DNA from: Candidatus Sulfomarinibacteraceae bacterium
GTDB taxonomy: Bacteria > Acidobacteriota > Thermoanaerobaculia > Thermoanaerobaculales > Sulfomarinibacteraceae
Length of the DNA stretch: 64,000 nt
Assembly: GCA_041552055.1 (NCBI GenBank)
Contig: JBFELO010000001.1
Coordinates: forward strand, 23,099 to 87,098
Direction of reading: 5' to 3'
In this document: piece by piece, positions 1 to 64,000 of the stretch
How positions within the stretch are numbered: position 1 is the stretch's first letter
Layout of the letters: each line of letters starts with the position of its first letter
Made by a program: the position numbers and the translations under genes
The notes under the pieces: generated by a model
The model's database searches: none
Seen by the model: the letters and a program-made list of their open reading frames with translations, nothing else
Told to the model about the DNA's origin: nothing

Positions 1-195
1 CACCTCGAGGTTGTTCCGCATCTCCTCGAGTGCCTGCTGGGGAATCTCGAGCCCGAGCTCACGCTCCGCTTCGGCGAGCGCCAGCCAGGCCCGCCGCCAG
101 GTGGTGTAGCGGTGGCGGGGCGAGAACAGCCGCTGCATCTCGGGCGACGCGTAGCGGCGGATCAGGGGATGGTCGAAGGTGTCGATGGAGGTCAT
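1..195 (-). CDS. purB: adenylosuccinate lyase, N-terminal 65 codons only (gene runs off the 5' edge of the window)
   Basis: ATG at 195-193 (minus). My translation is [59 protein letters not shown]. This fits the conserved PurB N-terminus pattern RYAS.EM..FS....WR.LW.ALAEAE.ELG. The ORF is not in the supplied track because it has no stop in the window. Confidence 0.75.
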
Positions 196-246
196 GGGGG
201 GAGTATAGGGGGAGAGAGGATCTTGGGCCACCACCACCCTTCCGGG

Positions 247-274
247 CTCAAGGTGCAAGGCACAAGTTGCAAGG
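247..274. repeat. tandem heptamer block (NNCAAGG)x4: ctcaagg tgcaagg cacaagt tgcaagg
   Basis: Read directly from the sequence. The same CAAGG heptad phasing recurs at 2014-2027, 24568-24602 and, as the complement, at 42677-42704. Confidence 0.85.
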
Positions 275-345
275 ACCCCCCCCACCGATCTCGTTTCATC
301 GCCCTCATCGTCGTCGGCATCGACCACCGCCCACTCCGTCCACCC

Positions 346-373
346 GTCGCTGGTCGCTCGTCGCTGGTCGCTG
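346..373. repeat. tandem heptamer block (GTCGCTG)x4, one mismatch
   Basis: gtcgctg gtcgctc gtcgctg gtcgctg, read directly. Lies in the purB/arcA divergent spacer. Confidence 0.85.
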
Positions 374-408
374 GACCACCCACCCGCCCGGATCCCAGAT
401 GCTGGATG

Positions 409-433
409 CCCGCGTCCGCGTCCGTGCCCGAAT
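409..433. repeat. hexamer-repeat arm ending in GTGCCCGAAT (left-arm-like copy of the CCGTCT hairpin-element family)
   Basis: cccgcgtccgcgtccgtgcccgaat. It shares the ...CCGTGCCCGAAT boundary with the copies at 12471 and 14349. No convincing right arm was found, so I treat it as a partial copy. Confidence 0.6.
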
Positions 434-549
434 GCGGTCGAAGATCGAAGACCCCTTCCCGCCCCTCTCATTCCTTCGTCTTCGTCCTCATTCTCATCGC
501 CATGGTCATCGTCATCGGGATCGCAGGCGATAGGATCTTGATACTGGGT

Positions 550-659
550 GCTGGATGCTGGATGCTGGACGGCGGATACTCGACGGCGGATACCTGACCT
601 CCCAACCAGACGCGAAGCCTTGGGGCGGGAGGGGGATCTAGCATCAAGCATCCAGCATC
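550..659. repeat. (GCTGGAT)x3 arm (550-568) with an imperfect inverted partner (640-659), enclosing a 14-bp direct repeat x2 (568-595)
   Basis: gctggatgctggatgctgg at 550-568. The reverse complement of 640-659 is gatgctggatgcttgatgct. gacggcggatac occurs twice, at 568-579 and 582-593. Confidence 0.8.
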
Positions 660-730
660 GGTTGTTGTGGGCTCCGAGCCCCTCGCCACGAGTCTCTCGA
701 CCCTTCTCTGGACGTGGAGGATCGTATCCA

Positions 731-1999
731 ATGCTGCACATCACATCCGAGATCGGACGACTCCGCAAGGTCCTGATGCACGAGCCGGGGGACGAGGTCG
801 ACCGGATGGTGCCTTCGATGATGGAGGATCTGCTGTTCGACGACATCCTGTTCGGGGACCGGGCGCGCGACGAGCACCGCCGTTTTCGCCGCCTCCTCCA
901 GTTGCTCGGAATCGAGGTCGTCGAGTCGCGCGATCTCCTGACCCAGGTCCTGGCCGAGGACGAGGTGCTCGACTGGCTGTGGGAGGTCCTGCTGCCGGAG
1001 CTGCCGTCCGAACTCCGCGACCGGCCTCGACAGATGACGGCGGAGCAGGCGGTGGGGGTGCTCGTGGGAGGAGTGGTCGAGGAAACGGCTCACGACCCCT
1101 TCGAGATCGACGAGCTTTTCCGCCTCACCCCGCTGCCCAACTGGTGCTTTCAGCGTGATCCACAGCTGGTGGTGGGTGACGGTGTCGTGTTCGCCGCCAT
1201 GGCGACGCCGGCGCGATGGCGCGAGGGCCTGCTCGCCCGGTGCCTCTTCCGGTTCCACCCGGAGCTCAGCTCGGCTCCGGTCATCCTCGACCCGCTGCAG
1301 CCGACCTCCGAGCGCATGCGTTACCTCAGCCTGCACCTCCCGTGCCTCGAGGGGGGTGACGCACTCATCCTGTCGGACGAGCATCTGGTGGTTGGGGTCT
1401 CGGAGCGCACCAACGCGGTCGGGGTCGAGCTGCTGGCCCGCGCGCTGGCCCGAGTGGAGAACGGCCCCCGATGGCTGGAGGTGGTCCACCTTCCCCGGCG
1501 CCGCGCCTACATGCACCTGGACACGGTCTTGACACAGCTCGATCACGACCTCGCACTGCTGTTCCCGCCGGTGATCGGCGCCACCGGTTCCGAGGCGGCA
1601 GACACCTACGAAATCGATCTCCACTCCAACGACCTGGAGCCGCGACACCGTGGCTCGCTGCTCGCGACCCTCGCCAAACGTGGGCTCAAGATCGAGCCGG
1701 TCGCCTGCGGGGGCCGCGATCCGCTCGCCCAGCAGCGCGAGCAGTGGACCGACGGCGCCAACGCACTCGCGCTGGCGCCCGGCGTGGTCGTGCTGTACGA
1801 CCGCAACGTGGCCACCGCCGAGGAGCTCGACCGGCGCGGATTCCGCATCGTCGAGGCCGAGGCCGTGCTGCTCGGACAGCAGGAGGTTGAACTCGAGGCC
1901 GGCCAACGAACCTGCCTGCTGCTCGCCAGCCACGAGATCTCCCGCGCCCGCGGCGGACCCCACTGCCTGACGCACCCACTGGTGCGGGATGACGCGTGA
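731..1999 (+). CDS. arcA: arginine deiminase
   Basis: Track ORF 548..1999. I start it at the ATG at 731 ([22 protein letters not shown]...). The family-typical N-terminus and the C-terminal [10 protein letters not shown] (catalytic Cys motif GG..C.T.P) are both present. Confidence 0.85.
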
Positions 2000-2103
2000 G
2001 GAGAGAATCGGAGATCAAGGATCAAGTAGCCAGTTCGGAACCCACTCCGAGTGGAGCCTTACCTGCCATCACATTTCATGGGCCACCGGAGGTCCGCTCA
2101 TCC

Positions 2104-3390
2104 TCAACCATCCACCGAATCGGAACGGTCTCCGGCTACTCGCGCGATTCGAAGGTACCAGCCGGCCAACACGAGTTCGAGCATCGGCACGACTGCGCCG
2201 CGCGCGAGCACAAACCAGGGATCATATGCCGCAGCGCGAAGTACCTCTATGCCGGCGTACTGAGACCACGTGAGCGTCGCGCCAATCGCGCTCACACCCA
2301 AAAGGGCCAGCCACTTGCGCGAAAAGACCATGGCTCCAGCCAACCACGCCAGACCTGGGAAGTGCAGCAAACGATAGTGGTACCACGATATAGGCGCCCC
2401 TGCGAGTACGACGGCGATCAGGGCGGCAAGAACAGGGAGCGTATCGGCGCCGATCCGACGGCCCGCGCTGATAACCCATACGGTTCCGAGGCCCAGTACG
2501 ATCACCGACACGACCACGGAAAGAACAGCAGCGCTCCCGTCGAGTTCGAATCGCCGCGGGTTGTTCCCGAGCCGCCAACTCCTGGGAAGCTCGCCGTCAT
2601 CTACCGGAAGATCGACGAGTCGCACCGCGGTGGCGGGAAGTGACATATTGAGAGGCGCTGGCGTCCCCGCCCAATAACCGGAGCTCGTCGGGAAGTGGGG
2701 CGGTGGCAGACGGAGTGCTATCACGGCCAGGGGCACAAGCACCCCGAGCACGGCGGTGGCCCCGCCAACCGCAAGGGTACGCCACCGTCTGCGTACGGCC
2801 CAACCGCACATCAGGACTGCCGGCCATAGTTTGACTGCGGCCGCCAATCCGAGCCACACACCGTCGATGGCGCCGCGCCTGTCGCTACCCACGATCGAAA
2901 CACAGACGAGGAGCAGGAGAAGCGGATTGAACTGCCCGAGGACCAGGTTCTCGCCCACGGTTCCTGCGAGGCACCACACCGCCGCCACGACAACCACAGA
3001 TTGCAGGCTGTGACCGAGCCGCCTCCACATGAGCCATGCCGAAACGACAATTGCGATGTGTCCTGACCAGAACCAGATCAACCTGGCAGCCTGGTACTCG
3101 AAGCCTGCGATGGGGAGCACGACGATTGCGGCCAGCGGCGGGTAATCGAAGTTATGAACGGTAAACGGACTTTGGTGCGCGAGCAGGGCCTGAGCCGCGC
3201 GAAAAAAGTTGGCGAAGTCCCCAGTCGTGTCGGACAGCAGGGCTCCGGCGATCACGACATTTCGAGCCACGTACAGCGACCCCAGGAATGTCAGCGCCAA
3301 CCAAGGTACGGTGGATCGAAAACTCCGCACCGCTATTAGTCCTTCGCGAGTAAACGCAAATCCCGCCAGCGGTCGTGAAACCACAGCCAC
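2104..3390 (-). CDS. polytopic membrane glycosyltransferase, GT87/DUF2029-like
   Basis: Many hydrophobic segments. The N-terminal motif DFANFFRAAQALL..QSPF....FDYPPLAAIVVLPIA resembles the DUF2029/GT87 signature. The start at 3390 is a GTG overlapping the upstream gene by 55 nt. An alternative GTG at 3330 would remove the overlap. Confidence 0.65.
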   Translation of the reverse strand: MAVVSRPLAGFAFTREGLIAVRSFRSTVPWLALTFLGSLYVARNVVIAGALLSDTTGDFANFFRAAQALLAHQSPFTVHNFDYPPLAAIVVLPIAGFEYQAARLIWFWSGHIAIVVSAWLMWRRLGHSLQSVVVVAAVWCLAGTVGENLVLGQFNPLLLLLVCVSIVGSDRRGAIDGVWLGLAAAVKLWPAVLMCGWAVRRRWRTLAVGGATAVLGVLVPLAVIALRLPPPHFPTSSGYWAGTPAPLNMSLPATAVRLVDLPVDDGELPRSWRLGNNPRRFELDGSAAVLSVVVSVIVLGLGTVWVISAGRRIGADTLPVLAALIAVVLAGAPISWYHYRLLHFPGLAWLAGAMVFSRKWLALLGVSAIGATLTWSQYAGIEVLRAAAYDPWFVLARGAVVPMLELVLAGWYLRIARVAGDRSDSVDG

Positions 3391-4250
3391 TGCTCGGGTC
3401 GCTGGCGGATCATGTGCTCGGTGATGGCGGAGAAGCGCGCGGTGAGGGAGACGTCGGACAAGTCCTCCTCGGTCAGGTCATCGGCAAGAATGGGCTCAAA
3501 CAGCCTCATGGAGTAGTGACCCGGGCTCTCCCACAGGGCGCACACCGGCACCACCGGCGACCGTGTCTTGCGCACCACGCGCGCGAGGATCGGATGGGTC
3601 CACGTCGGCTGACCGAAGAACGGCACCTGGATACCGACGTCGGGATTCACCCGCTGGTCGATCAGGAAGCCCACGGAACCTCGGTCGGCCAGGTGGCGGA
3701 GTATGGCGCGCAGGATGTTCCGCTTGCCGAGCGGAACGTTGCCGAACCGACTCCGAAATCGGGTGACCTCCTCCTCGAGCAGCGGGTTGTCCAACGGCCG
3801 GTTCACCCCCAGGATCGACTCTGATCTGATGAGCCCTCCCGCCAGCCCGGCTACCTCCCACAGTCCGAGATGGGCCGTAAGGTAGATGATCCCCCGGCCC
3901 AGGCTGGCGGCGGTATCGGCGTACTCTTCCCCGACCACATCGACCTCGCGCAACAACTCCTCCGGCTCGAGGCGCTGCAATCGAAGGGTGTCGAGCGACA
4001 CGCGGCCGAAATGACGCGCCACGTCCCGGGCCAATCGACGCCGTTTGGCCGGCTCCATGACCGGGTACGCCAGGTCGAGGTTGAACTGCAACATTTCGCG
4101 CCGGCGTTTGCCGACCGCCAGAAAGAGGTCGCCCAGCACTTCGCCCACCCGCGACACGCCCCGGGGCCCCAGCGATCCGATCGCGCTCCGGGTTACCCGG
4201 TAGGCGGCAAACTCGACCCGGTTGCGCAACGCCGACCTGTGTTTGCTCAC
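3336..4250 (-). CDS. lipid A biosynthesis late acyltransferase (LpxL/HtrB-type lysophospholipid acyltransferase family)
   Basis: Only the C-terminal 304 aa of track ORF 3336..4781 look real. The H-x4-E acyltransferase motif (HLGLWEV) is present, and the tail RPEQWLWFHDRW is typical of LpxL. GTG at 4250 overlaps the lpxK stop (GTGA). The upstream Arg/Gly-rich part overlaps lpxK and is discarded. Confidence 0.75.
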   Translation of the reverse strand: MSKHRSALRNRVEFAAYRVTRSAIGSLGPRGVSRVGEVLGDLFLAVGKRRREMLQFNLDLAYPVMEPAKRRRLARDVARHFGRVSLDTLRLQRLEPEELLREVDVVGEEYADTAASLGRGIIYLTAHLGLWEVAGLAGGLIRSESILGVNRPLDNPLLEEEVTRFRSRFGNVPLGKRNILRAILRHLADRGSVGFLIDQRVNPDVGIQVPFFGQPTWTHPILARVVRKTRSPVVPVCALWESPGHYSMRLFEPILADDLTEEDLSDVSLTARFSAITEHMIRQRPEQWLWFHDRWRDLRLLAKD

Positions 4251-5254
4251 AGCCTCTCCCCCGGGAGCATCCGCCACAGTGTGTTCCAGTCGCCGGCCTC
4301 GGGCCGCATCTCGGCCTCCGCGACCCACACCCCTACATCCTCCGGCAGCTTCACCGCATCCTTGGTGGTCGTCACGGCAATGGCGTCGTGCTCGGCCGCC
4401 TCGGCTACGACCCGGTCCAGGTCGTCCGCGCCGTACCGATGGTGGTCTCGATACCACCGCGTCGCCACCACCTCGGCTCCGGCCTCGGAGAGCACGTCCA
4501 CGAAGCCCTGCGGCCGCCCGATCCCGGCGAACGCCAGCACCCGCCGACCGGCCAGCACGTCCGGCGGCTGCCACCCACTCGGTGTCCGCACCCGACTCGG
4601 CACCATCCTCGCCGTGAGCAGCGGGATGGGGCCGGCGAGCCGCGTCACCTCGTCCGCGATCCGGCCGACCACCGCCGTCGCGTCGGCCGGCACCTTGGTC
4701 ACGATCACCGCCGAGGCGCGAGCGATTGCACCGAGCGGCTCCCTCAGCCGACCGCGCGGCGGCAGTGAGCCGCCGCCCCACGGGTCACCGGCATCCAGCA
4801 GCACCAGGTCGAGGTCACGCGCCACCCGCAGGTGCTGGAAACCGTCGTCCAGCACGAGCACGTCTGCGCCCAGGCGTACGGCCTCGGTGCCGCCGCGAAC
4901 ACGGTCGGCGTCAACGACGATAGGCACACCCGGAAGCCGAGCCGCCATGGCGAGCGGCTCGTCGCCGGTCCGATCGACACTGAACTCGGAGCACGGCCCG
5001 ACGACCACCAGCGGCGAGGTTCCGCGACGGCCGTAACCCCGCGTCAACACCGCCGGTCTTCGTCTCCTCCGGACGAGGTCCTTCACCAGAGCGATCACGG
5101 TGGGAGTCTTGCCGGTGCCCCCAAAGGTGAGGTTGCCCACCGACACCACCGGCACCGGCAGCTCTCGCGCTCGCAGAAATCCCCGGTCGTACGCCGCTGC
5201 TCGGCCTTTCACGAGCGCGGCGTACAGCGGGGTCAGGGGCGTGAGGAGGTGCAT
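4247..5254 (-). CDS. lpxK: tetraacyldisaccharide 4'-kinase
   Basis: ATG at 5254. Has a P-loop VVSVGNLTFGGTGKTP and the family-typical LTRGYGR. Confidence 0.9.
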   Translation of the reverse strand: MHLLTPLTPLYAALVKGRAAAYDRGFLRARELPVPVVSVGNLTFGGTGKTPTVIALVKDLVRRRRRPAVLTRGYGRRGTSPLVVVGPCSEFSVDRTGDEPLAMAARLPGVPIVVDADRVRGGTEAVRLGADVLVLDDGFQHLRVARDLDLVLLDAGDPWGGGSLPPRGRLREPLGAIARASAVIVTKVPADATAVVGRIADEVTRLAGPIPLLTARMVPSRVRTPSGWQPPDVLAGRRVLAFAGIGRPQGFVDVLSEAGAEVVATRWYRDHHRYGADDLDRVVAEAAEHDAIAVTTTKDAVKLPEDVGVWVAEAEMRPEAGDWNTLWRMLPGERL

Positions 5255-5260
5255 CTCTCC

Positions 5261-6544
5261 TCAACCCCCAGAGTCGATGAGCTCGAGCAGGGCGTCCACG
5301 GTGCGCGAGGTCGCACCGCGGTTGCGCTCGACGACGGTCCGTGCAGCCGCACCCGCCGTTCGTGCCGCGTCGCGGTCCTCAAGCCAGCGGGTGAGGGCTT
5401 CGACCAGCTCGTGCTCGTCGGCGACGAGCCGAGCCCCTCCCGCGCTCACCATTTCGTCGTACACCTCCTGGAAATTGAACACGTGTCGGCCGGAGAGGAC
5501 CGGCGTCCCCCAAACCGCGGGCTCCAATGGATTGTGGCCACCGGTGGGTACCAGCGAACCTCCGATGAAGGCCACCCTGGCCAGCTCGTAGGCGCGCGCG
5601 AGCTCACCGATGGTGTCCAACAGGATGAAATCTGCCGCTCCCTCGTGTCCGGTCAGAGAGCTCCGGCGCACGAAGGCGACGTCCCTCCGACGCAGCATGT
5701 CGGCCACCCCATCGAAGCGCTCCGGGTGACGCGGCGCCAGGATCGTGAAAATCCGCCTTCCCGCGGCTGATATCCGAGCCACGGCGTCCAGTACCTGCGC
5801 CTCCTCGCCTTCCATCGTCGAGCCCACGACCGCGATCGGTCGCTCTCCGGCGAGCCCACGGGCCTCCTCGGCCCAGTCGAGCGGCGTGGGATCGGGCTCG
5901 AGGTCGTACTTGATGTTGCCACCGACACGAATCCGCGCCTCGTCCACACCGAGCGACGAAAACCTCGCCGCGTCGTGCTCGTCGCGGACCAACACCAGCG
6001 ACAACGGCTCGAGGAGCGGTCGTAGCAACGCCCCTATTCGACGGTACCTTGCCACGGAGCCCTCGGACAACCGGCCATTGACGACTGCCACCGGAATCCC
6101 CGCGCGTCCAGCCTGGTACATGAGCTCCGGCCACAGCTCGGTCTCGACCAGCACGAGCGCCCGCGGTCGGGCGGCCTCGAGAACTCGACGCACCGGGCGC
6201 GGCAGGTCGAGGGGACAGGGGAGGACCGGATGTCCCTTCCCGACCGTACCCCTGGCGAGCTCGAGGCCGGTGGCGGTGGTGGCGGTGACCACCATCGGCA
6301 ACGCCGTATCCCGAAGCTCGAGCTCGCCCACCAGCCGCCGCGCCACCTCGACCTCGCCTACCGACACGGCATGGATCCACAACCCGCCCGGCGGCATCGT
6401 CGGCGGTCGCGGCGCCAGCCGCTCACGGAACGGTGGTCGCCCCTTGCCGGTGAGTCGGTCCCGGATCCTCAGAAGCGGCACGACCACCGGGAGCGCGAGC
6501 CACAGCATCGCCCGGTACAGCCACAAACTCGGGCCAGCCCGCAT
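5261..6544 (-). CDS. waaA: 3-deoxy-D-manno-octulosonic acid (Kdo) transferase
   Basis: The motif GGLWIHAVSVGEVEVARRLV matches the WaaA/KdtA N-terminal signature (..H..S.GE). The track ORF extends to 6709 but would then overlap arcC. In-frame ATGs at 6574, 6562 and 6544 are all possible. 6544 gives an N-terminus of E. coli-like length. Confidence 0.85.
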   Translation of the reverse strand: MRAGPSLWLYRAMLWLALPVVVPLLRIRDRLTGKGRPPFRERLAPRPPTMPPGGLWIHAVSVGEVEVARRLVGELELRDTALPMVVTATTATGLELARGTVGKGHPVLPCPLDLPRPVRRVLEAARPRALVLVETELWPELMYQAGRAGIPVAVVNGRLSEGSVARYRRIGALLRPLLEPLSLVLVRDEHDAARFSSLGVDEARIRVGGNIKYDLEPDPTPLDWAEEARGLAGERPIAVVGSTMEGEEAQVLDAVARISAAGRRIFTILAPRHPERFDGVADMLRRRDVAFVRRSSLTGHEGAADFILLDTIGELARAYELARVAFIGGSLVPTGGHNPLEPAVWGTPVLSGRHVFNFQEVYDEMVSAGGARLVADEHELVEALTRWLEDRDAARTAGAAARTVVERNRGATSRTVDALLELIDSGG

Positions 6545-6677
6545 ACCTTGCCGGCTCTCCATCCACGACAGCATAGACGAAGCCCGCCACAGGACGAACC
6601 GCCGAAGGGTCGGCCCCGGAGACGCCCCCCATCCGACCACGCCCCTGCTGCAGATCGACGCCGCTGCCTCAGCCCGG

Positions 6678-7670
6678 CTAGGGGAGGGTCGCCGTCTCGA
6701 CGTCCCCATCGGCGACGATGAATGTTCCTGCGGTACGCTCGAGCGCCGACTTCAGGTGCTCGGCATCGGTGATGAGCACGTCCTTGCCGGTGGACTCCAC
6801 GAACTGGATGGCCGATCGCACCTTGGGCCCCATGGATCCGGGGGGGAACTGGTTGGCCTCGAGCATCTCCCGCGCGCGGCGGACGGGCAATCGGCGCAGC
6901 CAGCGTTGCTGCGGGCGGCCGAAGTTTTCGGCCACCATGGGCACGTTGGTGAGCACGATGAACAGATCCGCGTCCAGGTCGCGGGCGAGGATCGACGCCA
7001 CGTAGTCCTTGTCGATCACAGCCTCGATGCCGCGGAAGTATCCGCCCACGTCCTGATACACCGGGACACCACCACCGCCACCCGCGATCACAACCACCCC
7101 GTCCGAGATCATCTTTCGGAGGTATTCGTTCCCGAGGATTCGGGCCGGCATCGGCGACGCGACCACCTTGCGCCAGCCGCGAGAGGGGTCCTCCACCATC
7201 TGCCAGCCCTCCTCCTGCATCAGCAGGTTGGCTCGGTAGGCGGTGAAGTGGGGACCCACCGGCTTGGTGGGGTTGTCGAACGCCGGGTCGTCGCGGTCGA
7301 CCACCACCTCGGTGAACACCGCGGCGATCTCTTTTTCGAGCTGCTCCTCGTTGAACCGGTTCCGCAGCTGGTTGGCCAGCATGAAGCCCATCGATCCCTG
7401 GGTCTGTGCCACCGCCACGTCCAACGACTGGGGCGGAATCTTGGTGATCGCCTCCTCCACCTGGATCATGATGTTCCCGACCTGGGGACCGTTGCCGTGC
7501 ACGATCGCCAGCTCGTAACCTCGATGGATGATCTCGTACAACCACCTCGTGGCTTTCCAGGCGAGAGTGAACTGCTCCTCCTGGGTGCCGTGGTCGGTCG
7601 GGCGCAGCAGGGCGTTGCCGCCAAACGCAATGACGGCCACCGGTCTGGGCTTGGTGCGGGCATCGCTCAT
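6678..7670 (-). CDS. arcC: carbamate kinase
   Basis: ATG at 7670. The N-terminus VAVIAFGGNALL......EEQ.....A...L.E....G.ELAIVHGNGPQVG is the carbamate kinase signature. Confidence 0.9.
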   Translation of the reverse strand: MSDARTKPRPVAVIAFGGNALLRPTDHGTQEEQFTLAWKATRWLYEIIHRGYELAIVHGNGPQVGNIMIQVEEAITKIPPQSLDVAVAQTQGSMGFMLANQLRNRFNEEQLEKEIAAVFTEVVVDRDDPAFDNPTKPVGPHFTAYRANLLMQEEGWQMVEDPSRGWRKVVASPMPARILGNEYLRKMISDGVVVIAGGGGGVPVYQDVGGYFRGIEAVIDKDYVASILARDLDADLFIVLTNVPMVAENFGRPQQRWLRRLPVRRAREMLEANQFPPGSMGPKVRSAIQFVESTGKDVLITDAEHLKSALERTAGTFIVADGDVETATLP

Positions 7671-7760
7671 CGTGGCCTCCTCGCAGCCGGCAGGGACAGA
7701 AGAAGCATTGTGAAATCAGTCACGTGGCGTGTCAACCTCCGGCTCGTGAGGGGCCCGATC

Positions 7761-8651
7761 TCAGCGCCGCTGGAGAACGATCACCCGCTCGCAGCCGGCG
7801 ACGTCACGCACCCTTCGCGCGACCGCCAGCCCGGAGCACCGCGCGGCATCCGCCACCGATTCCACCTGCTCCTCGCCCAGCTCGAGCACAGCGCCACCGC
7901 ACGGGGTGAGCAATCGCGGAAGGTCGGCGACGGTGCGGCGGATCAGAAGCAGGCCGTCGACGCCGCCGTCCAGAGCTTGCCGGGGATCATGGCCGACCTC
8001 GGGCGGCAGCTCCACCAGCCGGTCGCTGGGGAGGTACGGCAGATTGGCGACCACGAGCTCGAATCCACCGCCGAGTGCGCCCATCAGATCACCGCAGATC
8101 AGGGCGACCTCGGCCCGGTGGCGGTCCCGGTTGCGACGCGCCACCTCGAGGGCGGCCGGCGAGCGGTCGACCGCCACCACCCGCCATCTCGGCCGCTCCG
8201 CGGCCAGAGTGATCGCCAGACATCCCGAGCCGGTTCCGATGTCGAGCACCCGTGCCCGTGCCGACAGCGGCAGCTCGAGCGCCGTTTGCACCACCAACTC
8301 CGTCTCCGGCCGTGGAATCAGGACCCGCGGCGTGACAGTGAACTCTCGATTCCAGAAGGTGCAGCCGCCGGTGAGGTGGTGGGCGGGTTCGCCGGCGGCC
8401 CTTCGCTCGAGCCACTCCCCGAAGCGGACCGCCACCTCGACGGGGACCTGCTCGGCGGGCCGTAACCTCAGCCAGAGCTCGTCCACGCCCCAGGCGTGAG
8501 CGAGCAACCACGACGACTCACGGCGGGGATCGGGAATCCCCACCCGCCGCGGAAGCGTCCGAGCACCGGAGGCCACCAGATCTTCAACCGTCGCCATCGC
8601 CTGCCCGGCCCATTGAACCACAGCGCGAGTGCGGCCGCTGTGGCTACTCAT
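7761..8651 (-). CDS. prmC: release-factor glutamine N5-methyltransferase
   Basis: SAM motif VLDIGTGSGCLAI and the substrate motif NLPY (a variant of NPPY). Located directly downstream of prfA. An alternative ATG start is at 8597 (MATVEDL). Confidence 0.85.
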   Translation of the reverse strand: MSSHSGRTRAVVQWAGQAMATVEDLVASGARTLPRRVGIPDPRRESSWLLAHAWGVDELWLRLRPAEQVPVEVAVRFGEWLERRAAGEPAHHLTGGCTFWNREFTVTPRVLIPRPETELVVQTALELPLSARARVLDIGTGSGCLAITLAAERPRWRVVAVDRSPAALEVARRNRDRHRAEVALICGDLMGALGGGFELVVANLPYLPSDRLVELPPEVGHDPRQALDGGVDGLLLIRRTVADLPRLLTPCGGAVLELGEEQVESVADAARCSGLAVARRVRDVAGCERVIVLQRR

Positions 8652-8707
8652 GCCTCTGAAGTCTTGTCACGCGCAACCGGCCACCCTCGAGACTGTTCTG
8701 GGCAAGC

Positions 8708-8790
8708 CCGTCTCCGTCTCCGTATCCTTATCGGAACTCTCATACCGTTCCGAGGCGCGGGTCGGGCACGGAGACGAATACGGATACGGG
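8708..8790. repeat. CCGTCT-hexamer hairpin element (family A), complete copy
   Basis: Left arm cccgtctccgtctccgtatcc. Right arm gggcacggagacgaatacggatacggg. The arms are largely reverse-complementary. Lies in the prfA-prmC spacer. Confidence 0.85.
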
Positions 8791-8827
8791 ATCTTCCCTT
8801 CAGCTCTGGGGACACACAGCACGCGAT

Positions 8828-9898
8828 CTACTCGAGCTCTTCCTTCAACCGCTCGGTCTGGAAGTGCGCGATGAGGGGATCCAACAGGTGGTCCAGATTC
8901 CCCTCGAGGATCTCCTGGAGCCGGTGCACGGTGAGGCCGATGCGGTGGTCGGTCACCCTGCTCTGGGGGAAGTTGTAGGTCCGGATCTTCTCGGAGCGGT
9001 CCCCGCTTCCCACCTGGCTGCGCCGGGTCGCCGCCCTCTCTCGGTCCCGCTCGCGCTCCTCGATCTCGCGCAGCCGCGCCTTGAGCACTCGGAAGGCCTT
9101 GGCCTTGTTCTGGATCTGCGACTTCTCGTCCTGGCAGCTGACTACGATACCGGTCGGCAGATGGGTGACGCGGACCGCCGAGTACGTCGTGTTGACGCTC
9201 TGGCCACCGGGTCCCGAGGAGCAGAAGCGGTCGATGCGAAGGTCCTTCTCATCGAGCTCCACCTCGACCTCCTCGGCCTCCGGCAGGACCGCCACGGTCG
9301 CGGCCGAGGTGTGGATACGACCCGACGCCTCGGTGGCAGGAACCCGTTGCACGCGGTGCACCCCGGACTCGAACTTGAGCCGCGAGAACACCCCATCCCC
9401 TTCGATCACCGCCACCGCTTCCTTGACGCCACCGCGACCGGTGTCGGACGAGTCGGTGAGTGACATCCGCCACCCTCTCTCTTCGGCGTAGCGACCGTAC
9501 ATCCGCAGCAGCTCGCCGGCGAAGAGCGCCGCCTCCTCGCCGCCGGTGCCGGCCCTGATTTCGAGGATCACGTTCCGTCTGTCGTTGGGGTCCTGCGGCA
9601 GCAGCAGCAGGTGCAGCCGACGCTCGAGCTCGTCGTACGCGGCCACGAGCCGTTCCACCTCCGCCCCGGCGAGCTCCTTCATCTCCGGGTCGTCGGCCTC
9701 GGCGAGCACCTCCCGGGCGCCCTCCAGCTCGTCCGAGGTCTGCCGATACTCCTGGTAGGCGACCACGATCGGCTCCAGCTCGGCGAGCTTCTTGGCAACC
9801 TCGCGCGACCGGTTGGGATCGACCGCGACCACGGGGTCGGCCTGTTCCTCGCGCAGCAGGTCCCGGCGTCTGACGATCTCTTCCAGCCGTTCGAGCAT
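8828..9898 (-). CDS. prfA: peptide chain release factor 1
   Basis: GGQ motif ([11 protein letters not shown]) and the RF1-type PxT tripeptide (VPATE). ATG at 9898. Confidence 0.95.
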
Positions 9899-10007
9899 CA
9901 GTCTTCTCTCCGCACCCGATCATCCGGCCCAACGCTCGTCCCGCCCAGAGTGCTGGTGGAATGGCGGCGGGCCGAGATCGGTCCGTTCCCAGCCCACATT
10001 TCTCACC

Positions 10008-10044
10008 ATCAAACAGAAACCCGCGCGACCGTCCGTCGCGCGGG
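10008..10044 (-). terminator. rho-independent terminator downstream of rpmE
   Basis: Perfect 10-bp stem cccgcgcgac (10020-10029) / gtcgcgcggg (10035-10044) with a 5-nt loop. On the minus strand it is followed by GUUUCUGUUUGAUGG. Confidence 0.65.
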
Positions 10045-10079
10045 ATCCACGTGGCCGCCCATTCCGCGGCCGGACATCG

Positions 10080-10286
10080 CTACTTCGAGTTGGTGCCGTA
10101 GCGGCGCTCGAACTTCTCCACCATCCCCGCGGTGTCGACCAGCTTCTGGCGACCGGTGTAGAACGGGTGGCACACGTTGCAGATCTCGAGCCGCAGCTCG
10201 GGCTTGGTGGAGCGGGTCTTGAAGGTGTTGCCGCACGCGCAGCGAACCTCGACATCGTGGTACTCGGGGTGTATCTCCTGTTTCAT
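10080..10286 (-). CDS. rpmE: 50S ribosomal protein L31
   Basis: [27 protein letters not shown]...[11 protein letters not shown] is a classic zinc-ribbon L31. I start it at the ATG at 10286. The upstream part of the track ORF is spurious. Confidence 0.95.
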
Positions 10287-10385
10287 TCGATCCTCCGCTC
10301 GATCGGTATGATCGAGGACAAGCGATTGTACAGAGTGGTGCGGCGGCTGGCAAGCCCGCAGCAAACACACGGTGCGCCTTACGGG

Positions 10386-11576
10386 CTAACCGTCCAGCTC
10401 CGCGATCACGGCGTCAGTCATCTGCGTGGTGGTCGCGGCCCCTTGTTCGATCGCCTGGGGCCCGCCGCGCAGCTTCATCATGTCGTAGGTCCGGACCTCC
10501 CCACGGGCCACCACCGTGGCCACGGCGTCCCGGATCCGGGTCGCGATCTCGGTCTCCCCGAGCCAGTCCACCATCATGGCGGCGGCCAGGACCATGGCAA
10601 TCGGGTTGACGATCGAGGGATCGAGCTTGGCGTACTTTGGGGCCGAGCCGTGCGTGGGTTCGAACACACCCACGTCGCGGCCGATGTTGGCCGATGCCGC
10701 GAATCCAAGTCCTCCCACCAGACCCGCGAATCCGTCGGAGATGATGTCGCCGAACATGTTTCCGGCGACGATCACGCCGTAGTCCTCCGGGTTCTTCGTC
10801 AGCCACATCATCTGGGCGTCGATGTTCGTGTCCCAGAGCTCGACGGCGGGGTACGAGCGCTGGACCTCGCGCGCCTCGGCGAGCATCATGCCGGAGGTCT
10901 CCCGCAGCACGTTCGGCTTCTCGCACACGGTCACGTTGCCGTAGCCGTGGGTCACCGCATACTCGAACGCCTGCTCACAGATGCGCCGGCACGCGGCACG
11001 GGTGAACACGCGAACCGAGATCGCGAGATCTTCCCTCGCGACGTCTTCGAAGGCCTCGAACTTGGGATGGCTGCAGAGCGCCCGGTACACGACGTCCGGC
11101 GGGTTTGTCCACTCGAGACCGGAGTACAGGCCCTCCGTGTTCTGCCGGAAGATGACCGCGTTGACCTTGGGCTCCTCCACCTCGCTGCCGCGGCCGCGGC
11201 GGACGAAGTTGAGCGGATTCCCCGGGAACGTGATGCATGGACGGATCGAGACATCGAGGTCAAACCGCTGCCGCAAACCGACGATGGGCGAGAAGTAGAC
11301 GAAACCGCCGTCTCGCAGTTCGGGCCGCAGCTCGGCAGCCGCACGATCCTTGGGCTTGGAGGTGATCGCCCCGAACAGCGCTACCCGGTGTCGAGCGATG
11401 AGCTCGACGGTCTCCTCCGGCAACGGATTGCCGTCTCGGATCCAGTGGTCCCAGCCGATCCCCGCCTCGATATAGTCAGCGTCGAAGCCGGCCGCCTCGA
11501 GGACCCGGATCGCCTCGGGCAGCACCACACCGCCGATCCCGTCGCCGGGCAAGGTCACAACTGTCCGTTTCGTCAT
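10386..11576 (-). CDS. isocitrate/isopropylmalate dehydrogenase family oxidoreductase
   Basis: N-terminal LPGDGIGGVVLPEA, and the NMFGDIISD and GSAPKYA motifs of the beta-decarboxylating dehydrogenase family. ATG at 11576. Substrate cannot be assigned from the sequence alone. Confidence 0.8.
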   Translation of the reverse strand: MTKRTVVTLPGDGIGGVVLPEAIRVLEAAGFDADYIEAGIGWDHWIRDGNPLPEETVELIARHRVALFGAITSKPKDRAAAELRPELRDGGFVYFSPIVGLRQRFDLDVSIRPCITFPGNPLNFVRRGRGSEVEEPKVNAVIFRQNTEGLYSGLEWTNPPDVVYRALCSHPKFEAFEDVAREDLAISVRVFTRAACRRICEQAFEYAVTHGYGNVTVCEKPNVLRETSGMMLAEAREVQRSYPAVELWDTNIDAQMMWLTKNPEDYGVIVAGNMFGDIISDGFAGLVGGLGFAASANIGRDVGVFEPTHGSAPKYAKLDPSIVNPIAMVLAAAMMVDWLGETEIATRIRDAVATVVARGEVRTYDMMKLRGGPQAIEQGAATTTQMTDAVIAELDG

Positions 11577-11678
11577 GTTTCCTCCACTTCGGGCACCAAC
11601 TCTACCGATCGCCGTCAGCGCCGGCGCAACCATAACCAATGGAATCGAAAAACGAAAGGGGCGTGCGAGGCGGCGCGG

Positions 11679-12404
11679 TCAGCGGGCCCACACGTTGTAC
11701 TTCAGAATCGTCCAGATCGCCGACACACCGTCCTTCCAGCCGATCTTCTTGCCCTCGGCGTAGGTCCGCCCGTGGTAGGCGATGGGTACCTCGTAGATGC
11801 GGCAGCCGAGGCGAGCGACCTTTGCCGTGAACTCGGGTTCGAAGCCGAACCGATCGGACTGGATCTCGAGGCGTCGGAGCACCCCGGCGGTGAACACCTT
11901 GTAACAGGTCTCCATGTCGGTGAGGTTCAGATCGGTGAACATGTTCGAGACCAGAGTCAGGAACCTGTTGCCGACGTAGTGCCAGAAGAACAGCACCCGG
12001 TGTGGTCCGCCCAGGAACCGCGATCCGTACACCACGTCCGCGCGACCATCGAGAATCGGCCGCAGCAGCGTCGGGTACTCTCCCGGGTCGTACTCGAGGT
12101 CCGCGTCCTGCACCAGCAGCAGCTCGCCCGTGGCGAGACCGAAGCCGGTTCGCAGCGCGGCGCCCTTGCCCCGGTTGCGTTCATGGCGGTGCCGCACCAG
12201 CTCGACCGACACGCCGTCCGCCCTCTCCGGCGGCTGCCACTCCGACACCAGCTGCCAGGTGGCGTCCCCCGATCCATCGTCGACCGCCACAACCTCGAGC
12301 TCCATGACCCCGCCCGGAAGGGGCGCTTGGACCACCCGCCCGAGGAGGTCGGTCACGGTTGCTTCCTCGTTGAAAACCGGAACAACGACGGTAAGGCGTG
12401 CCAT
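11679..12404 (-). CDS. family 2 glycosyltransferase (polyprenyl-phosphate sugar synthase-like)
   Basis: VVVPVFNEE...VVAVDDGSGD...VQDADLEYDP are GT2 (GT-A fold) motifs. ATG at 12404. The upstream GDGDGDG stretch of the track ORF is a translated repeat. Confidence 0.85.
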   Translation of the reverse strand: MARLTVVVPVFNEEATVTDLLGRVVQAPLPGGVMELEVVAVDDGSGDATWQLVSEWQPPERADGVSVELVRHRHERNRGKGAALRTGFGLATGELLLVQDADLEYDPGEYPTLLRPILDGRADVVYGSRFLGGPHRVLFFWHYVGNRFLTLVSNMFTDLNLTDMETCYKVFTAGVLRRLEIQSDRFGFEPEFTAKVARLGCRIYEVPIAYHGRTYAEGKKIGWKDGVSAIWTILKYNVWAR

Positions 12405-12470
12405 CTCCCTATCGAATGTACCATCGCCCCAGCTCGCATCATGCCTGTGGTCTCGACCCAGATTGGTGGG

Positions 12471-12546
12471 CCCGTCTCCGTCTCCGTCTCCGTCTCCGTG
12501 CCCGAATCGCCCCTCGGATCCGTCCAAAGGATCAGAGACGGAGACA
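12471..12546. repeat. CCGTCT-hexamer hairpin element (family A)
   Basis: Sequence is (ccgtct)x4 ccgtgcccgaat ... cagagacggagacag. The arms are reverse-complementary. Confidence 0.85.
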
Positions 12547-12663
12547 GATTCCTCGAGTGACGGTCCGTGATTCGCTCTTCCGCCTTGTCAGACTGCCCAG
12601 GCATGGCCCGCATTGTTCACCGAGGTCTCGTCGCCAATGTGCCGTGCGCACCGCGACGGGCGT

Positions 12664-14259
12664 TCAGTCCACGACCCGCAGCGGGTGGCTCGCCAGGAAG
12701 TCCCGCCCGACTCCGTCGACGATGACGCCCCCCTCCATGTACTGGGCCACCGGCAGCCCGAGCAGGTAGCAGAGCGTCGGGGCGACGTCGATCAGGCGAG
12801 ACGCGGCGATGCGTTTCCCCCGGGGAACTCCCGGCCCACGCAGCAGCAGCGCGCCGTCCGGACACTCCTCGGCGGAGGTCCTCCAGGAGCCACCGAATCC
12901 GAGGGTTCGGCGCAGGCGCTCGTAGGAGCTCGGCGGAGCCAGCCCGTAGGGGGACACGACGGCCACCAAGGTCTCCGGCGGCGCCGCCGCCAGCAGCCGC
13001 CCGATTTGGGTGTCGAGCACCTCGATGACACGCTCCATCACCTCGCGCTCACCGGTGTGGAGTGCCTTGAGTGGCTCCAACTGGCGGCGAACGGTCGACA
13101 GACCCCCGAGGAACACCCACACGTCGCTCGCGCCCGACGCGAGTGCACGTTCCGCCGCCTCGGTCCTGCGCTCGTCCCGCTCGACGGCGCGCACGATCCC
13201 ATCGCGTTCGTCACCGAACGGCTCCAGGGACTGCTCCAGGAGCCTCTGAACAGCACCGTCGTGTTCGACGGGGGCGGAGCGCGGCTCAACGTCGACGACC
13301 GTTACCTGCGGCCCCCACAAACCCGGCCAACCGAACACCTCCGTGGACACCCCGGAGGCTCGCAGACTCTCCCACAGTGGCGGTACCGACGACGGCGGGG
13401 GAACGACCTGGTCCGCGACACCCCACGGCAGGATCAGACGTGAGCCCTGGGGCGTCCACGGCAGCAAACGCAAAGGCTCGTCCTCGAGCCACGGCAGCTT
13501 CCAGGTCCGGCTGGACTTCACGCCGTGGCGACCGGGGAAGGTCCCGGTCGTCAGGGTGGTCCACAAGGACTGTCGCAGGTATGGCCGGTGGGGTGTCAAC
13601 GGACCCCACGCTCCCGACTCCTGCACGAGATCCAGGTTTCGGTACCGATCGCCGGTGGCGTGGACGAGCAACACCTTGGAGTCGAGGCCCTCGACCCCGA
13701 TCACCAACAGCGGCCGCTCCGGGTGCCCGAGCGGGCGCGCCACGATGTCTACCGGAACGACCTGGGGAATCGGCTGCCAGACCAAACGCATGGTCGGCAG
13801 TGCAAGCATCACGGCCGCGAACGCCACCCGGAGGCCCAGCGACGTTCCCAGCCGACGCACGGCGCCACCGCCGGCCAGCGCCAACAGGACACCGCCGCTC
13901 CAAACGGCGACGTCCTGCCTGAGTATCCGGTGCCCGGTGGCCGTCAGATACTCGCTGTGCAGGTCTGCGTTGATCCAGCTCATTACCGCGGCGATCACGA
14001 ACACCAGGACCGTGAACTCCGGAGCCGGCCAGTCCCCGACGTGTCGCGGCCAGCGCCGCACCAACGGCACGACCAGCAGCAGTGGCACACCTCCCAGAAC
14101 GACCCCCCAACTGAGCCACAGGGGGACCGCCGTCAACGCCGCCACCGCCGACTGCGTCACCTCGGGATTGAGGCGCATGACCATCACCTCGGCGAGCACC
14201 CCTGCAGTAGCCCCCGCCACCAGTGCGTGAATCCACGGCTCGACACCCGGGCGTCGCAT
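12664..14259 (-). CDS. membrane-anchored alkaline-phosphatase-superfamily (type I phosphodiesterase/NPP-like) protein, possibly catalytically degenerate
   Basis: About 5 N-terminal TM segments are followed by LLVIGVEGLD...TTGTFPGRHGV...VVSPYG, which resembles the NPP pattern (..DG....TG..P..HG...SDHG). ATG at 14259. Track position 14268 is a TTG. Confidence 0.5.
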   Translation of the reverse strand: MRRPGVEPWIHALVAGATAGVLAEVMVMRLNPEVTQSAVAALTAVPLWLSWGVVLGGVPLLLVVPLVRRWPRHVGDWPAPEFTVLVFVIAAVMSWINADLHSEYLTATGHRILRQDVAVWSGGVLLALAGGGAVRRLGTSLGLRVAFAAVMLALPTMRLVWQPIPQVVPVDIVARPLGHPERPLLVIGVEGLDSKVLLVHATGDRYRNLDLVQESGAWGPLTPHRPYLRQSLWTTLTTGTFPGRHGVKSSRTWKLPWLEDEPLRLLPWTPQGSRLILPWGVADQVVPPPSSVPPLWESLRASGVSTEVFGWPGLWGPQVTVVDVEPRSAPVEHDGAVQRLLEQSLEPFGDERDGIVRAVERDERRTEAAERALASGASDVWVFLGGLSTVRRQLEPLKALHTGEREVMERVIEVLDTQIGRLLAAAPPETLVAVVSPYGLAPPSSYERLRRTLGFGGSWRTSAEECPDGALLLRGPGVPRGKRIAASRLIDVAPTLCYLLGLPVAQYMEGGVIVDGVGRDFLASHPLRVVD

Positions 14260-14348
14260 CGCCGCCAATGGTACACCCGGTGGTCGCGGAATCCGGTCTC
14301 GATCGGATCTTCATGGCACCACCGCTTCTGACGTCGCTCGGGTTTGAA

Positions 14349-14419
14349 CCCGTGCCCGTCTCCGTCTCCATGCCCGAATTACCGCTTGAACAGTTGTGAT
14401 GTGTCGGATACGGAGACGG
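14349..14419. repeat. CCGTCT-hexamer hairpin element (family A)
   Basis: Reads cccgtgcccgtctccgtctccatgcccgaat ... cggatacggagacgg. Positions 14356-14365 (ccgtctccgt) are the perfect reverse complement of 14410-14419. Confidence 0.85.
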
Positions 14420-14493
14420 TAACCCTCGCTCCAACTCTTGGCGCAACCGAGACACGGATCCCGTACACTCCCATCCGGAAGGTGGAACCACAG

Positions 14494-15213
14494 ATGGCAA
14501 CGGCACGCGACGCACTGTGTGCGGCTCTCGACGGCAGCGACCGGCGTTGGATCCTCGAAACCGCCGAGGCCTTGGCGGGCGAGGTCGGCTGGCTCAAGGT
14601 CGGCCTCGAAGCGTTTGCCGCTCACGGCCCCTCTCTGGTGAGGTCCATCGCCGAGCTCGGGTGTCCAGTGTTTCTGGACGTCAAGCTGCACGACATTCCG
14701 AACACAGTGCGTGGCGCCGCCGCGAACTGTGCTGCCGCCGGCGTCGGGATGTTCACGGTGCACGCCTCCGGTGGTCGCCAGATGCTGTCAGCGGCCCTCG
14801 AGGGTGCGCGTCAGGCGGCACCCGACGCACCACCCAAGGTGATCGCCGTGACGGTTCTCACGAGTCTCGACAGCCGGTCCCTGCACGGGATCGGTTACGC
14901 CGACTCGGTCGAGGAGACGGCGCTCCGGCTCGCCCGCCTCGCCGAGACGTGCGGCGTCGACGGGGTGGTGGTCTCCGCGCACGAGGCGCGGCGGGTGCGC
15001 GCCGCCTGCGGCCCGGACTTCCTGCTCGTCACTCCCGGGATTCGGCCGTCCGGCCACGGAAACGACGATCAGCGTCGCACGGTGACGCCGGCCGAGGCGG
15101 TTCGGATGGGCGCAGACGTCCTGGTGGTAGGTCGACCGATTACGCGAGCGGAGTCACCCGTGGCGGCCGCCCGCCACATCCTCAGCGAGATGACGGCGGT
15201 GCGATCAGAATAA
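14494..15213 (+). CDS. pyrF: orotidine 5'-phosphate decarboxylase
   Basis: ATG at 14494. GWLKVGLE...VFLDVKLHDIPNTV is the PyrF active-site signature (D.K.HDIP.T). Confidence 0.9.
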   Translation: MATARDALCAALDGSDRRWILETAEALAGEVGWLKVGLEAFAAHGPSLVRSIAELGCPVFLDVKLHDIPNTVRGAAANCAAAGVGMFTVHASGGRQMLSAALEGARQAAPDAPPKVIAVTVLTSLDSRSLHGIGYADSVEETALRLARLAETCGVDGVVVSAHEARRVRAACGPDFLLVTPGIRPSGHGNDDQRRTVTPAEAVRMGADVLVVGRPITRAESPVAAARHILSEMTAVRSE

Positions 15214-15573
15214 CGGCCTGTCCTCGTAGTGTTCCTTGTGCCACACGTAGGTATAGCCCGGAAACTCGATCGGGTAGTCGTAGGTCACCCTGATCTTGAT
15301 ACGGGTCGAGGAGCGCTTGATCCAGATCGACTTCGCGTTGATCGGAATGTCGAGCTCCTCGGCCTTGCCGACGAGGTTCTTCTGGATCCGCTTGTCGTTG
15401 TACTCCAGGCGGTTCGCGCGGTCCGCCATCGCCTTGACTTCCTTGTCGAACTCGCCCACCGTGACCATCACGGGCACCACCTTGATGGAGATGACCGCCA
15501 CGATTACGGCCACCAGAAACCCGACAAGACACCCGATCGGGACGTCCCCCCGCTGGTTGCGCCTCCAACTCAT
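15205..15573 (-). CDS. small membrane-anchored protein of unknown function (DUF4845-like architecture)
   Basis: ATG at 15573 (MSWRRNQRG...). One N-terminal TM helix and a soluble domain of about 90 aa. Its 3' end overlaps the pyrF 3' end by 9 nt (convergent). Confidence 0.45.
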   Translation of the reverse strand: MSWRRNQRGDVPIGCLVGFLVAVIVAVISIKVVPVMVTVGEFDKEVKAMADRANRLEYNDKRIQKNLVGKAEELDIPINAKSIWIKRSSTRIKIRVTYDYPIEFPGYTYVWHKEHYEDRPLF

Positions 15574-15634
15574 CACGCATCCCCCCGAACAAGCTCCATC
15601 CTCATCCATGGTAACACCCTAGCTGTCATGAACA

Positions 15635-16315
15635 TCAGCGGATGAGGTGGAACATCCTGCCCCAACGGGTCTTGGTGAAAAAGTTGAGGAAAACCTCGGC
15701 CAGCTGACGTGCCCGGTAGCCGATGCCGCGCCATTCCCAATCGTCACGCTCGGCCTCGTACGACCAGTAGATCAGGACGGCACGTCCCTTGACGTAGCTC
15801 AGCGGCACCGGTCCCCAGAACCGCGAGTCCAGGGAGTTGTCGCGGTTGTCACCGAGACAGAAGATGCTGTCCTCCGGCACGACTCTGGGGCCGTAGTTGT
15901 CGCCCGGCAGGCCCCGCGACCGTCCCGAATGGTCACCCTTGAACACGACGTGCGATTCGTCGACGGCCTGGCCGTTGAGGAACAGCTGCTTGTCGCGGAT
16001 CTCCACCTCGTCCCCGGCCACGGCGACGCATCGCTTGATGAAATCGCGTCGCGGCTGGTTCGGATACTTGAACACCACCACATCGCCCCGTCGCGGCTGC
16101 CGGTACGGCAGCAACCAGCCGAGCACGCTCGAGTCGTCAGAACCGTAGATGAACTTGTTGACCACCAGGTGATCGCCGATCAGCAGGTTGTCCATCATCG
16201 ATCCGGACGGAATCTTGAAGTTCTCGAACACGAACGTGCGCACGAACAGGGCAAGGATGAACGCTACCAGGATCGCCTCGTAGTACTCACGCAACACGGA
16301 TTTCTTATGGCTCAT
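15635..16315 (-). CDS. lepB: signal peptidase I
   Basis: IPSGSMMDNL (catalytic Ser box), GDVVVFKYP and GDNRDNSLDSRFWG boxes. ATG at 16315. Confidence 0.95.
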   Translation of the reverse strand: MSHKKSVLREYYEAILVAFILALFVRTFVFENFKIPSGSMMDNLLIGDHLVVNKFIYGSDDSSVLGWLLPYRQPRRGDVVVFKYPNQPRRDFIKRCVAVAGDEVEIRDKQLFLNGQAVDESHVVFKGDHSGRSRGLPGDNYGPRVVPEDSIFCLGDNRDNSLDSRFWGPVPLSYVKGRAVLIYWSYEAERDDWEWRGIGYRARQLAEVFLNFFTKTRWGRMFHLIR

Positions 16316-16325
16316 CTTCGGAATC

Positions 16326-17441
16326 TTATCCAACCCGCCCCGCGGAGGATAGCTTTCGCATGCCCGGAGGCTGCCAGGACGAGCTCGCCCAGGCATCCAG
16401 ACGTCGCTCATCGTGGTGGATACCGCGAATCGAGCCCAGCTGCCCGGCGTGCGCGATCATCGCGGCGTTGTCGGTGGTCAGGTTCCGGGGCGGCAGGAGC
16501 ACCTCGACGCTCGACGCCACGCCCGCCGCGCGGAGTCGTTCGCGCAGCAATGTGTTGGCGGCCACACCGCCGGAGGCGGTCACCAGCTCGGGGCGATGCA
16601 GGGCGATCAACTCCTCGAGCGGGGCCAGCAACTGGTCCACGACGGCCGCCTCGAACGATGCGGCGAGGTCGGCGACCACCGATCCGTGTCGATGAGGTCC
16701 GGACCCCTCGAGGCGCTGGTCGCGAATCCAGCGCACGGCGGCCGACTTGAGCCCGGAGAACGAAAAATCGATCCGACTGTCCCTGAGTCGCGGACGTGGG
16801 AGGGGAACCGCGTCCGGATCACCCGATCTCGCCAGGCGATCCATCTCGGGCCCGCCGGGATAACCGAGCCCGAGCACCTTGGCGACCTTGTCGAAACTCT
16901 CGCCCGCGGCGTCGTCCCGCGTCCGCGACAGCCTGCTCGCCGAGCCTGCATCCAGCCTGAACCAGCTCGAGTGACCCCCGGACGCGACCAGCGCCAGCAC
17001 CCGGTCGGGCACGGGACGTGCCGGCCGCCCTTCGAGATCGAGAAACGGAGACAGGAGATGCCCCTCGAGATGGTCCACCGCCACCAGCGGAACCCGCCGC
17101 GCCCACGAGTAGGCCGCGGCAAACCGCACGCCGACCAGCAGGGCGCCGACCAACCCCGGGCCGGCGGTCACCGCCACGAGCTCCGGCGTCCCACGAGCAT
17201 CCGCCAACACCCGTTCCACCAGCCAGGGCAGCGCCCTGAGGTGCTCCCGGGACGCCAACTCGGGCACCACGCCGCCGTACGGTGCGTGCGCAGCAACCTG
17301 GCTCGACAGGAGATTGACCTCGATCCGGCCCGCATCGTCGAGCACCGCGACCGCGCTTTCGTCGCACGACGTTTCGATTCCCAGCGTCCTGGGGAGCCCA
17401 CCGTCCCTGCGCTCTTCTTTCTCAGCGGTCGACTGCACCAT
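16326..17441 (-). CDS. tsaD: tRNA N6-adenosine threonylcarbamoyltransferase
   Basis: GIETSCDESAVAV and the H..GH metal motif (VDHLEGHLL). ATG at 17441. Confidence 0.9.
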   Translation of the reverse strand: MVQSTAEKEERRDGGLPRTLGIETSCDESAVAVLDDAGRIEVNLLSSQVAAHAPYGGVVPELASREHLRALPWLVERVLADARGTPELVAVTAGPGLVGALLVGVRFAAAYSWARRVPLVAVDHLEGHLLSPFLDLEGRPARPVPDRVLALVASGGHSSWFRLDAGSASRLSRTRDDAAGESFDKVAKVLGLGYPGGPEMDRLARSGDPDAVPLPRPRLRDSRIDFSFSGLKSAAVRWIRDQRLEGSGPHRHGSVVADLAASFEAAVVDQLLAPLEELIALHRPELVTASGGVAANTLLRERLRAAGVASSVEVLLPPRNLTTDNAAMIAHAGQLGSIRGIHHDERRLDAWASSSWQPPGMRKLSSAGRVG

Positions 17442-17504
17442 GCTTGGTTCACCCCACGCGCAGGCGCTCGACCTGCCACACCTCGAATCCTCTGTGAAGG
17501 GCTG

Positions 17505-18533
17505 CTACCGGATGTTTGCCCGCACCGGGACGGTGAGCTCTGGAAAGTCCGGGTCGGTCGTCGCGAGCTTGAGCAGCGCGTCCCTGGTGCCCGGGTCCGC
17601 GTCCGGTTTGACGGTCACCGTCACCTGGTACCGACGCCCCTCGTCGATGGCGGACACCTCGGCGTCGAACGCCGCATCGGTAACCTCGGCCGAGGTGACC
17701 TCAACCCCGCTGCCACCGGTGCGGTTGTTGATCACGATGACGTTGCGGCCCGGATTCGAGCTCGCCTCGACCGTGCCGAACTGGATTTGCGGGGGCGTCA
17801 CGTGCAGCAGGGCACGCACCACACCGTAGACCTTGATCAGGACCGTCGGTGCCTTCGGGTGATCGGTGTGGACGGAAAGCTGAGCATTGACCGGCCCCAT
17901 CGGGACCTCCTCGGAGAGTGACAGCGCGACCTCGTACTGCGGGCTCGGCCTGCCGGGGATCTGCTCCTCCTGCTGGAGTCGACGCACCGTGGCATCGAGG
18001 TAGGGCACGTTGCTGTCCACACCGGTGACCTTGAAGTCACGCTCGCCATCTCCCGACACGATCGTCACCTTTTGGGTCAACTGCTCGTGCTTGAGCGCGT
18101 TGAACCGGATCAGCGGCCGCGGCAGCACCTCGACGTAGGGCTTGACTTCCGCCTTGATGATCAGGGACACCGTCGGATCCTGAGGATCGTTCGTCATCAC
18201 CAGGATCGACTTGGACACCGGACCCGAGAAGTCCCCCGTGTCGAGCTTTGCCTTCACCCATCCTGATCCGCCGGCCACGATCTCACGGTCGTAGTCGGCC
18301 ACGGTACAGCCGCACGTCGGCCGGACACTCTTGACGACCAACGTCTCCGAACCCTCGTTGACCAGCTTGAAGTTCGCCTCGACGACGTCGCCCTTGGCCA
18401 CGGTCCCCTTGTCGAGGATCTTCTCCGGCACCTCCAGCTTCGGACCGGCGATACCCCTTTCCTGAGCGACGACCGACGCCGCGATCAGGCACACCACTGC
18501 GACGGCGATTGTCGTTATTCGTCCTGTACTCAT
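17505..18533 (-). CDS. secreted DUF1573 domain protein
   Basis: A signal peptide is followed by the DUF1573 hallmark ...N.G...L.V..V.PTCGCTVADYD. The remainder is beta-rich and Ig-like. Confidence 0.7.
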   Translation of the reverse strand: MSTGRITTIAVAVVCLIAASVVAQERGIAGPKLEVPEKILDKGTVAKGDVVEANFKLVNEGSETLVVKSVRPTCGCTVADYDREIVAGGSGWVKAKLDTGDFSGPVSKSILVMTNDPQDPTVSLIIKAEVKPYVEVLPRPLIRFNALKHEQLTQKVTIVSGDGERDFKVTGVDSNVPYLDATVRRLQQEEQIPGRPSPQYEVALSLSEEVPMGPVNAQLSVHTDHPKAPTVLIKVYGVVRALLHVTPPQIQFGTVEASSNPGRNVIVINNRTGGSGVEVTSAEVTDAAFDAEVSAIDEGRRYQVTVTVKPDADPGTRDALLKLATTDPDFPELTVPVRANIR

Positions 18534-18616
18534 GCTTCCTCCCTTGTGCTCTCAGCGCCAAACATCGACAATCTTAGGGAGCCGGCGGGCGACCGGCAAC
18601 CCCGGGGAGAGCGCTT

Positions 18617-20053
18617 TTGCAGGATCGTTACCACCGTCCCGAGCGTCTGTACTTCCTGCCGATCGGCGGCACGGCGATGGCTCCTCTGGCGGGGCTGCTG
18701 CAGGAGATGGGCCACAACGTGGAGGGCGTCGACGCACAGCTCTACCCACCGATGAGCACCCTGCTGGAGGAGCTCGGAATCCCGGTTCGTCTCGGCTATG
18801 ACGGCGACCGACTTCCGCGCGAGATCGACCGGGTGATCATCGGCAACGCCGTCCCGCGCGACAACCCGGAGGTCGTTGCCGTCCTCGACCGGGGCGTGCC
18901 CCATCTGGCGCAGGCGGAGGCGGTCGCACACTACGTGCTGGCGCGAGGCCAAGACAGCCTGGTGGTCGCGGGCACCCACGGCAAGACCACCACCTCATCG
19001 ATGCTGGCGTGGATCCTGGAGCGCTCCGGCCGAGATCCGTCCTACCTGGTGGGGGGGCTGCCGAGCTGGAGCGGTCGCGCCCACCGCCTCGGCGGTGGGG
19101 GAGAGATCGTCATCGAGGGGGACGAGTACAACACCGCCTTCTTCGACCGGGGACCGAAGTTCCTGCACTACCGCCCCCATCTCTTCGTGCTCGGACCGGT
19201 CGAGTTCGACCACGCCGACATCTACCGTGATCTGGACGCCGTCATGACCGCATTTCGTGCCGGAGCTGCCCAGGTCCCCAGACACGGCGCGGTCGTGGTG
19301 AACGGCTGGAGTGACAACGCCCGGGTGGCGGCCCGCAACAGCACCGCGCCGGTGGTGGCGGTCGGCCCCGACGATCACGACGACCTCCAGGTCAAGAGCT
19401 GGGTCGGCGGGACCGAGGGATCGCGGGCGGAACTGCGCTGGCGCCAACACCGGCTCCGGTTCGAGATCCCGATGACAGGCGAACACAACCTGCACAACGC
19501 CGCGATGGCCCTTGCTGCGGCCCTGACGATCGGCGTCGAGGACGAGCCTGCATGTGCGGCCCTCGCCGACTTTCCAGGTGTCGCCCGCCGTCTCGAGGTC
19601 ATCGGTACCGCGCGAGAGATCACCGTCGTCGACGACTTTGCCCACCACCCGACCGCTCTCGCCGCCACCATCGCCGCCGCTCGCCAAAGCTGGCCCGGTC
19701 GCCGCCTGGTGGTGGCGTTCGAACCCCGCTCGCTCACAGCTGCCCGCCGGTCGTTCCAGCCGGCGTACCAGGACGCTCTGGCCGCGGCAGACCTGGTCAT
19801 GGTGGCGGTGCCCTTCCACCACGAGCGGCTCGACCCCGACCAGGTCCTCGACCGCGACACCCTCGCCGCACATCTTGCCGAACGCGGGTTGCAGACGATC
19901 ATGCCCGGGGTGGACGACGATCCCCTGTTGGAGCTGTTGCCCGAGTTGGCGGCTGGAGACGTGGTACTGGTCTGCTCATCCGGCAACTTCCAGAATCTGC
20001 ACCGCAGACTGCTCGCTCGCATCCGGGGGGCCTCTGGTACGATCGGCCGGTGA
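18617..20053 (+). CDS. mpl: UDP-N-acetylmuramate:L-alanyl-gamma-D-glutamyl-meso-diaminopimelate ligase
   Basis: Mur-ligase motifs (GTHGKTTTSSM). The N-terminus IGGTAMAPLAGLLQEMGHNVEGVD is Mpl-like. The start codon at 18617 is TTG, and there is no in-frame ATG upstream of the conserved region. Confidence 0.8.
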   Translation: MQDRYHRPERLYFLPIGGTAMAPLAGLLQEMGHNVEGVDAQLYPPMSTLLEELGIPVRLGYDGDRLPREIDRVIIGNAVPRDNPEVVAVLDRGVPHLAQAEAVAHYVLARGQDSLVVAGTHGKTTTSSMLAWILERSGRDPSYLVGGLPSWSGRAHRLGGGGEIVIEGDEYNTAFFDRGPKFLHYRPHLFVLGPVEFDHADIYRDLDAVMTAFRAGAAQVPRHGAVVVNGWSDNARVAARNSTAPVVAVGPDDHDDLQVKSWVGGTEGSRAELRWRQHRLRFEIPMTGEHNLHNAAMALAAALTIGVEDEPACAALADFPGVARRLEVIGTAREITVVDDFAHHPTALAATIAAARQSWPGRRLVVAFEPRSLTAARRSFQPAYQDALAAADLVMVAVPFHHERLDPDQVLDRDTLAAHLAERGLQTIMPGVDDDPLLELLPELAAGDVVLVCSSGNFQNLHRRLLARIRGASGTIGR

Positions 20054-20553
20054 CATCGTCCCGGACAGCCTTTCTGCTCGCCACCATCGCCGGGCTCGGC
20101 GACCGCGTCCCGGCTCCTGGAACCACCGTCGGTTCGCTGCCGCCCGCGCTCGCGTGGTGGGTCGTCAGCGCGATGTTGGCGGACCACTCTCGATCCATGC
20201 TCCTCATCGGAGTCGCCGTGGGGATCGTCATTCCAGTCGCAGTCTGGAGCTCCGGGGTGGAGGCCGGTCGGCGCGGCGGCGACGACCCGCGGGCCGTCGT
20301 GATCGACGAGGTGGCCGGTCAGTGGCTGTGCCTGCTGATCGCAGCGATCCTCGCGCCGGCCACGAACGCGGTGGATCTCGGCATCATCGCGGCCCTCGGA
20401 TTTCTGCTCTTTCGTATCCTCGATGTCGTCAAGCCGCCACCGATCAGCACCCTCGAGAGACTTCCGGGCGGCACCGGGATCGTCGCCGACGATCTGGCGG
20501 CCGGAGCGATCGCGGGGCTCGCCGCCGGCATCGTCGGCCGCTGGTTGTTCTGA
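20050..20553 (+). CDS. pgpA: phosphatidylglycerophosphatase A
   Basis: GTG at 20050 overlaps the mpl stop (GTGA). GSLPPAL....VVIDEVAGQW....F.LFRILDVVKPPPI...E.LPGG.GIVADD are PgpA motifs. Confidence 0.8.
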   Translation: MTSSRTAFLLATIAGLGDRVPAPGTTVGSLPPALAWWVVSAMLADHSRSMLLIGVAVGIVIPVAVWSSGVEAGRRGGDDPRAVVIDEVAGQWLCLLIAAILAPATNAVDLGIIAALGFLLFRILDVVKPPPISTLERLPGGTGIVADDLAAGAIAGLAAGIVGRWLF

Positions 20554-20600
20554 GCTGCATCCTGCCTCTCCCGTCGATTCAGGTTCGCCGTCCTGTCGCA

Positions 20601-20739
20601 CCCGTTCCCGTACCCGTCCCCGTTCCCGGAGGGCCGGTGCTCTCGGCTCTCCGGCTTATCTGACCAAAACACATCGGCCTATGTGATCTATCGGAAGGTG
20701 CCACCGGGTACGTGAACTGGAGGGGGGACGGGCACGGAG
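20601..20739. repeat. divergent family A-like element: C-run hexamer arm (20601-20629) and distant GGGACGGGCACGGAGC arm (20726-20739)
   Basis: Reads cccgttcccgtacccgtccccgttcccgga ... gggacgggcacggagc. The spacing between the arms (about 100 nt) is longer than in other copies. Confidence 0.55.
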
Positions 20740-20773
20740 CAAGCCTGAGTTATGGGGATTGCAGTGATTTGGG

Positions 20774-21589
20774 TTAGCCCCGAAACAGCCCCTCACGCGG
20801 TCGAATCTCGGCCACGACACGCGTCGGGCCTGTGAACCGCACCGGACACCGAGGAGGGCCCCCCAGAGCCTCCACGACCAGCACGTCTCCCGAGGTCGTC
20901 CGCAGCCGAATCGCACCGACTCCCCGCCTCGCCATGACAACCAGCGCCGCCGCGACGACGCCCGACCCGCACGACAAGGTCTCGCCCTCGACTCCCCGCT
21001 CCCAGGTTCTGATGACGCCCGGGCTCTCGTCACCGGAAGTCACGAAATCCACGTTCGCACCGCCAGGACCGAGCTCGGGATGATGCCGCAGCGGCGGCGC
21101 GATCATCTCCAGGTCCAGGCCGGTCGGGTCGCTCACCGGCACCACGAGGTGGGGCACGCCGACCTCCATGTAGCTGGCCTCCAGCCGTCGATCCCCGAGA
21201 GTGACGGCCATCGGCCGCGGCCCGTCGGGCGGGGCTGGAAGATCGAGCGACACCGATGCCTCGCACACCGTCGCTGTAATCGGCGCCCACCCGGTGTCCA
21301 CGACCAGGTTCGATCGACATCCGGCGAGCTCCACTGCTACACGTGCGGCGCAACGGGTGCCGTTGCCGCAAAAAGCCACACCCGAACCATCCGCATTGCG
21401 ATGCTCGAGCCGCACCCGATCGACGCCCTCGACCTCCACCAGCAGCACCCCGTCGGCGCCGATGCCCAGTCGGCGATGGCACAGCCTCCGCACCAGCTCG
21501 CGGTCCTCGGCGAGTCGGCCGACCCAGTCGCCCATGGCGAGCACGAAGTCGTTGCCCGCCCCTTCCACCTTGAGAAGAGCGGACGTCAT
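20774..21589 (-). CDS. dapF: diaminopimelate epimerase
   Basis: LKVEGAGNDFVL (N-terminal signature), plus CGNGTRC and SCGSG catalytic Cys motifs. ATG at 21589 overlaps the upstream stop (ATGA). Confidence 0.9.
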   Translation of the reverse strand: MTSALLKVEGAGNDFVLAMGDWVGRLAEDRELVRRLCHRRLGIGADGVLLVEVEGVDRVRLEHRNADGSGVAFCGNGTRCAARVAVELAGCRSNLVVDTGWAPITATVCEASVSLDLPAPPDGPRPMAVTLGDRRLEASYMEVGVPHLVVPVSDPTGLDLEMIAPPLRHHPELGPGGANVDFVTSGDESPGVIRTWERGVEGETLSCGSGVVAAALVVMARRGVGAIRLRTTSGDVLVVEALGGPPRCPVRFTGPTRVVAEIRPREGLFRG

Positions 21590-22656
21590 GGCTGCGAGCC
21601 CATCAGTGCCGTGCACGTCACGAGGTCAGAGCGGTTCTTCGCCTGATCGACCGCCCACACCCCATAGGTCAGGGTCCCGAGCGGGGGGTCACCGTCGTCG
21701 AACACCACCTGCTGGTGGCGATCGGCCAAGGACTCCCAGTCGCCGTCGTCCACGCGGCGCGCGACGCTGTACCACGCCGCATCCGCAGACTCCTGCCAGC
21801 GGATCCGCACCCGCTCGGCCTCCGGCAGGCACACCACGTTCGAGGGTGCCGCCGGCGGGTAGATGTCGGGGAAGTCGAGAGTGACCGACTCGCCGGGCTC
21901 GCCCACCACTCGGCCGCCGTCCTCGGCCTTCACCGACCTCAATCGGTAGCTCCATGCCCTGCCCTGCTCGGCTCCAGCGTCGCGCCATCGATCCCCAGTC
22001 ACCGGCTCGCGGGTCACGACCCGCCAGGCTTCGTCCCCCTTCCTCTCCACCAGGGCAGCCGTCGCCGGTATCGGACTCCACGTGAGGATGATCCCGTCCG
22101 CCGAGGGAGCGGCCTCGAGGCCTGTCGGCGGGGATGGAGGGAGTCGCGGCACGATCCGCGCGATGTTGGAGTACTCCGATGGTCTCTTCCGGCAGCAGAT
22201 GGTCCGCACCGCGTACCACAGCACCTTGCGATCATCACCCCCTCGAACCTCTTGCCACACGTCCAGGTCGTCCCGGTATCGCAACTTCAAGCCCCGGGTG
22301 GCGTCTGCGATTCCCGCCTCGTTGAGGGACACGAGCAGCTCGCTCTCCGCCTCGAGCAATTGGTAGCGGATCGCGCGGTCCCTGCTGGTCACGTCGGGTG
22401 GCTCCTGGCCCGCCGGTATGGTCGCGCGCCACACCTCGACCGCTTCCACGTCCGGCAACGGCCCGCCCGCAGTCGTGATGTCCGGATAGCTCCACGTCAA
22501 CACCGCCTCGCGACCCTCCTGATAGACCTCGAGATCACGGGTCGTGTCGGCAACTCTCACCTGCGGCGGCAGCGGTGGGCCCTTGCGCCCACAACCGGTC
22601 GCAACCAGCACCACCAGGGCCAGAACCGTCCAGCGCACGAGGTCGCGTCCGAGCAC
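21586..22656 (-). CDS. lipoprotein with LptM(YifL)-like lipobox and three Fn3-like repeats
   Basis: GTG start at 22656. The signal peptide and lipobox read LVATGCGRKGPPLPP. Three segments follow with an Fn3-like pattern (LTWSYP.., ILTWSPIP..WSYRLRSV, RIRWQES..WYSVARR..YGVWAVD). Translationally coupled to dapF. Confidence 0.6.
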   Translation of the reverse strand: MLGRDLVRWTVLALVVLVATGCGRKGPPLPPQVRVADTTRDLEVYQEGREAVLTWSYPDITTAGGPLPDVEAVEVWRATIPAGQEPPDVTSRDRAIRYQLLEAESELLVSLNEAGIADATRGLKLRYRDDLDVWQEVRGGDDRKVLWYAVRTICCRKRPSEYSNIARIVPRLPPSPPTGLEAAPSADGIILTWSPIPATAALVERKGDEAWRVVTREPVTGDRWRDAGAEQGRAWSYRLRSVKAEDGGRVVGEPGESVTLDFPDIYPPAAPSNVVCLPEAERVRIRWQESADAAWYSVARRVDDGDWESLADRHQQVVFDDGDPPLGTLTYGVWAVDQAKNRSDLVTCTALMGSQP

Positions 22657-22665
22657 GGTGTCACC

Positions 22666-23988
22666 TCAGAGGATGTACCGCGCCAGGTCGCGGTCCTTGA
22701 CCAGGGCATCCAGCTTGTCGTGCACCATCTCCTCGGTGACCCGGTGTGCCTCTCCGGCCCTGTCGGGAGCGTCGAAGGAGACGTCCTCGAGCAGCTTCTC
22801 CATCACAGTGTGCAGCCGACGAGCGCCGATGTTCTCGGCCGAGCCGTTGATCTCGGCCGCGACCGCGGCGAGTGCTCGGATCGCACCCTCGGTGAAGACG
22901 AGCTCCACCTTTTCGGTGGCCAGAAGCTCGGTGTACTGTCGCACCAGCGAGTTGTCCGGTTCCACGAGGATCCGCTCGAACTCCTCGGCACCCAGCGAGC
23001 CCAGCTCCACACGGATGGGGAATCGGCCCTGCATCTCGGGGATCAGGTCGGCGGGCCGAGCGACGTGGAACGCCCCGGCGGCGATGAACAGGACGTGGTC
23101 GGTCCGAACCGCTCCGTACCTGGTGGTCACGGTGGTGCCTTCGACGATGGGCAGCAGGTCCCGCTGCACCCCTTCGCGGGACACATCCGGTCCACGCGCC
23201 GCATCCTCTCTCGATGCGATCTTGTCGATCTCGTCCAGGAAGACGATGCCTTCCTGCTCCACCCGCTGTAACGCCTCCACCTCGACCTGCGACCGATCGA
23301 TAAGCTTGTCCTCCTCCTCTGCTATCAGCACGCGACGCGCCTCCGACACCCTCATCCGCTTGCGCGCCTTGCGGCCGAACATGCCGCCGAACAGGTCCTT
23401 GAAGTCGATGCCCATCGACTCGGTCCCTTGCGGCGTGAACATCTCGAGGGTCGGAATGCGCTGCTCCGCCACCTCGAGCTCGATCTCCTGCTCCTCCAGC
23501 AGCCCGTCGCGGAGCGGCTTCTTCAGGGCTTTCCGGCGCTCCTCGAGTGCGTCGCCGACCCCCGACGAGGACGTCACCAATAGGTCCAGCAGCCGATCCT
23601 CGGCGGCCCGTTCGGCCCGGACTCTGACCTCCTTCACCCGTTCGTCCCGTACCAGCTGGATGCCGGCCTCGACGAGGTCTCGCACGATCGAGTCCACGTC
23701 ACGCCCGACGTATCCGACCTCGGTGAACTTCGAGGCTTCGACCTTGAGGAAGGGCGAACCGGTGAGCCGTGCCAGCCGGCGCGCGATCTCGGTCTTCCCG
23801 ACCCCGGTCGGGCCCATCATGATGATGTTCTTGGGCGCGACCTCTTCGCGGAGCTCGGGGGACAGCTGCTGCCGCCGCCATCGGTTCCGCAGCGCGACCG
23901 CGACCGCGCGTTTGGCGGCATCCTGCCCGATGATGAACCGATCGAGTGCGGCCACGGTCTCCTTGGGCGTCATCGCCTCGACGCTCAC
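22666..23988 (-). CDS. hslU: ATP-dependent protease ATPase subunit HslU
   Basis: [33 protein letters not shown] and the Walker [20 protein letters not shown] at 23988 overlaps the hslV stop. An alternative ATG is at 23973. Confidence 0.95.
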
Positions 23989-24524
23989 GAGCTCAGCTCC
24001 TCGATGGTCACCCGGTCGTTGGTGTAGATGTCGATGGACGCTGCGATCGTCAGCGCCTCTTGCACGACTTCACGAGCGCCCAGATCGGTGTGCCGCAACA
24101 ACGCCCGTGCCGCCGCGAGCGCGTAGCTCCCGCCGGACCCCGCCGCCACCACCTCATCGTCCGGCGACAGCACCTCGCCGGTTCCGGATATCAGCAGGGT
24201 GGTCGATTGATCCGCAGCGATCAGGAGCGCCTCGAGATGGCGCAGCGCCCGGTCGGTGCGCCACTCCCGGGCCAGCTCGACGGCTGCCCGTTCGAGGTTG
24301 TGGCCAAACTCCTCCAGCTTCGCCTCGAATCGGGTGAAGAGGGCGAGGGCATCGGCGACCGAGCCGGCAAAACCGGCCACCACCCTTCCCCCGGCCAGCC
24401 GTCGCACCTTGGCCGCACCGTGCTTCATGACCGTCGTGCCGAGCGTCACCTGTCCGTCGGAGCCGACCGCCACGGTCCCCTCGCGGCGTACCGCCACCAC
24501 CGTCGTGTGCCGCCACTCTTCCAT
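23985..24524 (-). CDS. hslV: ATP-dependent protease subunit HslV (CodW-like N-terminus)
   Basis: [23 protein letters not shown]...GFAGSVADA...GSGG. The nearest in-frame start is the ATG at 24524, which leaves MEEWRH ahead of the Thr-Thr. Confidence 0.9.
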
Positions 24525-24567
24525 CCCGCACCTCCGATCCGACATTGTGGACCGACAGCCGTGGAGG

Positions 24568-24602
24568 TGCAAGGTTCAGGGAGCAGGGAACAAGGAGCAA
24601 GG
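24568..24602. repeat. tandem heptamer block x5: tgcaagg ttcaggg agcaggg aacaagg agcaagg
   Basis: Read directly. Lies in the hslV / pcrA spacer. Same CAAGG heptad family as 247-274. Confidence 0.85.
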
Positions 24603-24649
24603 TCAAATAGAGAATCTGTAGGAGCGCGCGGTGGGGCGAAGAGAGGGGG

Positions 24650-26956
24650 CTAGACCTTCTCCAGCTTGGCGATGGTCGGCACCAGCGTCTTGCGCCCCGC
24701 CCGATCGAAGTACACCACCAGCTTGAGATTGCCACCGCGACCCTGGCAGCTGAGCACGACACCGCTCCCGAAACGCTGGTGGCGAACCCGGTCTCCCGGA
24801 CGCCAGCCTGCGCCGCTGGCGTCGGTCACGGTCGCCTGGACGACACCCCTTGCACGCCTGCGTCGAGCTTTGACGCCCGGTCGGGCCGCCGCCGTCGCCG
24901 CTGCAGACTCTGCGCCGGGCGTCTCCGTTCCAGCACCGAGTGTTGCCTCGGAGACGTCCTCGAACTCGTCGACGGGCAGCTCGTACAGGAAGCGCGAGGG
25001 TCGGGTCGGTTGTCTCTGGCCGAACAGAAACCGCGTTCGGGCGGCACTGAGGGCCAGCCGGCGTCGTGCCCGGGTCATCCCCACGTAGGCCAGTCTCCGC
25101 TCCTCCTCGAGCCCATCGAAATCGTCTCGGGAGTTGGCGTGCGGCAGCAAGCCGTCCTCGAACCCAACCAGGAACACGACATCGAACTCCAGCCCCTTCG
25201 CAGCGTGCAGGGTCATCACCGACAACGCGTCCGGTGAGCCCTCGTCGTCTGCGTCCGACAGCAGCGCCACCGCGTCGAGGAACTCGTCCAGCGACTGACC
25301 CTGGACCTCGGCCTCGGCCACCGCGGACGCCAGCTGCTGCAGGTTCTCCCGTCGTGCTACCCGCTCCTCGGCCTCGCCTTCATACATCAAAAGCAATCCG
25401 GACGCCTCCAACAGCCAGCCGACGAAATCGCCCCCACTCAACAGCTCTCGCTGCTCCTGCGCCTGCCCGAAGAGCTCGAAAAACTTCTCGAGGGAGACTC
25501 GGGCACGCCTGGTGAGACCCTCCGGCAGCTCTCGGGCAGCGGCTGACAGGGCCAGCCCGCCGGTGGCGGCGTGTCGCGTGACAACGTCGAGGGTCGCCGC
25601 ACCTATGCCGCGCGCCGGCACGTTGACGACCCTCTGGAACGCGAGGGTGTCGTCCGGCCGGACCACGAGTCTCAGGTACGCCAGGGCGTGCTTCACCTCC
25701 TCCCGTTGCCAGAACCGCAACCCGCCGACGACCCGGTGCGGCAGCCGCCGCCGCGTGAACTCCTCCTCGAAGGCACGCGTCTGCGCGTTGGTGCGGACCA
25801 GCACCGACATCGCCTGGTAGGGGAACTCCGCGTTCAGCTCCTCCACCCGGTCGGCGACCCAGCGCGCCTCGGCCCGTTCGTCATCACCGATGTACAGCCG
25901 CACCGATTCGCCGCCGGTCTGGCTGGTGTACAGACGCTTGCCGCGTCGCTGCACGTTCTTGCTGATCAGATGTCCGGCCAACGACAGGATCGGCGCGGTC
26001 GACCGGTAGTTCTCCTCCAGTGCCACCACCCGCGCACCCGGAAAGTGGCGCTCGAACGAGAGGATGTTCGCCATCTCCGCCCCTCGCCACCGGTAGATGG
26101 CCTGGTCCTCGTCGCCGACGGCGGTGATGTTGCCAGGATCTGTCAGCACCCTGGCCAGGAGATCCAACTGGAGGCGGTTGGTGTCCTGGAACTCATCCAC
26201 GAGCAGCCACCGCACACGTCGCTGCACCTCGTGGCGAAGCCTCTCGTGTCGATCCAGCAGCTGAAGCGCCAGCAGCAGCATGTCGTCGAAGTCCACCACC
26301 CCGGCGGATCGTTTGAGCTCTCCGTAACGACGCCACAAGGCCGCGGTGGTGGCCCGGCCGGGGTCGGCCTCGAGCTGCTTCGGACTCCGCCTCTGGTTGA
26401 CCTGACGCGAGATTTCGGCCAGCACGGCTCGTGGGGCGTGGTCACGGGGGTCGGTGCCGAGCTCCTTGAGGGCCCGATTCATGAGCGATCGTTGATCGTC
26501 GCTGTCGGCGATGGCAAAGCGCTCTCCAAGACCCGCCTCGGAGGGATGTCGACGCAGAAGCTCGAGCGACCAACGATGGAACGTACCGACGAATCCACCC
26601 CTCATGCTGCCGCGGGTCAGACGCTCCACGCGATCGTGCATCTCGCGCGCCGCCTTGTTGGTGAAGGTCACCGCGGTGATCTCGTGAGGTCGGGCCGCGC
26701 CCGACGCGAGCAGGTGCGCGATCCGGTAGGTGATGACACGGGTCTTTCCGGAGCCCGCGCCCGCCAACACGAGCAGCGGACCCTCGCCGTGGGTCACGGC
26801 GTCTCGCTGGGGCGGGTTCAGATCCTGCAGCAGGTCGCGCACTTGAGGTACGGCTCCATCGATTTGGTTCCACCGGTCGGTTCGGTTTGACGACGCCGAG
26901 ACCAGTTCGCACCGTCTTCCAACGCCAACGGTTCTGCCACCGGCGCGAAGGATCAT
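24650..26956 (-). CDS. pcrA: ATP-dependent DNA helicase, UvrD/PcrA family
   Basis: LNPPQRDAV, the Walker A AGAGSGKTRV, and motifs LLVDEFQDTN, TLHAAKGLEFD, YVGMTRA. Has a C-terminal Tudor-like tail (RVRHQRFGSGVV). ATG at 26956. Track start 26983 is a TTG. Confidence 0.9.
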   Translation of the reverse strand: MILRAGGRTVGVGRRCELVSASSNRTDRWNQIDGAVPQVRDLLQDLNPPQRDAVTHGEGPLLVLAGAGSGKTRVITYRIAHLLASGAARPHEITAVTFTNKAAREMHDRVERLTRGSMRGGFVGTFHRWSLELLRRHPSEAGLGERFAIADSDDQRSLMNRALKELGTDPRDHAPRAVLAEISRQVNQRRSPKQLEADPGRATTAALWRRYGELKRSAGVVDFDDMLLLALQLLDRHERLRHEVQRRVRWLLVDEFQDTNRLQLDLLARVLTDPGNITAVGDEDQAIYRWRGAEMANILSFERHFPGARVVALEENYRSTAPILSLAGHLISKNVQRRGKRLYTSQTGGESVRLYIGDDERAEARWVADRVEELNAEFPYQAMSVLVRTNAQTRAFEEEFTRRRLPHRVVGGLRFWQREEVKHALAYLRLVVRPDDTLAFQRVVNVPARGIGAATLDVVTRHAATGGLALSAAARELPEGLTRRARVSLEKFFELFGQAQEQRELLSGGDFVGWLLEASGLLLMYEGEAEERVARRENLQQLASAVAEAEVQGQSLDEFLDAVALLSDADDEGSPDALSVMTLHAAKGLEFDVVFLVGFEDGLLPHANSRDDFDGLEEERRLAYVGMTRARRRLALSAARTRFLFGQRQPTRPSRFLYELPVDEFEDVSEATLGAGTETPGAESAAATAAARPGVKARRRRARGVVQATVTDASGAGWRPGDRVRHQRFGSGVVLSCQGRGGNLKLVVYFDRAGRKTLVPTIAKLEKV

Positions 26957-27009
26957 TCTCGGGCCTCGATCAGCAAATTGCAATCAGCGCTCGGGCGGAA
27001 TGGCGCGCC

Positions 27010-28836
27010 CTATTCGACCGTCACCGACTTCGCCAGGTTGCGCGGTTGATCGACGTCCTGGCCGAGTTCCACGGCGACGTTGTAGGCCAGGAGTTGGAGC
27101 GGCAGGACCGCCACAACCGGCTGCAGCAGCGGGTGGACGCGAGGCACCGGGAGCACGAGGTCCGCGACCTGCTCCACCTCTTCCGCGTCCCGCTCAGCGA
27201 CCGCGATCACCGTTGCGCCGCGCGCCTTCACCTCCATCAGGTTGCCCAACAACTTGCCGCGGGTCGGGGTGTCGAGTGCCACCGCCACGACCGGGAAACG
27301 GTCCTCCACCAGCGCGATCGGGCCATGCTTCATCTCGCCGGCCGGATAGCCCTCGGCGTGGAGGTAGCTCAGCTCTTTCAGCTTGAGCGCTCCCTCCAGG
27401 GCGATCGGGTACAGAATGCCGCGCCCGAGGTACAACGAGGACCTTGCCGTCAGGACTTCGGTCCCGCGCTGATACACCCGCCGTTCCGCCCGCAGAGTCT
27501 CCTCCACCGCCAACGGCAATCGCTGCAGCTCCGTCACCAACTGGGCGTCGGCGGAGTCCGCCAGGCCGCGGGCGCGGCGCAGTCCGAGCGCCAGCAACAG
27601 CAGGGCCACGAGCTGGGTCGTGAAGGCCTTGGTCGAGGCGACTCCGACCTCGGGCCCCGCCTGGGTCAGCATGCGATCGGCGGCGAGCCTCCAGGACGAC
27701 GACCCGCGCACGTTGCAGATCGTGCCGAGCCTGGCCCCACCGTCGCGCGCCAGCTCCATGGCTGCGAGGGTATCGGCCGTCTCGCCGGACTGGGTGACAC
27801 CGACCACCAACACGTCGCCAGCGAGGAGTGGAGCGCGGTACCGATACTCTGAGGCGTAGTCGACCTCGGTCGCCAACCCGGCCAGCGACTCGATCAGAAA
27901 CTTGCCGACCTGGGCGGCGTGCCAGGAGGTGCCGCAGGCCACCAGGTGGACCCGCGCGACGGTTGCCAGCTCCTGCGACGTGAAGCCGGAGCCCTCGAGC
28001 CGGATCGCCGCCCGATCACTCGACAGGTACGACCGCACCGTGTTGCGGATCGCATCGGGCTGCTCGAAGATCTCCTTGAGCATGAAGTGGCGGTAGCCAC
28101 CCTTCTCGACGCGACCGGCATCCCAGTCGAGGGTCTCCTCCGGCCGCTCGACGGGGTCGCCGCCGCTGCTCAGCACACGCACGCCTCCTCGCCGCACGTC
28201 CGCGATGTCCCCGTTTTCGAGAAACACCACGCGCCGGGTACGATGGAGCAACGCCGTGACGTCCGAGGCGACGATGTTCTCGCCCTCACCGAGCCCCAGG
28301 ACCAGCGGCGGCCCCTGCCGAAAGGCCACGACCTGGTCCGGATCCGCCCGGTGCACCGCCACCACTGCGAATTGGCCGTGCAAGCGAGGCAGAACCGCTA
28401 CGACTCTGGAAATCAGGCCGCCCTGCTCCCGGCCGAGCAGCTGGGCGATGAGTTCGGTATCGGTATCGGATTTCAGCTCGATGCCCGCTTCGATCAGTTC
28501 CTGACGCAACCCAGCGTAGTTCTCGAGAATCCCGTTGTGGACCACGGCGACGGTACCGGCAGCGTCGGTCTGCGGGTGGGCGTTCGCCTCGGTCGGCGCG
28601 CCGTGCGTGGCCCAACGGGTGTGGCCGAGGCCGACGGTTCCGTGCAACGGCTGGTGATAGGCGAGTTGCTGTAGATTGTGGAGCTTGCCCGCCGCACGCA
28701 GAATCTGGATCCCACCGCCCTCACCGAGCACGGCCAAACCAGCGGAGTCGTAGCCTCGATACTCGAGTCGGCGAAGGCCGTCGAGCAGGACCGGCACGAC
28801 CTCCTCAGACCCCGCGCAACCGATGATCCCACACAT
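27010..28836 (-). CDS. glmS: glutamine--fructose-6-phosphate aminotransferase
   Basis: N-terminal MCGIIG (Ntn amidotransferase), two SIS domains, and the C-terminal ...PRNLAKSVTVE. Confidence 0.95.
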   Translation of the reverse strand: MCGIIGCAGSEEVVPVLLDGLRRLEYRGYDSAGLAVLGEGGGIQILRAAGKLHNLQQLAYHQPLHGTVGLGHTRWATHGAPTEANAHPQTDAAGTVAVVHNGILENYAGLRQELIEAGIELKSDTDTELIAQLLGREQGGLISRVVAVLPRLHGQFAVVAVHRADPDQVVAFRQGPPLVLGLGEGENIVASDVTALLHRTRRVVFLENGDIADVRRGGVRVLSSGGDPVERPEETLDWDAGRVEKGGYRHFMLKEIFEQPDAIRNTVRSYLSSDRAAIRLEGSGFTSQELATVARVHLVACGTSWHAAQVGKFLIESLAGLATEVDYASEYRYRAPLLAGDVLVVGVTQSGETADTLAAMELARDGGARLGTICNVRGSSSWRLAADRMLTQAGPEVGVASTKAFTTQLVALLLLALGLRRARGLADSADAQLVTELQRLPLAVEETLRAERRVYQRGTEVLTARSSLYLGRGILYPIALEGALKLKELSYLHAEGYPAGEMKHGPIALVEDRFPVVAVALDTPTRGKLLGNLMEVKARGATVIAVAERDAEEVEQVADLVLPVPRVHPLLQPVVAVLPLQLLAYNVAVELGQDVDQPRNLAKSVTVE

Positions 28837-28935
28837 CGTCGAGCCTCCTCAGCGAACTCTCATCATCATAGGGAATCTTACCTCCACGACGAGACCGGTG
28901 TCGGCACGCCCCTCAGCCGCGCGTCCTTGCTGGGA

Positions 28936-30039
28936 TCACGGAGTGACCCGGGCGCGCAGGGCCGTGGAAAGCGCCGCCATCAGGCTGTCGAACGACTCGG
29001 CAAAGGCAGCCACGCCGTCCACCTGCAGCTGCCTCGTGATCGTTTCGAGGTCGATTCCCGCGGCTGCCAGTCGGTCCAGAATCCCGTCGGCGCTCGCCAT
29101 GCCATCGATCAGCGCCGACCGGGGACGACCGTGGTCTCGGAAGGCCTCCAACGTGGCCATTGGCAGCGTGTTGACGGTGTCCGGTCCGACCAACTCCTCG
29201 ACGTACTTGACGTCCGAGTACGCGGGATTCTTGGTGCTGGTCGAGGCCCACAACGGTCGCTGGACCCTCGCACCACGTCCCGCCAGGGCCTTGAACTCCT
29301 CGCCGGAAAAGGTCTCGCCAAACCGACGATAGGCGAGCTGGGCGTTGGCCGTGGCCGCGGTGCCACGCAGTTCGAGCGCGTCCTGGGTCCCGATCTCCTC
29401 CAGCCTCGAGTCCACCTTGGAATCCACCCTGCTGACGAAGAACGACGCCACCGACGCCACCCGAGCGGGCTCTGCGCAGCGCGCCAACCCGGCCAGGTAG
29501 GCCCCGGCCACCGCCTCGTAGTCGGCGAGCGAGAACATCAGGGTGGCGTTGATGTTGATCCCGGCCCCGATCAACTCCTCGATTGCCGGAATTCCGGGCG
29601 CGGTCGCCGGTACCTTGATCATGAGATTGGCCCGGTCCACGGCGCGCCACAGCCGCCTCGCCTCCGCCACGGTCCCCTCGGTGTCGTGGGCGAGATGGGG
29701 CGACACCTCGAGGCTCACGAAGCCGTCGCCTCCCTCCGACACGTCGTACACCGATCTCAGGACGTCGGCGGCACGCCGGATATCCTCGATCGCGAGGGCC
29801 TCGTACAGCTCGTCAGTGGTAATCTCCGGCCGCTTGGACAACAGTGCATCGATCTGCCCATCGTAGGCGCCGCTCGAGGTGATCGCAGCGCAGAAGATCG
29901 ACGGGTTCGAGGTGACCCCCCGCACACCGTCCTCGGCCACCAGGCGGGCGAGTCCGTCTCCCATCACCAGGTCGCGCTCGATGAAGTCGAGCCACACCGC
30001 CTGCCGGTGCTCCTCCCACAACTGCCGCAGTGGATTCAT
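28936..30039 (-). CDS. tal: transaldolase (long form)
   Basis: LWEEHRQAVWLDFIERDL...GVTSNPSIF...INATLMFS..Y... Confidence 0.85.
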   Translation of the reverse strand: MNPLRQLWEEHRQAVWLDFIERDLVMGDGLARLVAEDGVRGVTSNPSIFCAAITSSGAYDGQIDALLSKRPEITTDELYEALAIEDIRRAADVLRSVYDVSEGGDGFVSLEVSPHLAHDTEGTVAEARRLWRAVDRANLMIKVPATAPGIPAIEELIGAGININATLMFSLADYEAVAGAYLAGLARCAEPARVASVASFFVSRVDSKVDSRLEEIGTQDALELRGTAATANAQLAYRRFGETFSGEEFKALAGRGARVQRPLWASTSTKNPAYSDVKYVEELVGPDTVNTLPMATLEAFRDHGRPRSALIDGMASADGILDRLAAAGIDLETITRQLQVDGVAAFAESFDSLMAALSTALRARVTP

Positions 30040-30063
30040 CTCACCTCCCCATCAACCCGCAGT

Positions 30064-30103
30064 GTCTCCGTCCCCGCATCCGCGTCCGCGTCCGCGTCCG
30101 AAC
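30064..30103. repeat. hexamer-repeat arm (GTCTCC GTCCCC GCATCC GCGTCC GCGTCC GCGTCC GAAC), partial family A-like copy
   Basis: Read directly. Lies in the tkt-tal spacer. No clear right arm. Confidence 0.6.
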
Positions 30104-30131
30104 ACACCGCACACGAGATTCGCGTCCAACC

Positions 30132-32141
30132 TCAACAACCTCCGAGCAGTCGCTCCGCCCGTTCGACCACGGTGCGCACCGTCAGGCCGAGATTCTCGGC
30201 GACCACCTTGCCCGGCGCCGAGGCACCGAACCGGTCGATCCCGACGATGTCTCCCCCCTCACCCACCCAGCGACGCCAACCGAGGGTCACGCCCGCCTCC
30301 ACCGCCAACCGCGGGACCCCCTCCGCGAGCAGGTTCGCACGGTAGCCCTCCGGCTGGGCCTCGAGCAACTCCCACGACGGCATCGAGACCACCCGCACCG
30401 CATGACCGGCGTCGGCGAGCGCACGGCCCGCCTCGACCGCCAGCGCCACCTCCGCACCGGTGGCGATCAGCACGAGGTCCGGGTCGCCGGCGGGCTCCAG
30501 CAGCGGGTATCCCCCTCGAGCCACGCCCTCGGCCGCACCACCGCACGTCTCCTCGAGCACCGGCAGCCCCTGGCGGCTGAGCAACAGCGCGGTTGGACCT
30601 TCGGTTCGCTCCAGCGCCACCCGCCACGCCTCCGCGGTCTCGTTGGCGTCGGCCGGTCGCAGCACCACCAGGTTGGGAATCACCCGCAGTGCCGCGAGGT
30701 GCTCGACCGGTTGGTGGGTCGGGCCGTCCTCGCCGACCCAGATGGAGTCATGCGTAAAGACGTAGATCACCGGCTGATCCATCAGCGCGGCGAGCCGGAT
30801 CGAGGGGCGCATGTAGTCCGAGAACACGAGGAAGGTCGAGCCGAACGGCCGGACGCCGCCGTGCAGGCTGAGGCCGTTGAGCACCGCCGCCATTCCGTGT
30901 TCGCGGATGCCGAAGCGCAGGTTCCGCTCCCCGAGAGCCTCGGCCGTCAGGTCGGAACTGGAGGCGATCAAGGTCTTGGTCGACGGCGCGAGGTCGGCGG
31001 ACCCGCCGATCAATTCGACAAAATCGTCGGCGATCGCGTTCAGGACCTTGCCGGAGGCCACCCGCGTCGCCACCCCCTTGGGGTCGGCGGCAAACCGCGG
31101 CAGTCTCTCGTGCCAGCCGTCCGGCGGACGCCGTTCCCACCGCCGTGCCCACTCCCGCGCCAGCTCCGGCTCCCGTTCCCGCCAGCTCCCGAACGTATCG
31201 TCCCAGTCGGCCTCGAAGGCACCCCCCCGCTCGCGCTGCCCACAGCGCTCGCGCACCGCCGACGGCACCCTGAAGTGCTCGTCCGGCGGCCAGCCGTACC
31301 GCTCCTTGGTGGCCCGCACCTCCTCCTCCCCGAGCGGCGCGCCGTGGGCGTCGGCACTGTCCTGTTTGGCCGGGGAGCCCCACGCGATGTGCGACCGCGC
31401 TGCGATCAACGTCGGCCGGTCGCTCGCCTGGTTCGTCTCGTCCAGGGCGTTGGCGAGTACGGCGAGGTCGTTCACGTCCTCCACGCGGAGCACCCGCCAG
31501 CCATAGGCCGCGAACCGCTTGGCCACGTCCTCGGAGATACTCAGATCGGTGGAGCCCTCGATCGTAATCCGGTTGTCGTCCCAGATCCACGCCAGCTTGC
31601 CGAGCCGCAGGTGCCCCGCGAGCGAGGCCGCCTCGCCGGCGACCCCCTCCATCAGATCTCCGTCGGAGCACAGCGCCCACGTGCGGTGGCTCACCACCGC
31701 GAGGTCGCCGCGGTTGAACCGCGAAGCGAGGTGGGCCTCGGCGAGGGCCATCCCAACCGACGCCGCACAGCCCTGGCCGAGCGGACCGGTGGTGACCTCG
31801 ACGCCCGGCGCGAGCCCCCACTCCGGATGGCCGGCGGTCTTCGATCCCCACTGCCGGAACTGCTTCAAGTCTTCGAGCGTGAGATCGTAGCCCGTCAGGT
31901 GGAGGATCGAGTACAGCAGCATGGAGGCGTGACCGCACGACAGCACGAAACGATCCCGGTCCGGCCACGACGGGTTGATCGGGTTGTGTTTGAGGATTCG
32001 GGTGTACAGCAGATAGACGACCGGGGCCAACGCCATCGGGGCGCCGGGGTGGCCCGACCTCGCCCGCTGCACCGCGTCGATCGACAGCGTGCGAATGGTG
32101 TTCACGGAGAGCTGATCGATGTCGTCGAAGGTCCGGTCCAA
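30132..32141 (-). CDS. tkt: transketolase
   Basis: SGHPGAPMALAPV, the GDG..MEG ThDP motif (SDGDLMEGV), and HDSIWVGEDGPTHQPVEHL. Confidence 0.95.
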   Translation of the reverse strand: MDRTFDDIDQLSVNTIRTLSIDAVQRARSGHPGAPMALAPVVYLLYTRILKHNPINPSWPDRDRFVLSCGHASMLLYSILHLTGYDLTLEDLKQFRQWGSKTAGHPEWGLAPGVEVTTGPLGQGCAASVGMALAEAHLASRFNRGDLAVVSHRTWALCSDGDLMEGVAGEAASLAGHLRLGKLAWIWDDNRITIEGSTDLSISEDVAKRFAAYGWRVLRVEDVNDLAVLANALDETNQASDRPTLIAARSHIAWGSPAKQDSADAHGAPLGEEEVRATKERYGWPPDEHFRVPSAVRERCGQRERGGAFEADWDDTFGSWREREPELAREWARRWERRPPDGWHERLPRFAADPKGVATRVASGKVLNAIADDFVELIGGSADLAPSTKTLIASSSDLTAEALGERNLRFGIREHGMAAVLNGLSLHGGVRPFGSTFLVFSDYMRPSIRLAALMDQPVIYVFTHDSIWVGEDGPTHQPVEHLAALRVIPNLVVLRPADANETAEAWRVALERTEGPTALLLSRQGLPVLEETCGGAAEGVARGGYPLLEPAGDPDLVLIATGAEVALAVEAGRALADAGHAVRVVSMPSWELLEAQPEGYRANLLAEGVPRLAVEAGVTLGWRRWVGEGGDIVGIDRFGASAPGKVVAENLGLTVRTVVERAERLLGGC

Positions 32142-32309
32142 GGATCCCTCCAGGGCGGCGAGGTGGCGCTAGCCTAGCACGGCGGCACGAGCGTCAAAGG
32201 GCCGCAGAGTCAACGGCAAGAGAGCGGGACGGCGCTGCCCAGACACATCGGCGCCTGACCTCGGGGCTGCTCGACTCTTTGGCTCTTGGAGTCTTCGCCA
32301 GTTCGACTG

Positions 32310-32894
32310 TTATCGTCGTCGCAGCTCGTACAGCACCTGCTTGGCGACCGCCTTGAGGGTCTCGAACACCCCCATTCCCTGGATGGCCACCGCCTCGAAG
32401 GTGGGCTCGCCCTTGAAGTTCAGGATCCGATACATGTTGTCGACCGGCACCGCTGTCGGCAGGTCGCGCTTGTTGAACTGGAGCACGTACGGGATCGTCT
32501 TGAGATCGAAGCCGTTGTCCCGCAGGTTGTCCTCCAGGTTACGGAGGGACTCCACGTTGGCGTCCATGCGCGCCTCCTGGGAGTCCGCCACGAAGACCAC
32601 ACCGTCGACGCCTTTGAGGATCAGCTTGCGGCTCGCGTCGTAGAACACCTGACCGGGTACGGTGTAGAGGTGAAACCTGGTCTTGAATCCCCGGACCGAG
32701 CCGAGGTCGAGGGGCAGGAAGTCGAAGAACAGCGTCCGGTCGGTCTCCGTCGCCAGCGAGATCAGCTTCCCCTTCTGCTGCGGATTCGAGCGCTCGTAGA
32801 TGTACTGCAGATTGGTCGTCTTGCCCCCGAGGCCGGGTCCGTAGAAGACGATCTTGACGTTGATCTCGCGGGCGGCGTAGTTGATGAAGCTCAT
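32310..32894 (-). CDS. mglA: Ras-like polarity GTPase MglA
   Basis: [33 protein letters not shown]... is near-identical in pattern to Myxococcus MglA as I recall it, including the PGLGGKTT P-loop and TVPGQV switch II. Confidence 0.9.
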
Positions 32895-33415
32895 TCGGAA
32901 AACAGGGCGTCGATGTCTTCGTCGGTGATCTCGGCGAACGGCGATGCGGCCTCGACCGCTCCGGCCCGCTGGGCCTTGACCTCCATCTCGTTGAGAATCT
33001 CTTCAATCCCGGTCGACACCTTGCGCACCCGGAGACGCACCAGCCCGAGCGAGGAGCGCTCGTCGAATATCACGACCAGGATCAACCGCTGTCCGACGAT
33101 GGAGATGTGGATGTTGTCCTTGCGGCCCTCGTGGAACAGGATCGAGAACTCTTTCTCGCCGATCAGCTTGGCGAGGCCGTCGGTGGCCGCCACGTTGCCG
33201 GCGGTGAGCGAGGCCAGCGATGTGGTGTCAACCAGATCAATCTCGCCGGCGCCGGCGATCTGCTGGCCATTTTTATCCACTAAGAAGACAATCTTCGCGT
33301 TGGCATCGCTGCGGAGACGGTTGAGGAGCTGCGAGATGCGCTCGAATTCTTCTTGATACATCACCAGGCTCGAGTTCACGGCTGAAAAGCCCCCCGTAAA
33401 TTCAATTTTTACCAC
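32891..33415 (-). CDS. mglB: MglB, Roadblock/LC7-type GAP of MglA
   Basis: LVMYQEEF....[15 protein letters not shown]...[25 protein letters not shown]...FHEG...[17 protein letters not shown] parallels M. xanthus MglB. ATGA overlap with mglA. The start is uncertain: 33415, GTG at 33379 or ATG at 33361. Confidence 0.85.
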
Positions 33416-33486
33416 ACTTGTCTCACCCAGGCAAGACGCCGCCGGGGTTGTCGGCGAGCCCCGTCACAGCGCTCGCGACGTGCCCG

Positions 33487-34086
33487 TCACACCCTGCGTC
33501 GGAGCAGGAGCGCCTGGGCCAACGTCAGCTGATCGACCGCTGCCAGCTCCCCCCCCACGGGAATCCCCGACGCCGGTCGACTGACCTCTACCCCCAGCGG
33601 CCGCAGCCGCCGCATGAGGTAGAGCGCCGTGGTCTCCCCCTCGACCGTCGGATCGGTGGCAACGATCACCTCCTTCACCTCGCCGCCCCGGCAGCGCTGC
33701 TCGAGCCGATCGATAGTGAGATCCTCCGGGCCGACGCCGTGCAGCGGCGACAGATGACCCAAGAGCGCGTGGTAGAGACCGCGGTACTCGCGGGTCGCCT
33801 CCACCGACCAGGCGGTGGTGGGATCCTCCACGACCAGCAATAGGCTGCGGTCGCGGCCCGGATCCGAACACACCGGACACGGGTCGTCCTCGGTCAACAG
33901 CGAGCAGAGGGAGCACAGGCGGACTTCGTTCCGCAGGCTCGTCAACGCCTCCGCCAGTCCGTGCACCTCCGAGGGGTCCACGGTCAGCAGGTGCTCCACG
34001 AGCACGCGTGCGGTACGAGGACCGACGCCGGGCAGGCGCTCGAGGTGACTGATCAGCGCACGCACCGAGGTTGGCCTCAGCTCCAT
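33487..34086 (-). CDS. recR: recombination protein RecR
   Basis: LPGVGPRTA HhH motif, a C4 zinc motif (CSLCSLL....CPVC), and a Toprim domain. Confidence 0.9.
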   Translation of the reverse strand: MELRPTSVRALISHLERLPGVGPRTARVLVEHLLTVDPSEVHGLAEALTSLRNEVRLCSLCSLLTEDDPCPVCSDPGRDRSLLLVVEDPTTAWSVEATREYRGLYHALLGHLSPLHGVGPEDLTIDRLEQRCRGGEVKEVIVATDPTVEGETTALYLMRRLRPLGVEVSRPASGIPVGGELAAVDQLTLAQALLLRRRV

Positions 34087-35654
34087 CAGTCGGCTCCACG
34101 GTCGTCGCGCACCGCCACGACCTCACCGCCCAGCACGCGCAGCGCCAGCTGCAGCTGGGGGTCATCGCCGGCTTCACCCTCGAGGTCGGTGCCGGACCCG
34201 CCCTCGGCCTCCGGGCCGGCGACCTCGATGGACACGTCGTGTGACGGGCTGAAGATCGTTCGACAGGCAGCCGTGATCGCCTCCCACGCCTCCGTGCGAA
34301 CGTACTGTGCGAGCGGCTCGGCGTCGTGGCCGAAGCGCAGAATGACGGTCGAAGCGTCGACCGTCACCCGGGCACTCTCCACCGCGCTCGCGAGGCGCGG
34401 CTGATCGCGCCACAGCGCGCGGGTGAGCCGATCGCCCGGAGCCGATCCCTGCTCGCCGGCGGCACCACCACCCCTGTCGGGCGGCGCCTGCGCCGACCCG
34501 GGCGAGGGGGTCGAGGTCTCCGGCGGCCTCACCGGCGCGTCCCCCGCCAGCAGCCGCTCCACCCGCTGAACCGTCGGCCAGCGCGTGAGGCGAAGCGCCG
34601 CCACTTCGACCGCCAGCTCGCGGTTGCTGGACTCGCGCATCAGCGACTCCTGCTCGAGCCAGAGGCCCAACATGCGGCCGAGCGCGTCGGCGCCGAGCCG
34701 CTCGGCGAGCGGGCGTACGACCGCGCGTTGGTCATCGGTGAGCGTGGTCTCCAGCTCGACGTCGATGGCGAGGTGGACCAGGGTGCGCAACACCCGACCG
34801 GTCTCCTGGTAGAGCACGGTCGCGTCGTGGCCCTCACGCAGCTCGTTGCGCAGGATCTCGAGTCCACGGGCGGCGTCCCCACCCGCGAGCGCCTCCACCA
34901 GGCCGACCATGACCTCGAAGCGGGGAACCCCGAGCACCGTGGCCACAGCCAGGTCGTCGATCTCATCCCCGGAGAACGCGCGCAGCTGATCGAGCAGAGA
35001 CAGCGCGTCACGCACGCTGCCCTCGGCGGTGCGCGCGATGACCTCGGCCGCTCCGGAGCTGATTACGAAGTCCTCCTGCTCGGCGATTCCGACGAGATGT
35101 TGGCGAATCTGCTCCGAACCCACCGGTCGAAACTCGAGCTGCTGACAGCGTGACAGGATGGTCGCCGGCACCTTGTGACGTTCTGTGGTGGCGAGCACGA
35201 ACAGGATGTGCGGCGGTGGCTCCTCGAGGCTCTTGAGCAGCGCGTTGAACGCCTCGCGCGTCAGCATGTGCACCTCATCCACGATGATCACCCGGTACCG
35301 GTCCCGCGACGGCCGGTACCGGAGCAGCTCGCGCAGCTCACGGACGTCGTCGATACCCCGGTTCGAGGCCCCGTCGAGCTCGACCATGTCGAGGCTTGAT
35401 CCGGCCGCGATCTCGTGGCACGACACGCACTCGTCGCAGGGGTCGGCGGTCGGCCCCTGGACGCAGTTCACCGCCTTGGCCAGCAGGCGCGCGACCGTGG
35501 TCTTGCCGACGCCCCGCAGACCCGAGAACAGGTAGGCGTGACCGACGGTGCCGCCCTCCAGGGCGTTTCGCAGCGTTTGCACCACGGCCTCCTGCCCGAG
35601 CAGGTCGTCGAACCGCTGCGGCCGCCAGGTGCGGGCCAGGACCTGATAGGTCAT
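34086..35654 (-). CDS. dnaX: DNA polymerase III subunit gamma/tau
   Basis: YQVLARTWRPQRFDDLLGQE, the Walker A GLRGVGKTTVARLLAK, the Zn module C..C..C and SRCQ. The stop shares 1 nt with the recR ATG. Confidence 0.9.
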   Translation of the reverse strand: MTYQVLARTWRPQRFDDLLGQEAVVQTLRNALEGGTVGHAYLFSGLRGVGKTTVARLLAKAVNCVQGPTADPCDECVSCHEIAAGSSLDMVELDGASNRGIDDVRELRELLRYRPSRDRYRVIIVDEVHMLTREAFNALLKSLEEPPPHILFVLATTERHKVPATILSRCQQLEFRPVGSEQIRQHLVGIAEQEDFVISSGAAEVIARTAEGSVRDALSLLDQLRAFSGDEIDDLAVATVLGVPRFEVMVGLVEALAGGDAARGLEILRNELREGHDATVLYQETGRVLRTLVHLAIDVELETTLTDDQRAVVRPLAERLGADALGRMLGLWLEQESLMRESSNRELAVEVAALRLTRWPTVQRVERLLAGDAPVRPPETSTPSPGSAQAPPDRGGGAAGEQGSAPGDRLTRALWRDQPRLASAVESARVTVDASTVILRFGHDAEPLAQYVRTEAWEAITAACRTIFSPSHDVSIEVAGPEAEGGSGTDLEGEAGDDPQLQLALRVLGGEVVAVRDDRGAD

Positions 35655-35692
35655 CTGTGCATCTTAACCCGCACCTCTCCATGGGTGACCAT

Positions 35693-35775
35693 CCGTCTCC
35701 GTTTTCGTCTCCGTCTCCGTAGCCGAACTCTGACTCGATCTCGTGAGGCGATGCGGGCACGGAGACATATACCGA
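35693..35775. repeat. CCGTCT-hexamer hairpin element (family A)
   Basis: Reads ccgtctccgttttcgtctccgtctccgtagccgaa ... gcgggcacggagacatataccg. Confidence 0.85.
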
Positions 35776-35863
35776 CACTCTTCCCTCGTCACGTGAGCAG
35801 GCCGGGTCCGGGCTCGTGCCGACCCCATCCGTCCCGCGAAATTCCTGCTACCCTTTTCCGGTG

Positions 35864-37030
35864 ATGACCTCTGCCCGAATCCGACACCGGCTGCGGCCGC
35901 TCGGCATCGCAGCCCTGGTGTGGCTCGCCGTCGCGACCCGCGCGACGGCGCTCGCCCCGAGCACCGAGCTCCTGGTGCCCGCCGCCGCCCGCACCGGACC
36001 CTGGATCACCGACCTCTACCTGCTCAACCTCGGCGAGAACGCCAACGAGGTCACCGTCGAGTGGCTGGTGCGCGGCCAACCGAACCCCGAGCCGACGGCG
36101 ATCACGCTGTCTCTGTCCGGCAACGAGTCCCGGGTTCTCGAGGACGTCATCCGAACCGGTTTCGGCCTCGACCGAGGCCGCGGCGCGTTCCGGATCTCGT
36201 CCTCGGCCGACGTCGTGGCGACGTGCCGGATCTACGCCACCGAGGATGACGGCACCTACGGGCAGGGCTTCGAGGCCGTCCCGACCGACGCCGCGACCGT
36301 GGCCGGCACCTCCACTCACGTGCTCGGCCTGAGCTTCTCCGACGACTTCCGCGCCAATGTGTACGCTGTGGCCGGCGTCGACGGCGCCGCTGTCCGGCTG
36401 CAGCTGATCGACCCGGCCGGGTCGCCACTCGCCGAGGCCGACCTCGTGCTCGGCGCGTTCGAGCCATACCTCGAGCCGCTGACGACGGTGTTTCCCATCG
36501 CAGCCGTCGAACGGGCCACCCTGCTGGTCCACGTCTCTGGGGGCAGCGTCGTGGTGGGAGCATCGAAGATCGACAACCTCTCCTCCGATCCGACAACCCT
36601 GACCAGCTGGATTCCGGGCGCCGGCGATCCGCTGGCGGCCGGCAGCTATTTCGGAGTCGTGGCTGCGACAGACACCGCCGCGAACGGTGGCTTGACGCTG
36701 CTCCTCGACGGCGACGCCAACGTGGTCGGAATCGAGTTCTCCTACCCCGCCGAATCGTGCTCCGCATTGCTCACCGCCGGCCAAGATCTGTCCGAGGAGC
36801 CGCTGTCGCTGGCCGAGCTGGCCGCGGGATACACCTTCGTCACGTCCTACCCGGGGGGAGGCACGATGGAGTGGTCGCTCCAGCTCGAGCTGCAGACGGC
36901 CGGGACCACCCTTGCCGGCTCGCTGGCCGCGACCGGCTCGAGCTGGGGCGGCGAGTTCGAGACCTGTAACGGTGACCAAGGCCCGCTCGCGGTCGCGCTC
37001 GGCTCCAGGCAGTCCTCGGCGCGGGAATGA
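35864..37030 (+). CDS. secreted protein of unknown function, paralog 1 of a tandem pair
   Basis: ATG at 35864 and a signal peptide (..LAVATRATALA). Shares long colinear motifs with the next gene: LVPAA.R..PW.TDLY..N.G, GAFR, RIY, GQGFE.VP, FR.NVYA.AG.DGA, EPYL, GASK.D..S.DPTTL, MEW and CNGD. Confidence 0.7.
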   Translation: MTSARIRHRLRPLGIAALVWLAVATRATALAPSTELLVPAAARTGPWITDLYLLNLGENANEVTVEWLVRGQPNPEPTAITLSLSGNESRVLEDVIRTGFGLDRGRGAFRISSSADVVATCRIYATEDDGTYGQGFEAVPTDAATVAGTSTHVLGLSFSDDFRANVYAVAGVDGAAVRLQLIDPAGSPLAEADLVLGAFEPYLEPLTTVFPIAAVERATLLVHVSGGSVVVGASKIDNLSSDPTTLTSWIPGAGDPLAAGSYFGVVAATDTAANGGLTLLLDGDANVVGIEFSYPAESCSALLTAGQDLSEEPLSLAELAAGYTFVTSYPGGGTMEWSLQLELQTAGTTLAGSLAATGSSWGGEFETCNGDQGPLAVALGSRQSSARE

Positions 37031-37166
37031 ACACGCCGGCGGCAACCTTGTCCGTGACGCGAGCGTACTTCGTGGGACTGCTGCGACCTCAGTCACCCCG
37101 AGTTTGCGCCGCGACGTGCTACGTTCTTCGCCGACAAAAATCGCTATACGAGTGAGGAGGACCCCC

Positions 37167-38330
37167 ATGCGACGTTTCATCTCGATCGCCACCGCCCTGA
37201 TCATTCTGGCCTCGGTGCCGGCGCTCGCCCTCAACTCCGGCACCGATATCCTGGTTCCGGCGGCCGGCCGGGGCGACCCCTGGCGGACCGATCTGTACGT
37301 GATGAATCCGGGGTCCGCGACGGTCGCGGTCACCGTGTCGTGGCTGGTGCGCGACCGGGCCAACCCGAGCCCGGCCTCGTTCACCTTCAGCGTGGGACCC
37401 GGCCAAACCGAGATCTTCGAAGACATCATCCTCGAGGAGTTCGGCTTCGCCAGCGGCGGCAACGCCAACGGAGCGTTCCGGGTAGTCGCCGACGGCGACG
37501 TCGTCGTCAATACGCGGATCTACTCCGACGACGGTAGCCAGACCTTCGGTCAGGGCTTCGAGGGCGTCCCCACATGGGCGGCGACCGGCGCCGGCCAATC
37601 GACGGAGGTGGTCGGCCTCACCCAGGGTTTCGGATTCCGCACCAACGTTTACGCGACCGCCGGGCCCGACGGTGCTTCGATCGACTTCACCCTGGTCGCA
37701 CCCGGGGGCAGCACGATCGCCTCGGCCACCCTCGGCCTGGACAGCTACGAGCCTTACCTGCAGCGCATCACCCGACTGTTCTCCGGGCTCGCCGACTTCG
37801 ACAACGCCAGCCTGCGCGCCGAGGTCACAGCCGGCCTGGCGGTGATCGGCGCCTCGAAGGTGGACGACGCCTCGACCGATCCCACGACCCTCGAGTCGGC
37901 GGCCTCTGGCGGCACCACCGGTTCGGTGGACGGCAGCTACCAGTTCGTGCTCTACGAAGAGAGTACCTTCCCGGGCGGCGGCGGCGGCACCCTGGCGATC
38001 ACCGACGGGTGGGTCACCTTCATCAACGGCAGTTACTTCAACTTCGACAACGACGACGACGGCGACGGCGAGCCCGACTGCCTGTGGGTCTTCCCCTGGG
38101 GCCAGGACTTCGACACCGCACCGGTGGAGGACTTCGCCGACGGCTACACCTACCAGGACACGTTCTCGGACACTCCCGGTGTCATGGAGTGGACCGTGCA
38201 GTTCACCGTCGACAACAACATGGCGCTCGAGGGCACCATGACCGCGGTCGGTTCGGGATTCGCGGCGCCCGACACCGCCTGCAACGGCGACTTCCCGCCG
38301 CTCGACTTCAGGGCGGGCAAGGCGAACTGA
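37167..38330 (+). CDS. secreted protein of unknown function, paralog 2 of a tandem pair
   Basis: GAGGAGG sits 7 nt upstream of the ATG at 37167. Has a Sec signal MRRFISIATALIILASVPALA. Colinear with paralog 1 over its full length, and two Cys are conserved between the pair. Confidence 0.75.
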   Translation: MRRFISIATALIILASVPALALNSGTDILVPAAGRGDPWRTDLYVMNPGSATVAVTVSWLVRDRANPSPASFTFSVGPGQTEIFEDIILEEFGFASGGNANGAFRVVADGDVVVNTRIYSDDGSQTFGQGFEGVPTWAATGAGQSTEVVGLTQGFGFRTNVYATAGPDGASIDFTLVAPGGSTIASATLGLDSYEPYLQRITRLFSGLADFDNASLRAEVTAGLAVIGASKVDDASTDPTTLESAASGGTTGSVDGSYQFVLYEESTFPGGGGGTLAITDGWVTFINGSYFNFDNDDDGDGEPDCLWVFPWGQDFDTAPVEDFADGYTYQDTFSDTPGVMEWTVQFTVDNNMALEGTMTAVGSGFAAPDTACNGDFPPLDFRAGKAN

Positions 38331-38347
38331 CGACGACGCCTCCTGTG

Positions 38348-39673
38348 TCAGTCACCGATTGACGGCCGCCCGTTCGGGCGGCCGTCATCGTCCTCGCGCC
38401 CGGCTTCACCGCTCGCCACGAGGGCACGCGCCCACAGCACCGGCCCCACCAGCTGATTGATGACCACCGCCGCCACCACCACCGTCGCCAGCCGTTCGCC
38501 GATACCTTCGAGTTCGCGACCGATGCGCGCGGCGAGACCCAACGACAAGCCGGCCTGGGCAACAAACCCTTGCCACGCCCACTGCACGACCGATGGACCC
38601 GCACCGGCGACCCGCGCCGGCAGTCGCGTCAGCAGCCACACCGCGGCCAGCCGCACGGCCACGTACAGTGCGGCGGGGAGCCAGACCACCGTGAACACCC
38701 CGAGGTCGAGGTCGGCGCCGACCAGCGCGAAGAACACGACGTAGATCGGCCCGGCCGACCGCTCGAGCGCATCCAGAAACGCCGCCGAAGAGCGGCCGAA
38801 GATATTTCGCACCGCGAACCCCACCGCCACGCACACCAGCAGGTGCTCCACCGGCGCCGCCCGCCCGAGCTCGAACGACACCAGGGCCAGCGCGAGCACC
38901 GCCAGCTCGAGGTGGCGGCCGACCTTGCCCAGGTAAATACCGAACACCAGCCCCAGACCGCAGCCGACCACGAGCGAGAGGATGATCTCGATCCCGACGG
39001 CTCGTACGAGCGACAGATCGAGCGGTTCGTCGCCGAGGGCCGCACGCCCCGCAGCGTAGACCCACGCGAAGAGCAGCAACACCAACACGTCCTTCAGCAC
39101 CGTCACGCCGAGCACGGTCTCGGTCAGCTCGCCGCGGGCCCGCATCTCGGTGATGACTGCAATCGTGGTCGACGGTGACACCGCTACCGCGATCACACCC
39201 AACAGCGTGGCCACGGCAACTGCCTCGGCCGCCGTCAGCGGTCCCAGAAACGGCACCGCCGCCAGTCCGAGCCACGTCGCGCCCGCCACCACGAGCCAGA
39301 TGCCCAGCACGTGCCCGAGGGTGATCGCGGCCAGCGGCCGCGCACGATCGCGGATTTTGCGCCACCGGAGCTGGGCCCCCGCGGTGAGCGCGATCAGGCC
39401 GAGCGCCAACTCCTGGAAGAGGTGCAGGAACCGGGCATCGTCGGCGGTCTCGAGCCCGAGCGCGTATGGACCCGCCAGCAGTCCGAGGACCAGGTAACCG
39501 GTGATCCTCGGCAGCCGCCACCGCGCGGCGAGCTCACCGGACAGCACGCCGCCGATGATCAGGCAGCTGAGGCTGATCAGCGCCGACCCTGCCCGATCCT
39601 CGACCACGCCCACGCCGAGCGCGCGAGCCGTCCAGCTCGTCGCGGCGAGCACAGCGAACAGGAACCACCTCAT
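38348..39673 (-). CDS. cation:proton antiporter (CPA/Na_H_Exchanger family) membrane protein
   Basis: About 12 hydrophobic segments. SPSTTIAVITEMRARGEL...LGVTVLKDVLVLLLF resembles the CPA2 core (S.T...V...L.E....G......D....). ATG at 39673 overlaps the upstream stop (ATGA). Confidence 0.7.
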   Translation of the reverse strand: MRWFLFAVLAATSWTARALGVGVVEDRAGSALISLSCLIIGGVLSGELAARWRLPRITGYLVLGLLAGPYALGLETADDARFLHLFQELALGLIALTAGAQLRWRKIRDRARPLAAITLGHVLGIWLVVAGATWLGLAAVPFLGPLTAAEAVAVATLLGVIAVAVSPSTTIAVITEMRARGELTETVLGVTVLKDVLVLLLFAWVYAAGRAALGDEPLDLSLVRAVGIEIILSLVVGCGLGLVFGIYLGKVGRHLELAVLALALVSFELGRAAPVEHLLVCVAVGFAVRNIFGRSSAAFLDALERSAGPIYVVFFALVGADLDLGVFTVVWLPAALYVAVRLAAVWLLTRLPARVAGAGPSVVQWAWQGFVAQAGLSLGLAARIGRELEGIGERLATVVVAAVVINQLVGPVLWARALVASGEAGREDDDGRPNGRPSIGD

Positions 39674-40845
39674 CCGGCCGTCCCGCCCCGAGGCCGGACC
39701 AGGTGCCGACCCATCCACCAACGTCCCACGAGTTGGTGTATCACCATCGCCGCCACCACAGCTTCGAGAACCCCTTCGCTGCCCGTCGAGAAACCGACCA
39801 ACGCGACCAACAGCCCGAGTGCCAGCTCGCCCTGCGGCAGGAGCCCGAGACCGAGCCCTGGCACCTTAACCGGCACACCGTGACGGCCCGCCCGGGCCGC
39901 CAGCACGCGACCCCCGATCAGGGCTCCCAGAACCCTCCCAACGACGATGACGGCGAAGATCTGCCACGAAAAGGCCACGCCGCTCCACGCCGCCCCGACC
40001 AACACCAGCAGTGCGATGACGAGCGGCCGTTCGAGCGAGTGTGCGACGCGCAGGATCCGGTGGGGAAATTCGGCTCGGTTGATCAGGATCGCGCCGGAAC
40101 AGGTTGCGGCGGGCAGTGCACTGACGCCGAGCAGCGCGGTCGCGCCGGCCAATCCCACCATGGTGCCGATAAGGAGGGTCACGATCTCCACCGGCTCTCG
40201 AACACCTCGCACGAGCACCAGGGACAGGTACCCGACCACGATGCCGATGCCCACCAGGTAGAGCAACAGCTGCCACTGCGACAGACCGTGGGCCACCTCG
40301 GACAACGGGCTGGCCCATACGGATGCGACACCGAAACCCGCCACCGCGGGCAGGCCGGCGAAGGCACCCACCAGCTTGAGCAGGCGGAACGCGGAGCGGT
40401 CGGCAGGCACCCGACCGCGCGCCACACCTTCGAGCGTGCTCGGGGCCGGCGCCATGGCGACCGCCGCCAGGGAGAGCGCCAGCCACGGCCGCAGGCCAAG
40501 CAGAAAGCCACACAGTGCCACTGAGGATCCGATGAGCAGTGGCACCAGCCAGCCCACCCGACGGTGCCACGGCCGCAGGTGGCGGAGCACGCGGAGCTCG
40601 ATCTGTAACCCGAACACGAGTCCGATCCACGCCAGACCGAGCAGTACCACGACCCGCAACGTCACTAGAACGTCGGCCGGAAACAGGCCGAACGCGCGAT
40701 CGCCAAGGGCAAAGCCGACGGCCAGGAACGACAACCCCTCCATCGCCGGGGCCCGCAGTCCCCGTCGTGCGAGAGCGGCCCGCAACTCGGTACCGAGCAG
40801 GGCGAAGGCGACCAGCACCAGGAACGCCACTGTTCCGCGCAGCAT
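39670..40845 (-). CDS. cation:proton antiporter-like membrane protein (divergent)
   Basis: ATG at 40845 (MLRGTVAFLVL...). Polytopic, with GLQIELRVL and PQGELALGL resembling CPA motifs. By eye, the acidic residue aligned to the KD of the neighbour is absent. The upstream part of the track ORF is translated repeat. Confidence 0.55.
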   Translation of the reverse strand: MLRGTVAFLVLVAFALLGTELRAALARRGLRAPAMEGLSFLAVGFALGDRAFGLFPADVLVTLRVVVLLGLAWIGLVFGLQIELRVLRHLRPWHRRVGWLVPLLIGSSVALCGFLLGLRPWLALSLAAVAMAPAPSTLEGVARGRVPADRSAFRLLKLVGAFAGLPAVAGFGVASVWASPLSEVAHGLSQWQLLLYLVGIGIVVGYLSLVLVRGVREPVEIVTLLIGTMVGLAGATALLGVSALPAATCSGAILINRAEFPHRILRVAHSLERPLVIALLVLVGAAWSGVAFSWQIFAVIVVGRVLGALIGGRVLAARAGRHGVPVKVPGLGLGLLPQGELALGLLVALVGFSTGSEGVLEAVVAAMVIHQLVGRWWMGRHLVRPRGGTAG

Positions 40846-40908
40846 GGTCCCAGTGTACCGGGGGCTGGCTGACGTGCCCCCCGCCCGCTCATGTGACTCG
40901 GTGGAGTA

Positions 40909-40975
40909 CCCGTCTCCGTATCCGTCTCCGTGCCCGATGCGGCAACGTTCGGACCGGATACGGAGACGAATACGG
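40909..40975. repeat. CCGTCT-hexamer hairpin element (family A)
   Basis: Positions 40911-40924 (cgtctccgtatccg) are the perfect reverse complement of 40955-40968 (cggatacggagacg). The GTGCCCGA boundary is at 40929-40936. Confidence 0.9.
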
Positions 40976-41000
40976 CCGTCAGCTCGGCTTTCGCCCCTCT

Positions 41001-41033
41001 CCGTTCCCGTTCCCGTTCCCGTTCCCGTTCCCG
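41001..41033 (-). repeat. (CCGTTC)x5 tandem hexamer, which is (GGGAAC)n on the minus strand: a canonical G-quadruplex motif
   Basis: Reads ccgttc x5 + ccg directly. The minus strand has five GGG runs separated by AAC. Confidence 0.9.
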
Positions 41034-41169
41034 AAGAGACAGTACCATCGGGATCTCGTGTACTGATCCCCCTCAAGCAAGGGAACTCTTTCGCGCTGTC
41101 GGGAGCTGCTCATCAGCTGTGGGGACAGGCAGCAGGAGACACCACGCCCGTCGTCGTGGAGACTGCTCG

Positions 41170-41502
41170 TCAGAAGTACTCGAGATCCGACAGCGGTACG
41201 AGGAACACCGCGTTGGCCGGCTCGCCCGCCGGCACCGCATCACTGCCCAGATCACGGATCGCGGCGAGTGCCTGACGGGCCTGCTCACGGTCGCCGACCA
41301 CGCACAGCACCAGGCGGCTGAAGTCGATCCCACCGGGAATCAGCGATCGCAGCCCGGCGAAGATTGGCAGATCCCGCTCCAGCAGCTCGAGGCCGGTCCG
41401 ACTCTCGACGACCACCGAGTCTGGCAGCTCGTGTTCGACCAGCACGGCAATGACCTCGTCGAGCAACTCCTCCCGGTGGAGGATCGCCACCAGGAGCTGC
41501 AC
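41170..41502 (-). CDS. small PII-like (ferredoxin-fold) signalling protein, family uncertain
   Basis: 110 aa. The pattern is beta-alpha-beta / loop / beta-alpha-beta (LLVAILHREELLDEVIAVLVEHELPDSVVVESRTG ... SRLVLCVVGDREQARQALAAIRDLG ... AVFLVPL). The GTG start lies immediately after the ptsN-like stop. Confidence 0.45.
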   Translation of the reverse strand: MQLLVAILHREELLDEVIAVLVEHELPDSVVVESRTGLELLERDLPIFAGLRSLIPGGIDFSRLVLCVVGDREQARQALAAIRDLGSDAVPAGEPANAVFLVPLSDLEYF

Positions 41503-41961
41503 CTATGCCCCCTCGAGCTCCGCGAGCACGGCCAGGAACGCATCGCCGGTCTCGGCGTGAATGAGCCTTTCGAGGGCGTCGTCACGCCGCGCGAGCCGCG
41601 CCAGGCGCGCGAGCCCCGCGAGATGATCGGCCGCGGTGTTGGCGTCCCCTATCAGGCAGAACACCAGTCGTACGGGCTGCTGGTCGAGGGCGGGGTAGTC
41701 GAGGCCGTTGGGGTGAATGGACGCCGCCATCACGAGCCGGCCGACACCCGGGACCTGCGCGTGGGGTACGGCGACGCCACCTCCGATACCGGTGGAGAGA
41801 ATCTGCTCTCTCTCGAGCAGCTTTTCCACCACCTTGGTGCCGTCGGGCACGAGCTCCAAGCGCTCGAAAACCGAGCCGAACAAGCGGAACAGCTCGTCGC
41901 GCCCGTCCACATCGGGTGCGATGAGCACCAGCTCGGGGCGTAACTTGTCAGCCAGACGCAT
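41503..41961 (-). CDS. ptsN: PTS EIIA(Ntr)-type (fructose/mannitol family EIIA) regulatory protein
   Basis: 152 aa. EREQILSTGIGGGVAVPHA contains the phosphorylatable His in the G.A.PH context. It is stand-alone, as PtsN is. Confidence 0.75.
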   Translation of the reverse strand: MRLADKLRPELVLIAPDVDGRDELFRLFGSVFERLELVPDGTKVVEKLLEREQILSTGIGGGVAVPHAQVPGVGRLVMAASIHPNGLDYPALDQQPVRLVFCLIGDANTAADHLAGLARLARLARRDDALERLIHAETGDAFLAVLAELEGA

Positions 41962-42074
41962 CGGACAGACGGTGCCTCCCGAACAGGGAGCTTAGGGTGC
42001 TCTCGGCCGACGCGCAAGAGGAAGGGCCGTCTATTCGTGACCGTTCGCCCGTTGGATGGACGCCCGACGCGTCG

Positions 42075-42518
42075 TCACAGACGGTCGACGAAGTCGCTCA
42101 GACCCGAGATCGTGAACCTCTCGCCGTTGAGGCCCTTGACGATGCACACCACGTGCAGCACCAGGATGGCGAGCAAGAGCACCGGCAACAGCAGGCCGGC
42201 CAGACAGCCGAGACCACCGCTGATCGCGCTCAGCACGAAGACTACGATCTGGAGCCCGACGATGATCGCGATCTCCGCGACCAGCAGGACCAGGCCGTGC
42301 TTGGCGTGCCATTGCACCTCGCGATCGTCCCGCTCCACCAACAGTGGGATCAGTGCCAGCAGACCCAGGTACGACAGCACGATCCAGACCGCGCGGTTGT
42401 CCGAGACCGGCCCACCCGACGGCAACGTGCCCGGTGCCTCATCCGCCGGTGGCGGTGGTGGTGGTGGCGTGGCTGGCGGCGGCTCCGGCGGACCCTGCGG
42501 GGTATCCTCGTTGGTCAT
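42075..42518 (-). CDS. small membrane protein (DUF4870-like) with Pro-rich N-terminus
   Basis: ATG at 42518. YLGLLALIPLLVERDD.EVQWHAKHGLVL and three TM segments. The upstream part of the track ORF is discarded. Confidence 0.5.
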   Translation of the reverse strand: MTNEDTPQGPPEPPPATPPPPPPPADEAPGTLPSGGPVSDNRAVWIVLSYLGLLALIPLLVERDDREVQWHAKHGLVLLVAEIAIIVGLQIVVFVLSAISGGLGCLAGLLLPVLLLAILVLHVVCIVKGLNGERFTISGLSDFVDRL

Positions 42519-42676
42519 CCTCGACCTCCCTGATCGCGGTTGGACTAAGTGTGAACTCTGGAGAATCTTACCAGAGCGGTCGTTTGTGCGGATGAATGCC
42601 ATGGTCTGCTCGGCGGTTCGACCCGACTCGAAGAAGGTCGCGATCACGGTGAAGCGTGCCCCGGGCGAGTCGGGGG

Positions 42677-42704
42677 CCTTGCACCTTGCACCGTGTACCT
42701 TGTC
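42677..42704. repeat. tandem heptamer block x4 (ccttgca ccttgca ccgtgta ccttgtc), complement orientation of the CAAGG family
   Basis: Read directly. It is followed by tcggtgggtgggg and two GCATCC/CAGCATCCAG motifs related to those at 398-410 and 550-659. Confidence 0.85.
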
Positions 42705-42807
42705 CCTCGGTGGGTGGGGCATCCGGCATCCGACTTCGCGCTGCGCTCTACGCCTTGACACGTCCAGCATCCAGCGACGAGCCACCAGAATCGGTTGGGA
42801 GGGGAGT

Positions 42808-42883
42808 TGGTAGCCCGTACGGGATTCGAACCCGTGTTACCGGCGTGAGAGGCCGGCGTCCTAGACCCCTAGACGAACGGGCC
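42808..42883 (-). tRNA. tRNA-Glu (anticodon CUC)
   Basis: Hand-folded cloverleaf. Acceptor GGCCCGT/ACGGGCT, anticodon stem CCGGC/GCCGG with loop CUCUCAC, T-arm CACGGGTTCGAATCCCGTA. CCA is encoded. Confidence 0.9.
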
Positions 42884-43070
42884 GCAGGGAGCGAAAAGCT
42901 ACCATATGACACACGCTGGCGCAAGTCGGCACACGGCGGCGAGCCGTCCGATGCATTGCTCCATGGGCTGAGGACTGGGACGCAGAAGCCCTGTGACGTC
43001 GCCGGATCCCGCAGAGATCGAGTCCCATCTCTGCTATACTCTCGCGCCCAGTGCCAGAGGAGGACGATCC

Positions 43071-44084
43071 ATGAGTGTACGTGTTGCCATCAACGGTTTC
43101 GGGCGCATCGGCCGCCTGATCGCGCGTCATGTGCGCGCCCGCGACGGTTTCGACCTGGTCGCGATCAACGATCTCACATCGCCCGACATGCTCGGCTACC
43201 TGTTCGCCCACGATTCGGTCCACGGTCCGTACCGGGGCACGGTCGAGGTCGACGGCCAGGACATCATCATCGACGGTGATCGGATGCAGGTGCTCGCCGA
43301 GCGCGATCCCGCCCAGCTGCCGTGGCGCCAGCTCGGCGTGGAGTACCTGTTCGAGGCTACCGGCCTTTTCCGCTCGCGCGATCAGGCCGGCGCCCACATC
43401 GAGGCCGGAGCCCGCAAGGTGGTGATCACCGCCCCCGGCAAGGAGGTCGACGAGACCTTCGTCATGGGTGTCAACCATCACCTGTACGACCCATCGGCCC
43501 ATCACGTAGTGTCCAACGCCTCGTGCACCACCAACTGCCTCGCTCCGATGGCGAAGGTGATCCACGAGACGATAGGGATCGAGCACGGCTGGCTCACCAC
43601 CACTCACGCCTACACGAATGACCAGCGCATCCTCGACGTGCAGCACTCCAAGGACATGCGTCGGGCACGCGCGGCCGCGATCAACATCATCCCCACGTCC
43701 ACCGGTGCCGCCAAGGCCATCGGGCTGGTCTACCCGGAGCTCGCGGGCAAGCTCGACGGGGCGGCGATGCGGGTCCCGGTGCCCGATGGATCGGTGTGCG
43801 ACCTGATCTTCGTTTCGAGCCGCGACGGCACCGTGGAGCAGCTCCGCCAGGCGTTCGTCGAGGCCGCCGACGGCAGCCTCGAGGGCATCCTCAGGGCCAC
43901 CGACGTGCCCATCGTGTCCTCGGACATCGTTGGCGAGAGCCACTCGACCGTGGTCGACCTCGCACTCATCTCCCAGGTGGCACCGAACTTCTTCCGCGTG
44001 GTCGGTTGGTACGACAATGAGAACGCCTACGCTCTCCGGTGTGTGGATCTCCTGGAGTACATGATCGCGACGGAAGGCTCATGA
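43071..44084 (+). CDS. gap: glyceraldehyde-3-phosphate dehydrogenase
   Basis: VAINGFGRIGR and SNASCTTNCLAP. AGGAGG lies upstream of the ATG at 43071. Confidence 0.95.
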   Translation: MSVRVAINGFGRIGRLIARHVRARDGFDLVAINDLTSPDMLGYLFAHDSVHGPYRGTVEVDGQDIIIDGDRMQVLAERDPAQLPWRQLGVEYLFEATGLFRSRDQAGAHIEAGARKVVITAPGKEVDETFVMGVNHHLYDPSAHHVVSNASCTTNCLAPMAKVIHETIGIEHGWLTTTHAYTNDQRILDVQHSKDMRRARAAAINIIPTSTGAAKAIGLVYPELAGKLDGAAMRVPVPDGSVCDLIFVSSRDGTVEQLRQAFVEAADGSLEGILRATDVPIVSSDIVGESHSTVVDLALISQVAPNFFRVVGWYDNENAYALRCVDLLEYMIATEGS

Positions 44085-45259
44085 CGCTTCCCACCCTCGA
44101 GGATCTCCGCGACCTAGGGGACGCACGGGTGCTCCTCCGGCTCGATCTCAACGTGCCGATCCTCAACGGGGTGGTCCAGGACGTCACCCGGGTCCGGGCC
44201 GCGCTGCCCACCCTTCGTTGGCTGGACGAGCGGGTCGACGTCATCGCTGCGTGCTCTCACCTCGGCAAGGCCAAGGGCGTCCCGGATCCCGCCTATTCGC
44301 TCGAGCCGGTGGCGGCAGTGCTGGAGGACGAACTCGGACGACCGGTCCAATTCATCCCCGACTGTCTGGCTCCCGAGCGCGCCACCGCCGAGCCGGGCTC
44401 GCTGCTGCTGCTCGAGAACCTCAGGTTTCACCCGGGGGAGAAGGCCAACGACGAGGAGTTCGCGCGGCAGCTCGCGGCGCCGTTCAGCCATTACGTCAAC
44501 GACGCGTTCGGGACCGCCCATCGAGCGCACGCGTCGGTGAGCGCCGCGGCGGCGATGTACGGCGTGGGCCACAAGGCGGCGGGGTTGCTCATCGAGCGCG
44601 AGATCGACGCGCTGCGGCGCCTGATCACCAACCCGGAGCAGCCGTTCGTCGCGATCGTCGGGGGGGCCAAGATCTCGACCAAGACCGCGCCGCTCGAGGC
44701 GCTCGTCGAACGAGTCCGGACGCTGCTCATCGGCGGCGGGATGGCCAACACGATGCTGCTGGCTCAGGGCTGTGGCGTGGGCAGATCGCTGGTCGAGCCA
44801 GAGATGCTCGACACCTGCCGGGCGGTGCTGGATCGAGCGGCGACGCGCGGGGTTGATCTCCAGCTGCCGCAGGACGTGGTCGTGACCGACGACCTCGACG
44901 AGCACCAGCGAGTCGAGATACGCGCGGTGGACGACATCCCCGACGACCTGATGATCGTCGATCTGGGCCCGGAGACACGCGAACGGTACACGGCGGCTCT
45001 CGCGGACGCCGCAACGGTGTTCTGGAACGGTCCGATGGGGGTGTTCGAGGTCGAGGAGTTCGCCGCGGGCACGGTCGCGATCGCCCGGGCCCTCGCCGAC
45101 ACCGACGCCTTCACGGTAGTCGGCGGCGGCGAGTCGGTGATGGCGATCCACCACGCCGGGGTGGCCGATCGGGTGAGCCACGTCTCCACCGGGGGCGGCG
45201 CCTCTCTTCAGTATCTGACCGGTGAGGAGCTCCCCGCGACGCTCGCCCTGGAGGGTTGA
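44081..45259 (+). CDS. pgk: phosphoglycerate kinase
   Basis: RLDLNVP and the GGAKISTK-type motif (GGAKISTKTAPLEAL). ATGA overlap with the gap stop. Confidence 0.95.
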   Translation: MTLPTLEDLRDLGDARVLLRLDLNVPILNGVVQDVTRVRAALPTLRWLDERVDVIAACSHLGKAKGVPDPAYSLEPVAAVLEDELGRPVQFIPDCLAPERATAEPGSLLLLENLRFHPGEKANDEEFARQLAAPFSHYVNDAFGTAHRAHASVSAAAAMYGVGHKAAGLLIEREIDALRRLITNPEQPFVAIVGGAKISTKTAPLEALVERVRTLLIGGGMANTMLLAQGCGVGRSLVEPEMLDTCRAVLDRAATRGVDLQLPQDVVVTDDLDEHQRVEIRAVDDIPDDLMIVDLGPETRERYTAALADAATVFWNGPMGVFEVEEFAAGTVAIARALADTDAFTVVGGGESVMAIHHAGVADRVSHVSTGGGASLQYLTGEELPATLALEG

Positions 45260-45263
45260 CGCG

Positions 45264-46022
45264 ATGCGCACACCGCTGATCGCAGGCAACTGGAAGATGC
45301 ACCACGGGGTGGGCGAGACCCAGATTTTCCTCGAGGCGCTGGTCAATCAGGACGTCCCTGCCACGGTCGATGTCGTGGTGTGCCCGCCCTTCGTCTCGCT
45401 GCCGGTGGCCGCGATGGTGACGACCGGTTCGGAGATTGCACTGGGAGCGCAAAACGTGCACTGGGAGTCGTCCGGTGCCTTCACCGGCGAGGTCTCGGCC
45501 GAGATGTTGATCGAGATCGGCGTTCGGTGGGCGATTGTCGGCCACAGCGAACGACGAAGCCTGTTCGGCGAAACCGACGAGAACACGATCCGGCGAGCCC
45601 GAAGCGCCCAGGACGGTGGCCTCGGTGCGATTCTGTGCATCGGAGAATCGCTGGTCCAACGGGAGGCGGAGCAGACCCTCGACGTGCTCGAACGCCAGAT
45701 CGCCGGCGTCGACCGCCTCGATCCCTCCCGCCTCGTGGTCGCCTACGAGCCCGTGTGGGCCATCGGCACCGGCCGCAACGCGACCCCGGACCAGGCCCAG
45801 GAGGTGCATGCCTTTCTTCGCCGGCGGCTGGCGGGGACCTTCGGATCGACCGAAGCCGACACGCTCAGGATCCTCTACGGTGGCAGCCTCAAGCCGAGCA
45901 ACGCCCGTGAGCTGCTCGGCCAGCAGGACGTGGATGGCGGGCTGATCGGTGGCGCAAGTCTTGACGTGGACTCGTTTTCCGCTATCATCCGCACTGCGGC
46001 CGAGTGTGCCGCTGGAGACTGA
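45264..46022 (+). CDS. tpiA: triosephosphate isomerase
   Basis: IAGNWKMH, VGHSERR, AYEPVWAIGTG and YGGS. Confidence 0.95.
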   Translation: MRTPLIAGNWKMHHGVGETQIFLEALVNQDVPATVDVVVCPPFVSLPVAAMVTTGSEIALGAQNVHWESSGAFTGEVSAEMLIEIGVRWAIVGHSERRSLFGETDENTIRRARSAQDGGLGAILCIGESLVQREAEQTLDVLERQIAGVDRLDPSRLVVAYEPVWAIGTGRNATPDQAQEVHAFLRRRLAGTFGSTEADTLRILYGGSLKPSNARELLGQQDVDGGLIGGASLDVDSFSAIIRTAAECAAGD

Positions 46023-46406
46023 ATGACCGCTTTACTGATCACCCTGTACGTCTTGGTCTGCCTGTTCCTGATTCTGGTGGTGCTCCTCCAGCAGGGTAAG
46101 GGCGCCGATCTCGCCGGAGCCTTCGGCGGAGGCGGGAGCCAGACCTCGTTCGGCCCCCGGGGCACGGCCAACATCATGCACCGCATGACCACGGTCTCGT
46201 TCGTTCTCTTCGTCGTGCTGTCCATGACGCTCGCGATCCTGTCCGGCAAACGCCACGAATCGGTCATGGAGAGTGTGACGGTGGCGACACCGACGCCGGT
46301 GGCATCGGTGCCGGCCACCGAGCCCGCGCTTGCCGCACCACCCCCATCCGACACCGAAGCCGGCTCTGAGAGCGGCCCGGCCGAGGCCCCCGCCGACGCC
46401 GAGTGA
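46023..46406 (+). CDS. secG: preprotein translocase subunit SecG
   Basis: LLQQGKGADLAGAFGGGGSQTSFG is the SecG signature. Has two TM helices and a Pro/Ala/Glu-rich tail. Conserved gap-pgk-tpiA-secG order. Confidence 0.85.
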   Translation: MTALLITLYVLVCLFLILVVLLQQGKGADLAGAFGGGGSQTSFGPRGTANIMHRMTTVSFVLFVVLSMTLAILSGKRHESVMESVTVATPTPVASVPATEPALAAPPPSDTEAGSESGPAEAPADAE

Positions 46407-46453
46407 GGATCTTGCCATTCGGCGAGATCGAGCCTAAGATACCCCGTGGCCTT

Positions 46454-46538
46454 GCCGAAGTGGCGGAATTGGTAGACGCGCACGGTTGAGGGCCGTGTGG
46501 AGCAATCCGTGCCGGTTCGAGTCCGGCCTTCGGCACCA
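46454..46538 (+). tRNA. tRNA-Leu (anticodon GAG)
   Basis: Acceptor GCCGAAG/CTTCGGC, anticodon stem CACGG/CCGTG with loop UUGAGGG, a long variable arm, and T-arm CCGGTTCGAGTCCGG. CCA is encoded. Confidence 0.9.
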
Positions 46539-46606
46539 CGACGTGGCATCCCGGCGGGCGATCCGTCCGACTCCTTCCTTTCCCGGCCGGCCTCTCCGCC
46601 TCTCCC

Positions 46607-48298
46607 CTACCGGTTGTCCTTGCCCTTCGCCTGCAGCTTGGCCCAGGTGTCTCGCAGGGGTACCGTACGGTTGAAGACCTGCCGGTCGGGGGTCGAGTCC
46701 GGATCGACGCAGAAGTAGCCCCGCCGCTCGAACTGGACCGCGTCACCCGCAACGAGATCCGCGAGGGCCGGCTCCAATCGACACTCGGTCAGCACCTGCA
46801 GGGAGTTCGGGTTGAGGTCGTCGACAAAGTCGCCGTCGGCCCCCGGATCGGGGCGATTGAACAGGTGGTCGTACAGACGAACCTCGGCGGTCACCGCGTG
46901 GAGCGCGGACACCCAGTGCAACGTACCGCGAACCTTGCGGCCGTCGGGCGCGTCACCCCCGCGAGTCTCCGGGTCATAGGTGCAACGCAGCTCGACGACG
47001 TTGCCGGCTCCATCCTTGACGACCTCGTCGCAGGTGATGAAGTACGCGTAACGAAGCCTCACTTCGCGACCGGGCGCGAGTCGGAAGAACTTCTTGGGCG
47101 GGTCCTCCATGAAGTCGGCCCGCTCGATGTAGAGCTCTCGACTAAAGGGCACGAGTCGGGTGCCGGCCGCCGGGTCCTCGGGGTTGTTGATCGCTTCCAG
47201 TTGCTCACCCTCGCCCTCGGGGTAGTTGGTGATCACCACCCTGAGGGGATCGAGCACGGCCATCCGCCGCTGAGCGGTCCGGTTCAGGACGTCGCGCACA
47301 CAGTGCTCGAGGAGGGCGAAATCGACCACGCTGCCTCGTTTGGCGACGCCGACGCGGTCGGTGAAATCGTGGATCGCCTCGGGCGGGTAGCCGCGCCGCC
47401 TGATACCGGAAATGGTTGGCATTCGTGGGTCGTCCCAGCCGTCCACGTAACCCTCCTGCACCAATCGCAGGAGCCGGCGCTTGGACATCACGGTGTGGCT
47501 CAGGTTGAGGCGGGCGAACTCGATCTGCCGGGGCTTGGCCGGTACCGGGAGATTGTCGATCAGCCAATCGTAGAGTGGCCGATGGTCCTCGAACTCGAGG
47601 GTGCACAGGCTGTGGGTGATGTGCTCGATGGCGTCCGACTGGCCGTGGGCGAAGTCGTACGTGGGATAGATGCACCAGGCGTCGCCGGTGCGTGGGTGGG
47701 TGGCGTGCAGGATTCTGTACAGCACCGGATCGCGCAGGTTGATGTTGCCGGCAGCCATGTCGATCGTGGCCCGCAGCACGCGCGCTCCGTCAGCGAACTC
47801 GCCGGCTCGCATTCGGCGGAACAGCTCGAGGTTCTCATCCACGCCGCGCTCGCGGCAGGGGCTCGGACGTCCCGGTTCGGTGAGAGTGCCGCGATACTCT
47901 CGGATCTGTGCGGCCGACAGATCGTCCACGTACGCCTTGCCGTTGACGATCAGGTGCTCGGCCCACAGGTACAGCTGCTCGAAGTAGTCGGAGGCGAAGT
48001 ACAGGTGCTCACCCCAGTCATAGCCGAGCCACTGCACGTCGCGCTTGATCGCCTCGATGTACTCGAGCTCCTCCTTGATCGGATTCGTGTCATCGAAGCG
48101 CAGGTGGCAACGCCCACCGAACTCGGCCGCGACATCGAAGTTGAGGCTGATCGACTTGGTGTGGCCGATGTGCAGGTGGCCGTTGGGCTCGGGCGGAAAT
48201 CGCGTGACCACCTCGCTGTGCTTGCCGGAGGCGAGGTCGGTCCGGATAATCTCCCGGATAAAGTCGAAGGAGCCGATCGGCGAGGCGTCATCACTCAT
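46607..48298 (-). CDS. glnS: glutaminyl-tRNA synthetase
   Basis: [32 protein letters not shown] (HIGH) and VMSKR (KMSKS variant). The length and C-terminal anticodon-binding region are typical of GlnRS. Confidence 0.9.
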
Positions 48299-48311
48299 CG
48301 CTCTCCTCCCC

Positions 48312-49763
48312 TCACTTCATCCCCCGCAGCACCTCGATCGCGCACCGCAGCCGGCGCCGGCACATCTCCCTGCCGACCACCGCCATGGTGTCGAACAGCG
48401 GCGGTGTTGCAGAGCGTCCGGTCACCGCGATCCGAACCGGCATGAACAGCTCCTTCGAGGTCCACTCGTGGCGCTCGCAAAACGCGCGCAGCGCGTCCTC
48501 GATGGTCGAGGCTCGCCAGTCGAGCAGTGGATCGAGCTGCTCCTCGACGAGGAGACGAAACGCCTTCGCGGTTTGGGCGGGCGTCCGTCCCTTGGCGACC
48601 AGGCGAGCGCGCGCGTCGTCGTCGTACACCAGGTCGCCGATGAAGAAGAACTGGCCATAGTCGAACAACGCATCGAGGGTGTCGATCCTCTCCCTCACCA
48701 ACGGCAATACCTGGAGCAGATTGGCGTCGCTCACCGCCTCTTCGCGCAGTCGCTCCAGCAGCTGCTCCGGCTCGAGCTGCCGGATGTAGCGGCCGTTCAG
48801 CCACGTCAGCTTGTCGAGGTCGAACACCGGACCGCCCAGGCTGACGTCCGCGAGTCGAAACTCCTCGATGAACTCCTCGCGCGAGAACTCATCCCGCTCG
48901 TCGGGCATGGTCCAACCCATCAGCGCGAGATAGTTGCACATCGCCTCGGGCAGATAACCCGCCCGACGGTAGTAGTTGATGCTGACCGGGTTCTTGCGTT
49001 TGGAGATCTTGGATTTGTCGGCGTTCCGGAGCAGCGGCAGGTGGCAGAACACCGGCAGCTGCCAACCGAAGGCGTGGTACAGCTGGACGTGCTTCGGGAG
49101 CGAGGAGATCCACTCTTCCGCGCGGATCACATGCGTGATCTCCATGAGGTGGTCGTCGACCACGTTGGCCAGATGGTAGGTCGGCAGCCCGTCCGACTTG
49201 AGCAGCACCTGGTCATCGATCTGGGCGTTGGCGAACCGGATCTCCCCCCGGAGCAGGTCGTTGGTCACCGTCTCGCCGTCGCCGGGCATGCGGAGGCGGA
49301 TGACGTGCTCCTCTCCAGCCAGCCGTCGTTGACGCGCCTCGTCCGCGGCAAGCGATCGGCAGTGTCCGTCATACCCGAGCTGAAGCTTCTGCCGTCGCTG
49401 CTCCTCGCGCAGCTCCTCGAGCCGTTGTCTGGTGCAGAAGCACGGGTAGGCGGCCCCAGAGGACACCAGCTGCTCGACGTGATCACGGTAGATGTCGGCG
49501 CGCTCGCTCTGCCGGTACGGACCGTGCTCGCCGCCGACGTCGGGACCCTCGTCCCACTGCAACCCCAGCCACCGCAGCGACTCGAGGATCATGCGCTCGC
49601 TTTCGGGGTTGCTCCGCACCCGGTCGGTGTCCTCGATGCGCAGCACAAACTGACCCCCGGCGTGGCGCGCCAGCGCGAAGTTGAACAGGGCCACGTAGGC
49701 GGTCCCCACGTGGGGGTCGCCTGTGGGGCTGGGAGCGATCCGGGTTCTGGTGTCGCCGGCCAT
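48312..49763 (-). CDS. gltX: glutamyl-tRNA synthetase
   Basis: [18 protein letters not shown] (HVGT variant of HIGH) and KISKR (KMSKS). Confidence 0.9.
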
Positions 49764-49814
49764 CTCGGATCTCCAAAAAAATGCCGCCTCGGGTACCGGC
49801 GGCGCGTTCGATCG

Positions 49815-49907
<93 letters not shown>

Positions 49908-50017
49908 GGCCAGGGAGCGGTATTGTACGTGGGGCGCTGATGACTGTAAAGTGCGGAGAGATCTTGGGGTTCGGGGCTGATGGGTCGGGCGACAGGGCTC
50001 CATCGGCGGGTCCCCTG

Positions 50018-50089
50018 CCCGTCTCCGTCTCCGTGCCCGTCTCCGATCGCGACGCGGTTGGACGTTTCGGGCACAGAAACGGGCACGGG
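50018..50089. repeat. CCGTCT-hexamer hairpin element (family A)
   Basis: Reads cccgtctccgtctccgtgcccgtctccgat ... cgggcacagaaacgggcacggg. Lies between two divergent tRNA-Ser genes. Confidence 0.85.
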
Positions 50090-50133
50090 CCTGGAAATGG
50101 TTCGCGATGCCCCATCCCCCAGGTGCACCATGC

Positions 50134-50221
50134 GGAGGGATGGCCGAGAGGTCGAAGGCGGCGGTCTTGAAAACCGCTGAGGCGTCAGCCTCCGTGGGTT
50201 CGAATCCCACTCCCTCCGCCA
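50134..50221 (+). tRNA. tRNA-Ser (anticodon UGA)
   Basis: Acceptor GGAGGGA/TCCCTCC, anticodon stem GCGGT/ACCGC with loop CUUGAAA, a long variable arm, and T-arm GTGGGTTCGAATCCCAC. CCA is encoded. Confidence 0.9.
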
Positions 50222-50226
50222 CCCCG

Positions 50227-52539
50227 TCAGTTGCCCACCGGCGCCAGGCTTCCCCGGATCTCCGGCAGCGCTCCGATCCCCTTGAGCGAAATGCGGATCA
50301 ACCAGTCGCGCGTCGGGAACTGGCCGAGGCGGAGATCACGGTAGTCGATTCCGATGCTCCAGCAGCTGCCCTCCCAGTTGAGCTGGATCTGCTGCTGCTG
50401 GAAGTCGCGGTTCTCGACGTCGTACGCGACGTGCAGATTCGCGCGGAACGGGAAGCCCGGCTTGCGGAATCCGAGCACGGTCCGGACCTGGGACGACAGC
50501 CGACTGCCGTCATCGGGGTTGAAACCTTGGTACCAGGTCAGGGTGACCGACCCGTACGGGCGCCGCACCGACCCGGCGAGCGAGGTGTTGCGCAGATTGT
50601 TGCGCAAGGTGTCGTAGGAGGCCCTGGCGTCGAACCCGGTGCCCTGGGTCGGGACCAGACGCAGCAGCGCGCCGAGCGGCCCGAACTGGCTTTCTGCGTC
50701 GACGCTACGGGTGAGCGGGTCGGAGAACGAGTAGTCCTGGTACAGCTCGAACACCCCCAGCTCGCGCGCGCTCACCCCCTCCCGGGAGCGCCCCAGCAGG
50801 CGGTTGGACAGCACCATGCGGGCGCGGTTGGTGAGCACCGTGGAGTCGACCTCGTCGAACACCGGAATCTCGGTCGTGTCCTCGGTCCCCTGCAGGTAGG
50901 CGTACTCGACCCGCGGCTCGATGAGGTGCTTGAACCTCGAGTATTTCTTCGACGAGGAGTTGAACACGCGCGAGAGCGACGGGCCGACCACATCGACCCC
51001 GCCGGCGACGTAGGTGCGGTCGATCGCCTCGTCGACGAAGGAGGTCGGACTGTCGGCCTCGGTCGTCTCGTAGCGCGCCGTGTAGTAGGTAGCGCGGCCC
51101 CCGAGTCGCGGCGCCACCGACAGCCAGGGCGGGCTCGGCAGGGAGTAGGACAGGGTGGGGAAGAGGTCGGCGCGCAGGTAGTCGCCCGCGAGACCCTCTC
51201 CCCGGTCGACGTTGAAGTAGTTGACGCTCGAGATGAGGTCCCAGTAGAGCGGCGTCCGACCGATCCTGCTCGAGCGCACCCTGAGCTCCACCTCGGGGAG
51301 TTGGGCCAGCGTGACGTCCACGGTTTCGAAAACGGGCTCGAGGCATACAGGGGGACGTTCGGCGGGAAAAAGGATGTCATAGCAATATAGGGGAAGGATG
51401 CTGCATTCAGGGGGACGGTCAGCGGGATCGGGGTACGCATAGCAATTAACTCGCTTGGACAGGAACGTGGTCCGGTGATCGGCCCGCACGTTGAGCACGC
51501 CGGGGCCCCACGACCGCGTCAGGTGGAAATAGGAGTAGATGTCCCTGCGGGTGTTGGCGTTGAAATCCCGTTCGAACTCCTGGAAGAAGTCGATGTCGGA
51601 CAGGGCCTCCACCTCGGCCAGCAGGCGGAAACCGAGGAAGTCGTCCTGGTCGTGGCGGCCGTTGATCCGCCACTGCCATTCGTCGAGGTCCTTGTCGGGA
51701 TGTCGGTCCTGGATATTCGGATCCCAGATCGAGTACAGCAGCAGATTGCAGTCGTTGCACGGCACCGGCGCCCACCGCCACTCGTTGGCGAGCCCGAAGG
51801 CCCCGTCTGAGAAGTAATCGGCCCGCACGGTGGTGTCGTAGCTCCGGCCGAGGGGCACGTACACCGGCAGACCGAAGTAGGTGCCGTAGGTCTCCGAGTA
51901 GCCGAAGTTCGGCATCAGCAGGCCCGGGGACCGCTCCCGCTTGACCGGCCACACCAGGTACGGCAGGTAGAACACCGGGAACCCCTGCACCCTCATCGCG
52001 ACACTGTGAAACCGTCCGTACCCCTCCTCCTCCAGCATTGCCCTGCGGACTCCGAAACTCCACGGCGGGCTGTCGTCGTCGGAGTCGCAGGTGGTGAAGG
52101 CACCGCGGTCGATGCGGTAGTGGGTCTCGTCGAGCTTCTCCACCTCCGACCCGCTGAACGCGTACATCGGCGGCACGAACCCCTCGCCGTTGATGAACAG
52201 CCCGGTCTTGGTCCCGAGGTTGAAGTAGATCTCCTCGGCGGTGAACCTGGTCGGTCCCTGGTCGAGCACGACGTTGCCCCGCGCCACCAGGTCCTGCGTG
52301 ACCCGGTTGTACTCCATCTCCTCGCACTGGAGGCGGATGTCCTGATACAGGATCCTGACACCGCCGGTGCCGCGCCAGACGTCGCCCTCGACCTCCTGCT
52401 GCTCGGCCACGAGTGTGATGCGCTCCTCGCTGTTGTCCACCTCCTGGGCCTCCGCACACCGGGAAGCACCTGGGGCCACCAACAACAACGTCAGCGCGAT
52501 CAGCGCGGCACGGACCATGGACAACCCAACCGCTGTCAT
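50227..52539 (-). CDS. lptD: LPS-assembly outer membrane protein LptD (OstA family)
   Basis: ATG at 52539 with a signal peptide (MTAVGLSMVRAALIALTLLLVAPGASRCAEA). OstA_N pattern (..A....Y......A.GNV...QG....A) followed by a large beta-barrel-like region. The 193 aa upstream in the track ORF overlap ruvX antisense and are discarded. Confidence 0.85.
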   Translation of the reverse strand: MTAVGLSMVRAALIALTLLLVAPGASRCAEAQEVDNSEERITLVAEQQEVEGDVWRGTGGVRILYQDIRLQCEEMEYNRVTQDLVARGNVVLDQGPTRFTAEEIYFNLGTKTGLFINGEGFVPPMYAFSGSEVEKLDETHYRIDRGAFTTCDSDDDSPPWSFGVRRAMLEEEGYGRFHSVAMRVQGFPVFYLPYLVWPVKRERSPGLLMPNFGYSETYGTYFGLPVYVPLGRSYDTTVRADYFSDGAFGLANEWRWAPVPCNDCNLLLYSIWDPNIQDRHPDKDLDEWQWRINGRHDQDDFLGFRLLAEVEALSDIDFFQEFERDFNANTRRDIYSYFHLTRSWGPGVLNVRADHRTTFLSKRVNCYAYPDPADRPPECSILPLYCYDILFPAERPPVCLEPVFETVDVTLAQLPEVELRVRSSRIGRTPLYWDLISSVNYFNVDRGEGLAGDYLRADLFPTLSYSLPSPPWLSVAPRLGGRATYYTARYETTEADSPTSFVDEAIDRTYVAGGVDVVGPSLSRVFNSSSKKYSRFKHLIEPRVEYAYLQGTEDTTEIPVFDEVDSTVLTNRARMVLSNRLLGRSREGVSARELGVFELYQDYSFSDPLTRSVDAESQFGPLGALLRLVPTQGTGFDARASYDTLRNNLRNTSLAGSVRRPYGSVTLTWYQGFNPDDGSRLSSQVRTVLGFRKPGFPFRANLHVAYDVENRDFQQQQIQLNWEGSCWSIGIDYRDLRLGQFPTRDWLIRISLKGIGALPEIRGSLAPVGN

Positions 52540-52600
52540 TGTATCCCGGGTCTCGACAGCTTCCCGCCGCGCGACGGAAATTGCCGCGTACAATGATCCC

Positions 52601-53011
52601 ATGCGGTATCTCGGCGTGGACCCCGGTGGTCGGCGGGTCGGGCTGGCGGTGGGGGACGATCTGACCGGGGTCGTCACGCCGCTGGTCGTGGTCGCCTGCC
52701 GTGGTACGGCGGCCGCGGCGGAGGCCGTCCGCAGCGCGGCCCGTGCCCACGACGCAACCTGCGTGGTGGTCGGATTGCCGACGGCGGCGGACGGCACCCC
52801 GACCGCGGCGTGTCGCCGCAGCGAACTCCTCGCGACCGAGCTTCGCCAGCTTGGGTACGACGTGGTGCTCCAGCCCGAATTCCTATCCACCGACGAGGCG
52901 AAGCGGCGTGCCCGCGACCTCGGCCTCCCTGCGGACCGGCCGGTGGACCACCTCGCCGCCCAGGTGCTGCTCGAGGAGTACCTCACAACCCGATCGCGGG
53001 ACACCCCCTGA
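52601..53011 (+). CDS. ruvX: Holliday junction resolvase-like nuclease RuvX (YqgF)
   Basis: MRYLGVDPGGRRVGLAVGD is the YqgF N-terminal signature. ATG at 52601. Confidence 0.85.
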   Translation: MRYLGVDPGGRRVGLAVGDDLTGVVTPLVVVACRGTAAAAEAVRSAARAHDATCVVVGLPTAADGTPTAACRRSELLATELRQLGYDVVLQPEFLSTDEAKRRARDLGLPADRPVDHLAAQVLLEEYLTTRSRDTP

Positions 53012-53017
53012 GCCATC

Positions 53018-54019
53018 ATGGTGCGTCGTCTACTGCTCGTTTCCGCAGCGCTGACGCTGTTCGCCGTCATCGTCACGGCTGTCGCTGCCCACCGGGCGCT
53101 GTGGCGCCGGCTGGACAACCAACCCGTCTCGCTCGAGATCGAGTCGGGATCGTCGGCGCGGCAGGTTCTGGATCAACTGGCCGATCGCGGTCTGCTGCCG
53201 TCGCGGCTCGCGGGCAGGGTGTACCTCGCGGTGCGCGGCGAGCACCGGAGCGTTCACTACGGCCACTATCGGATCACCGCTCGCACGAGGCCGGTGGACG
53301 TGCTGGAACGGCTGCTCGAAGGCATCGTGGAGACGGTCAGGGTCACCGTGGTCGAGGGGCTGCTCGCCGACGACCTCGGCCCTCTGTGTGCGGCTGCCGG
53401 AGTCGGCACCGCCGATCAGTGGCAACGGGCGATCACGCGCAGCGACCTGGTACGTGACATCGCGCCGCAGGCGTCGTCACTGGAGGGATTTCTGTTCCCC
53501 GACACCTACCTGTTCGCGGTCGGGATCTCGGCCGACGAGGCCGCCGAACACATGGTGGGACGATTCCGCGAGGTGTGGCGGGAGCTGTCCGCCAACACCG
53601 ACGGCCCTGTCGAAACACCTTTCGAAACGGTCATACTCGCCTCGCTCGTTGAGGCGGAGACCTCGGTGCCGGGGGAGCGGGCGCGGGTCGCCGGGGTGTT
53701 CCAGAACCGGCTCGACCGCGGCATGCTGCTGCAGTGTGATCCGACCGTGGTCTACGCTCTCAAGAGACGCGGTGGCTGGCCGGGACGCCTGCTGCGTCGG
53801 CACTGGCTGCTGGACGACCCGTACAACACCTACCGCTACCCGGGGCTGCCGCCCGGTCCGATCAACTCTCCGGGAGGGGCAGCCCTTGCAGCTGCCCTCG
53901 AGCCGGAGTCCCACTCGTACCTGTACTTCGTCGCCCGACCCGGCGGGGGCCACACGTTCTCCCCGACCCTCGCCGAGCACAACCGGGCCGTCGCCGAGCT
54001 CCGTCGGTCCCGTCGTTGA
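53018..54019 (+). CDS. mltG: endolytic peptidoglycan transglycosylase MltG (YceG family)
   Basis: An N-terminal TM anchor, then EGFLFPDTY, ASLVEAE and NTYRYPGLPPGPI..PG motifs. Conserved ruvX-mltG order. Confidence 0.9.
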   Translation: MVRRLLLVSAALTLFAVIVTAVAAHRALWRRLDNQPVSLEIESGSSARQVLDQLADRGLLPSRLAGRVYLAVRGEHRSVHYGHYRITARTRPVDVLERLLEGIVETVRVTVVEGLLADDLGPLCAAAGVGTADQWQRAITRSDLVRDIAPQASSLEGFLFPDTYLFAVGISADEAAEHMVGRFREVWRELSANTDGPVETPFETVILASLVEAETSVPGERARVAGVFQNRLDRGMLLQCDPTVVYALKRRGGWPGRLLRRHWLLDDPYNTYRYPGLPPGPINSPGGAALAAALEPESHSYLYFVARPGGGHTFSPTLAEHNRAVAELRRSRR

Positions 54020-54050
54020 CCCTCCCAGGGGCCGGTGATAGGTTGAAAGG

Positions 54051-55961
54051 ATGGAGGGCGTGATGGCGGGGGCGCACCCGAAATTCGGCTGCTACATCCT
54101 GTTGAAGGAGTTCGCGGACGACGTACTCGGCCACCTCTACCGGACCGTCGAGCTCGACGAAGGCGGGGTTCGGCGGACGGCATTCCTGCGCATCCTGAAC
54201 GCTCCTCAGGTTCCCGCCGGAGAGGTGATCGAGGCATTCCCGCTGGCACGCCGGCTGGCCGGGAAGCTGACCGCGGCCAACGTGGCGGTCGGAACCGAGT
54301 TCGTCGCGGTGGACGGCGTGCCAGCCCTGGCGTGTGACTACTTTTCCGCCCAGCCGCTCAACGTGGTGCTTGATAGATCACGCAGCGAGGACTTCCCGGT
54401 CCCCGTGGACAACGCCCTGTTGGTGCTCGAAAAGATCTCGCTGGCACTCACGGCCGCGCTGGCCGTGGAGGTCGACGGGAGTGCGCTGGTACACGGCTTT
54501 CTCCATCCCGGGCTGATACTGCTCAGCACGGACGGCGAGGCGGTGGTTTCCGGATTCGGGCTGGCCGCCAGTCTGCTGGGGATGCTCGGCCATCACGACG
54601 TGGCACAGCAGGTGCACCCGTACCTCGCGCCCGAGGTCCTGCTGACCCGCACCCCGAGCAAACGTGGGGACGTGTACTCACTCGGGGCACTTCTGATCGA
54701 GCTGCTGACCGGCACGATGGTGCCGGCGGAGCCCGAGGAGCGGATCGGTCTGCTCGACCGCCTCGTGCTCGCCCACGACGAGCGACCGCTGCCCGATGAC
54801 CTCAAGGCGTTGCTGCGACGGGCAATCGCTCCCCGGCCCGATGACCGGTTCAGCTCTGCGGTTGACTTCAAGAAGGAGCTCGATCGGCTGCTCTACGGCG
54901 GTTCGTACAGCCCCACGACCTTCAACCTCGCGCTGTTCATGGATCGTCTGTTTCGCACCGAGTTCCAGGCCGAGGAGCGGGAGCGTGCCACCGAGGCGAC
55001 GCTGGACGTAACAGAATACCAGGCTCACGATCCCGAGCCGGAGACAGTGCCGGCGACAGCCCCCAAATCGCCTCGCCGCCGAGGCCGCGGCCTCCGGATC
55101 GGCGGCGCGATCGCACTCCTGGCGGCAGCCGTGATCGCCACCTGGTGGGCCCTGGCCGGACGAACCTCCAGCCGTCCCGAGATCCCGCCGACGCCGACCG
55201 CCGAACAGATCGCGGAGCAGCGGCGGCAGGAGGAGGATCGCCTGCAGGCAATGGTTCAGGAGCTGGTCCAGCAGAAGATGGCGGAGAAGGAAGAGGAGAT
55301 TCGCCAGGAGCTGCTCGATCGGCAGGCGAGAATCGATGATCTCCAGCGCCGACTGCGGGCATCCGAGCGGCGAGCCCGGGCAGCCCAGCCGTCGCCGGAG
55401 GAGCTCCGCCGGCAGCAGCAGTTGCAGCAACAGATCGCCGTCGAGGAGGAGGCCCAGCGCCTGCGGCAGGCAGAGCTGGGCGGGGAAGACCCCCTCGGAC
55501 CGGAGGCGGGGAGTCCGGCGACCGTGGCCCCCGATTCAGCGGCGAAATCCGACCAGCTCGAGCCGACGATCCCGGCACCCGCCCCGACGATACCCCCGAC
55601 ACCCACCGCCGGGCCGCCGCCGATCCCGACGCCGACCCGGGTGGTCGTGGTGGAGAACAGCTTCGTCGACCCGTCGGAGGTCGATACGCTGCCCGTCGTG
55701 CTCAAAGATCAACCCGTGACCTGGTCCCGCATGGCCCTCCATTCACGACGGCAGGGCGTGGTGATCGTTCAAGTGACGGTCAACGCAGATGGAGAGGTCG
55801 ACCAGGTCAAGGTGCTCCGCGCCGACCATGAGGGTTTCGGCATCCCGCAGGCCGTTGTCGACGCGGTGCGCAAGTACCGCTTCAAACCCGCCACCAAGGC
55901 GGGCGTTCGAGTCACCAGTTACGCCACCGTGACGCAGCGCTACCAGTTTCGCAGCCGCTGA
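54051..55961 (+). CDS. bitopic protein: degenerate Ser/Thr-kinase-like domain, TM helix, coiled coil/Pro-rich linker, TonB C-terminal domain
   Basis: Kinase-fold remnants are YLAPEVL, DVYSLGALLIELLTG and RPDDRFSSA. The catalytic signatures are replaced: no G-loop, no VAIK Lys, HGFLHPG in place of HRDLKP.N, and GFG in place of DFG. The TM segment is IGGAIALLAAAVIATWWALAG. The C-terminus QGVVIVQVTVNADGEVDQVKVL....GFG..QAVVDAVRKYRFKPATKAGV fits TonB_C. Confidence 0.7.
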   Translation: MEGVMAGAHPKFGCYILLKEFADDVLGHLYRTVELDEGGVRRTAFLRILNAPQVPAGEVIEAFPLARRLAGKLTAANVAVGTEFVAVDGVPALACDYFSAQPLNVVLDRSRSEDFPVPVDNALLVLEKISLALTAALAVEVDGSALVHGFLHPGLILLSTDGEAVVSGFGLAASLLGMLGHHDVAQQVHPYLAPEVLLTRTPSKRGDVYSLGALLIELLTGTMVPAEPEERIGLLDRLVLAHDERPLPDDLKALLRRAIAPRPDDRFSSAVDFKKELDRLLYGGSYSPTTFNLALFMDRLFRTEFQAEERERATEATLDVTEYQAHDPEPETVPATAPKSPRRRGRGLRIGGAIALLAAAVIATWWALAGRTSSRPEIPPTPTAEQIAEQRRQEEDRLQAMVQELVQQKMAEKEEEIRQELLDRQARIDDLQRRLRASERRARAAQPSPEELRRQQQLQQQIAVEEEAQRLRQAELGGEDPLGPEAGSPATVAPDSAAKSDQLEPTIPAPAPTIPPTPTAGPPPIPTPTRVVVVENSFVDPSEVDTLPVVLKDQPVTWSRMALHSRRQGVVIVQVTVNADGEVDQVKVLRADHEGFGIPQAVVDAVRKYRFKPATKAGVRVTSYATVTQRYQFRSR

Positions 55962-56030
55962 GCCCGCAGCAGACACCAGGCGTCATGCTGGTGCGAACCG
56001 ACCGACCGTTGCCCGCGCGTCAACTGCCCC

Positions 56031-56063
56031 CCGAAAAGGAAAAGGCCGAGCATCACGCTCGGC
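56031..56063 (-). terminator. rho-independent terminator downstream of hup
   Basis: Stem gccgagc (56045-56051) / gctcggc (56057-56063) with a 5-nt loop. On the minus strand it is followed by CUUUUCCUUUUC. Confidence 0.6.
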
Positions 56064-56145
56064 GATTCCATCCGGCGCCCGAAGGCACCGGGAATTCGCT
56101 CAGCCGACCGAGCGGCACGGGCCGCCGCCCGATCGATCGAGGAGG

Positions 56146-56439
56146 CTAGACCTCGACACGCTCCTTGAGAGTCTTGCCGGGCTTGAAGGTGACGTACTTC
56201 TTCTTCGGGATGATGATAGTGGCACCGGTCGCGGGATTGCGGCCCTGGCGCTCGCCGCGCTGCTTGGTCGCGAATGTCCCGAAACCTGGGATGGTGACCT
56301 TCTCACCGGCGTCGAGGGCGGTCGCGATGATGCCCTTCCCGGGTTGCGCCGAGAAAACCACATCCAGGATGTCGGCCGCCTTGCCCTGGCTGACGCCACT
56401 CTTCTTCGCGAGCTTCATTGCCATTTCAGTCTTGTTCAT
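56146..56439 (-). CDS. hup: HU family DNA-binding protein
   Basis: MNKTEMAMKLAKKSGVSQ...GFGTFATKQRGERQGRNPATGATIIIPKKKYVTFKPGK is a classic HU arm. Confidence 0.95.
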   Translation of the reverse strand: MNKTEMAMKLAKKSGVSQGKAADILDVVFSAQPGKGIIATALDAGEKVTIPGFGTFATKQRGERQGRNPATGATIIIPKKKYVTFKPGKTLKERVEV

Positions 56440-56579
56440 CTGGTCCTCCTGAACCCTGTGGGTTTTTTGTCATCTTGGCGGGGTAAAGCGGCTCTGTCAA
56501 GCGTTGGAGAGTGATATTTACCCCGTGCGCGCTTGTTTTTCGGGATATCGAGGTGTACCGTGAGCGTCCGGAGGTGCGA

Positions 56580-57338
56580 ATGGATCTCAGGTTGCGGGGC
56601 AAACGCGCCCTGGTCACCGGATCATCACGGGGCATCGGCCGCGCCATCGCGCTGTCGCTCGCCGACTTCAAGGTCGACGTCGCCATCAACTACCTGCGCA
56701 ACCGCACGCGCGCCGAAGAGACCGCCGACGAGATCGCTTCCCGGGGCGTTCGGAGCCTGATCATCAAGGGCAACGTGGCCAAACCAGAGCACGTGGAAAG
56801 GATCTTCGCGACCATCCGTGACCAGTGGGGCGGGCTGGAAATCGTCGTGTCGAACGCCGCGTCCGGCGTGCTGCGACCGGCGCGCGAGCTCACCCTGCAC
56901 CACTTCGACTGGGCAATGCACATCAATGCCGCGGCCCTGCTCCCGATAACCCAGAATTTCCTCAAGATGCCCGCAAACGGGGAGAAGGTGGTGGTTGCCG
57001 TCTCGTCGCTGGGGGCGGTTCGCGCGATTCCGAACTACACCGCGGTCGGCGCTTCCAAGGCGGCGTTGGAGTCGATGGTACGTCACCTCGCCGCCGAGTT
57101 CGCACCCGAGGGACTCCGCATCAACGCGGTCTCTTCCGGGACCGTCGACACCGATGCCCTGCATCACTTTCCGAACCGCGATGAACTCCTCGATCAGGCG
57201 CTCGAGCGGACTCCAGTCGGCAGGCTGTTGCACCCGCAGGACGTGGCGAACACCGTCGTCTACCTGTGTACGGAGTTCGCCTCCATGATCCATGGTCAGA
57301 TCATCGTGGTCGACGGCGGCTACTCGATCCTGGCGTAG
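56580..57338 (+). CDS. fabL: short-chain dehydrogenase, enoyl-ACP reductase FabL-like
   Basis: GKRALVTGSSRGIGRAIA, NAASG and Y....SKAALE (SDR catalytic tetrad context). The overall pattern resembles FabL. The substrate assignment is tentative. Confidence 0.6.
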   Translation: MDLRLRGKRALVTGSSRGIGRAIALSLADFKVDVAINYLRNRTRAEETADEIASRGVRSLIIKGNVAKPEHVERIFATIRDQWGGLEIVVSNAASGVLRPARELTLHHFDWAMHINAAALLPITQNFLKMPANGEKVVVAVSSLGAVRAIPNYTAVGASKAALESMVRHLAAEFAPEGLRINAVSSGTVDTDALHHFPNRDELLDQALERTPVGRLLHPQDVANTVVYLCTEFASMIHGQIIVVDGGYSILA

Positions 57339-57367
57339 CGCGTTGAGTCGGGCAGGACGTCCTCAAT

Positions 57368-60202
57368 TCACGAGGCGTCTCCCGTTGACTCTCTCCGCAG
57401 CATGGGTCCCAGGTACCTGCCGGTGTGCGACGACGAGCAGTCGGCGACCTCCTGCGGTGTCCCGGCCACCACCAGTCGCCCTCCACCTTCGCCACCCTCC
57501 GGACCGAGATCGACGATCCAGTCCGCGGTCTTGATCACATCCAGGTTGTGCTCGATCACGACCACGGTGTTGCCGCGCTCCACGAGAGCGTGGAGGACCG
57601 CCAGGAGCTTGCGCACGTCATCGAAGTGAAGACCGGTCGTGGGCTCGTCGAGCAGGTAGAGCGTCTTGCCGGTCGCCCTCTTTGCCAACTCACGGGACAG
57701 CTTGATCCGCTGCGCCTCACCGCCTGAAAGCGTGGTCGCGGGTTGTCCGAGGTGGAGGTAGCCAAGCCCGACCGACACCAGGGTGTCGAGGATGCGCACG
57801 ATCTTGGGCACGTTGGTGAAGAGCTCACGCGCCTGACGGACCGTGAGATCGAGTACCTCGGCGATGCTCAGGCCCTTGAACCGCACCTCGAGCGTTTCCC
57901 GATTGTAGCGCAGGCCATGGCAGACGTCACAGGTGACGAATACGTCGGGGAGGAAGTGCATTTCGATCCTGAGCTGGCCGGCGCCCTGACAGGCCTCGCA
58001 CCGCCCACCCTTGACGTTGAAAGAGAACCGGCCCGGTCGGTAGCCTCGTGCGCGTGCGTCGGTGGTCGCTGCGAAGAGCGACCGGATGGGGTCGAACACC
58101 TTGGTGTAGGTCGCGGGGTTCGACCTGGGCGTCCGACCGATCGGCGACTGGTCGATCGAGACCACCTTGTCGAGGCCGTCGACCCCCTCCACCGCCCGGT
58201 GACGACCCGGTCGCGCCAGCGTGCCATAGAGCTCACGCGCCACCGCCTTGTGGAGGATCTCGTTCACCAGGGTGGACTTCCCCGACCCCGACACTCCGGT
58301 CACGCAGATCAGCCGACCGAGCGGGAAACTGACATCAATGTCCTTCAGGTTGTGCTCGGACGCGCCACGCACCGCCAGCTCGTCACCGTTGCCGGGTGAC
58401 GGCTGCTGCGGAATCGGGATCACCTTTCGGCGTGCCAGATAGGCGCCCGTCAGCGAGTCCGAGGCACCCTCGATCGCCTCGGGCGGGCCGGCCGCCACCA
58501 GCCGCCCCCCGAGACGGCCCGCGCCGGGCCCGAGGTCGATCACCCAGTCGGCCTCCCGGATCGTCTCCTCGTCGTGCTCCACCACGACCACCGTATTGCC
58601 CAGATTCCGCATTCCCTTGAGGGTCTCCAGCAAACGTCGGTTGTCACGTTGGTGAAGGCCGATCGAGGGTTCGTCGAGCACGTAGAGCACGCCCATCAGC
58701 TTGGATCCGACCTGGGTGGCCAATCGGATGCGCTGACTCTCACCGCCCGACAGCGTCCCCGCCATCCGGTCCAGGGTGAGGTAGTCGAGACCGACCGACT
58801 CCAGGAACGAGAGTCGGTCGCGCACCTCCCTCAAGACCTTGGCGGCGATGGCTGCCTCGCGCTGGTTCAGCGTCAGCCCATCGAACCACTCGAACGCACG
58901 CCGTACCGACAGCGACGAGACCTCGGCGATGCTTCTCTCCCCGACCTTGACCGCCAACGCCTCGGGCCGTAGACGGGCGCCGCCGCATGCGTGGCACGGC
59001 GCGAACGACATGTAGCGCTCGAGCTCGTGTCGCACGCCCTCGGACGACGTCTCGGCGTAGCGGCGCTCGAGCCGCGGCACCAGACCCTCGAACCGGTCAC
59101 GGTAGCGATAGGCCCCCTTGCGGCCCTGCCACACCCAGTCGAGCTCCCGATCCGAGCCGTACATGATCAGCCGGCGCAGCTCCTCGGGCAGGCGCCGCCA
59201 CGGCGTGTGGAGGTCGATTCCGATTTGATCGGCGAGCTGTTCGAGCTGGCGCCGATACCAGGAGGACGGGCCGTGCCCCACGGTCGCCAGCGAGCCGCTC
59301 AAGACCGATCGCTCCGGATCGAGCACCAACTTCTCCGGATCGACCTCGCGCAGGAAGCCCAGGCCCGAGCACGCGGTGCAGGCGCCCTGGGGTGAGTTGA
59401 AGGAGAACAGCCTGGGAGAGACCTCGGCCAGGGAGAAACCACAGCTGGGGCAGGCGTGGCGGGCCGACAGCACGGTCTCGGACCCGTCCGAGACGGCGGC
59501 CCTGACCAACCCCTCGCCGACCCGAAGTGCCGTCTCGAGCGAGTCCGCCAGGCGCGGTGCGACCCCCTGGCGGACCCGCAACCGGTCCACCACCACCTCG
59601 ATAGTGTGCTTCTTGTTCTTCTCGAGATCCGGGGGATCAGCCGCCTCCACGACCTGCCCGTCGACCCGCGCACGGACGAAGCCCTCACGGACCATCTGTT
59701 CGAAGAGCCTCCGGTGTTCTCCCTTGCGGCCCTCCACCAGCGGGGCCAGCAGCATGAACCGAGTTCCATCACCCAGCGCGAGCAGACGGTCGACCATCTG
59801 CTCGACGGTCTGCGGCTGAATCGGCAGATTGCAGTCCGGGCAGTGGGGGATTCCGACCGAAGCCCACAACAGACGCAGATAGTCGTGAATCTCGGTCACC
59901 GTCCCTACGGTCGACCTGGGGTTGCGCGAGGTGGTTTTCTGCTCGATGGAGATCGCCGGCGACAACCCCTCGATCGTGTCCACGTCGGGCTTCTCCATCT
60001 GTTCGAGAAACTGTCGGGCATACGCCGACAGCGACTCGACGTACCGCCGCTGACCCTCCGCAAACAGGGTGTCGAACGCCAGAGACGACTTGCCCGAGCC
60101 GGAGACCCCGGTGACCACGACCAGTCGGTTGCGTGGGATGTCGACATCGATGTTCGCGAGATTGTGCTCCCGCGCACCGCGGATACTGATGGTGTCTCGC
60201 AT
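57368..60202 (-). CDS. uvrA: excinuclease ABC subunit A
   Basis: IRGAREHNL, two ABC modules ([10 protein letters not shown] / [17 protein letters not shown]), and zinc modules C..C...C..C. Confidence 0.95.
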
Positions 60203-60414
60203 CGTCGTTTTTCCGGTGGCGGCTTCCGGAACCGCCGACCGCTCACTCTACCATCGAGCGGAGACGGTCTCGCCGACGGCCAACTCGTCTGCCGGCCACG
60301 GCTATTCCCGGCGCGGAGGCGTCTTCGACGATGCGTCGAACATCCCGGGGCCCGCAAGCGTCGCCGGACAGGGTTCGTCGATGACCGTTGCGGACACTCG
60401 GTGAGAGCTCCGGG

Positions 60415-60864
60415 CTAACGTCGACGGTGGAGATCCTGCTCGGCCTCGCGGTCGAGCGTCCTTCTCCGCAAGGTCTCTCGCTTGTCGTGCAGCAGCTTGC
60501 CACGGGCGAGCGCGATCTCGACCTTGATCCAGTTGCCCTCGACCATCATCGCCAGGGGCACGACGGTCAGACCCTTCTCCTGGACCTTGCCGGCAAGACG
60601 CTCGATCTGCCGCTTGTGGAGCAGCAGACGCCGCCGACGCATCGGATCGTGGCTCGCATACCCGGCGCTCTGGTAGGACGAGATGTGACACCCGACCAGG
60701 TACGCCTCACCGCCGCTGAAGCTCACGTACGCATCTCTGAGGTTGACGCGCCCCTCGCGTGCCGACTTGACCTCGGTTCCGAGCAGCTCGACCCCGGCCA
60801 CTTCCCGCTCCAGGATGTGGTACTCGTGCCGGACTTTCCGGTTGGCGGCGAGAACCTTGCTCAT
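60415..60864 (-). CDS. smpB: SsrA-binding protein
   Basis: NRKVRHEYHILE..EAG..L.GTEVKS.R and the C-terminal tail GKLLHDKRE. Confidence 0.9.
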   Translation of the reverse strand: MSKVLAANRKVRHEYHILEREVAGVELLGTEVKSAREGRVNLRDAYVSFSGGEAYLVGCHISSYQSAGYASHDPMRRRRLLLHKRQIERLAGKVQEKGLTVVPLAMMVEGNWIKVEIALARGKLLHDKRETLRRRTLDREAEQDLHRRR

Positions 60865-62378
60865 TCCACGACCTGAGTGAGGGCCTCCACGAAATCTCGG
60901 TCGAACTGCTGGCCGGCAACCGACGCGATGGTCTCGATCGCCTCCCTCGACGACAGCGCCTGCCGATAGCTGAATGACGAGGTCAGAACGTCGTACACCT
61001 CGGCCACATGGACCAGCCGCGCCAGCAGCGGGATCTCCTCCCCCGCCAACTGGTCGGGATAACCGTTACCGTCCCAGCGCTCGTGGTGGTGCCGCACGGC
61101 GGCAGCTATTCGATCGAGGCCGGTCTCCGCGAGGATGGCCTCCCCCACCGTTGGATGTCGTCGATAGATCCGACGATCCTCCGCCGACGGCGACGCGAGA
61201 CGGTACAGCCGGTCGTACTCCAACTCCCGCATGCCTACGTCATGCAACAAGCCGGCGAGCGCCGCACCCTCGACCTCGACGCTGTCCAGGTCCGCCTGCT
61301 GCGCGATCTGCCAACTCAGCCGCGACACGGCGAGCGAGTGACCGAGCAACTCCGGATAGCTGCGCTCGCCCGGCTCAAGCAGCCGACGCGCAAGTGCTCG
61401 GCGCGAGAACCGCAACTCCGCCGCCTCGCGGGCGCTGGAGACCTCCCGGCCCAGCCGATCCAACACCGGCCCGGGGGGCACCCCACCTTCCGCCGACACC
61501 ACCGACACGATCAGGGACCAGTCCAGGTCGTGCAGCGGCACTGCGGTCGCGATCAACGATGGGCGCGGAGGAACCGAGGATGCCGACACCCTGCGCACGC
61601 GAAGCTTCCAGGATGAGTGGTGTGGCGCCGGAATGCCCGCGTGCACCAAAACTTCCGACTGGTGCCGAGTGAGGGCGTCGGTGTCGATCGCGTCACCGTC
61701 CGCGCACGAGTGCACCAGGGTCGTCGCCTCCTCCGGCGTCGCCACCGTCGTTGCGACCGCGAACACGCCCTCCCGAGCCACCGTGTCCACCGCCGACTCG
61801 ACCACCGTCTGCAGTCCGATCCCGTCGAGCAACACGCTGCGCGCCGGCTCGGCCGCGTCCGTCGGTTGTTGGCGGACGATGGGCTCCGGTCGAGGCTCCT
61901 CGGCGACACCGATCGCAGCGTAGAGGTCGAGCTGCTGCAGCAGGCCCAGCAACGCACTTCCGATGATCGACCCCTGCCTCTCGTCCACCTCCTCGAACGG
62001 TCGCCCGCCCCCCTTATCGCGCGCGTCCACGAAACCCAGAATCTGCGACGCGCCTACCAGCGGCACCAGCAGCATGCGGCGAGTCCCGGCGTCCTGGAGA
62101 TCGGTCTCGATCTCGGGGAAATCCCGGACGTCATTGATCGCCAACGGCGCGCTCTGCAGCTCGCGAGCCTTGCGGACGAGCGGGTCGTCATCCCCATGGG
62201 ATGGACGCAGCGTGTCCCGTCGCCCGAAACCGTACTGCGATGCCAGCTCGAACGAGCCGTCCGGCCGCAGCAGGTAGAGCGCCGCCTTGGTACAGTGGAC
62301 CTCTTCCAAGAACCGGAACAGCACCTCCTTGAAGGACCGCTCCTGTTGGGGCGTCCAACCGGTTGAAGGTTCGGTCAT
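60861..62378 (-). CDS. GAF domain / HD-GYP domain protein (putative c-di-GMP phosphodiesterase)
   Basis: ATG at 62378. N-terminal GAF-like region, and a C-terminal LLHDVGM ... HHERWDGNGYP (HD-GYP signature). The stop overlaps the smpB ATG (ATGA). Confidence 0.75.
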   Translation of the reverse strand: MTEPSTGWTPQQERSFKEVLFRFLEEVHCTKAALYLLRPDGSFELASQYGFGRRDTLRPSHGDDDPLVRKARELQSAPLAINDVRDFPEIETDLQDAGTRRMLLVPLVGASQILGFVDARDKGGGRPFEEVDERQGSIIGSALLGLLQQLDLYAAIGVAEEPRPEPIVRQQPTDAAEPARSVLLDGIGLQTVVESAVDTVAREGVFAVATTVATPEEATTLVHSCADGDAIDTDALTRHQSEVLVHAGIPAPHHSSWKLRVRRVSASSVPPRPSLIATAVPLHDLDWSLIVSVVSAEGGVPPGPVLDRLGREVSSAREAAELRFSRRALARRLLEPGERSYPELLGHSLAVSRLSWQIAQQADLDSVEVEGAALAGLLHDVGMRELEYDRLYRLASPSAEDRRIYRRHPTVGEAILAETGLDRIAAAVRHHHERWDGNGYPDQLAGEEIPLLARLVHVAEVYDVLTSSFSYRQALSSREAIETIASVAGQQFDRDFVEALTQVVE

Positions 62379-62464
62379 CGCCTCCCTCCCGTGAGCTTCT
62401 TTCACTCTACCACCGGTTCCCGTTGGGCCGGAAGACGTGCCTCCCGGTGGTAGAATGGCCAACC

Positions 62465-63019
62465 ATGTCATGGATCCTGCCGCTGTTGGTCGCGACCACG
62501 CTGAACTCCCAGGGACCGCTCGCCCTGCAGGTGGACCAGCAGCGCGACACCCTCAAAGTCTCGTTTTCGTTGCTGGAACCCCTGCCGGCAGCGATGGAGG
62601 AGGCGCTTCCGTCAGGCGCCGAGGTCCACGTCCGATATCCGCTGAGAGTCCGCAGCCCGCGCGCCCTGTGGTGGGATCGCAAGCTCTGGAAGGGCGAGGT
62701 GGTCGCCACGGCCATCTTCGACCCGATCACGGGCCGCTACCGATGCGAGGTGGTGCTGGACGACGTCATCGTCTCGAGCCAGGAGATGGACAGCCCGACC
62801 GGCGCCCGCGACTTCCTCGCCTCGCCGGGTCCCGTCCTGCTTTCACTGTCGATCGAGAAACGGTCGAGGCTGTTCGTGCGCGTCCGCGCGATCTTCTCGT
62901 CCTCCACGAAATGGCTGATCTTCCCGTCCGTGAACGGGACACCGTGGGTCGAGGTCGCCATCACGCCGGTTGTCGCCCAGAGCCCGAGCGAGACGGAGGC
63001 CGCAGGGGACCCGGACTGA
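62465..63019 (+). CDS. DUF4390-like periplasmic protein
   Basis: ATG at 62465, signal-like N-terminus. L..G.EV.VRYPLRVRS.R.LWWD.K.........FDPITGRYR resembles the DUF4390 pattern. As is typical for that family, it sits immediately upstream of an NtrY-type kinase. Confidence 0.5.
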   Translation: MSWILPLLVATTLNSQGPLALQVDQQRDTLKVSFSLLEPLPAAMEEALPSGAEVHVRYPLRVRSPRALWWDRKLWKGEVVATAIFDPITGRYRCEVVLDDVIVSSQEMDSPTGARDFLASPGPVLLSLSIEKRSRLFVRVRAIFSSSTKWLIFPSVNGTPWVEVAITPVVAQSPSETEAAGDPD

Positions 63020-63022
63020 TCC

Positions 63023-64000
63023 ATGACTGAGCTGGCCCGCGCCTGGCATCGATACCGGCGACAGAATCGGTTCCTCATCGCTGGCTTCCTGGCGCTCATG
63101 GTGCTCGCGGTCGGCGCATTCTACCTCGTCCAGCGCACCCAGGAGGCTTCCCCCGAGGACCTGACCAATCGCCTGCTGCTCTTCGTCCTGTGGTACCTCG
63201 ACGTCTCACTGATCCTGATTCTGACCTTCATTCTGGCGCGCAACCTGATTCGGCTGGCAGTGGACCGACGCAGTGGAGTCTTGGGCAGCCGCTTTCGCAC
63301 CAAGCTCGTGCTCACCTACGTCGGCCTGACCTTCGTGCCGGTGATCTTCATCTTCCTGATCGCCACCAACTACCTCCAGAACTCCATCGATCGGTGGTTC
63401 TCGTCTCCGGTGGAGGAGACCGTGCGCAGCGGCGCGGCCGTCACCGTACAGGTGCGCGAACTCGTCGAGGATCGTCTCCAGGGACAGGCAGCGGTCGCCG
63501 CCGAGGAGCTCGGGGCGGACCCCAGGCCGGAGCAGCTGGTCACGCTCCAGACCGTGATGGGGATCGATCTGATCGCGCTGATTCAGGACGGCCGGCTCGC
63601 GGAGTCCGTCTCCGACCCCCGCCGCATTCCCACGTCGCTGCCGCCGCTGCGCCTCGAGTCGTTGCCCCCGTCGGGGGTGCGTGCGGATCGCTGGCGCGGT
63701 GGCTTGCTGGTCAGGGCGTGGCAGCCTCTGTCGGACGCGCGCTCGGTGGTGGTCGTCGGTGACATGCTGCCGAGGGACCTGTTGTTGCATCTCGAGCGCG
63801 CCACCGCGGCGGACGCCCATTTCCGGGAGATGAAGTTGCAGCGAGGGACGATCAAGTCCACCACCATTCTGGTCTTCCTGGCGTTCACGCTCTTGTTGCT
63901 CTTCGCCACGGTTTGGATCGGGCTCTACCTGTCGCGGCGGTTCACCGAGCCGCTGCTGGCAGTGGCGGCGGCCACCCGGCGGGTGGCCGAGGGGGATCGG
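63023..64000 (+). CDS. ntrY: NtrY-like sensor histidine kinase, N-terminal part (runs off the 3' edge)
   Basis: Absent from the ORF track because it has no stop in the window. My translation from the ATG at 63023 is MTELARAWHRYRRQNRFLIAGFL...SRFRTKLVLTYVGLTFVPVIFIFLIATNYLQNSIDRWFS...RRFTEPLLAVAAATRRVAEGD. This corresponds to the NtrY N-terminal membrane module plus the start of a HAMP domain. Confidence 0.7.
   Translation, partial: MTELARAWHRYRRQNRFLIAGFLALMVLAVGAFYLVQRTQEASPEDLTNRLLLFVLWYLDVSLILILTFILARNLIRLAVDRRSGVLGSRFRTKLVLTYVGLTFVPVIFIFLIATNYLQNSIDRWFSSPVEETVRSGAAVTVQVRELVEDRLQGQAAVAAEELGADPRPEQLVTLQTVMGIDLIALIQDGRLAESVSDPRRIPTSLPPLRLESLPPSGVRADRWRGGLLVRAWQPLSDARSVVVVGDMLPRDLLLHLERATAADAHFREMKLQRGTIKSTTILVFLAFTLLLLFATVWIGLYLSRRFTEPLLAVAAATRRVAEGDR

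What the first reader, a model, noticed from the sequence alone, without database searches (positions are those of the whole stretch)
38348..41961. ptsN-like EIIA and a PII-like protein upstream of two overlapping cation/proton-antiporter-like genes: candidate regulated ion-transport module
On the minus strand the order is as follows.
1. A stand-alone EIIA(Ntr)-type protein that retains the phosphorylatable His (GGGVAVPHA).
2. A 110-aa protein with a PII-like beta-alpha-beta x2 pattern, whose GTG start lies immediately after the first gene's stop.
3. A 324-bp spacer packed with repeats (a family A hairpin plus (GGGAAC)5).
4. Two CPA-family-like polytopic proteins joined by an ATGA overlap.

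The upstream transporter paralog appears to lack the conserved acidic residue that its partner keeps (..VLKDVLVL.. versus ..LVGAFAGLP..). That hints at a heteromeric pair with one degenerate subunit.

In E. coli, EIIA(Ntr) is known to control K+ transport (TrkA, KdpD). PII-like proteins such as SbtB are known to gate adjacent transporters. This particular four-gene combination is not one I recognise. ptsN is also outside its usual rpoN-hpf-ptsN context.
Basis: partly seen in the sequence, partly recalled or inferred. Interest (0 to 1): 0.6.

Follow-up and report, generated by a model that had tools for sequence, protein, structure and literature searches.

The report
EIIA plus PII-like regulators of antiporter pair
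Four adjacent genes (a sugar-phosphotransferase-type EIIA signalling protein, a divergent PII-like signalling protein, and two related membrane ion-exchanger proteins, one lacking its ion-binding residues) form a gene module conserved across several uncultured bacterial phyla, which I could not find described and which probably ties ion or pH balance to metabolic state.

Summary
On the minus strand lie EIIA (41503-41961), a 110-aa protein (41170-41502) starting right after the EIIA stop, a 324-nt repeat-rich spacer, T1 (39670-40845) and T2 (38348-39673), the last two joined by an ATGA overlap.

- The 110-aa protein has no Pfam or NCBIfam hit, but its model matches only PII/GlnK/SbtB/PstA structures. 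Sequence profiles link it to PII through a wider subfamily with a long conserved T-loop (PIFAG[LF]R).
- T2 is a Na_H_Exchanger protein with K-D in place of the DD/ND motif.
- T1 has no Pfam hit. It is a distant paralogue of T2 with the same fold and no core acidic residue.
- All four genes co-occur in 31 of 34 Thermoanaerobaculia species loci, despite inversions.
- Distant relatives (Aminicenantes, Latescibacterota, Elusimicrobiota and others) keep EIIA + antiporter + PII-like in permuted orders in 28 of 35 loci. EIIA-PII and PII-PilZ fusions also exist.
- The spacer is a lineage-specific repeat insertion, not part of the module.

Functional linkage is well supported. The gating mechanism, the T1-T2 heterodimer and the substrate are inferred. 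It is a new variant combining two known regulatory themes (PtsN-YcgO, SbtB-SbtA).

The parts
41503..41961 (-). Stand-alone PTS EIIA (PTS_EIIA_2 family), 152 aa. The phosphorylatable His lies in GGGVAVPHA.
   Evidence: PF00359 at E=2e-26. It scores below the cut-offs of both the PtsN and FruA-IIA NCBIfam models. The 'PH' His is invariant in 34 orthologues and in 53 EIIA proteins from distant modules.
41170..41502 (-). Divergent PII-superfamily protein, 110 aa, GTG start abutting the EIIA stop. It has a long, highly conserved T-loop (residues ~34-61, ...LLERDLPIFAGLRSLIPGGIDF) and a degenerate B-loop.
   Evidence: No Pfam or NCBIfam hit. AF2 model has pLDDT 84 with beta-alpha-beta-beta-alpha-beta order. 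The Foldseek top 50 are all PII/GlnK/SbtB/PstA. hhalign to the wider subfamily gives 99.8%, and that subfamily hits solved PII proteins by sequence. Invariant residues cluster in the T-loop.
40846..41169 (-). 324-nt intergenic spacer made largely of dispersed hexamer repeats: a (GGGAAC)5.5 array at 41001-41033 and an imperfect long hairpin at 40906-40975. It is lineage-specific and not part of the conserved module. Only the last ~25 nt before the T1 ATG are conserved in close relatives.
   Evidence: TRF, inverted repeats, the same repeat units at >=6 other intergenic sites in the window, no Rfam hit, no terminator-like site. Orthologous gaps are 7-396 nt. Spacers are 324, 241 and 165 nt in relatives of 100, 88 and 84% identity.
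39670..40845 (-). T1: 391-aa protein with the cation/proton antiporter (CPA) fold and no soluble domain. It lacks all core charged residues of the CPA motif: TM4 is A-P-A-P, TM5 is F162-A163 in the ungapped register, and TM10 is A. It is the putative non-transporting partner subunit.
   Evidence: No Pfam hit. A few orthologues carry PF00999. hhalign to T2 gives 95.9%, E=5.6e-9. AF2 pLDDT is 84.5. Foldseek hits are SOS1, PaNhaP, NapA, NHA2 and NHE1 at TM 0.6-0.68. Mean column identity is 71% over 39 orthologues.
38348..39673 (-). T2: 441-aa Na_H_Exchanger-family protein whose ATG overlaps the T1 stop (ATGA). It has an atypical core: TM4 A-V-S-P, TM5 V190...K194-D195 (K-D instead of DD/ND), and V345 at the position of NapA Lys305.
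   Evidence: PF00999 at E=4e-23. K194 and D195 are invariant in 38 orthologues. Alignment to NHE6 and MjNhaP1 places K-D on N-D and S166 on the TM4 Asp. hhalign to DD-type relatives gives 100%, E=2e-49, and maps K194 onto D and V345 onto K.

Best explanation
This is a conserved signalling-plus-transport module.

Shown:
- Four co-inherited genes encode a stand-alone PTS EIIA with an intact phospho-accepting His, a divergent PII-superfamily protein, and two paralogous proteins with the cation/proton antiporter fold and no cytoplasmic regulatory domains.
- T2 keeps the universally conserved transport Asp (D195), but with Lys next to it.
- T1 has lost every core charged residue, yet is under the same purifying selection as T2.

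Inferred mechanism:
- T1 and T2 form a heterodimeric elevator-type exchanger. T2 is the only transporting protomer. T1 acts as a scaffold or docking subunit.
- The PII-like protein is a detachable cytoplasmic gating subunit. It plays the role that RCK, KTN or CorC domains play in other cation/proton antiporters, and uses its long conserved T-loop to bind its partner.
- The EIIA, depending on whether His68 is phosphorylated by the general PTS proteins (a read-out of PEP/pyruvate or nitrogen status), binds the PII-like protein or the transporter and switches transport on or off.

The output is most likely monovalent cation (K+ or Na+)/H+ exchange, so that ion and pH homeostasis follow metabolic state. 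The 324-nt spacer in this window is an incidental, lineage-specific repeat insertion.
For: Gene identities:
- EIIA, with the His invariant in 34 + 53 orthologues.
- PII fold and a sequence chain to PII.
- T2 as Na_H_Exchanger.
- T1 as a cation/proton antiporter fold and T2 paralogue.

Linkage:
- 31 of 34 GTDB species loci carry all four genes. The other three are contigs of 1.8-4.5 kb.
- The pairs stay together through three divergent arrangements and one convergent one.
- EIIA-PII are always abutting, and T1-T2 are always overlapping or abutting.

Breadth:
- The PII-like subfamily has 171 representative clusters.
- In 35 well-flanked metagenomic loci of relatives only 25-30% identical to the window protein, 28 carry EIIA + antiporter + PII-like. 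The orders seen are ETP, TEP, EPTT, EETP and ETTP.
- The taxa span Aminicenantes, Latescibacterota, Elusimicrobiota and others.

Fusions:
- Three proteins fuse EIIA to the PII-like domain.
- One fuses the PII-like domain to PilZ and is followed by a T1-T2 pair with the K-D motif. This suggests the PII-like protein couples an exchangeable input to the transporter.

Precedents:
- Unphosphorylated PtsN binds and inhibits the CPA1 K+/H+ antiporter YcgO (PMC11808508).
- PII-like SbtB plugs SbtA (cited in PMC10710835).

Degenerate subunit: motif columns are. T1 conservation is 71% against 69% for T2.
Against: - No protein-protein interaction was or could be tested here, because no multimer prediction was available.
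- PII proteins are trimers and cation/proton antiporters are dimers, so a symmetric plug like SbtB-SbtA or GlnK-AmtB is not expected.
- The window protein lacks the canonical nucleotide-binding B-loop (GDGKIF) and the C-terminal arginines. What it senses is unknown.
- No HPr or Enzyme I gene lies in the window or in 1.28 Mb of flanks of related loci. Phosphorylation of the EIIA is therefore assumed, not shown.
- Some relatives have EIIA-PII without a nearby transporter: L046, L121 and the fusion in L124. The pair may therefore have other targets.
- K-D in place of DD/ND, and no basic residue at CPA motif position 8, is unprecedented among characterised cation/proton antiporters (PMC6181914). 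The substrate and even antiport itself are uncertain.
- A heteromeric cation/proton antiporter has, to my knowledge, not been described.
Confidence: 0.55

Rival explanations
1. EIIA and the PII-like protein form a general two-protein signalling unit whose real target is something else, such as an enzyme or a transcription factor. The antiporter genes are merely co-expressed or are one of several outputs, without direct gating.
For: The EIIA-PII pair is the invariant core. It occurs without a nearby transporter in L046 and L121. It also occurs as a fusion in a housekeeping context in L124. Gene order between the pair and the transporter is variable.
Against: 31 of 35 well-flanked distant loci and 31 of 34 species loci have an antiporter gene within 3.5 kb. 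The association survives permutations and inversions across phyla. The transporters have no regulatory domain of their own. A PII-PilZ fusion again sits directly upstream of T1-T2.
Confidence: 0.2
2. T1 and T2 do not form a heterodimer. Each forms its own homodimer. T2 is an unusual exchanger, and T1 has a different role, such as sensor, channel or transporter of another substrate.
For: All structurally characterised cation/proton antiporters are homodimers (known structures, e.g. those hit). T1 has its own set of invariant charged loop residues.
Against: T1 and T2 are always adjacent, with overlapping or abutting stop and start codons, in every locus that has the K-D type T2. T1 lacks any acidic or basic core residue needed for ion binding. 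Tandem duplicated transporters recur in related modules: ETTP and TTP.
Confidence: 0.15
3. The K-D core means T2 (with T1) is no longer a cation/proton antiporter. It carries a different substrate or works as a uniporter or channel, with the Lys acting as a tethered cation.
For: Position 6 is Lys instead of Asp, Asn or Gln. Position 8 is Val instead of Lys or Arg. The TM4 Asp is Ser. The survey of the superfamily describes Asp, Asn or Gln at position 6, and Arg or Lys at position 8 in 95% of sequences (PMC6181914).
Against: The essential position-7 Asp is invariant. The closest relatives have the canonical NapA-like D-D-K signature. Aminicenantes T2 orthologues keep K at position 8 together with K-D.
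Confidence: 0.25
4. The gene order is only inherited synteny within one clade, between the housekeeping genes gap-pgk-tpi and dnaX-recR, with no functional link.
For: All 34 genome hits are Thermoanaerobaculia, and the flanking housekeeping genes are also syntenic.
Against: Relatives in other phyla carry the same trio in different flanks and orders. Within the clade the two pairs stay adjacent after inversions. Domain fusions exist.
Confidence: 0.03

Closest known systems
PtsN (EIIA-Ntr) control of the CPA1 K+/H+ antiporter YcgO/CvrA in E. coli (PMC11808508)
   Same: A stand-alone EIIA of the PTS_EIIA_2 family with a phosphorylatable His is functionally tied to a transporter of the Na_H_Exchanger superfamily. 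In E. coli the unphosphorylated form binds and inhibits the antiporter.
   Different: - YcgO carries its own cytoplasmic RCK and CorC region, which is the PtsN docking site. T1 and T2 have no soluble domain.
- A separate PII-like protein is encoded instead.
- The E. coli genes are unlinked, whereas these are in one cluster.
- This EIIA fails the PtsN equivalog threshold.
PII-like SbtB gating the bicarbonate transporter SbtA, and GlnK plugging AmtB
   Same: A small PII-fold protein is encoded next to a transporter. A long T-loop is its most conserved part.
   Different: - The partner has the cation/proton antiporter fold and is presumably dimeric, not a trimeric SbtA or AmtB.
- There is no canonical nucleotide-binding B-loop.
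- There is no SbtB C-terminal CGPxGC extension.
- The T-loop is ~28 residues with a PIFAGLR motif.
- An EIIA is always co-encoded.
CPA2 antiporters regulated by soluble partners or domains (KefC-KefF, KhtU-KhtT, CpaA with RCK_C and c-di-AMP). This comparison is from my own knowledge.
   Same: A CPA2-type membrane domain is controlled by a cytoplasmic ligand-sensing component. The single-transporter relatives of this module have the NapA-like D-D-K signature.
   Different: The regulator fold is PII plus EIIA rather than RCK/KTN or flavodoxin-like. The window's transporter is a two-gene pair with a K-D core and a dead paralogue.
NapA / PaNhaP / MjNhaP1 (solved 13-TM cation/proton antiporter structures)
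   Same: Same fold for T1 (TM-score 0.6-0.68). Sequence-level homology for T2 and its DD-type relatives.
   Different: Identity is 13-20%. T2 has S instead of the TM4 Asp or Ser-Thr pattern, K-D in TM5, and V at the TM10 Lys/Arg. T1 has none of the motif charges.

Membership tests
PTS EIIA, mannitol/fructose/Ntr type (Pfam PF00359) | Domain match above the Pfam gathering score | tested here: met
   93 bits against a cutoff of 27, E=2e-26, covering residues 7-148
PTS EIIA, mannitol/fructose/Ntr type (Pfam PF00359) | Phospho-accepting His in the G-x-G-x-A-x-P-H motif | tested here: met
   GGGVAVPHA at residues 60-68. The His is invariant in 34 orthologues and in 53 EIIA proteins of distant modules.
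PtsN / EIIA-Ntr (NCBIfam TIGR01419, NF008145) | Score above the equivalog cut-off | tested here: not met
   66.5 bits against 138.7, and 48.7 against 221. It scores equally well (70.4 against 103.5) with FruA-type IIA.
PtsN / EIIA-Ntr | rpoN-hpf-ptsN-rapZ-npr gene context | tested here: not met
   The flanks are a DUF4870-like membrane protein and gap-pgk on one side, and the PII-like gene on the other. No HPr/NPr or EI motif is present in the window.
PtsN / EIIA-Ntr | Phosphorylation by NPr / EI-Ntr | not testable with these tools
   Whole genomes could not be scanned. No HPr or EI lies within 1.28 Mb of flanks of related loci.
PII superfamily | Ferredoxin-like beta-alpha-beta-beta-alpha-beta fold with a T-loop between beta2 and beta3 | tested here: met
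   AF2 model has pLDDT 84 and pTM 0.78, with elements E2-8, H11-23, E30-33, loop, E63-69, H72-85, E98-103. The Foldseek PDB top 50 are all PII, GlnK, SbtB or PstA at probability 1.00.
PII superfamily | Sequence match to Pfam P-II (PF00543) or to solved PII proteins | tested here: inconclusive
   The window protein and its own profile do not match. The match is only transitive: the window-family profile finds a wider subfamily (hhalign 99.8%). Of that subfamily, 36 of 79 members hit PF00543 at up to E=1.8e-8, and its profile hits solved PII proteins at E=1.3e-4.
Canonical PII (GlnB/GlnK) | B-loop T-G-x-x-G-D-G-K-I-F and C-terminal Arg101/Arg103 for ATP/ADP/2-oxoglutarate binding | tested here: not met
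   The region between alpha2 and beta4 is variable in 38 orthologues, with consensus GEPxNT and no Gly-rich motif. The wider subfamily keeps only G-x-G-x-x-F.
Canonical PII (GlnB/GlnK) | Homotrimer | not testable with these tools
   Only monomer prediction was available.
SbtB | Encoded next to SbtA, with a C-terminal CGPxGC redox extension | tested here: not met
   The neighbours are proteins with the cation/proton antiporter fold. The C-terminus is ...SDLEYF.
Cation/proton antiporter superfamily (Pfam PF00999): T2 | Domain match above the gathering score | tested here: met
   82.2 bits against 26.2, covering residues 43-413
Cation/proton antiporter superfamily: T2 | Asp at CPA motif position 7 (EcNhaA D164), present in 94% of the family (PMC6181914) | tested here: met
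   D195 aligns with D of the ND motif in NHE6 and MjNhaP1 and with the second D of DD-type relatives. It is invariant.
CPA1 or CPA2 subfamily signatures: T2 | Position 6 is Asn/Asp(/Gln). Position 8 is Arg/Lys. CPA1 additionally has Glu at position 5 and the TM4 T-D. | tested here: not met
   Position 6 is K194, position 5 is V190, and the TM4 Asp is S166. Position 8 is V345, mapped through DD-type relatives onto NapA K305. The NCBIfam CPA1 and CPA2 models are not reached.
Cation/proton antiporter superfamily: T1 | Pfam domain match | tested here: not met
   No hit for the window protein. Only 7 of the 120 listed orthologues carry a precomputed PF00999 hit.
Cation/proton antiporter superfamily: T1 | NhaA/NapA-type fold with unwound TM4 and TM11 | tested here: met
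   AF2 pLDDT 84.5. The Foldseek top 50 are all cation/proton antiporter structures at TM 0.5-0.68. hhalign to T2 gives 95.9%.
Cation/proton antiporter superfamily: T1 | Position-7 Asp | tested here: not met
   A163 in the ungapped register (the same 28-residue spacing from the TM4 x-P as in T2 and MjNhaP1), or L158 in the hhalign register.
CPA3 (Mrp-type) | Multi-subunit Mrp/Mnh proteins | tested here: not met
   No Mrp family hit in Pfam or NCBIfam for T1 or T2.

The most novel reading that the evidence does not exclude
A previously undescribed three-component switch. A PTS EIIA and a new PII subfamily (long PIFAGLR T-loop, no canonical nucleotide site) form a signalling complex that gates antiporters of the cation/proton antiporter family lacking regulatory domains. 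In the Acidobacteriota branch the transporter has become an obligate heterodimer of one K-D-core protomer and one catalytically dead protomer. That would be the first heteromeric cation/proton antiporter and the first direct EIIA-PII partnership.
Probability: 0.3. Interest if true: 0.8.

Novelty: new variant of a known kind. Interest (0 to 1): 0.62.

Why it matters
PII proteins and the regulatory PTS are the two most widespread metabolic-status signalling systems in bacteria. They are usually treated as separate systems. A conserved gene module, with natural EIIA-PII fusions, that joins them on one transporter would be a direct link between the two.

It would also explain how cation/proton antiporters without RCK or KTN domains are regulated in several large uncultured phyla: Acidobacteriota classes Thermoanaerobaculia and Aminicenantia, Latescibacterota and Elusimicrobiota.

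The T1/T2 pair offers a natural test of whether an elevator-type antiporter can work with one dead protomer. It also shows what a Lys next to the transport Asp does to coupling. Finally, the small protein and T1 are currently annotated mostly as 'hypothetical', so defining the families improves annotation.

Tried and rejected
- BLASTP of T1 against T2 showed nothing. Profile-profile comparison was needed.
- The profile of the small protein against PDB sequences gave only spurious designed-repeat hits. The T1 profile gave none.
- The Pfam NIL-domain hit of the small protein (E=0.09) was dismissed as noise.
A 10-sequence subset worked.
- The AFDB fold library was unavailable.
- An Rfam scan of 38000-42800 found nothing. 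The promoter/terminator scan found no promoter, and only one terminator-like site, downstream of T2.
- I considered that the ~742-aa and 462-aa genes following many distant modules might be PtsP and RpoN. They are HEAT-repeat and HD-domain proteins.
- I considered a charge swap (D6 to K together with K8 to V) as a general rule for the K-D type. It was rejected because Aminicenantes T2 keeps K at position 8.
- The hhalign register pairing T1 K157 with T2 K194 was not adopted. The ungapped register keeps the 28-residue spacing from TM4 and is supported by the L125 T1-like protein, which has Asp at that column.
- Literature searches for this trio returned nothing relevant. The Borrelia BB0017 and SbtB preprint hits were unrelated.

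Full report
**1. The observation**

- EIIA lies at 41503-41961 (152 aa). It ends in TAG.
- The next codon, GTG at 41502, starts a 110-aa ORF (41170-41502).
- A 324-nt gap follows (40846-41169).
- T1 lies at 39670-40845 (391 aa).
- T2 lies at 38348-39673 (441 aa). Its ATG overlaps the T1 TGA.

The starts of the small protein, T1 and T2 are confirmed by aligned orthologues that begin at the same residues. The window is ~67% G+C, and its relatives are Thermoanaerobaculia (Acidobacteriota) MAGs.

**2. What each gene is**

*EIIA.* It matches PF00359 at 93 bits. It stays well below the NCBIfam cut-offs for both PtsN (66.5 against 138.7) and FruA-type IIA (70.4 against 103.5). It is therefore a stand-alone member of the EIIA_2 family, not a demonstrable PtsN. 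The phospho-accepting His (GGGVAVPH) is invariant in 34 orthologues. It is also invariant in 53 EIIA proteins from distantly related modules.

*The 110-aa protein.*
- It has no Pfam or NCBIfam match.
- Its AlphaFold2 model (pLDDT 84, pTM 0.78) has the order beta-alpha-beta-loop-beta-alpha-beta.
- Its 50 best PDB matches are all PII, GlnK, SbtB or PstA.
- A profile of 38 orthologues, searched against 1.84 billion representative proteins, finds 171 clusters. Beyond the core clade these are ~105-120-aa proteins sharing MxLLxxVLNxEE...G(A)TV...PIFAG[LF]R.
- hhalign links the two sets at 99.8%.
- 36 of 79 members of the wider set hit Pfam P-II. The profile of the wider set finds solved PII proteins by sequence.

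So the protein is a divergent PII-superfamily member. Its invariant residues are concentrated in a ~28-residue T-loop. The B-loop, which binds nucleotides in canonical PII, is variable and lacks the GDGKIF motif.

*T2.* It is a Na_H_Exchanger protein.
- Alignment to NHE6 and MjNhaP1 puts its invariant K194-D195 on the N-D motif and S166 on the TM4 Asp.
- Alignment to its closest non-orthologous relatives gives hhalign 100%, E=2e-49.
- Through those relatives, alignment to NapA shows that they carry the NapA-like D-D...K signature. T2 has K-D, and Val at the NapA-Lys305 column.
- According to the superfamily survey (PMC6181914), position 7 Asp is near-universal. Position 6 is Asp, Asn or Gln. 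Position 8 is Arg or Lys in 95% of sequences. T2 keeps only the first of these.

*T1.*
- It has no Pfam hit and is invisible to BLASTP against T2.
- It aligns with T2 profile-to-profile (95.9%, 352 columns).
- Its model (pLDDT 84.5) matches only cation/proton antiporter structures.
- In the ungapped register its TM5 pair is F162-A163. This register keeps the same 28-residue spacing from the TM4 'x-P' as in T2 and MjNhaP1. hhalign prefers a register giving K157-L158. Either way there is no acidic residue.
- The TM10 basic residue is also absent.
- T1 is nevertheless as conserved as T2, with 71% against 69% mean column identity.

Neither protein has a soluble domain.

**3. Conservation of the neighbourhood**

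A scan of one genome per GTDB species found 34 loci, all Thermoanaerobaculia or Sulfomarinibacteraceae-type MAGs. I ran HMMs built from my own alignments on their six-frame ORFs.

- 27 loci are collinear: EIIA-PII-T1-T2.
- 3 loci have T2-T1 divergently upstream.
- 1 locus has the pair convergent downstream.
- The other 3 are contigs of 1.8-4.5 kb.
- EIIA and PII are always abutting. T1 and T2 are always overlapping or abutting.
- The PII-to-T1 gap ranges from 7 to 396 nt and is mostly 20-60 nt.

A metagenome scan seeded with distant PII-like relatives (25-30% identical to the window protein) returned 80 loci. Of the 35 with adequate flanks:

| Content within 3.5 kb | Loci |
|---|---|
| EIIA + antiporter + PII-like | 28 |
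| Antiporter + PII-like | 3 |
| EIIA + PII-like | 2 |
| PII-like alone | 2 |

The orders seen are ETP, TEP, EPTT, EETP and ETTP. Some of these contigs are near-duplicates, so the counts are approximate.

The transporters there are PF00999 proteins of ~398 aa with D-D. An Aminicenantes group has the same EIIA-PII-T1-T2 layout, with K-D in T2 and no charges in T1. Named sources include Latescibacterota, Aminicenantes and Elusimicrobiota.

Three proteins fuse EIIA to the PII-like domain. One PII-like-PilZ fusion directly precedes a T1-like/T2-like pair with K-D. Exceptions exist: EIIA-PII without a transporter in L046 and L121, and a fusion in a housekeeping context in L124.

**4. The spacer**

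- The (GGGAAC)5.5 array and the hairpin built from inverted CGGAGA/CGGATA units are real.
- They belong to a hexamer-repeat family found at six or more other intergenic sites in the window.
- The spacer RNA folds somewhat better than shuffles (z=-2.9). It has no Rfam match and no terminator-like site.
- In relatives whose PII-like protein is 88% and 84% identical, the spacer is 241 and 165 nt. Only the hairpin (88% relative) and the last ~25 nt before the ATG (both relatives) are shared.

The spacer is therefore a fast-evolving insertion and not a module component. Whether it attenuates read-through is untested.

**5. Mechanism**

Shown: the gene identities, their co-inheritance across phyla, the fusions, the intact His, and the degenerate T1 core.

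Inferred:
- T1-T2 form a heterodimer with one active protomer.
- The PII-like protein acts as a detachable gating subunit through its T-loop.
- The EIIA phosphorylation state is the input.
- The L125 fusion suggests the input can be exchanged for c-di-GMP through PilZ.

Precedents are PtsN binding and inhibiting the CPA1 antiporter YcgO (PMC11808508), and SbtB/GlnK plugging their transporters.

Weak points:
- No interaction test was possible.
- There is a trimer/dimer symmetry mismatch between PII proteins and cation/proton antiporters.
- The ligand of the PII-like protein is unknown.
- No HPr or EI was found in the window or in 1.28 Mb of related flanks.
- The effect of the K-D core on substrate and coupling is unknown.

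**6. Novelty**

Both regulatory themes are known: EIIA-Ntr acting on a cation/proton antiporter, and a PII-like protein acting on a transporter. I found no paper describing their combination, the PIFAGLR PII subfamily, or a two-gene antiporter pair with a dead paralogue. The searchable library is incomplete, so this is absence of evidence only.

I rate it a new variant of a known kind, with moderately high interest.

Noticed in passing
window 8708-8789, 12472-12504, 20604-20627, 35693-35719, 40906-41033, 50019-50045: A dispersed family of hexamer-repeat arrays (units CGGAGA, CGGATA, CGGGAA, CGGGCA). Nearly all lie on the minus strand, and at least three sit just upstream of minus-strand gene starts (e.g. 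dnaX, T1). Zero matches are expected by shuffling. Some form long imperfect hairpins. Function unknown.
   Followed up: partly
L125:4610-8336: A 405-aa protein fuses the PII-like domain to a PilZ (c-di-GMP-binding) region. It is followed directly by a T1-like/T2-like pair with the K-D motif, and no EIIA lies between. The T1-like protein there still has Asp-Asp near the motif column.
   Followed up: partly
P0422 (L042), P0472 (L124:2566-3465), P0476: Natural EIIA-PII-like fusion proteins of 277-299 aa. The one with context (L124) sits among housekeeping genes (ispE-like kinase, prs, L25, pth) with no transporter nearby.
   Followed up: partly
L121:7540-8340 compared with L116 and L120: An Aminicenantes-type locus otherwise syntenic with L116 and L120 keeps EIIA-PII, but no T1-T2 pair was detected between them and the next shared gene.
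   Followed up: no
L066, L074, L089, L090, L103-L108 (gene upstream of EIIA): Many distant modules carry a second, longer EIIA-domain protein (228-275 aa) immediately upstream of the short EIIA. The N-terminal extension was not analysed. Their transporters have Leu instead of Lys at CPA motif position 8.
   Followed up: no
window 35816-37030 (+) and ~37167-38330 (+): Two tandem paralogues (39% identity, E=2e-76) of ~390-400 aa with signal-peptide-like N-termini and no Pfam match. They are convergent with T2. A family-less gene of similar size occupies the same place in L001 and L004.
   Followed up: partly
window 42075-42518 (-): A small membrane protein with a weak DUF4870 (MamF/MmsF-like) match lies directly upstream of the EIIA. 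It is conserved there in close relatives (L001-L005, L126-L128). In L001-L003 a YidD-like gene is inserted between it and the EIIA.
   Followed up: no
L126:957-2490 and L127:738-1511: In two close relatives (PII-like protein 88% identical), RepA_C genes sit just upstream of the DUF4870-EIIA cluster, joined in L126 by a NikA/MobC-like gene. They replace gap-pgk and hint at a mobile-element insertion next to the module.
   Followed up: no

Follow-up and report, generated by a model that had tools for sequence, protein, structure and literature searches.

TonB proteins generally have no cytoplasmic domain (PMC8262864). The GltJ and GltG proteins of the Agl-Glt gliding system of Myxococcus comprise an N-terminal cytoplasmic interaction module, one transmembrane (TM) helix and a C-terminal TonB_C-like domain (PMC11135422, PMC8262864). 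PASTA kinases control cell-wall enzymes, one of which is MltG (PMC12369325, PMC7011611). There are also kinase folds at the membrane that act without catalysis: YukC/EssB, of type VIIb secretion, is a membrane pseudokinase that serves as a non-catalytic structural hub (PMC9600267, PMC12599244); and the MviN (MurJ) pseudokinase of M. tuberculosis (ActPs3), which is membrane-attached and has all three catalytic motifs degraded, is a scaffold in the control of peptidoglycan synthesis, its phosphorylated tail recruiting FhaA (PMC12599244). The GLW pseudokinases, which are mainly proteobacterial, have a C-terminal TM helix, three degraded catalytic motifs and a hydrophobic active site (PMC12599244). 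A review from 2025 distinguished seven families of bacterial pseudokinases, none from Acidobacteriota and none with a TonB_C domain; neither TonB nor Acidobacteria is ever mentioned in it (PMC12599244). The protein described here joins a pseudokinase to a TonB_C domain and belongs to a large family in Acidobacteriota, of which no description was found in the literature searched.

The gene lies in a 64-kb stretch of DNA, referred to as the window. The listed open reading frame (ORF) occupies positions 54051..55961 of the plus strand and encodes 636 amino acids. The true start is probably the ATG at 54063, giving a protein of 632 amino acids, because a GGAGGG Shine-Dalgarno sequence (54054-54059) lies 4-9 nt upstream of this ATG and because the family consensus begins at M5 of the listed ORF, i.e., at the same codon. 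Directly upstream, on the same strand, are ruvX (52601..53011, plus strand), which encodes a YqgF-type nuclease (Pfam RuvX, E 3.4e-22), has its start placed at the N-terminus MRYLGVDPG and is the first gene of the ruvX-mltG-pseudokinase cluster; and, after a gap of 7 nt, mltG, also called yceG (53018..54019, plus strand), which encodes the endolytic peptidoglycan transglycosylase (Pfam YceG, E 4.8e-77; TIGR00247 MltG, 186 bits). A first-pass annotation, made from the letters of the window, had correctly placed the gene downstream of ruvX-mltG and had it start 31 nt after mltG, which holds for the listed ORF; from the probable start, the gap is 43 nt. The motifs that it had quoted (YLAPEVL, DVYSLGALLIELLTG, RPDDRFSSA, TAFLRIL, HGFLHPG, GFG and PTIPAPAPTIPPTPTAGPPPIPTP) are all present in the translation. 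Downstream, a GC-rich, terminator-like hairpin (56045..56063; an 8-bp stem with 6 GC pairs, and a T-run on the minus strand) sits between the pseudokinase-TonB_C gene and a convergent HU gene.

The cytoplasmic pseudokinase domain comprises residues 10-282 (54078..54896, plus strand), as delimited by an AlphaFold2 model, Foldseek, alignments and motif counts in 345 sequences. The Pfam Pkinase match is weak and confined to the C-lobe (residues 147-268; 33.3 bits, cut-off 31.7), and for the N-lobe alone there was no detectable sequence similarity to kinases. The AlphaFold2 model has a pLDDT above 90 over residues 10-320, and this region is predicted to adopt the bilobal protein-kinase fold: in Foldseek, the model superposes on PknA, PknI and CDK2 (E 1e-14; TM-score on target 0.70-0.78), with values of 0.70 for PknA (E 1e-14) and 0.77-0.78 for PknI. 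The N-terminal kinase fold that had been proposed from the letters, with structure prediction as its test, is therefore supported by a confident model with clear structural matches. A family member from group D (see below), which is only 32% identical, has the same architecture in its predicted structure. Several structural landmarks of kinases have been retained, namely APE (193-195), DVYSLG (207-212) and R266, and the activation segment is 22 residues long. Among the 345 relatives, the Pro of APE is retained in 342, its Glu in 340 and R266 in 341.

The catalytic residues have met a different fate, as seen in residue-level alignments to StkP and PknA and in motif counts over the 345 relatives. 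The position of HRDxKPxN (HRDLKPQN in StkP, HRDVKPGN in PknA) reads HGFLHPGL, so that H148-G149-F150 stands at the HRD position, the catalytic Asp is replaced by F150 and the Asn by L155. In the alignments to both kinases, DFG has become GFG, with G168 in place of the Asp. The Lys of VAIK in strand beta3 corresponds to R47 in the alignment to PknA; and in the Gly-rich loop, ADDVLG aligns to atGgmG of PknA, with one Gly replaced by D24 and the last Gly (G27) retained. The same replacements recur throughout the family: the Arg of HRD is Gly in 337/345 relatives and its Asp is F, A, M, L, G or C in 333/345; the Asn position of the catalytic loop is L or F in 312/345 and Asn in only 3; the Asp position of DFG is Gly in 337/345 and Asp in 1; the beta3 position is Arg in 300/345, Lys not being among its six commonest residues; and the Gly-loop position is Asp in 305/345. 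Since the replacements are near-invariant in 345 relatives, the loss of catalysis is old and selected. The adenine-contact position (the Ala of VAIK) holds an aromatic residue, F45, which is Trp in the group-A consensus; the ATP pocket of the MviN pseudokinase is filled similarly, by aromatic residues (PMC12599244).

The first-pass annotation had held that every catalytic signature is lost, and profile and pairwise alignments agree: Lys, Asp and DFG are absent, and the replacements of HRDLKP.N by HGFLHPG and of DFG by GFG were found in the alignments to both StkP and PknA. Two of its statements need refinement. The Lys of VAIK, described as absent, is indeed gone, but a near-invariant Arg has taken its place, rather than the residue being simply missing; and the Gly-rich loop, described as wanting, does not conform to GxGxxG and carries D24, but still has one of its glycines, G27. 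Judged by its sequence, the domain is a Hanks-type fold that lacks every residue needed for Mg-ATP binding and phosphate transfer. From the motifs and the predicted fold together, it is almost certain that the protein has the architecture set out here and is dead for phosphotransfer.

C-terminal to the kinase fold is a pair of helices within residues 283-316 (54897..54998, plus strand), which bears the GG-x-YSPTTFNLALFMDRLFR signature of the family; both helices, 290-300 and 302-316, have high confidence in the model. The motif Y-S-P-T-T-F-N-L-A-L-F in this segment, which had escaped the first-pass annotation, is the most conserved element of the protein: the residues of TTFNLA are retained in 320-341 of the 345 sequences, with T290, F291, L293 and A294 each retained in at least 327. 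The single TM helix, residues 347-370 (55089..55160, plus strand), is the sole hydropathy peak outside the kinase core and is oriented N-in/C-out. It is rich in small residues; only A, V, G, L and I occur in its alignment columns, no column reaches 90% conservation, and a conserved polar residue was not found in it across the family. Its cytoplasmic border is [RK][RK]G and its periplasmic border G-R. Because basic residues precede the only TM helix, the kinase-like domain is assigned to the cytoplasm and the TonB_C domain to the periplasm, consistent with the topology proposed earlier. Thus, this is a bitopic inner-membrane protein, of which about 320 N-terminal residues form a cytoplasmic kinase fold with extra helices.

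The periplasmic part begins with a long helical region, residues 384-478 (55200..55484, plus strand), which is E/R/Q-rich (18 Q, 16 E, 16 R and 11 A), partly heptad-like and modelled as two helices (384-444 and 449-478); E414, E420, Q425, I428, L431 and L435 are its invariant residues. There follows a Pro/Ala/Thr-rich spacer, residues 479-535 (55485..55655, plus strand), which is predicted to be disordered (pLDDT below 50), is poorly conserved and contains 16 Pro in 57 residues. The TonB_C domain occupies residues 536-636 (55656..55958, plus strand; pLDDT above 90). Pfam TonB_C (PF03544) matches residues 557-631 with E 1.7e-11 and 44.9 bits (cut-off 24.6), and TIGR01352 matches with 42.4 bits (cut-off 27.1); of the 15 sequence matches in the PDB at E up to 1, 13 are TonB C-terminal domains, including all the significant ones, the best being 6fip (E 4.9e-5). 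The position of the 'YP' motif of TonB is occupied by W558-S559, and by WP in the family consensus. Hydropathy, the AlphaFold2 model, composition and Pfam have thereby recovered the whole series of elements previously read from the letters: TM helix, E/R/Q-rich helical stretch of about 100 amino acids, Pro-rich spacer and TonB_C.

All of the best 120 homologues are full-length and have the same architecture. Relatives are encoded in at least 174 stretches of species-representative genomes, and at least 161 clusters at 50% identity carry the architecture (E <1e-30); all named relatives belong to Acidobacteriota, mostly to Thermoanaerobaculia and some to Vicinamibacteria. The fusion is not an artefact of assembly, the outcome that would have undone the first reading, as it is full-length in hundreds of independent assemblies. 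The mean frequency of the commonest residue is 0.81 in the post-kinase helices, 0.68 in the C-lobe, 0.60 in TonB_C, 0.56 in the N-lobe, 0.55 in the periplasmic helix and 0.44 in the TM helix, the lowest value. By these frequencies and by the retention of APE, R266 and TTFNLA, the non-catalytic surfaces are under strong purifying selection. Invariant polar residues persist around the former active site (D24, R31, R47, H148, H152, D161 and E163). In databases, many family members are annotated only as 'protein TonB', because Pfam misses the kinase fold, and others as 'serine/threonine-protein kinase', although they cannot be kinases.

The first-pass annotation had given the position after ruvX-mltG without attaching significance to it. 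The order ruvX-mltG-pseudokinase is kept in four deep lineages of Acidobacteriota (groups A-D) with otherwise different neighbours: LptD upstream and HU downstream in group A; LptD-thiolase upstream and an LpoB/CsgG-like lipoprotein downstream in group B; an E1 dehydrogenase upstream and an SCFA transporter downstream in group C; and a T2SSE ATPase upstream and topoisomerase IB downstream in group D. The gene directly upstream of the family gene is mltG at 52/71 group-A loci and at 53/64 loci of the other groups. The link to MltG is frequent rather than obligatory, since at 14 loci of a Thermoanaerobaculaceae-like clade the family gene comes immediately after ruvX, with no mltG between them, and members from Vicinamibacteria have an unrelated gene context. 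The adjacency of ruvX and mltG is common in bacteria generally, so a common promoter, instead of a common function, may explain some of the conservation of gene order. The LpoB/CsgG-like lipoprotein gene, found downstream in many group-B loci, is a weak hint toward peptidoglycan, as is a class A PBP gene that is convergent to a divergent family member. A scan of 38 ORFs of the 64-kb window turned up no MotA_ExbB, ExbD or TonB-dependent-receptor domain, and exbB/exbD were absent from the flanks of syntenic group-A loci and from the conserved neighbourhoods examined in groups B-D, in keeping with the earlier remark that none is adjacent.

The function has been inferred from architecture and gene order only. 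The reading that we favour, with a probability of about 0.5, is that the protein works without catalysis, probably as a dimer, as an envelope-spanning tether or signalling scaffold that serves cell-envelope or peptidoglycan growth and is not an ExbBD-driven TonB. In the cytoplasm, a putative partner would dock on a surface made up by the C-lobe of the pseudokinase together with the PTTFNLA helices. The TM helix, being unconstrained, would be a passive anchor and not a rotor arm energised by ExbB/ExbD. The periplasmic helix (roughly 14 nm) and the spacer (up to about 15 nm) would be long enough to cross the periplasm, so TonB_C could dock with a partner in the outer membrane or periplasm, by way of a strand resembling a TonB box, or with peptidoglycan. 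Envelope or peptidoglycan growth is the process most likely to be served, because the gene is frequently adjacent to mltG and co-oriented with it. It would then correspond, in a diderm and with a dead kinase, to the regulatory arrangements of PASTA-kinase/MltG and MviN-pseudokinase/FhaA. Direct contact between the pseudokinase and MltG in the cytoplasm is unlikely, as the MltG of the window has only about 4 cytoplasmic residues. Taken by itself, a non-energised tether or scaffold is about an even bet, while the link to peptidoglycan or MltG is more tentative and falls somewhat short of even. The earlier description of a pseudokinase on a TonB-like transducer stands as far as architecture is concerned; the transducer part is less secure, since the poor conservation of the TM helix and its want of a conserved polar residue speak against coupling to ExbB/ExbD.

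An unlikely elaboration would make the protein a catalysis-independent signalling device spanning the envelope: contact or tension at the TonB_C head, at the outer membrane or peptidoglycan, would be passed through a coiled-coil/TM dimer to a pseudokinase dimer, with the invariant PTTFNLA helix as the switch. The switch might be phosphorylation of T289/T290 in trans by an active Hanks kinase followed by an FHA-type reader, as for MviN and FhaA, and it would tune MltG-dependent termination of glycan strands and thereby envelope growth. If true, the protein would be functionally analogous to the PASTA kinases, but kinase-dead and reaching the outer membrane.

Other readings draw on the same features. 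The protein could be a genuine TonB paralogue, whose TM helix couples to a proton-driven ExbB/ExbD or TolQ/TolR-like motor encoded elsewhere and whose TonB_C domain pulls on TonB-dependent transporters of the outer membrane, the energy transduction being gated by the pseudokinase upon a cytoplasmic signal. The bona fide TonB_C with its YP-like motif, which matched only TonB among solved structures at significant E-values, fits this, as do the Pro-rich spacer and a TonB-dependent-receptor-like gene after one family member (L075); and GltJ/GltG-type TonB_C proteins do operate with a TolQR-like motor. However, TonB engages ExbB/ExbD through the S-H-L-S motif of its TM anchor, with His20, whereas the TM helix here (347-370) follows about 345 cytoplasmic residues, is the least conserved segment and, with only A, V, G, L and I in its columns, has neither a His nor a Ser to match that motif. 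Coupling to ExbB/ExbD is made less likely by the lack of a conserved polar residue; exbB, exbD and receptor genes were not found in the 38 scanned ORFs of the window or the conserved neighbourhoods of groups A-D, and the constant neighbour is mltG, not a transport gene. We consider a paralogue of this kind improbable. Less probable again is a TolA-like component, in which the long charged periplasmic helix and a TonB_C/TolA-III-like head would connect Pal, TolB or outer-membrane lipoproteins with the inner membrane in division, the pseudokinase being an added cytoplasmic anchor. In having a long E/R/Q/A-rich helix and then a head of the TonB_C fold, the periplasmic part resembles domains II and III of TolA; and since TolA and CpoB of E. 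coli modulate PBP1B-LpoB, the mltG, LpoB-like and PBP neighbours would suit such a role. Yet the Pfam model of the TolA C-terminus (PF06519) does not match the protein, tolQ, tolR, tolB and pal are not adjacent in any neighbourhood examined (groups A-D), and the TM helix lacks the conserved polar motif common to TolA and TonB.

GltJ is likewise built on the general plan of a regulatory module in the cytoplasm, a single TM helix and a domain like TonB_C (PMC11135422, PMC8262864), and an adaptor for polarity or motility would take a signal from an MglA-type GTPase in the cytoplasm and engage a gliding or adhesion machine at the outer membrane through TonB_C. An MglA-like GTPase gene paired with a Roadblock/MglB-like gene is indeed in the window, at 32310-33415; however, the pair is 20 kb away and outside every conserved family neighbourhood examined, a Pfam search found neither ZnR nor GYF domains, the AgmX/PglI C-terminal model NF033768 gives 22.4 bits (cut-off 40), and no glt or agl genes were seen, all of which makes such an adaptor very unlikely. 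Scarcely to be expected at all is an atypical active enzyme, with relocated catalytic residues or another activity on nucleotides, as in SelO and SidJ, or, as a variant, an anti-phage kinase of the PD-T4-6 type. It would account for the invariant polar residues near the former active site, and PADLOC kinase models (PD-T4-6, MkoA and mad6) match at E 1e-17 to 1e-21. Against it, the catalytic base, both metal ligands and the ATP-anchoring Lys have been replaced in nearly all 345 members, mostly by hydrophobic residues or Gly; the acidic residue in the Gly-loop and the aromatic residue at the adenine contact would disfavour nucleotide binding; the PADLOC and NCBIfam matches reflect generic similarity of kinase folds, far below the family cut-offs; and the gene belongs to a housekeeping operon instead of a defence island. 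Identity with an anti-phage kinase was rejected on the scores of NCBIfam MAD6 (MADS6), 69 bits against 460, and PglW (BREX), 36 against 990, the PADLOC hits being to the generic fold only.

Bacterial pseudokinases have barely been studied, and the family described here is large, with one extremely conserved short motif that invites mutagenesis. It is a second case, independent of GltJ, in which a substantial cytoplasmic module is wired to a TonB_C head, which suggests that TonB_C serves as a reusable means of reaching the outer membrane and is not confined to nutrient uptake. Acidobacteriota are abundant in soil and sediment and their envelope biology is largely unexplored by experiment; the position after mltG provides a concrete and testable entry to it.

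Compared with TonB, the protein likewise is a bitopic N-in/C-out inner-membrane protein with a Pro-rich periplasmic spacer and a clear TonB_C, above both cut-offs; it differs in the roughly 345 residues, a complete kinase fold among them, that lie ahead of the TM helix, in an added helix of about 95 residues between TM helix and spacer, in the lack of a conserved polar motif within the membrane, and in that exbBD neighbours were not found. For a protein that bears TonB_C and takes input from the cytoplasm, GltJ/GltG are the best precedent, but the module of GltJ is a ZnR-linker-GYF that binds MglA, MglB and AglZ, where here there is a pseudokinase; and the context here is ruvX-mltG, not glt/agl, with the AgmX/PglI tail model below its cut-off. 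The PASTA kinases (StkP, PknB, IreK) are the closest matches of the cytoplasmic domain (StkP, E 1.2e-9; folds of PknA, PknB and Stk1) and share its plan, in which a single TM helix joins a kinase fold in the cytoplasm to a binding domain outside it; they are active, have PASTA repeats and occur in monoderms, whereas the present protein, from diderm Acidobacteriota, is catalytically dead by its motifs and has TonB_C.

Among the pseudokinases, MviN also has a functionally important element just C-terminal to the kinase fold, but is actinobacterial, is fused to the lipid II flippase and an extracellular carbohydrate-binding domain, and has an activation-loop deletion as its hallmark; the FHA partner and the phosphorylation are features of MviN. 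YukC/EssB is similarly bitopic: its pseudokinase is N-terminal and cytoplasmic, and a single TM helix leads to a C-terminal domain outside the cytoplasm; it belongs to Firmicutes and to the T7SSb cluster, and its extracellular domain is not TonB_C, whereas no secretion genes are near the gene here. The GLW family shares degraded motifs, hydrophobic residues in the active site and a TM region after the kinase domain, but has G-L-W at HRD and poly-Leu/Trp at beta3, in contrast to H-G-[FA] at HRD, W/x-L-R at beta3, G-F/Q-x at DFG, PTTFNLA and TonB_C in the pseudokinase-TonB_C family. Elsewhere, ActPs3 is marked by its activation-loop deletion and CP1 by fusion to COG3899 (PMC12599244). Membership in ActPs1-3, GLW, CP1, DYD and DLHK was rejected, as the protein does not carry their family motifs; it is by motif comparison only that it is set apart from them. 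The pseudokinase-TonB_C protein is, in architecture, a variant on the known membrane pseudokinases and TonB-like tethers.

The open reading frame occupies exactly positions 54051-55961 of the forward strand and encodes 636 amino acids, and all the motifs quoted in the first-pass annotation are present in its translation. That annotation had described a catalytically dead kinase domain followed by a transmembrane (TM) helix, a coiled coil, a proline-rich spacer and a TonB C-terminal domain (TonB_C). This structural interpretation is correct and the finding is real: full-length orthologues in hundreds of independent assemblies rule out an assembly or fusion artefact. Translation probably starts at the ATG at 54063 (giving 632 amino acids), since positions 54054-54059 form a GGAGGG Shine–Dalgarno sequence and residue 5 of the listed frame is where the family consensus starts. 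Thus, the reported gap of 31 nt after mltG holds as measured to the ATG at 54051, but not from the probable true start.

The C-terminal end of the protein is readily recognized. TonB_C is matched at residues 557-631 by Pfam (E 1.7e-11, 44.9 bits; cut-off 24.6) and by the NCBIfam model tonB_Cterm (42.4 bits; cut-off 27.1), the significant sequence matches in the PDB are all TonB C-terminal domains, and the domain is well modelled by AlphaFold2, confirming its assignment. Its PVTWSRMA segment aligns to the PVYPRMA segment of TonB, which holds the “YP” motif. The Pfam kinase match is weak and confined to the C-lobe (Pkinase, residues 147-268, 33.3 bits; cut-off 31.7); PK_Tyr_Ser-Thr matches residues 94-267, and full-length kinase families of NCBIfam give partial matches far below threshold. 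A defence-system kinase was considered and rejected, as the PADLOC and NCBIfam matches reflect generic kinase-fold similarity, far under the cut-offs. Residues 1-160 compared by sequence with the PDB gave only chance-level matches and none to a kinase, and the matter was settled by structure prediction. The AlphaFold2 model (built with 59 homologues) has pLDDT above 90 for residues 10 to about 320, where strands and helices follow the order of a kinase N-lobe and C-lobe, and Foldseek matched it to PknA of M. tuberculosis (E 1e-14, TM-score on target 0.70), PknI (0.77-0.78) and CDK2. The kinase fold proposed for the N-terminal domain is borne out by both.

Residue correspondences were taken from HMMER alignments to StkP and PknA. 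The glycine-rich loop (atGgmGqV in PknA) is ADDVLGHL; the loss originally claimed for it is partial, in that D24 replaces a glycine but G27 is still there. The other losses stand in full: VAVK has become AFLR, with F45 at the alanine that contacts adenine and R47 at the lysine; HRDxKPxN has become HGFLHPGL, with F150 at the catalytic aspartate and L155 at the asparagine; and DFG has become GFG (G168). The C-lobe keeps its structural landmarks, namely APE (193-195), DVYSLG (207-212) and R266. Across 345 aligned superfamily members, the HRD arginine is replaced by glycine in 337, the HRD aspartate by F, A, M, L, G or C in 333, and the DFG aspartate by glycine in 337 (aspartate being found in just one). 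The β3 position is arginine in 300 members, lysine lying outside its six commonest residues, and the glycine-loop position is aspartate in 305, while the APE proline, the APE glutamate and R266 are retained in 340-342. These near-invariant replacements imply that catalytic loss is ancestral to the family and has been maintained. The adenine-contact position is aromatic (phenylalanine here, tryptophan in the consensus of group A, the motif-based group containing this gene). Judged from these residues, an acidic side chain in the phosphate loop together with an aromatic one at the adenine contact would argue against ATP binding; an aromatic residue at the latter position has likewise been described for the MviN pseudokinase (PMC12599244).

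Directly after the kinase fold, two confident helices (290-300 and 302-316) contain GG-x-YSPTTFNLALFMDRLFR, and no other stretch of the protein is as conserved. Mean frequency of the commonest residue is 0.81 in these helices, 0.68 in the C-lobe, 0.60 in TonB_C, 0.56 in the N-lobe and 0.44 in the TM helix; T290, F291, L293 and A294 each occur in 327 or more of the 345 sequences, which elsewhere share just 30-40% identity. About 30 poorly conserved residues connect this pair to the sole TM helix, as originally described, at residues 347-370, whose alignment columns contain only A, V, G, L and I, none conserved. Basic residues ahead of it indicate an N-in/C-out orientation. The periplasmic arm consists of two long helices rich in Q, E and R (384-444 and 449-478), with a partial heptad of the invariant I428, L431 and L435, and a disordered Pro/Ala/Thr spacer (479-535).

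The best 120 matches in a collection of 5.8 billion proteins are 619-659 amino acids long, 49-100% identical and all have Pkinase plus TonB_C; the named members are Thermoanaerobaculales. With one genome scanned for each GTDB species, 174 stretches were found to encode a relative, and nearly all carry the title Thermoanaerobaculia, Sulfomarinibacteraceae or Acidobacteriota. The few stretches under other titles (Deltaproteobacteria, Chondromyces and Methylomirabilota metagenome-assembled genomes, MAGs) are syntenic as well, and those titles probably stem from errors of binning or naming. MAGs of Thermoanaerobaculum are among the carriers (L056, L061 and L068). When residues 1-325 were searched exhaustively with phmmer in 1.84 billion cluster representatives, 161 clusters fell below E 1e-30; among the best 150, those of full length (about 550-780 amino acids) match over the whole pseudokinase and have in common the H-G and G substitutions and the motif TTFNLA, and most have a TonB_C-like C-terminus. 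By motif, the family was divided into groups A to F: groups B, C and D are 30-37% identical and, where named, “Thermoanaerobaculia” or “Acidobacteriota”; group E is from Vicinamibacteria; and group F is without TonB_C. A group-D member (P0164), for which a model of its own was built, shares this architecture and likewise matches the PknA/PknI folds; in this group, Pfam often detects TonB_C alone and the proteins are annotated “protein TonB”. A sub-group of 546-590 amino acids (P0239, P0241, P0243, P0253, P0259 and P0270, the last at locus L089, 8001-9641) keeps the pseudokinase (H-G at HRD, GFG) and has a degenerate motif, LALFLY-LLNP, a different C-terminus without TonB_C and an unrelated genomic context. 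Some MAGs hold two family copies (L030/L052, L022/L025 and L050/L074), which may reflect either paralogy or mixed bins; L050 and L052, at least, sit outside the ruvX-mltG context.

That context had been recognized at the outset: Pfam and NCBIfam identify the upstream genes as RuvX (start placed at 52601) and then MltG/YceG, separated by 7 nt. Among 71 group-A species loci with at least 1.3 kb of upstream sequence, MltG is directly upstream in 52, RuvX without MltG in 14 (a Thermoanaerobaculaceae-like clade, 38-42% identity) and neither in five, two of which are second copies. For the other groups, MltG is directly upstream in 53 of the 64 loci with enough upstream sequence. The flanks differ: group A has LptD(-) upstream and HU(-), SDR(+) and UvrA(-) downstream; group B has LptD(-) and thiolase(-) upstream; group C lies between an E1 dehydrogenase(-) and an SCFA transporter(-); and group D lies between a T2SSE ATPase(-) and topoisomerase IB(+). 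The persistence of the order among four different flank sets argues well for a conserved transcription unit, and moderately for a functional tie to MltG. This tie is weakened by three facts: one clade has lost mltG adjacency, Vicinamibacteria members lie elsewhere, and ruvX-mltG is a common gene pair in bacteria generally. LptD, divergent in groups A and B and absent from C and D, was rejected as a partner and taken as lineage synteny. The MltG in the window has only about four cytoplasmic residues, which leaves the periplasm or the membrane as the place of any physical contact.

Other neighbours were seen in particular lineages. In group B, the gene directly downstream often encodes a lipoprotein-like product of about 210 amino acids with LpoB/CsgG matches in Pfam and is usually convergent (L085, 10031-10663 (-); L086, 10099-10728 (+); about 35 of the metagenome loci L094-L173); it is there even at some loci without mltG upstream. 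At L093 (5369-9694), a divergent member (P0130, with the degenerate juxtamembrane motif SSTFDLALLM) is convergent with, and 3 nt from, a class A penicillin-binding protein gene (Transgly plus Transpeptidase). The sole transporter neighbour seen is a gene for a CarboxypepD_reg plus TonB-dependent-receptor-like barrel, 3′ of the family gene on the same strand in a Thermoanaerobaculaceae-like genome (L075, 10156-12939 (+)). Vicinamibacteria homologues (L088, 5618-7882 and 1899-3383; L091, 3891-6223) follow four small co-oriented genes, and L088 also has a 494-aa protein with three TonB_C repeats nearby.

The window itself is a housekeeping region, with genes for the envelope and cell wall (LpxK, KdtA, a Mur ligase, DapF, GlmS), for translation, DNA metabolism and proteolysis (RF1, PrmC, HslUV, UvrD, RecR, DnaX) and for central metabolism (Tal, Tkt). 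A sigma-70 promoter scan of 52200-56600, uninformative for this phylum, found nothing. A GC-rich hairpin flanked by A/T runs (56045-56063), between this gene and the convergent HU gene, may, from its sequence, be a bidirectional terminator. The 963-aa frame at 50227-53118 (-) is a mechanical over-extension antisense through ruvX; the signal-peptide start of LptD is at about 52539 (770 amino acids), so that lptD and ruvX diverge from starts about 60 nt apart. Just past the lptD stop are tRNA-Ser(GCT) (49816-49907, -) and tRNA-Ser(TGA) (50134-50221, +), absent from the group-A syntenic loci compared; tRNA-Leu(GAG) is at 46454-46538 (+). An overlapping pair at 32310-33415 (-), a Ras/Arf-like GTPase (194 aa; Pfam Arf, E 5.7e-6) and a Roadblock/LC7 protein (174 aa), is an MglA/MglB-type polarity module adjoining recR and dnaX. 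Five frames have coding-like GC3 and no Pfam match at the thresholds used (21586-22656, 39670-41076, 41170-41502, 42075-42785 and 44114-45346, all -), three of them flanking a PTS EIIA-2 gene (41503-41961).

A TonB_C domain raises the question of energized coupling, i.e., via an ExbBD or TolQR motor. MotA_ExbB, ExbD and TonB-dependent-receptor domains were found in none of the 38 window frames scanned, in agreement with the initial remark that no exbB/exbD genes are adjacent. Two candidate sets were rejected: a trio at 41170-42785 (-), picked by gene sizes as exbB-exbD-exbD, is PTS EIIA and frames without a Pfam match, and the four small genes 5′ of the Vicinamibacteria homologues have only weak PilN and T2SSM/PilO-like matches. 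The TM helix is the fastest-evolving part of the protein and is without a conserved polar residue, unlike the anchor of TonB or TolA; for this reason, coupling to either motor is judged less likely.

The protein is bitopic: a cytoplasmic, catalytically dead kinase fold and an extremely constrained helix pair, then an unconstrained TM helix and a periplasmic arm ending in TonB_C, encoded in an operon-like position after mltG. It may be a non-catalytic, envelope-spanning tether or scaffold. The arm could reach across the periplasm, its approximately 95 helical residues corresponding to about 14 nm and its approximately 55 extended proline-rich residues to at most about 15 nm. Since TonB_C domains bind their partners by strand addition to a TonB-box segment, the likeliest ligand would be an outer-membrane or periplasmic protein; peptidoglycan is a second candidate. 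The C-lobe and PTTFNLA helices evolve more slowly than TonB_C, and the more specific and important interaction is, on conservation, probably cytoplasmic. The process served is tentatively (probability about 0.4) envelope or peptidoglycan growth, as suggested by the conserved MltG neighbour, by the LpoB-like and class A penicillin-binding protein neighbours of some members, and by two precedents: PASTA kinases control MltG (PMC12369325), and the MviN pseudokinase recruits FhaA (PMC12599244).

Literature searches on pseudokinase together with TonB, and on Pkinase together with TonB_C, yielded among the papers listed none describing or interpreting this architecture, and neither TonB nor Acidobacteria comes up in a review of the bacterial pseudokinase families (PMC12599244). 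The architecture itself is already visible in databases, where automated pipelines record the Pkinase and TonB_C pair under the labels “TonB family protein” or “serine/threonine-protein kinase”. What is new is how large and deep the family is, how universal its catalytic loss is, the PTTFNLA signature, the conservation of the order ruvX-mltG-X (X being the family gene) and the evidence against a classical energized TonB. These are relevant to work on bacterial pseudokinases, TonB/Tol-like systems and the envelopes of Acidobacteriota.

Among known systems, the protein fits none of the families compared. It differs from TonB in lacking the TM motif and in having a cytoplasmic domain; it differs from an active Hanks kinase in every catalytic feature; its motifs do not match those of the GLW, ActPs3 or CP1 pseudokinases; and, in comparison with GltJ, the ZnR-GYF module is absent and the AgmX/PglI tail model scores below cut-off. 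The likeness to YukC/EssB (PMC9600267) and MviN/ActPs3 (PMC12599244) is that of a membrane pseudokinase scaffold, and the likeness to GltJ (PMC11135422) is that of a TonB_C-bearing tether with a cytoplasmic regulatory module. By analogy, the protein would work like a combination of the two.
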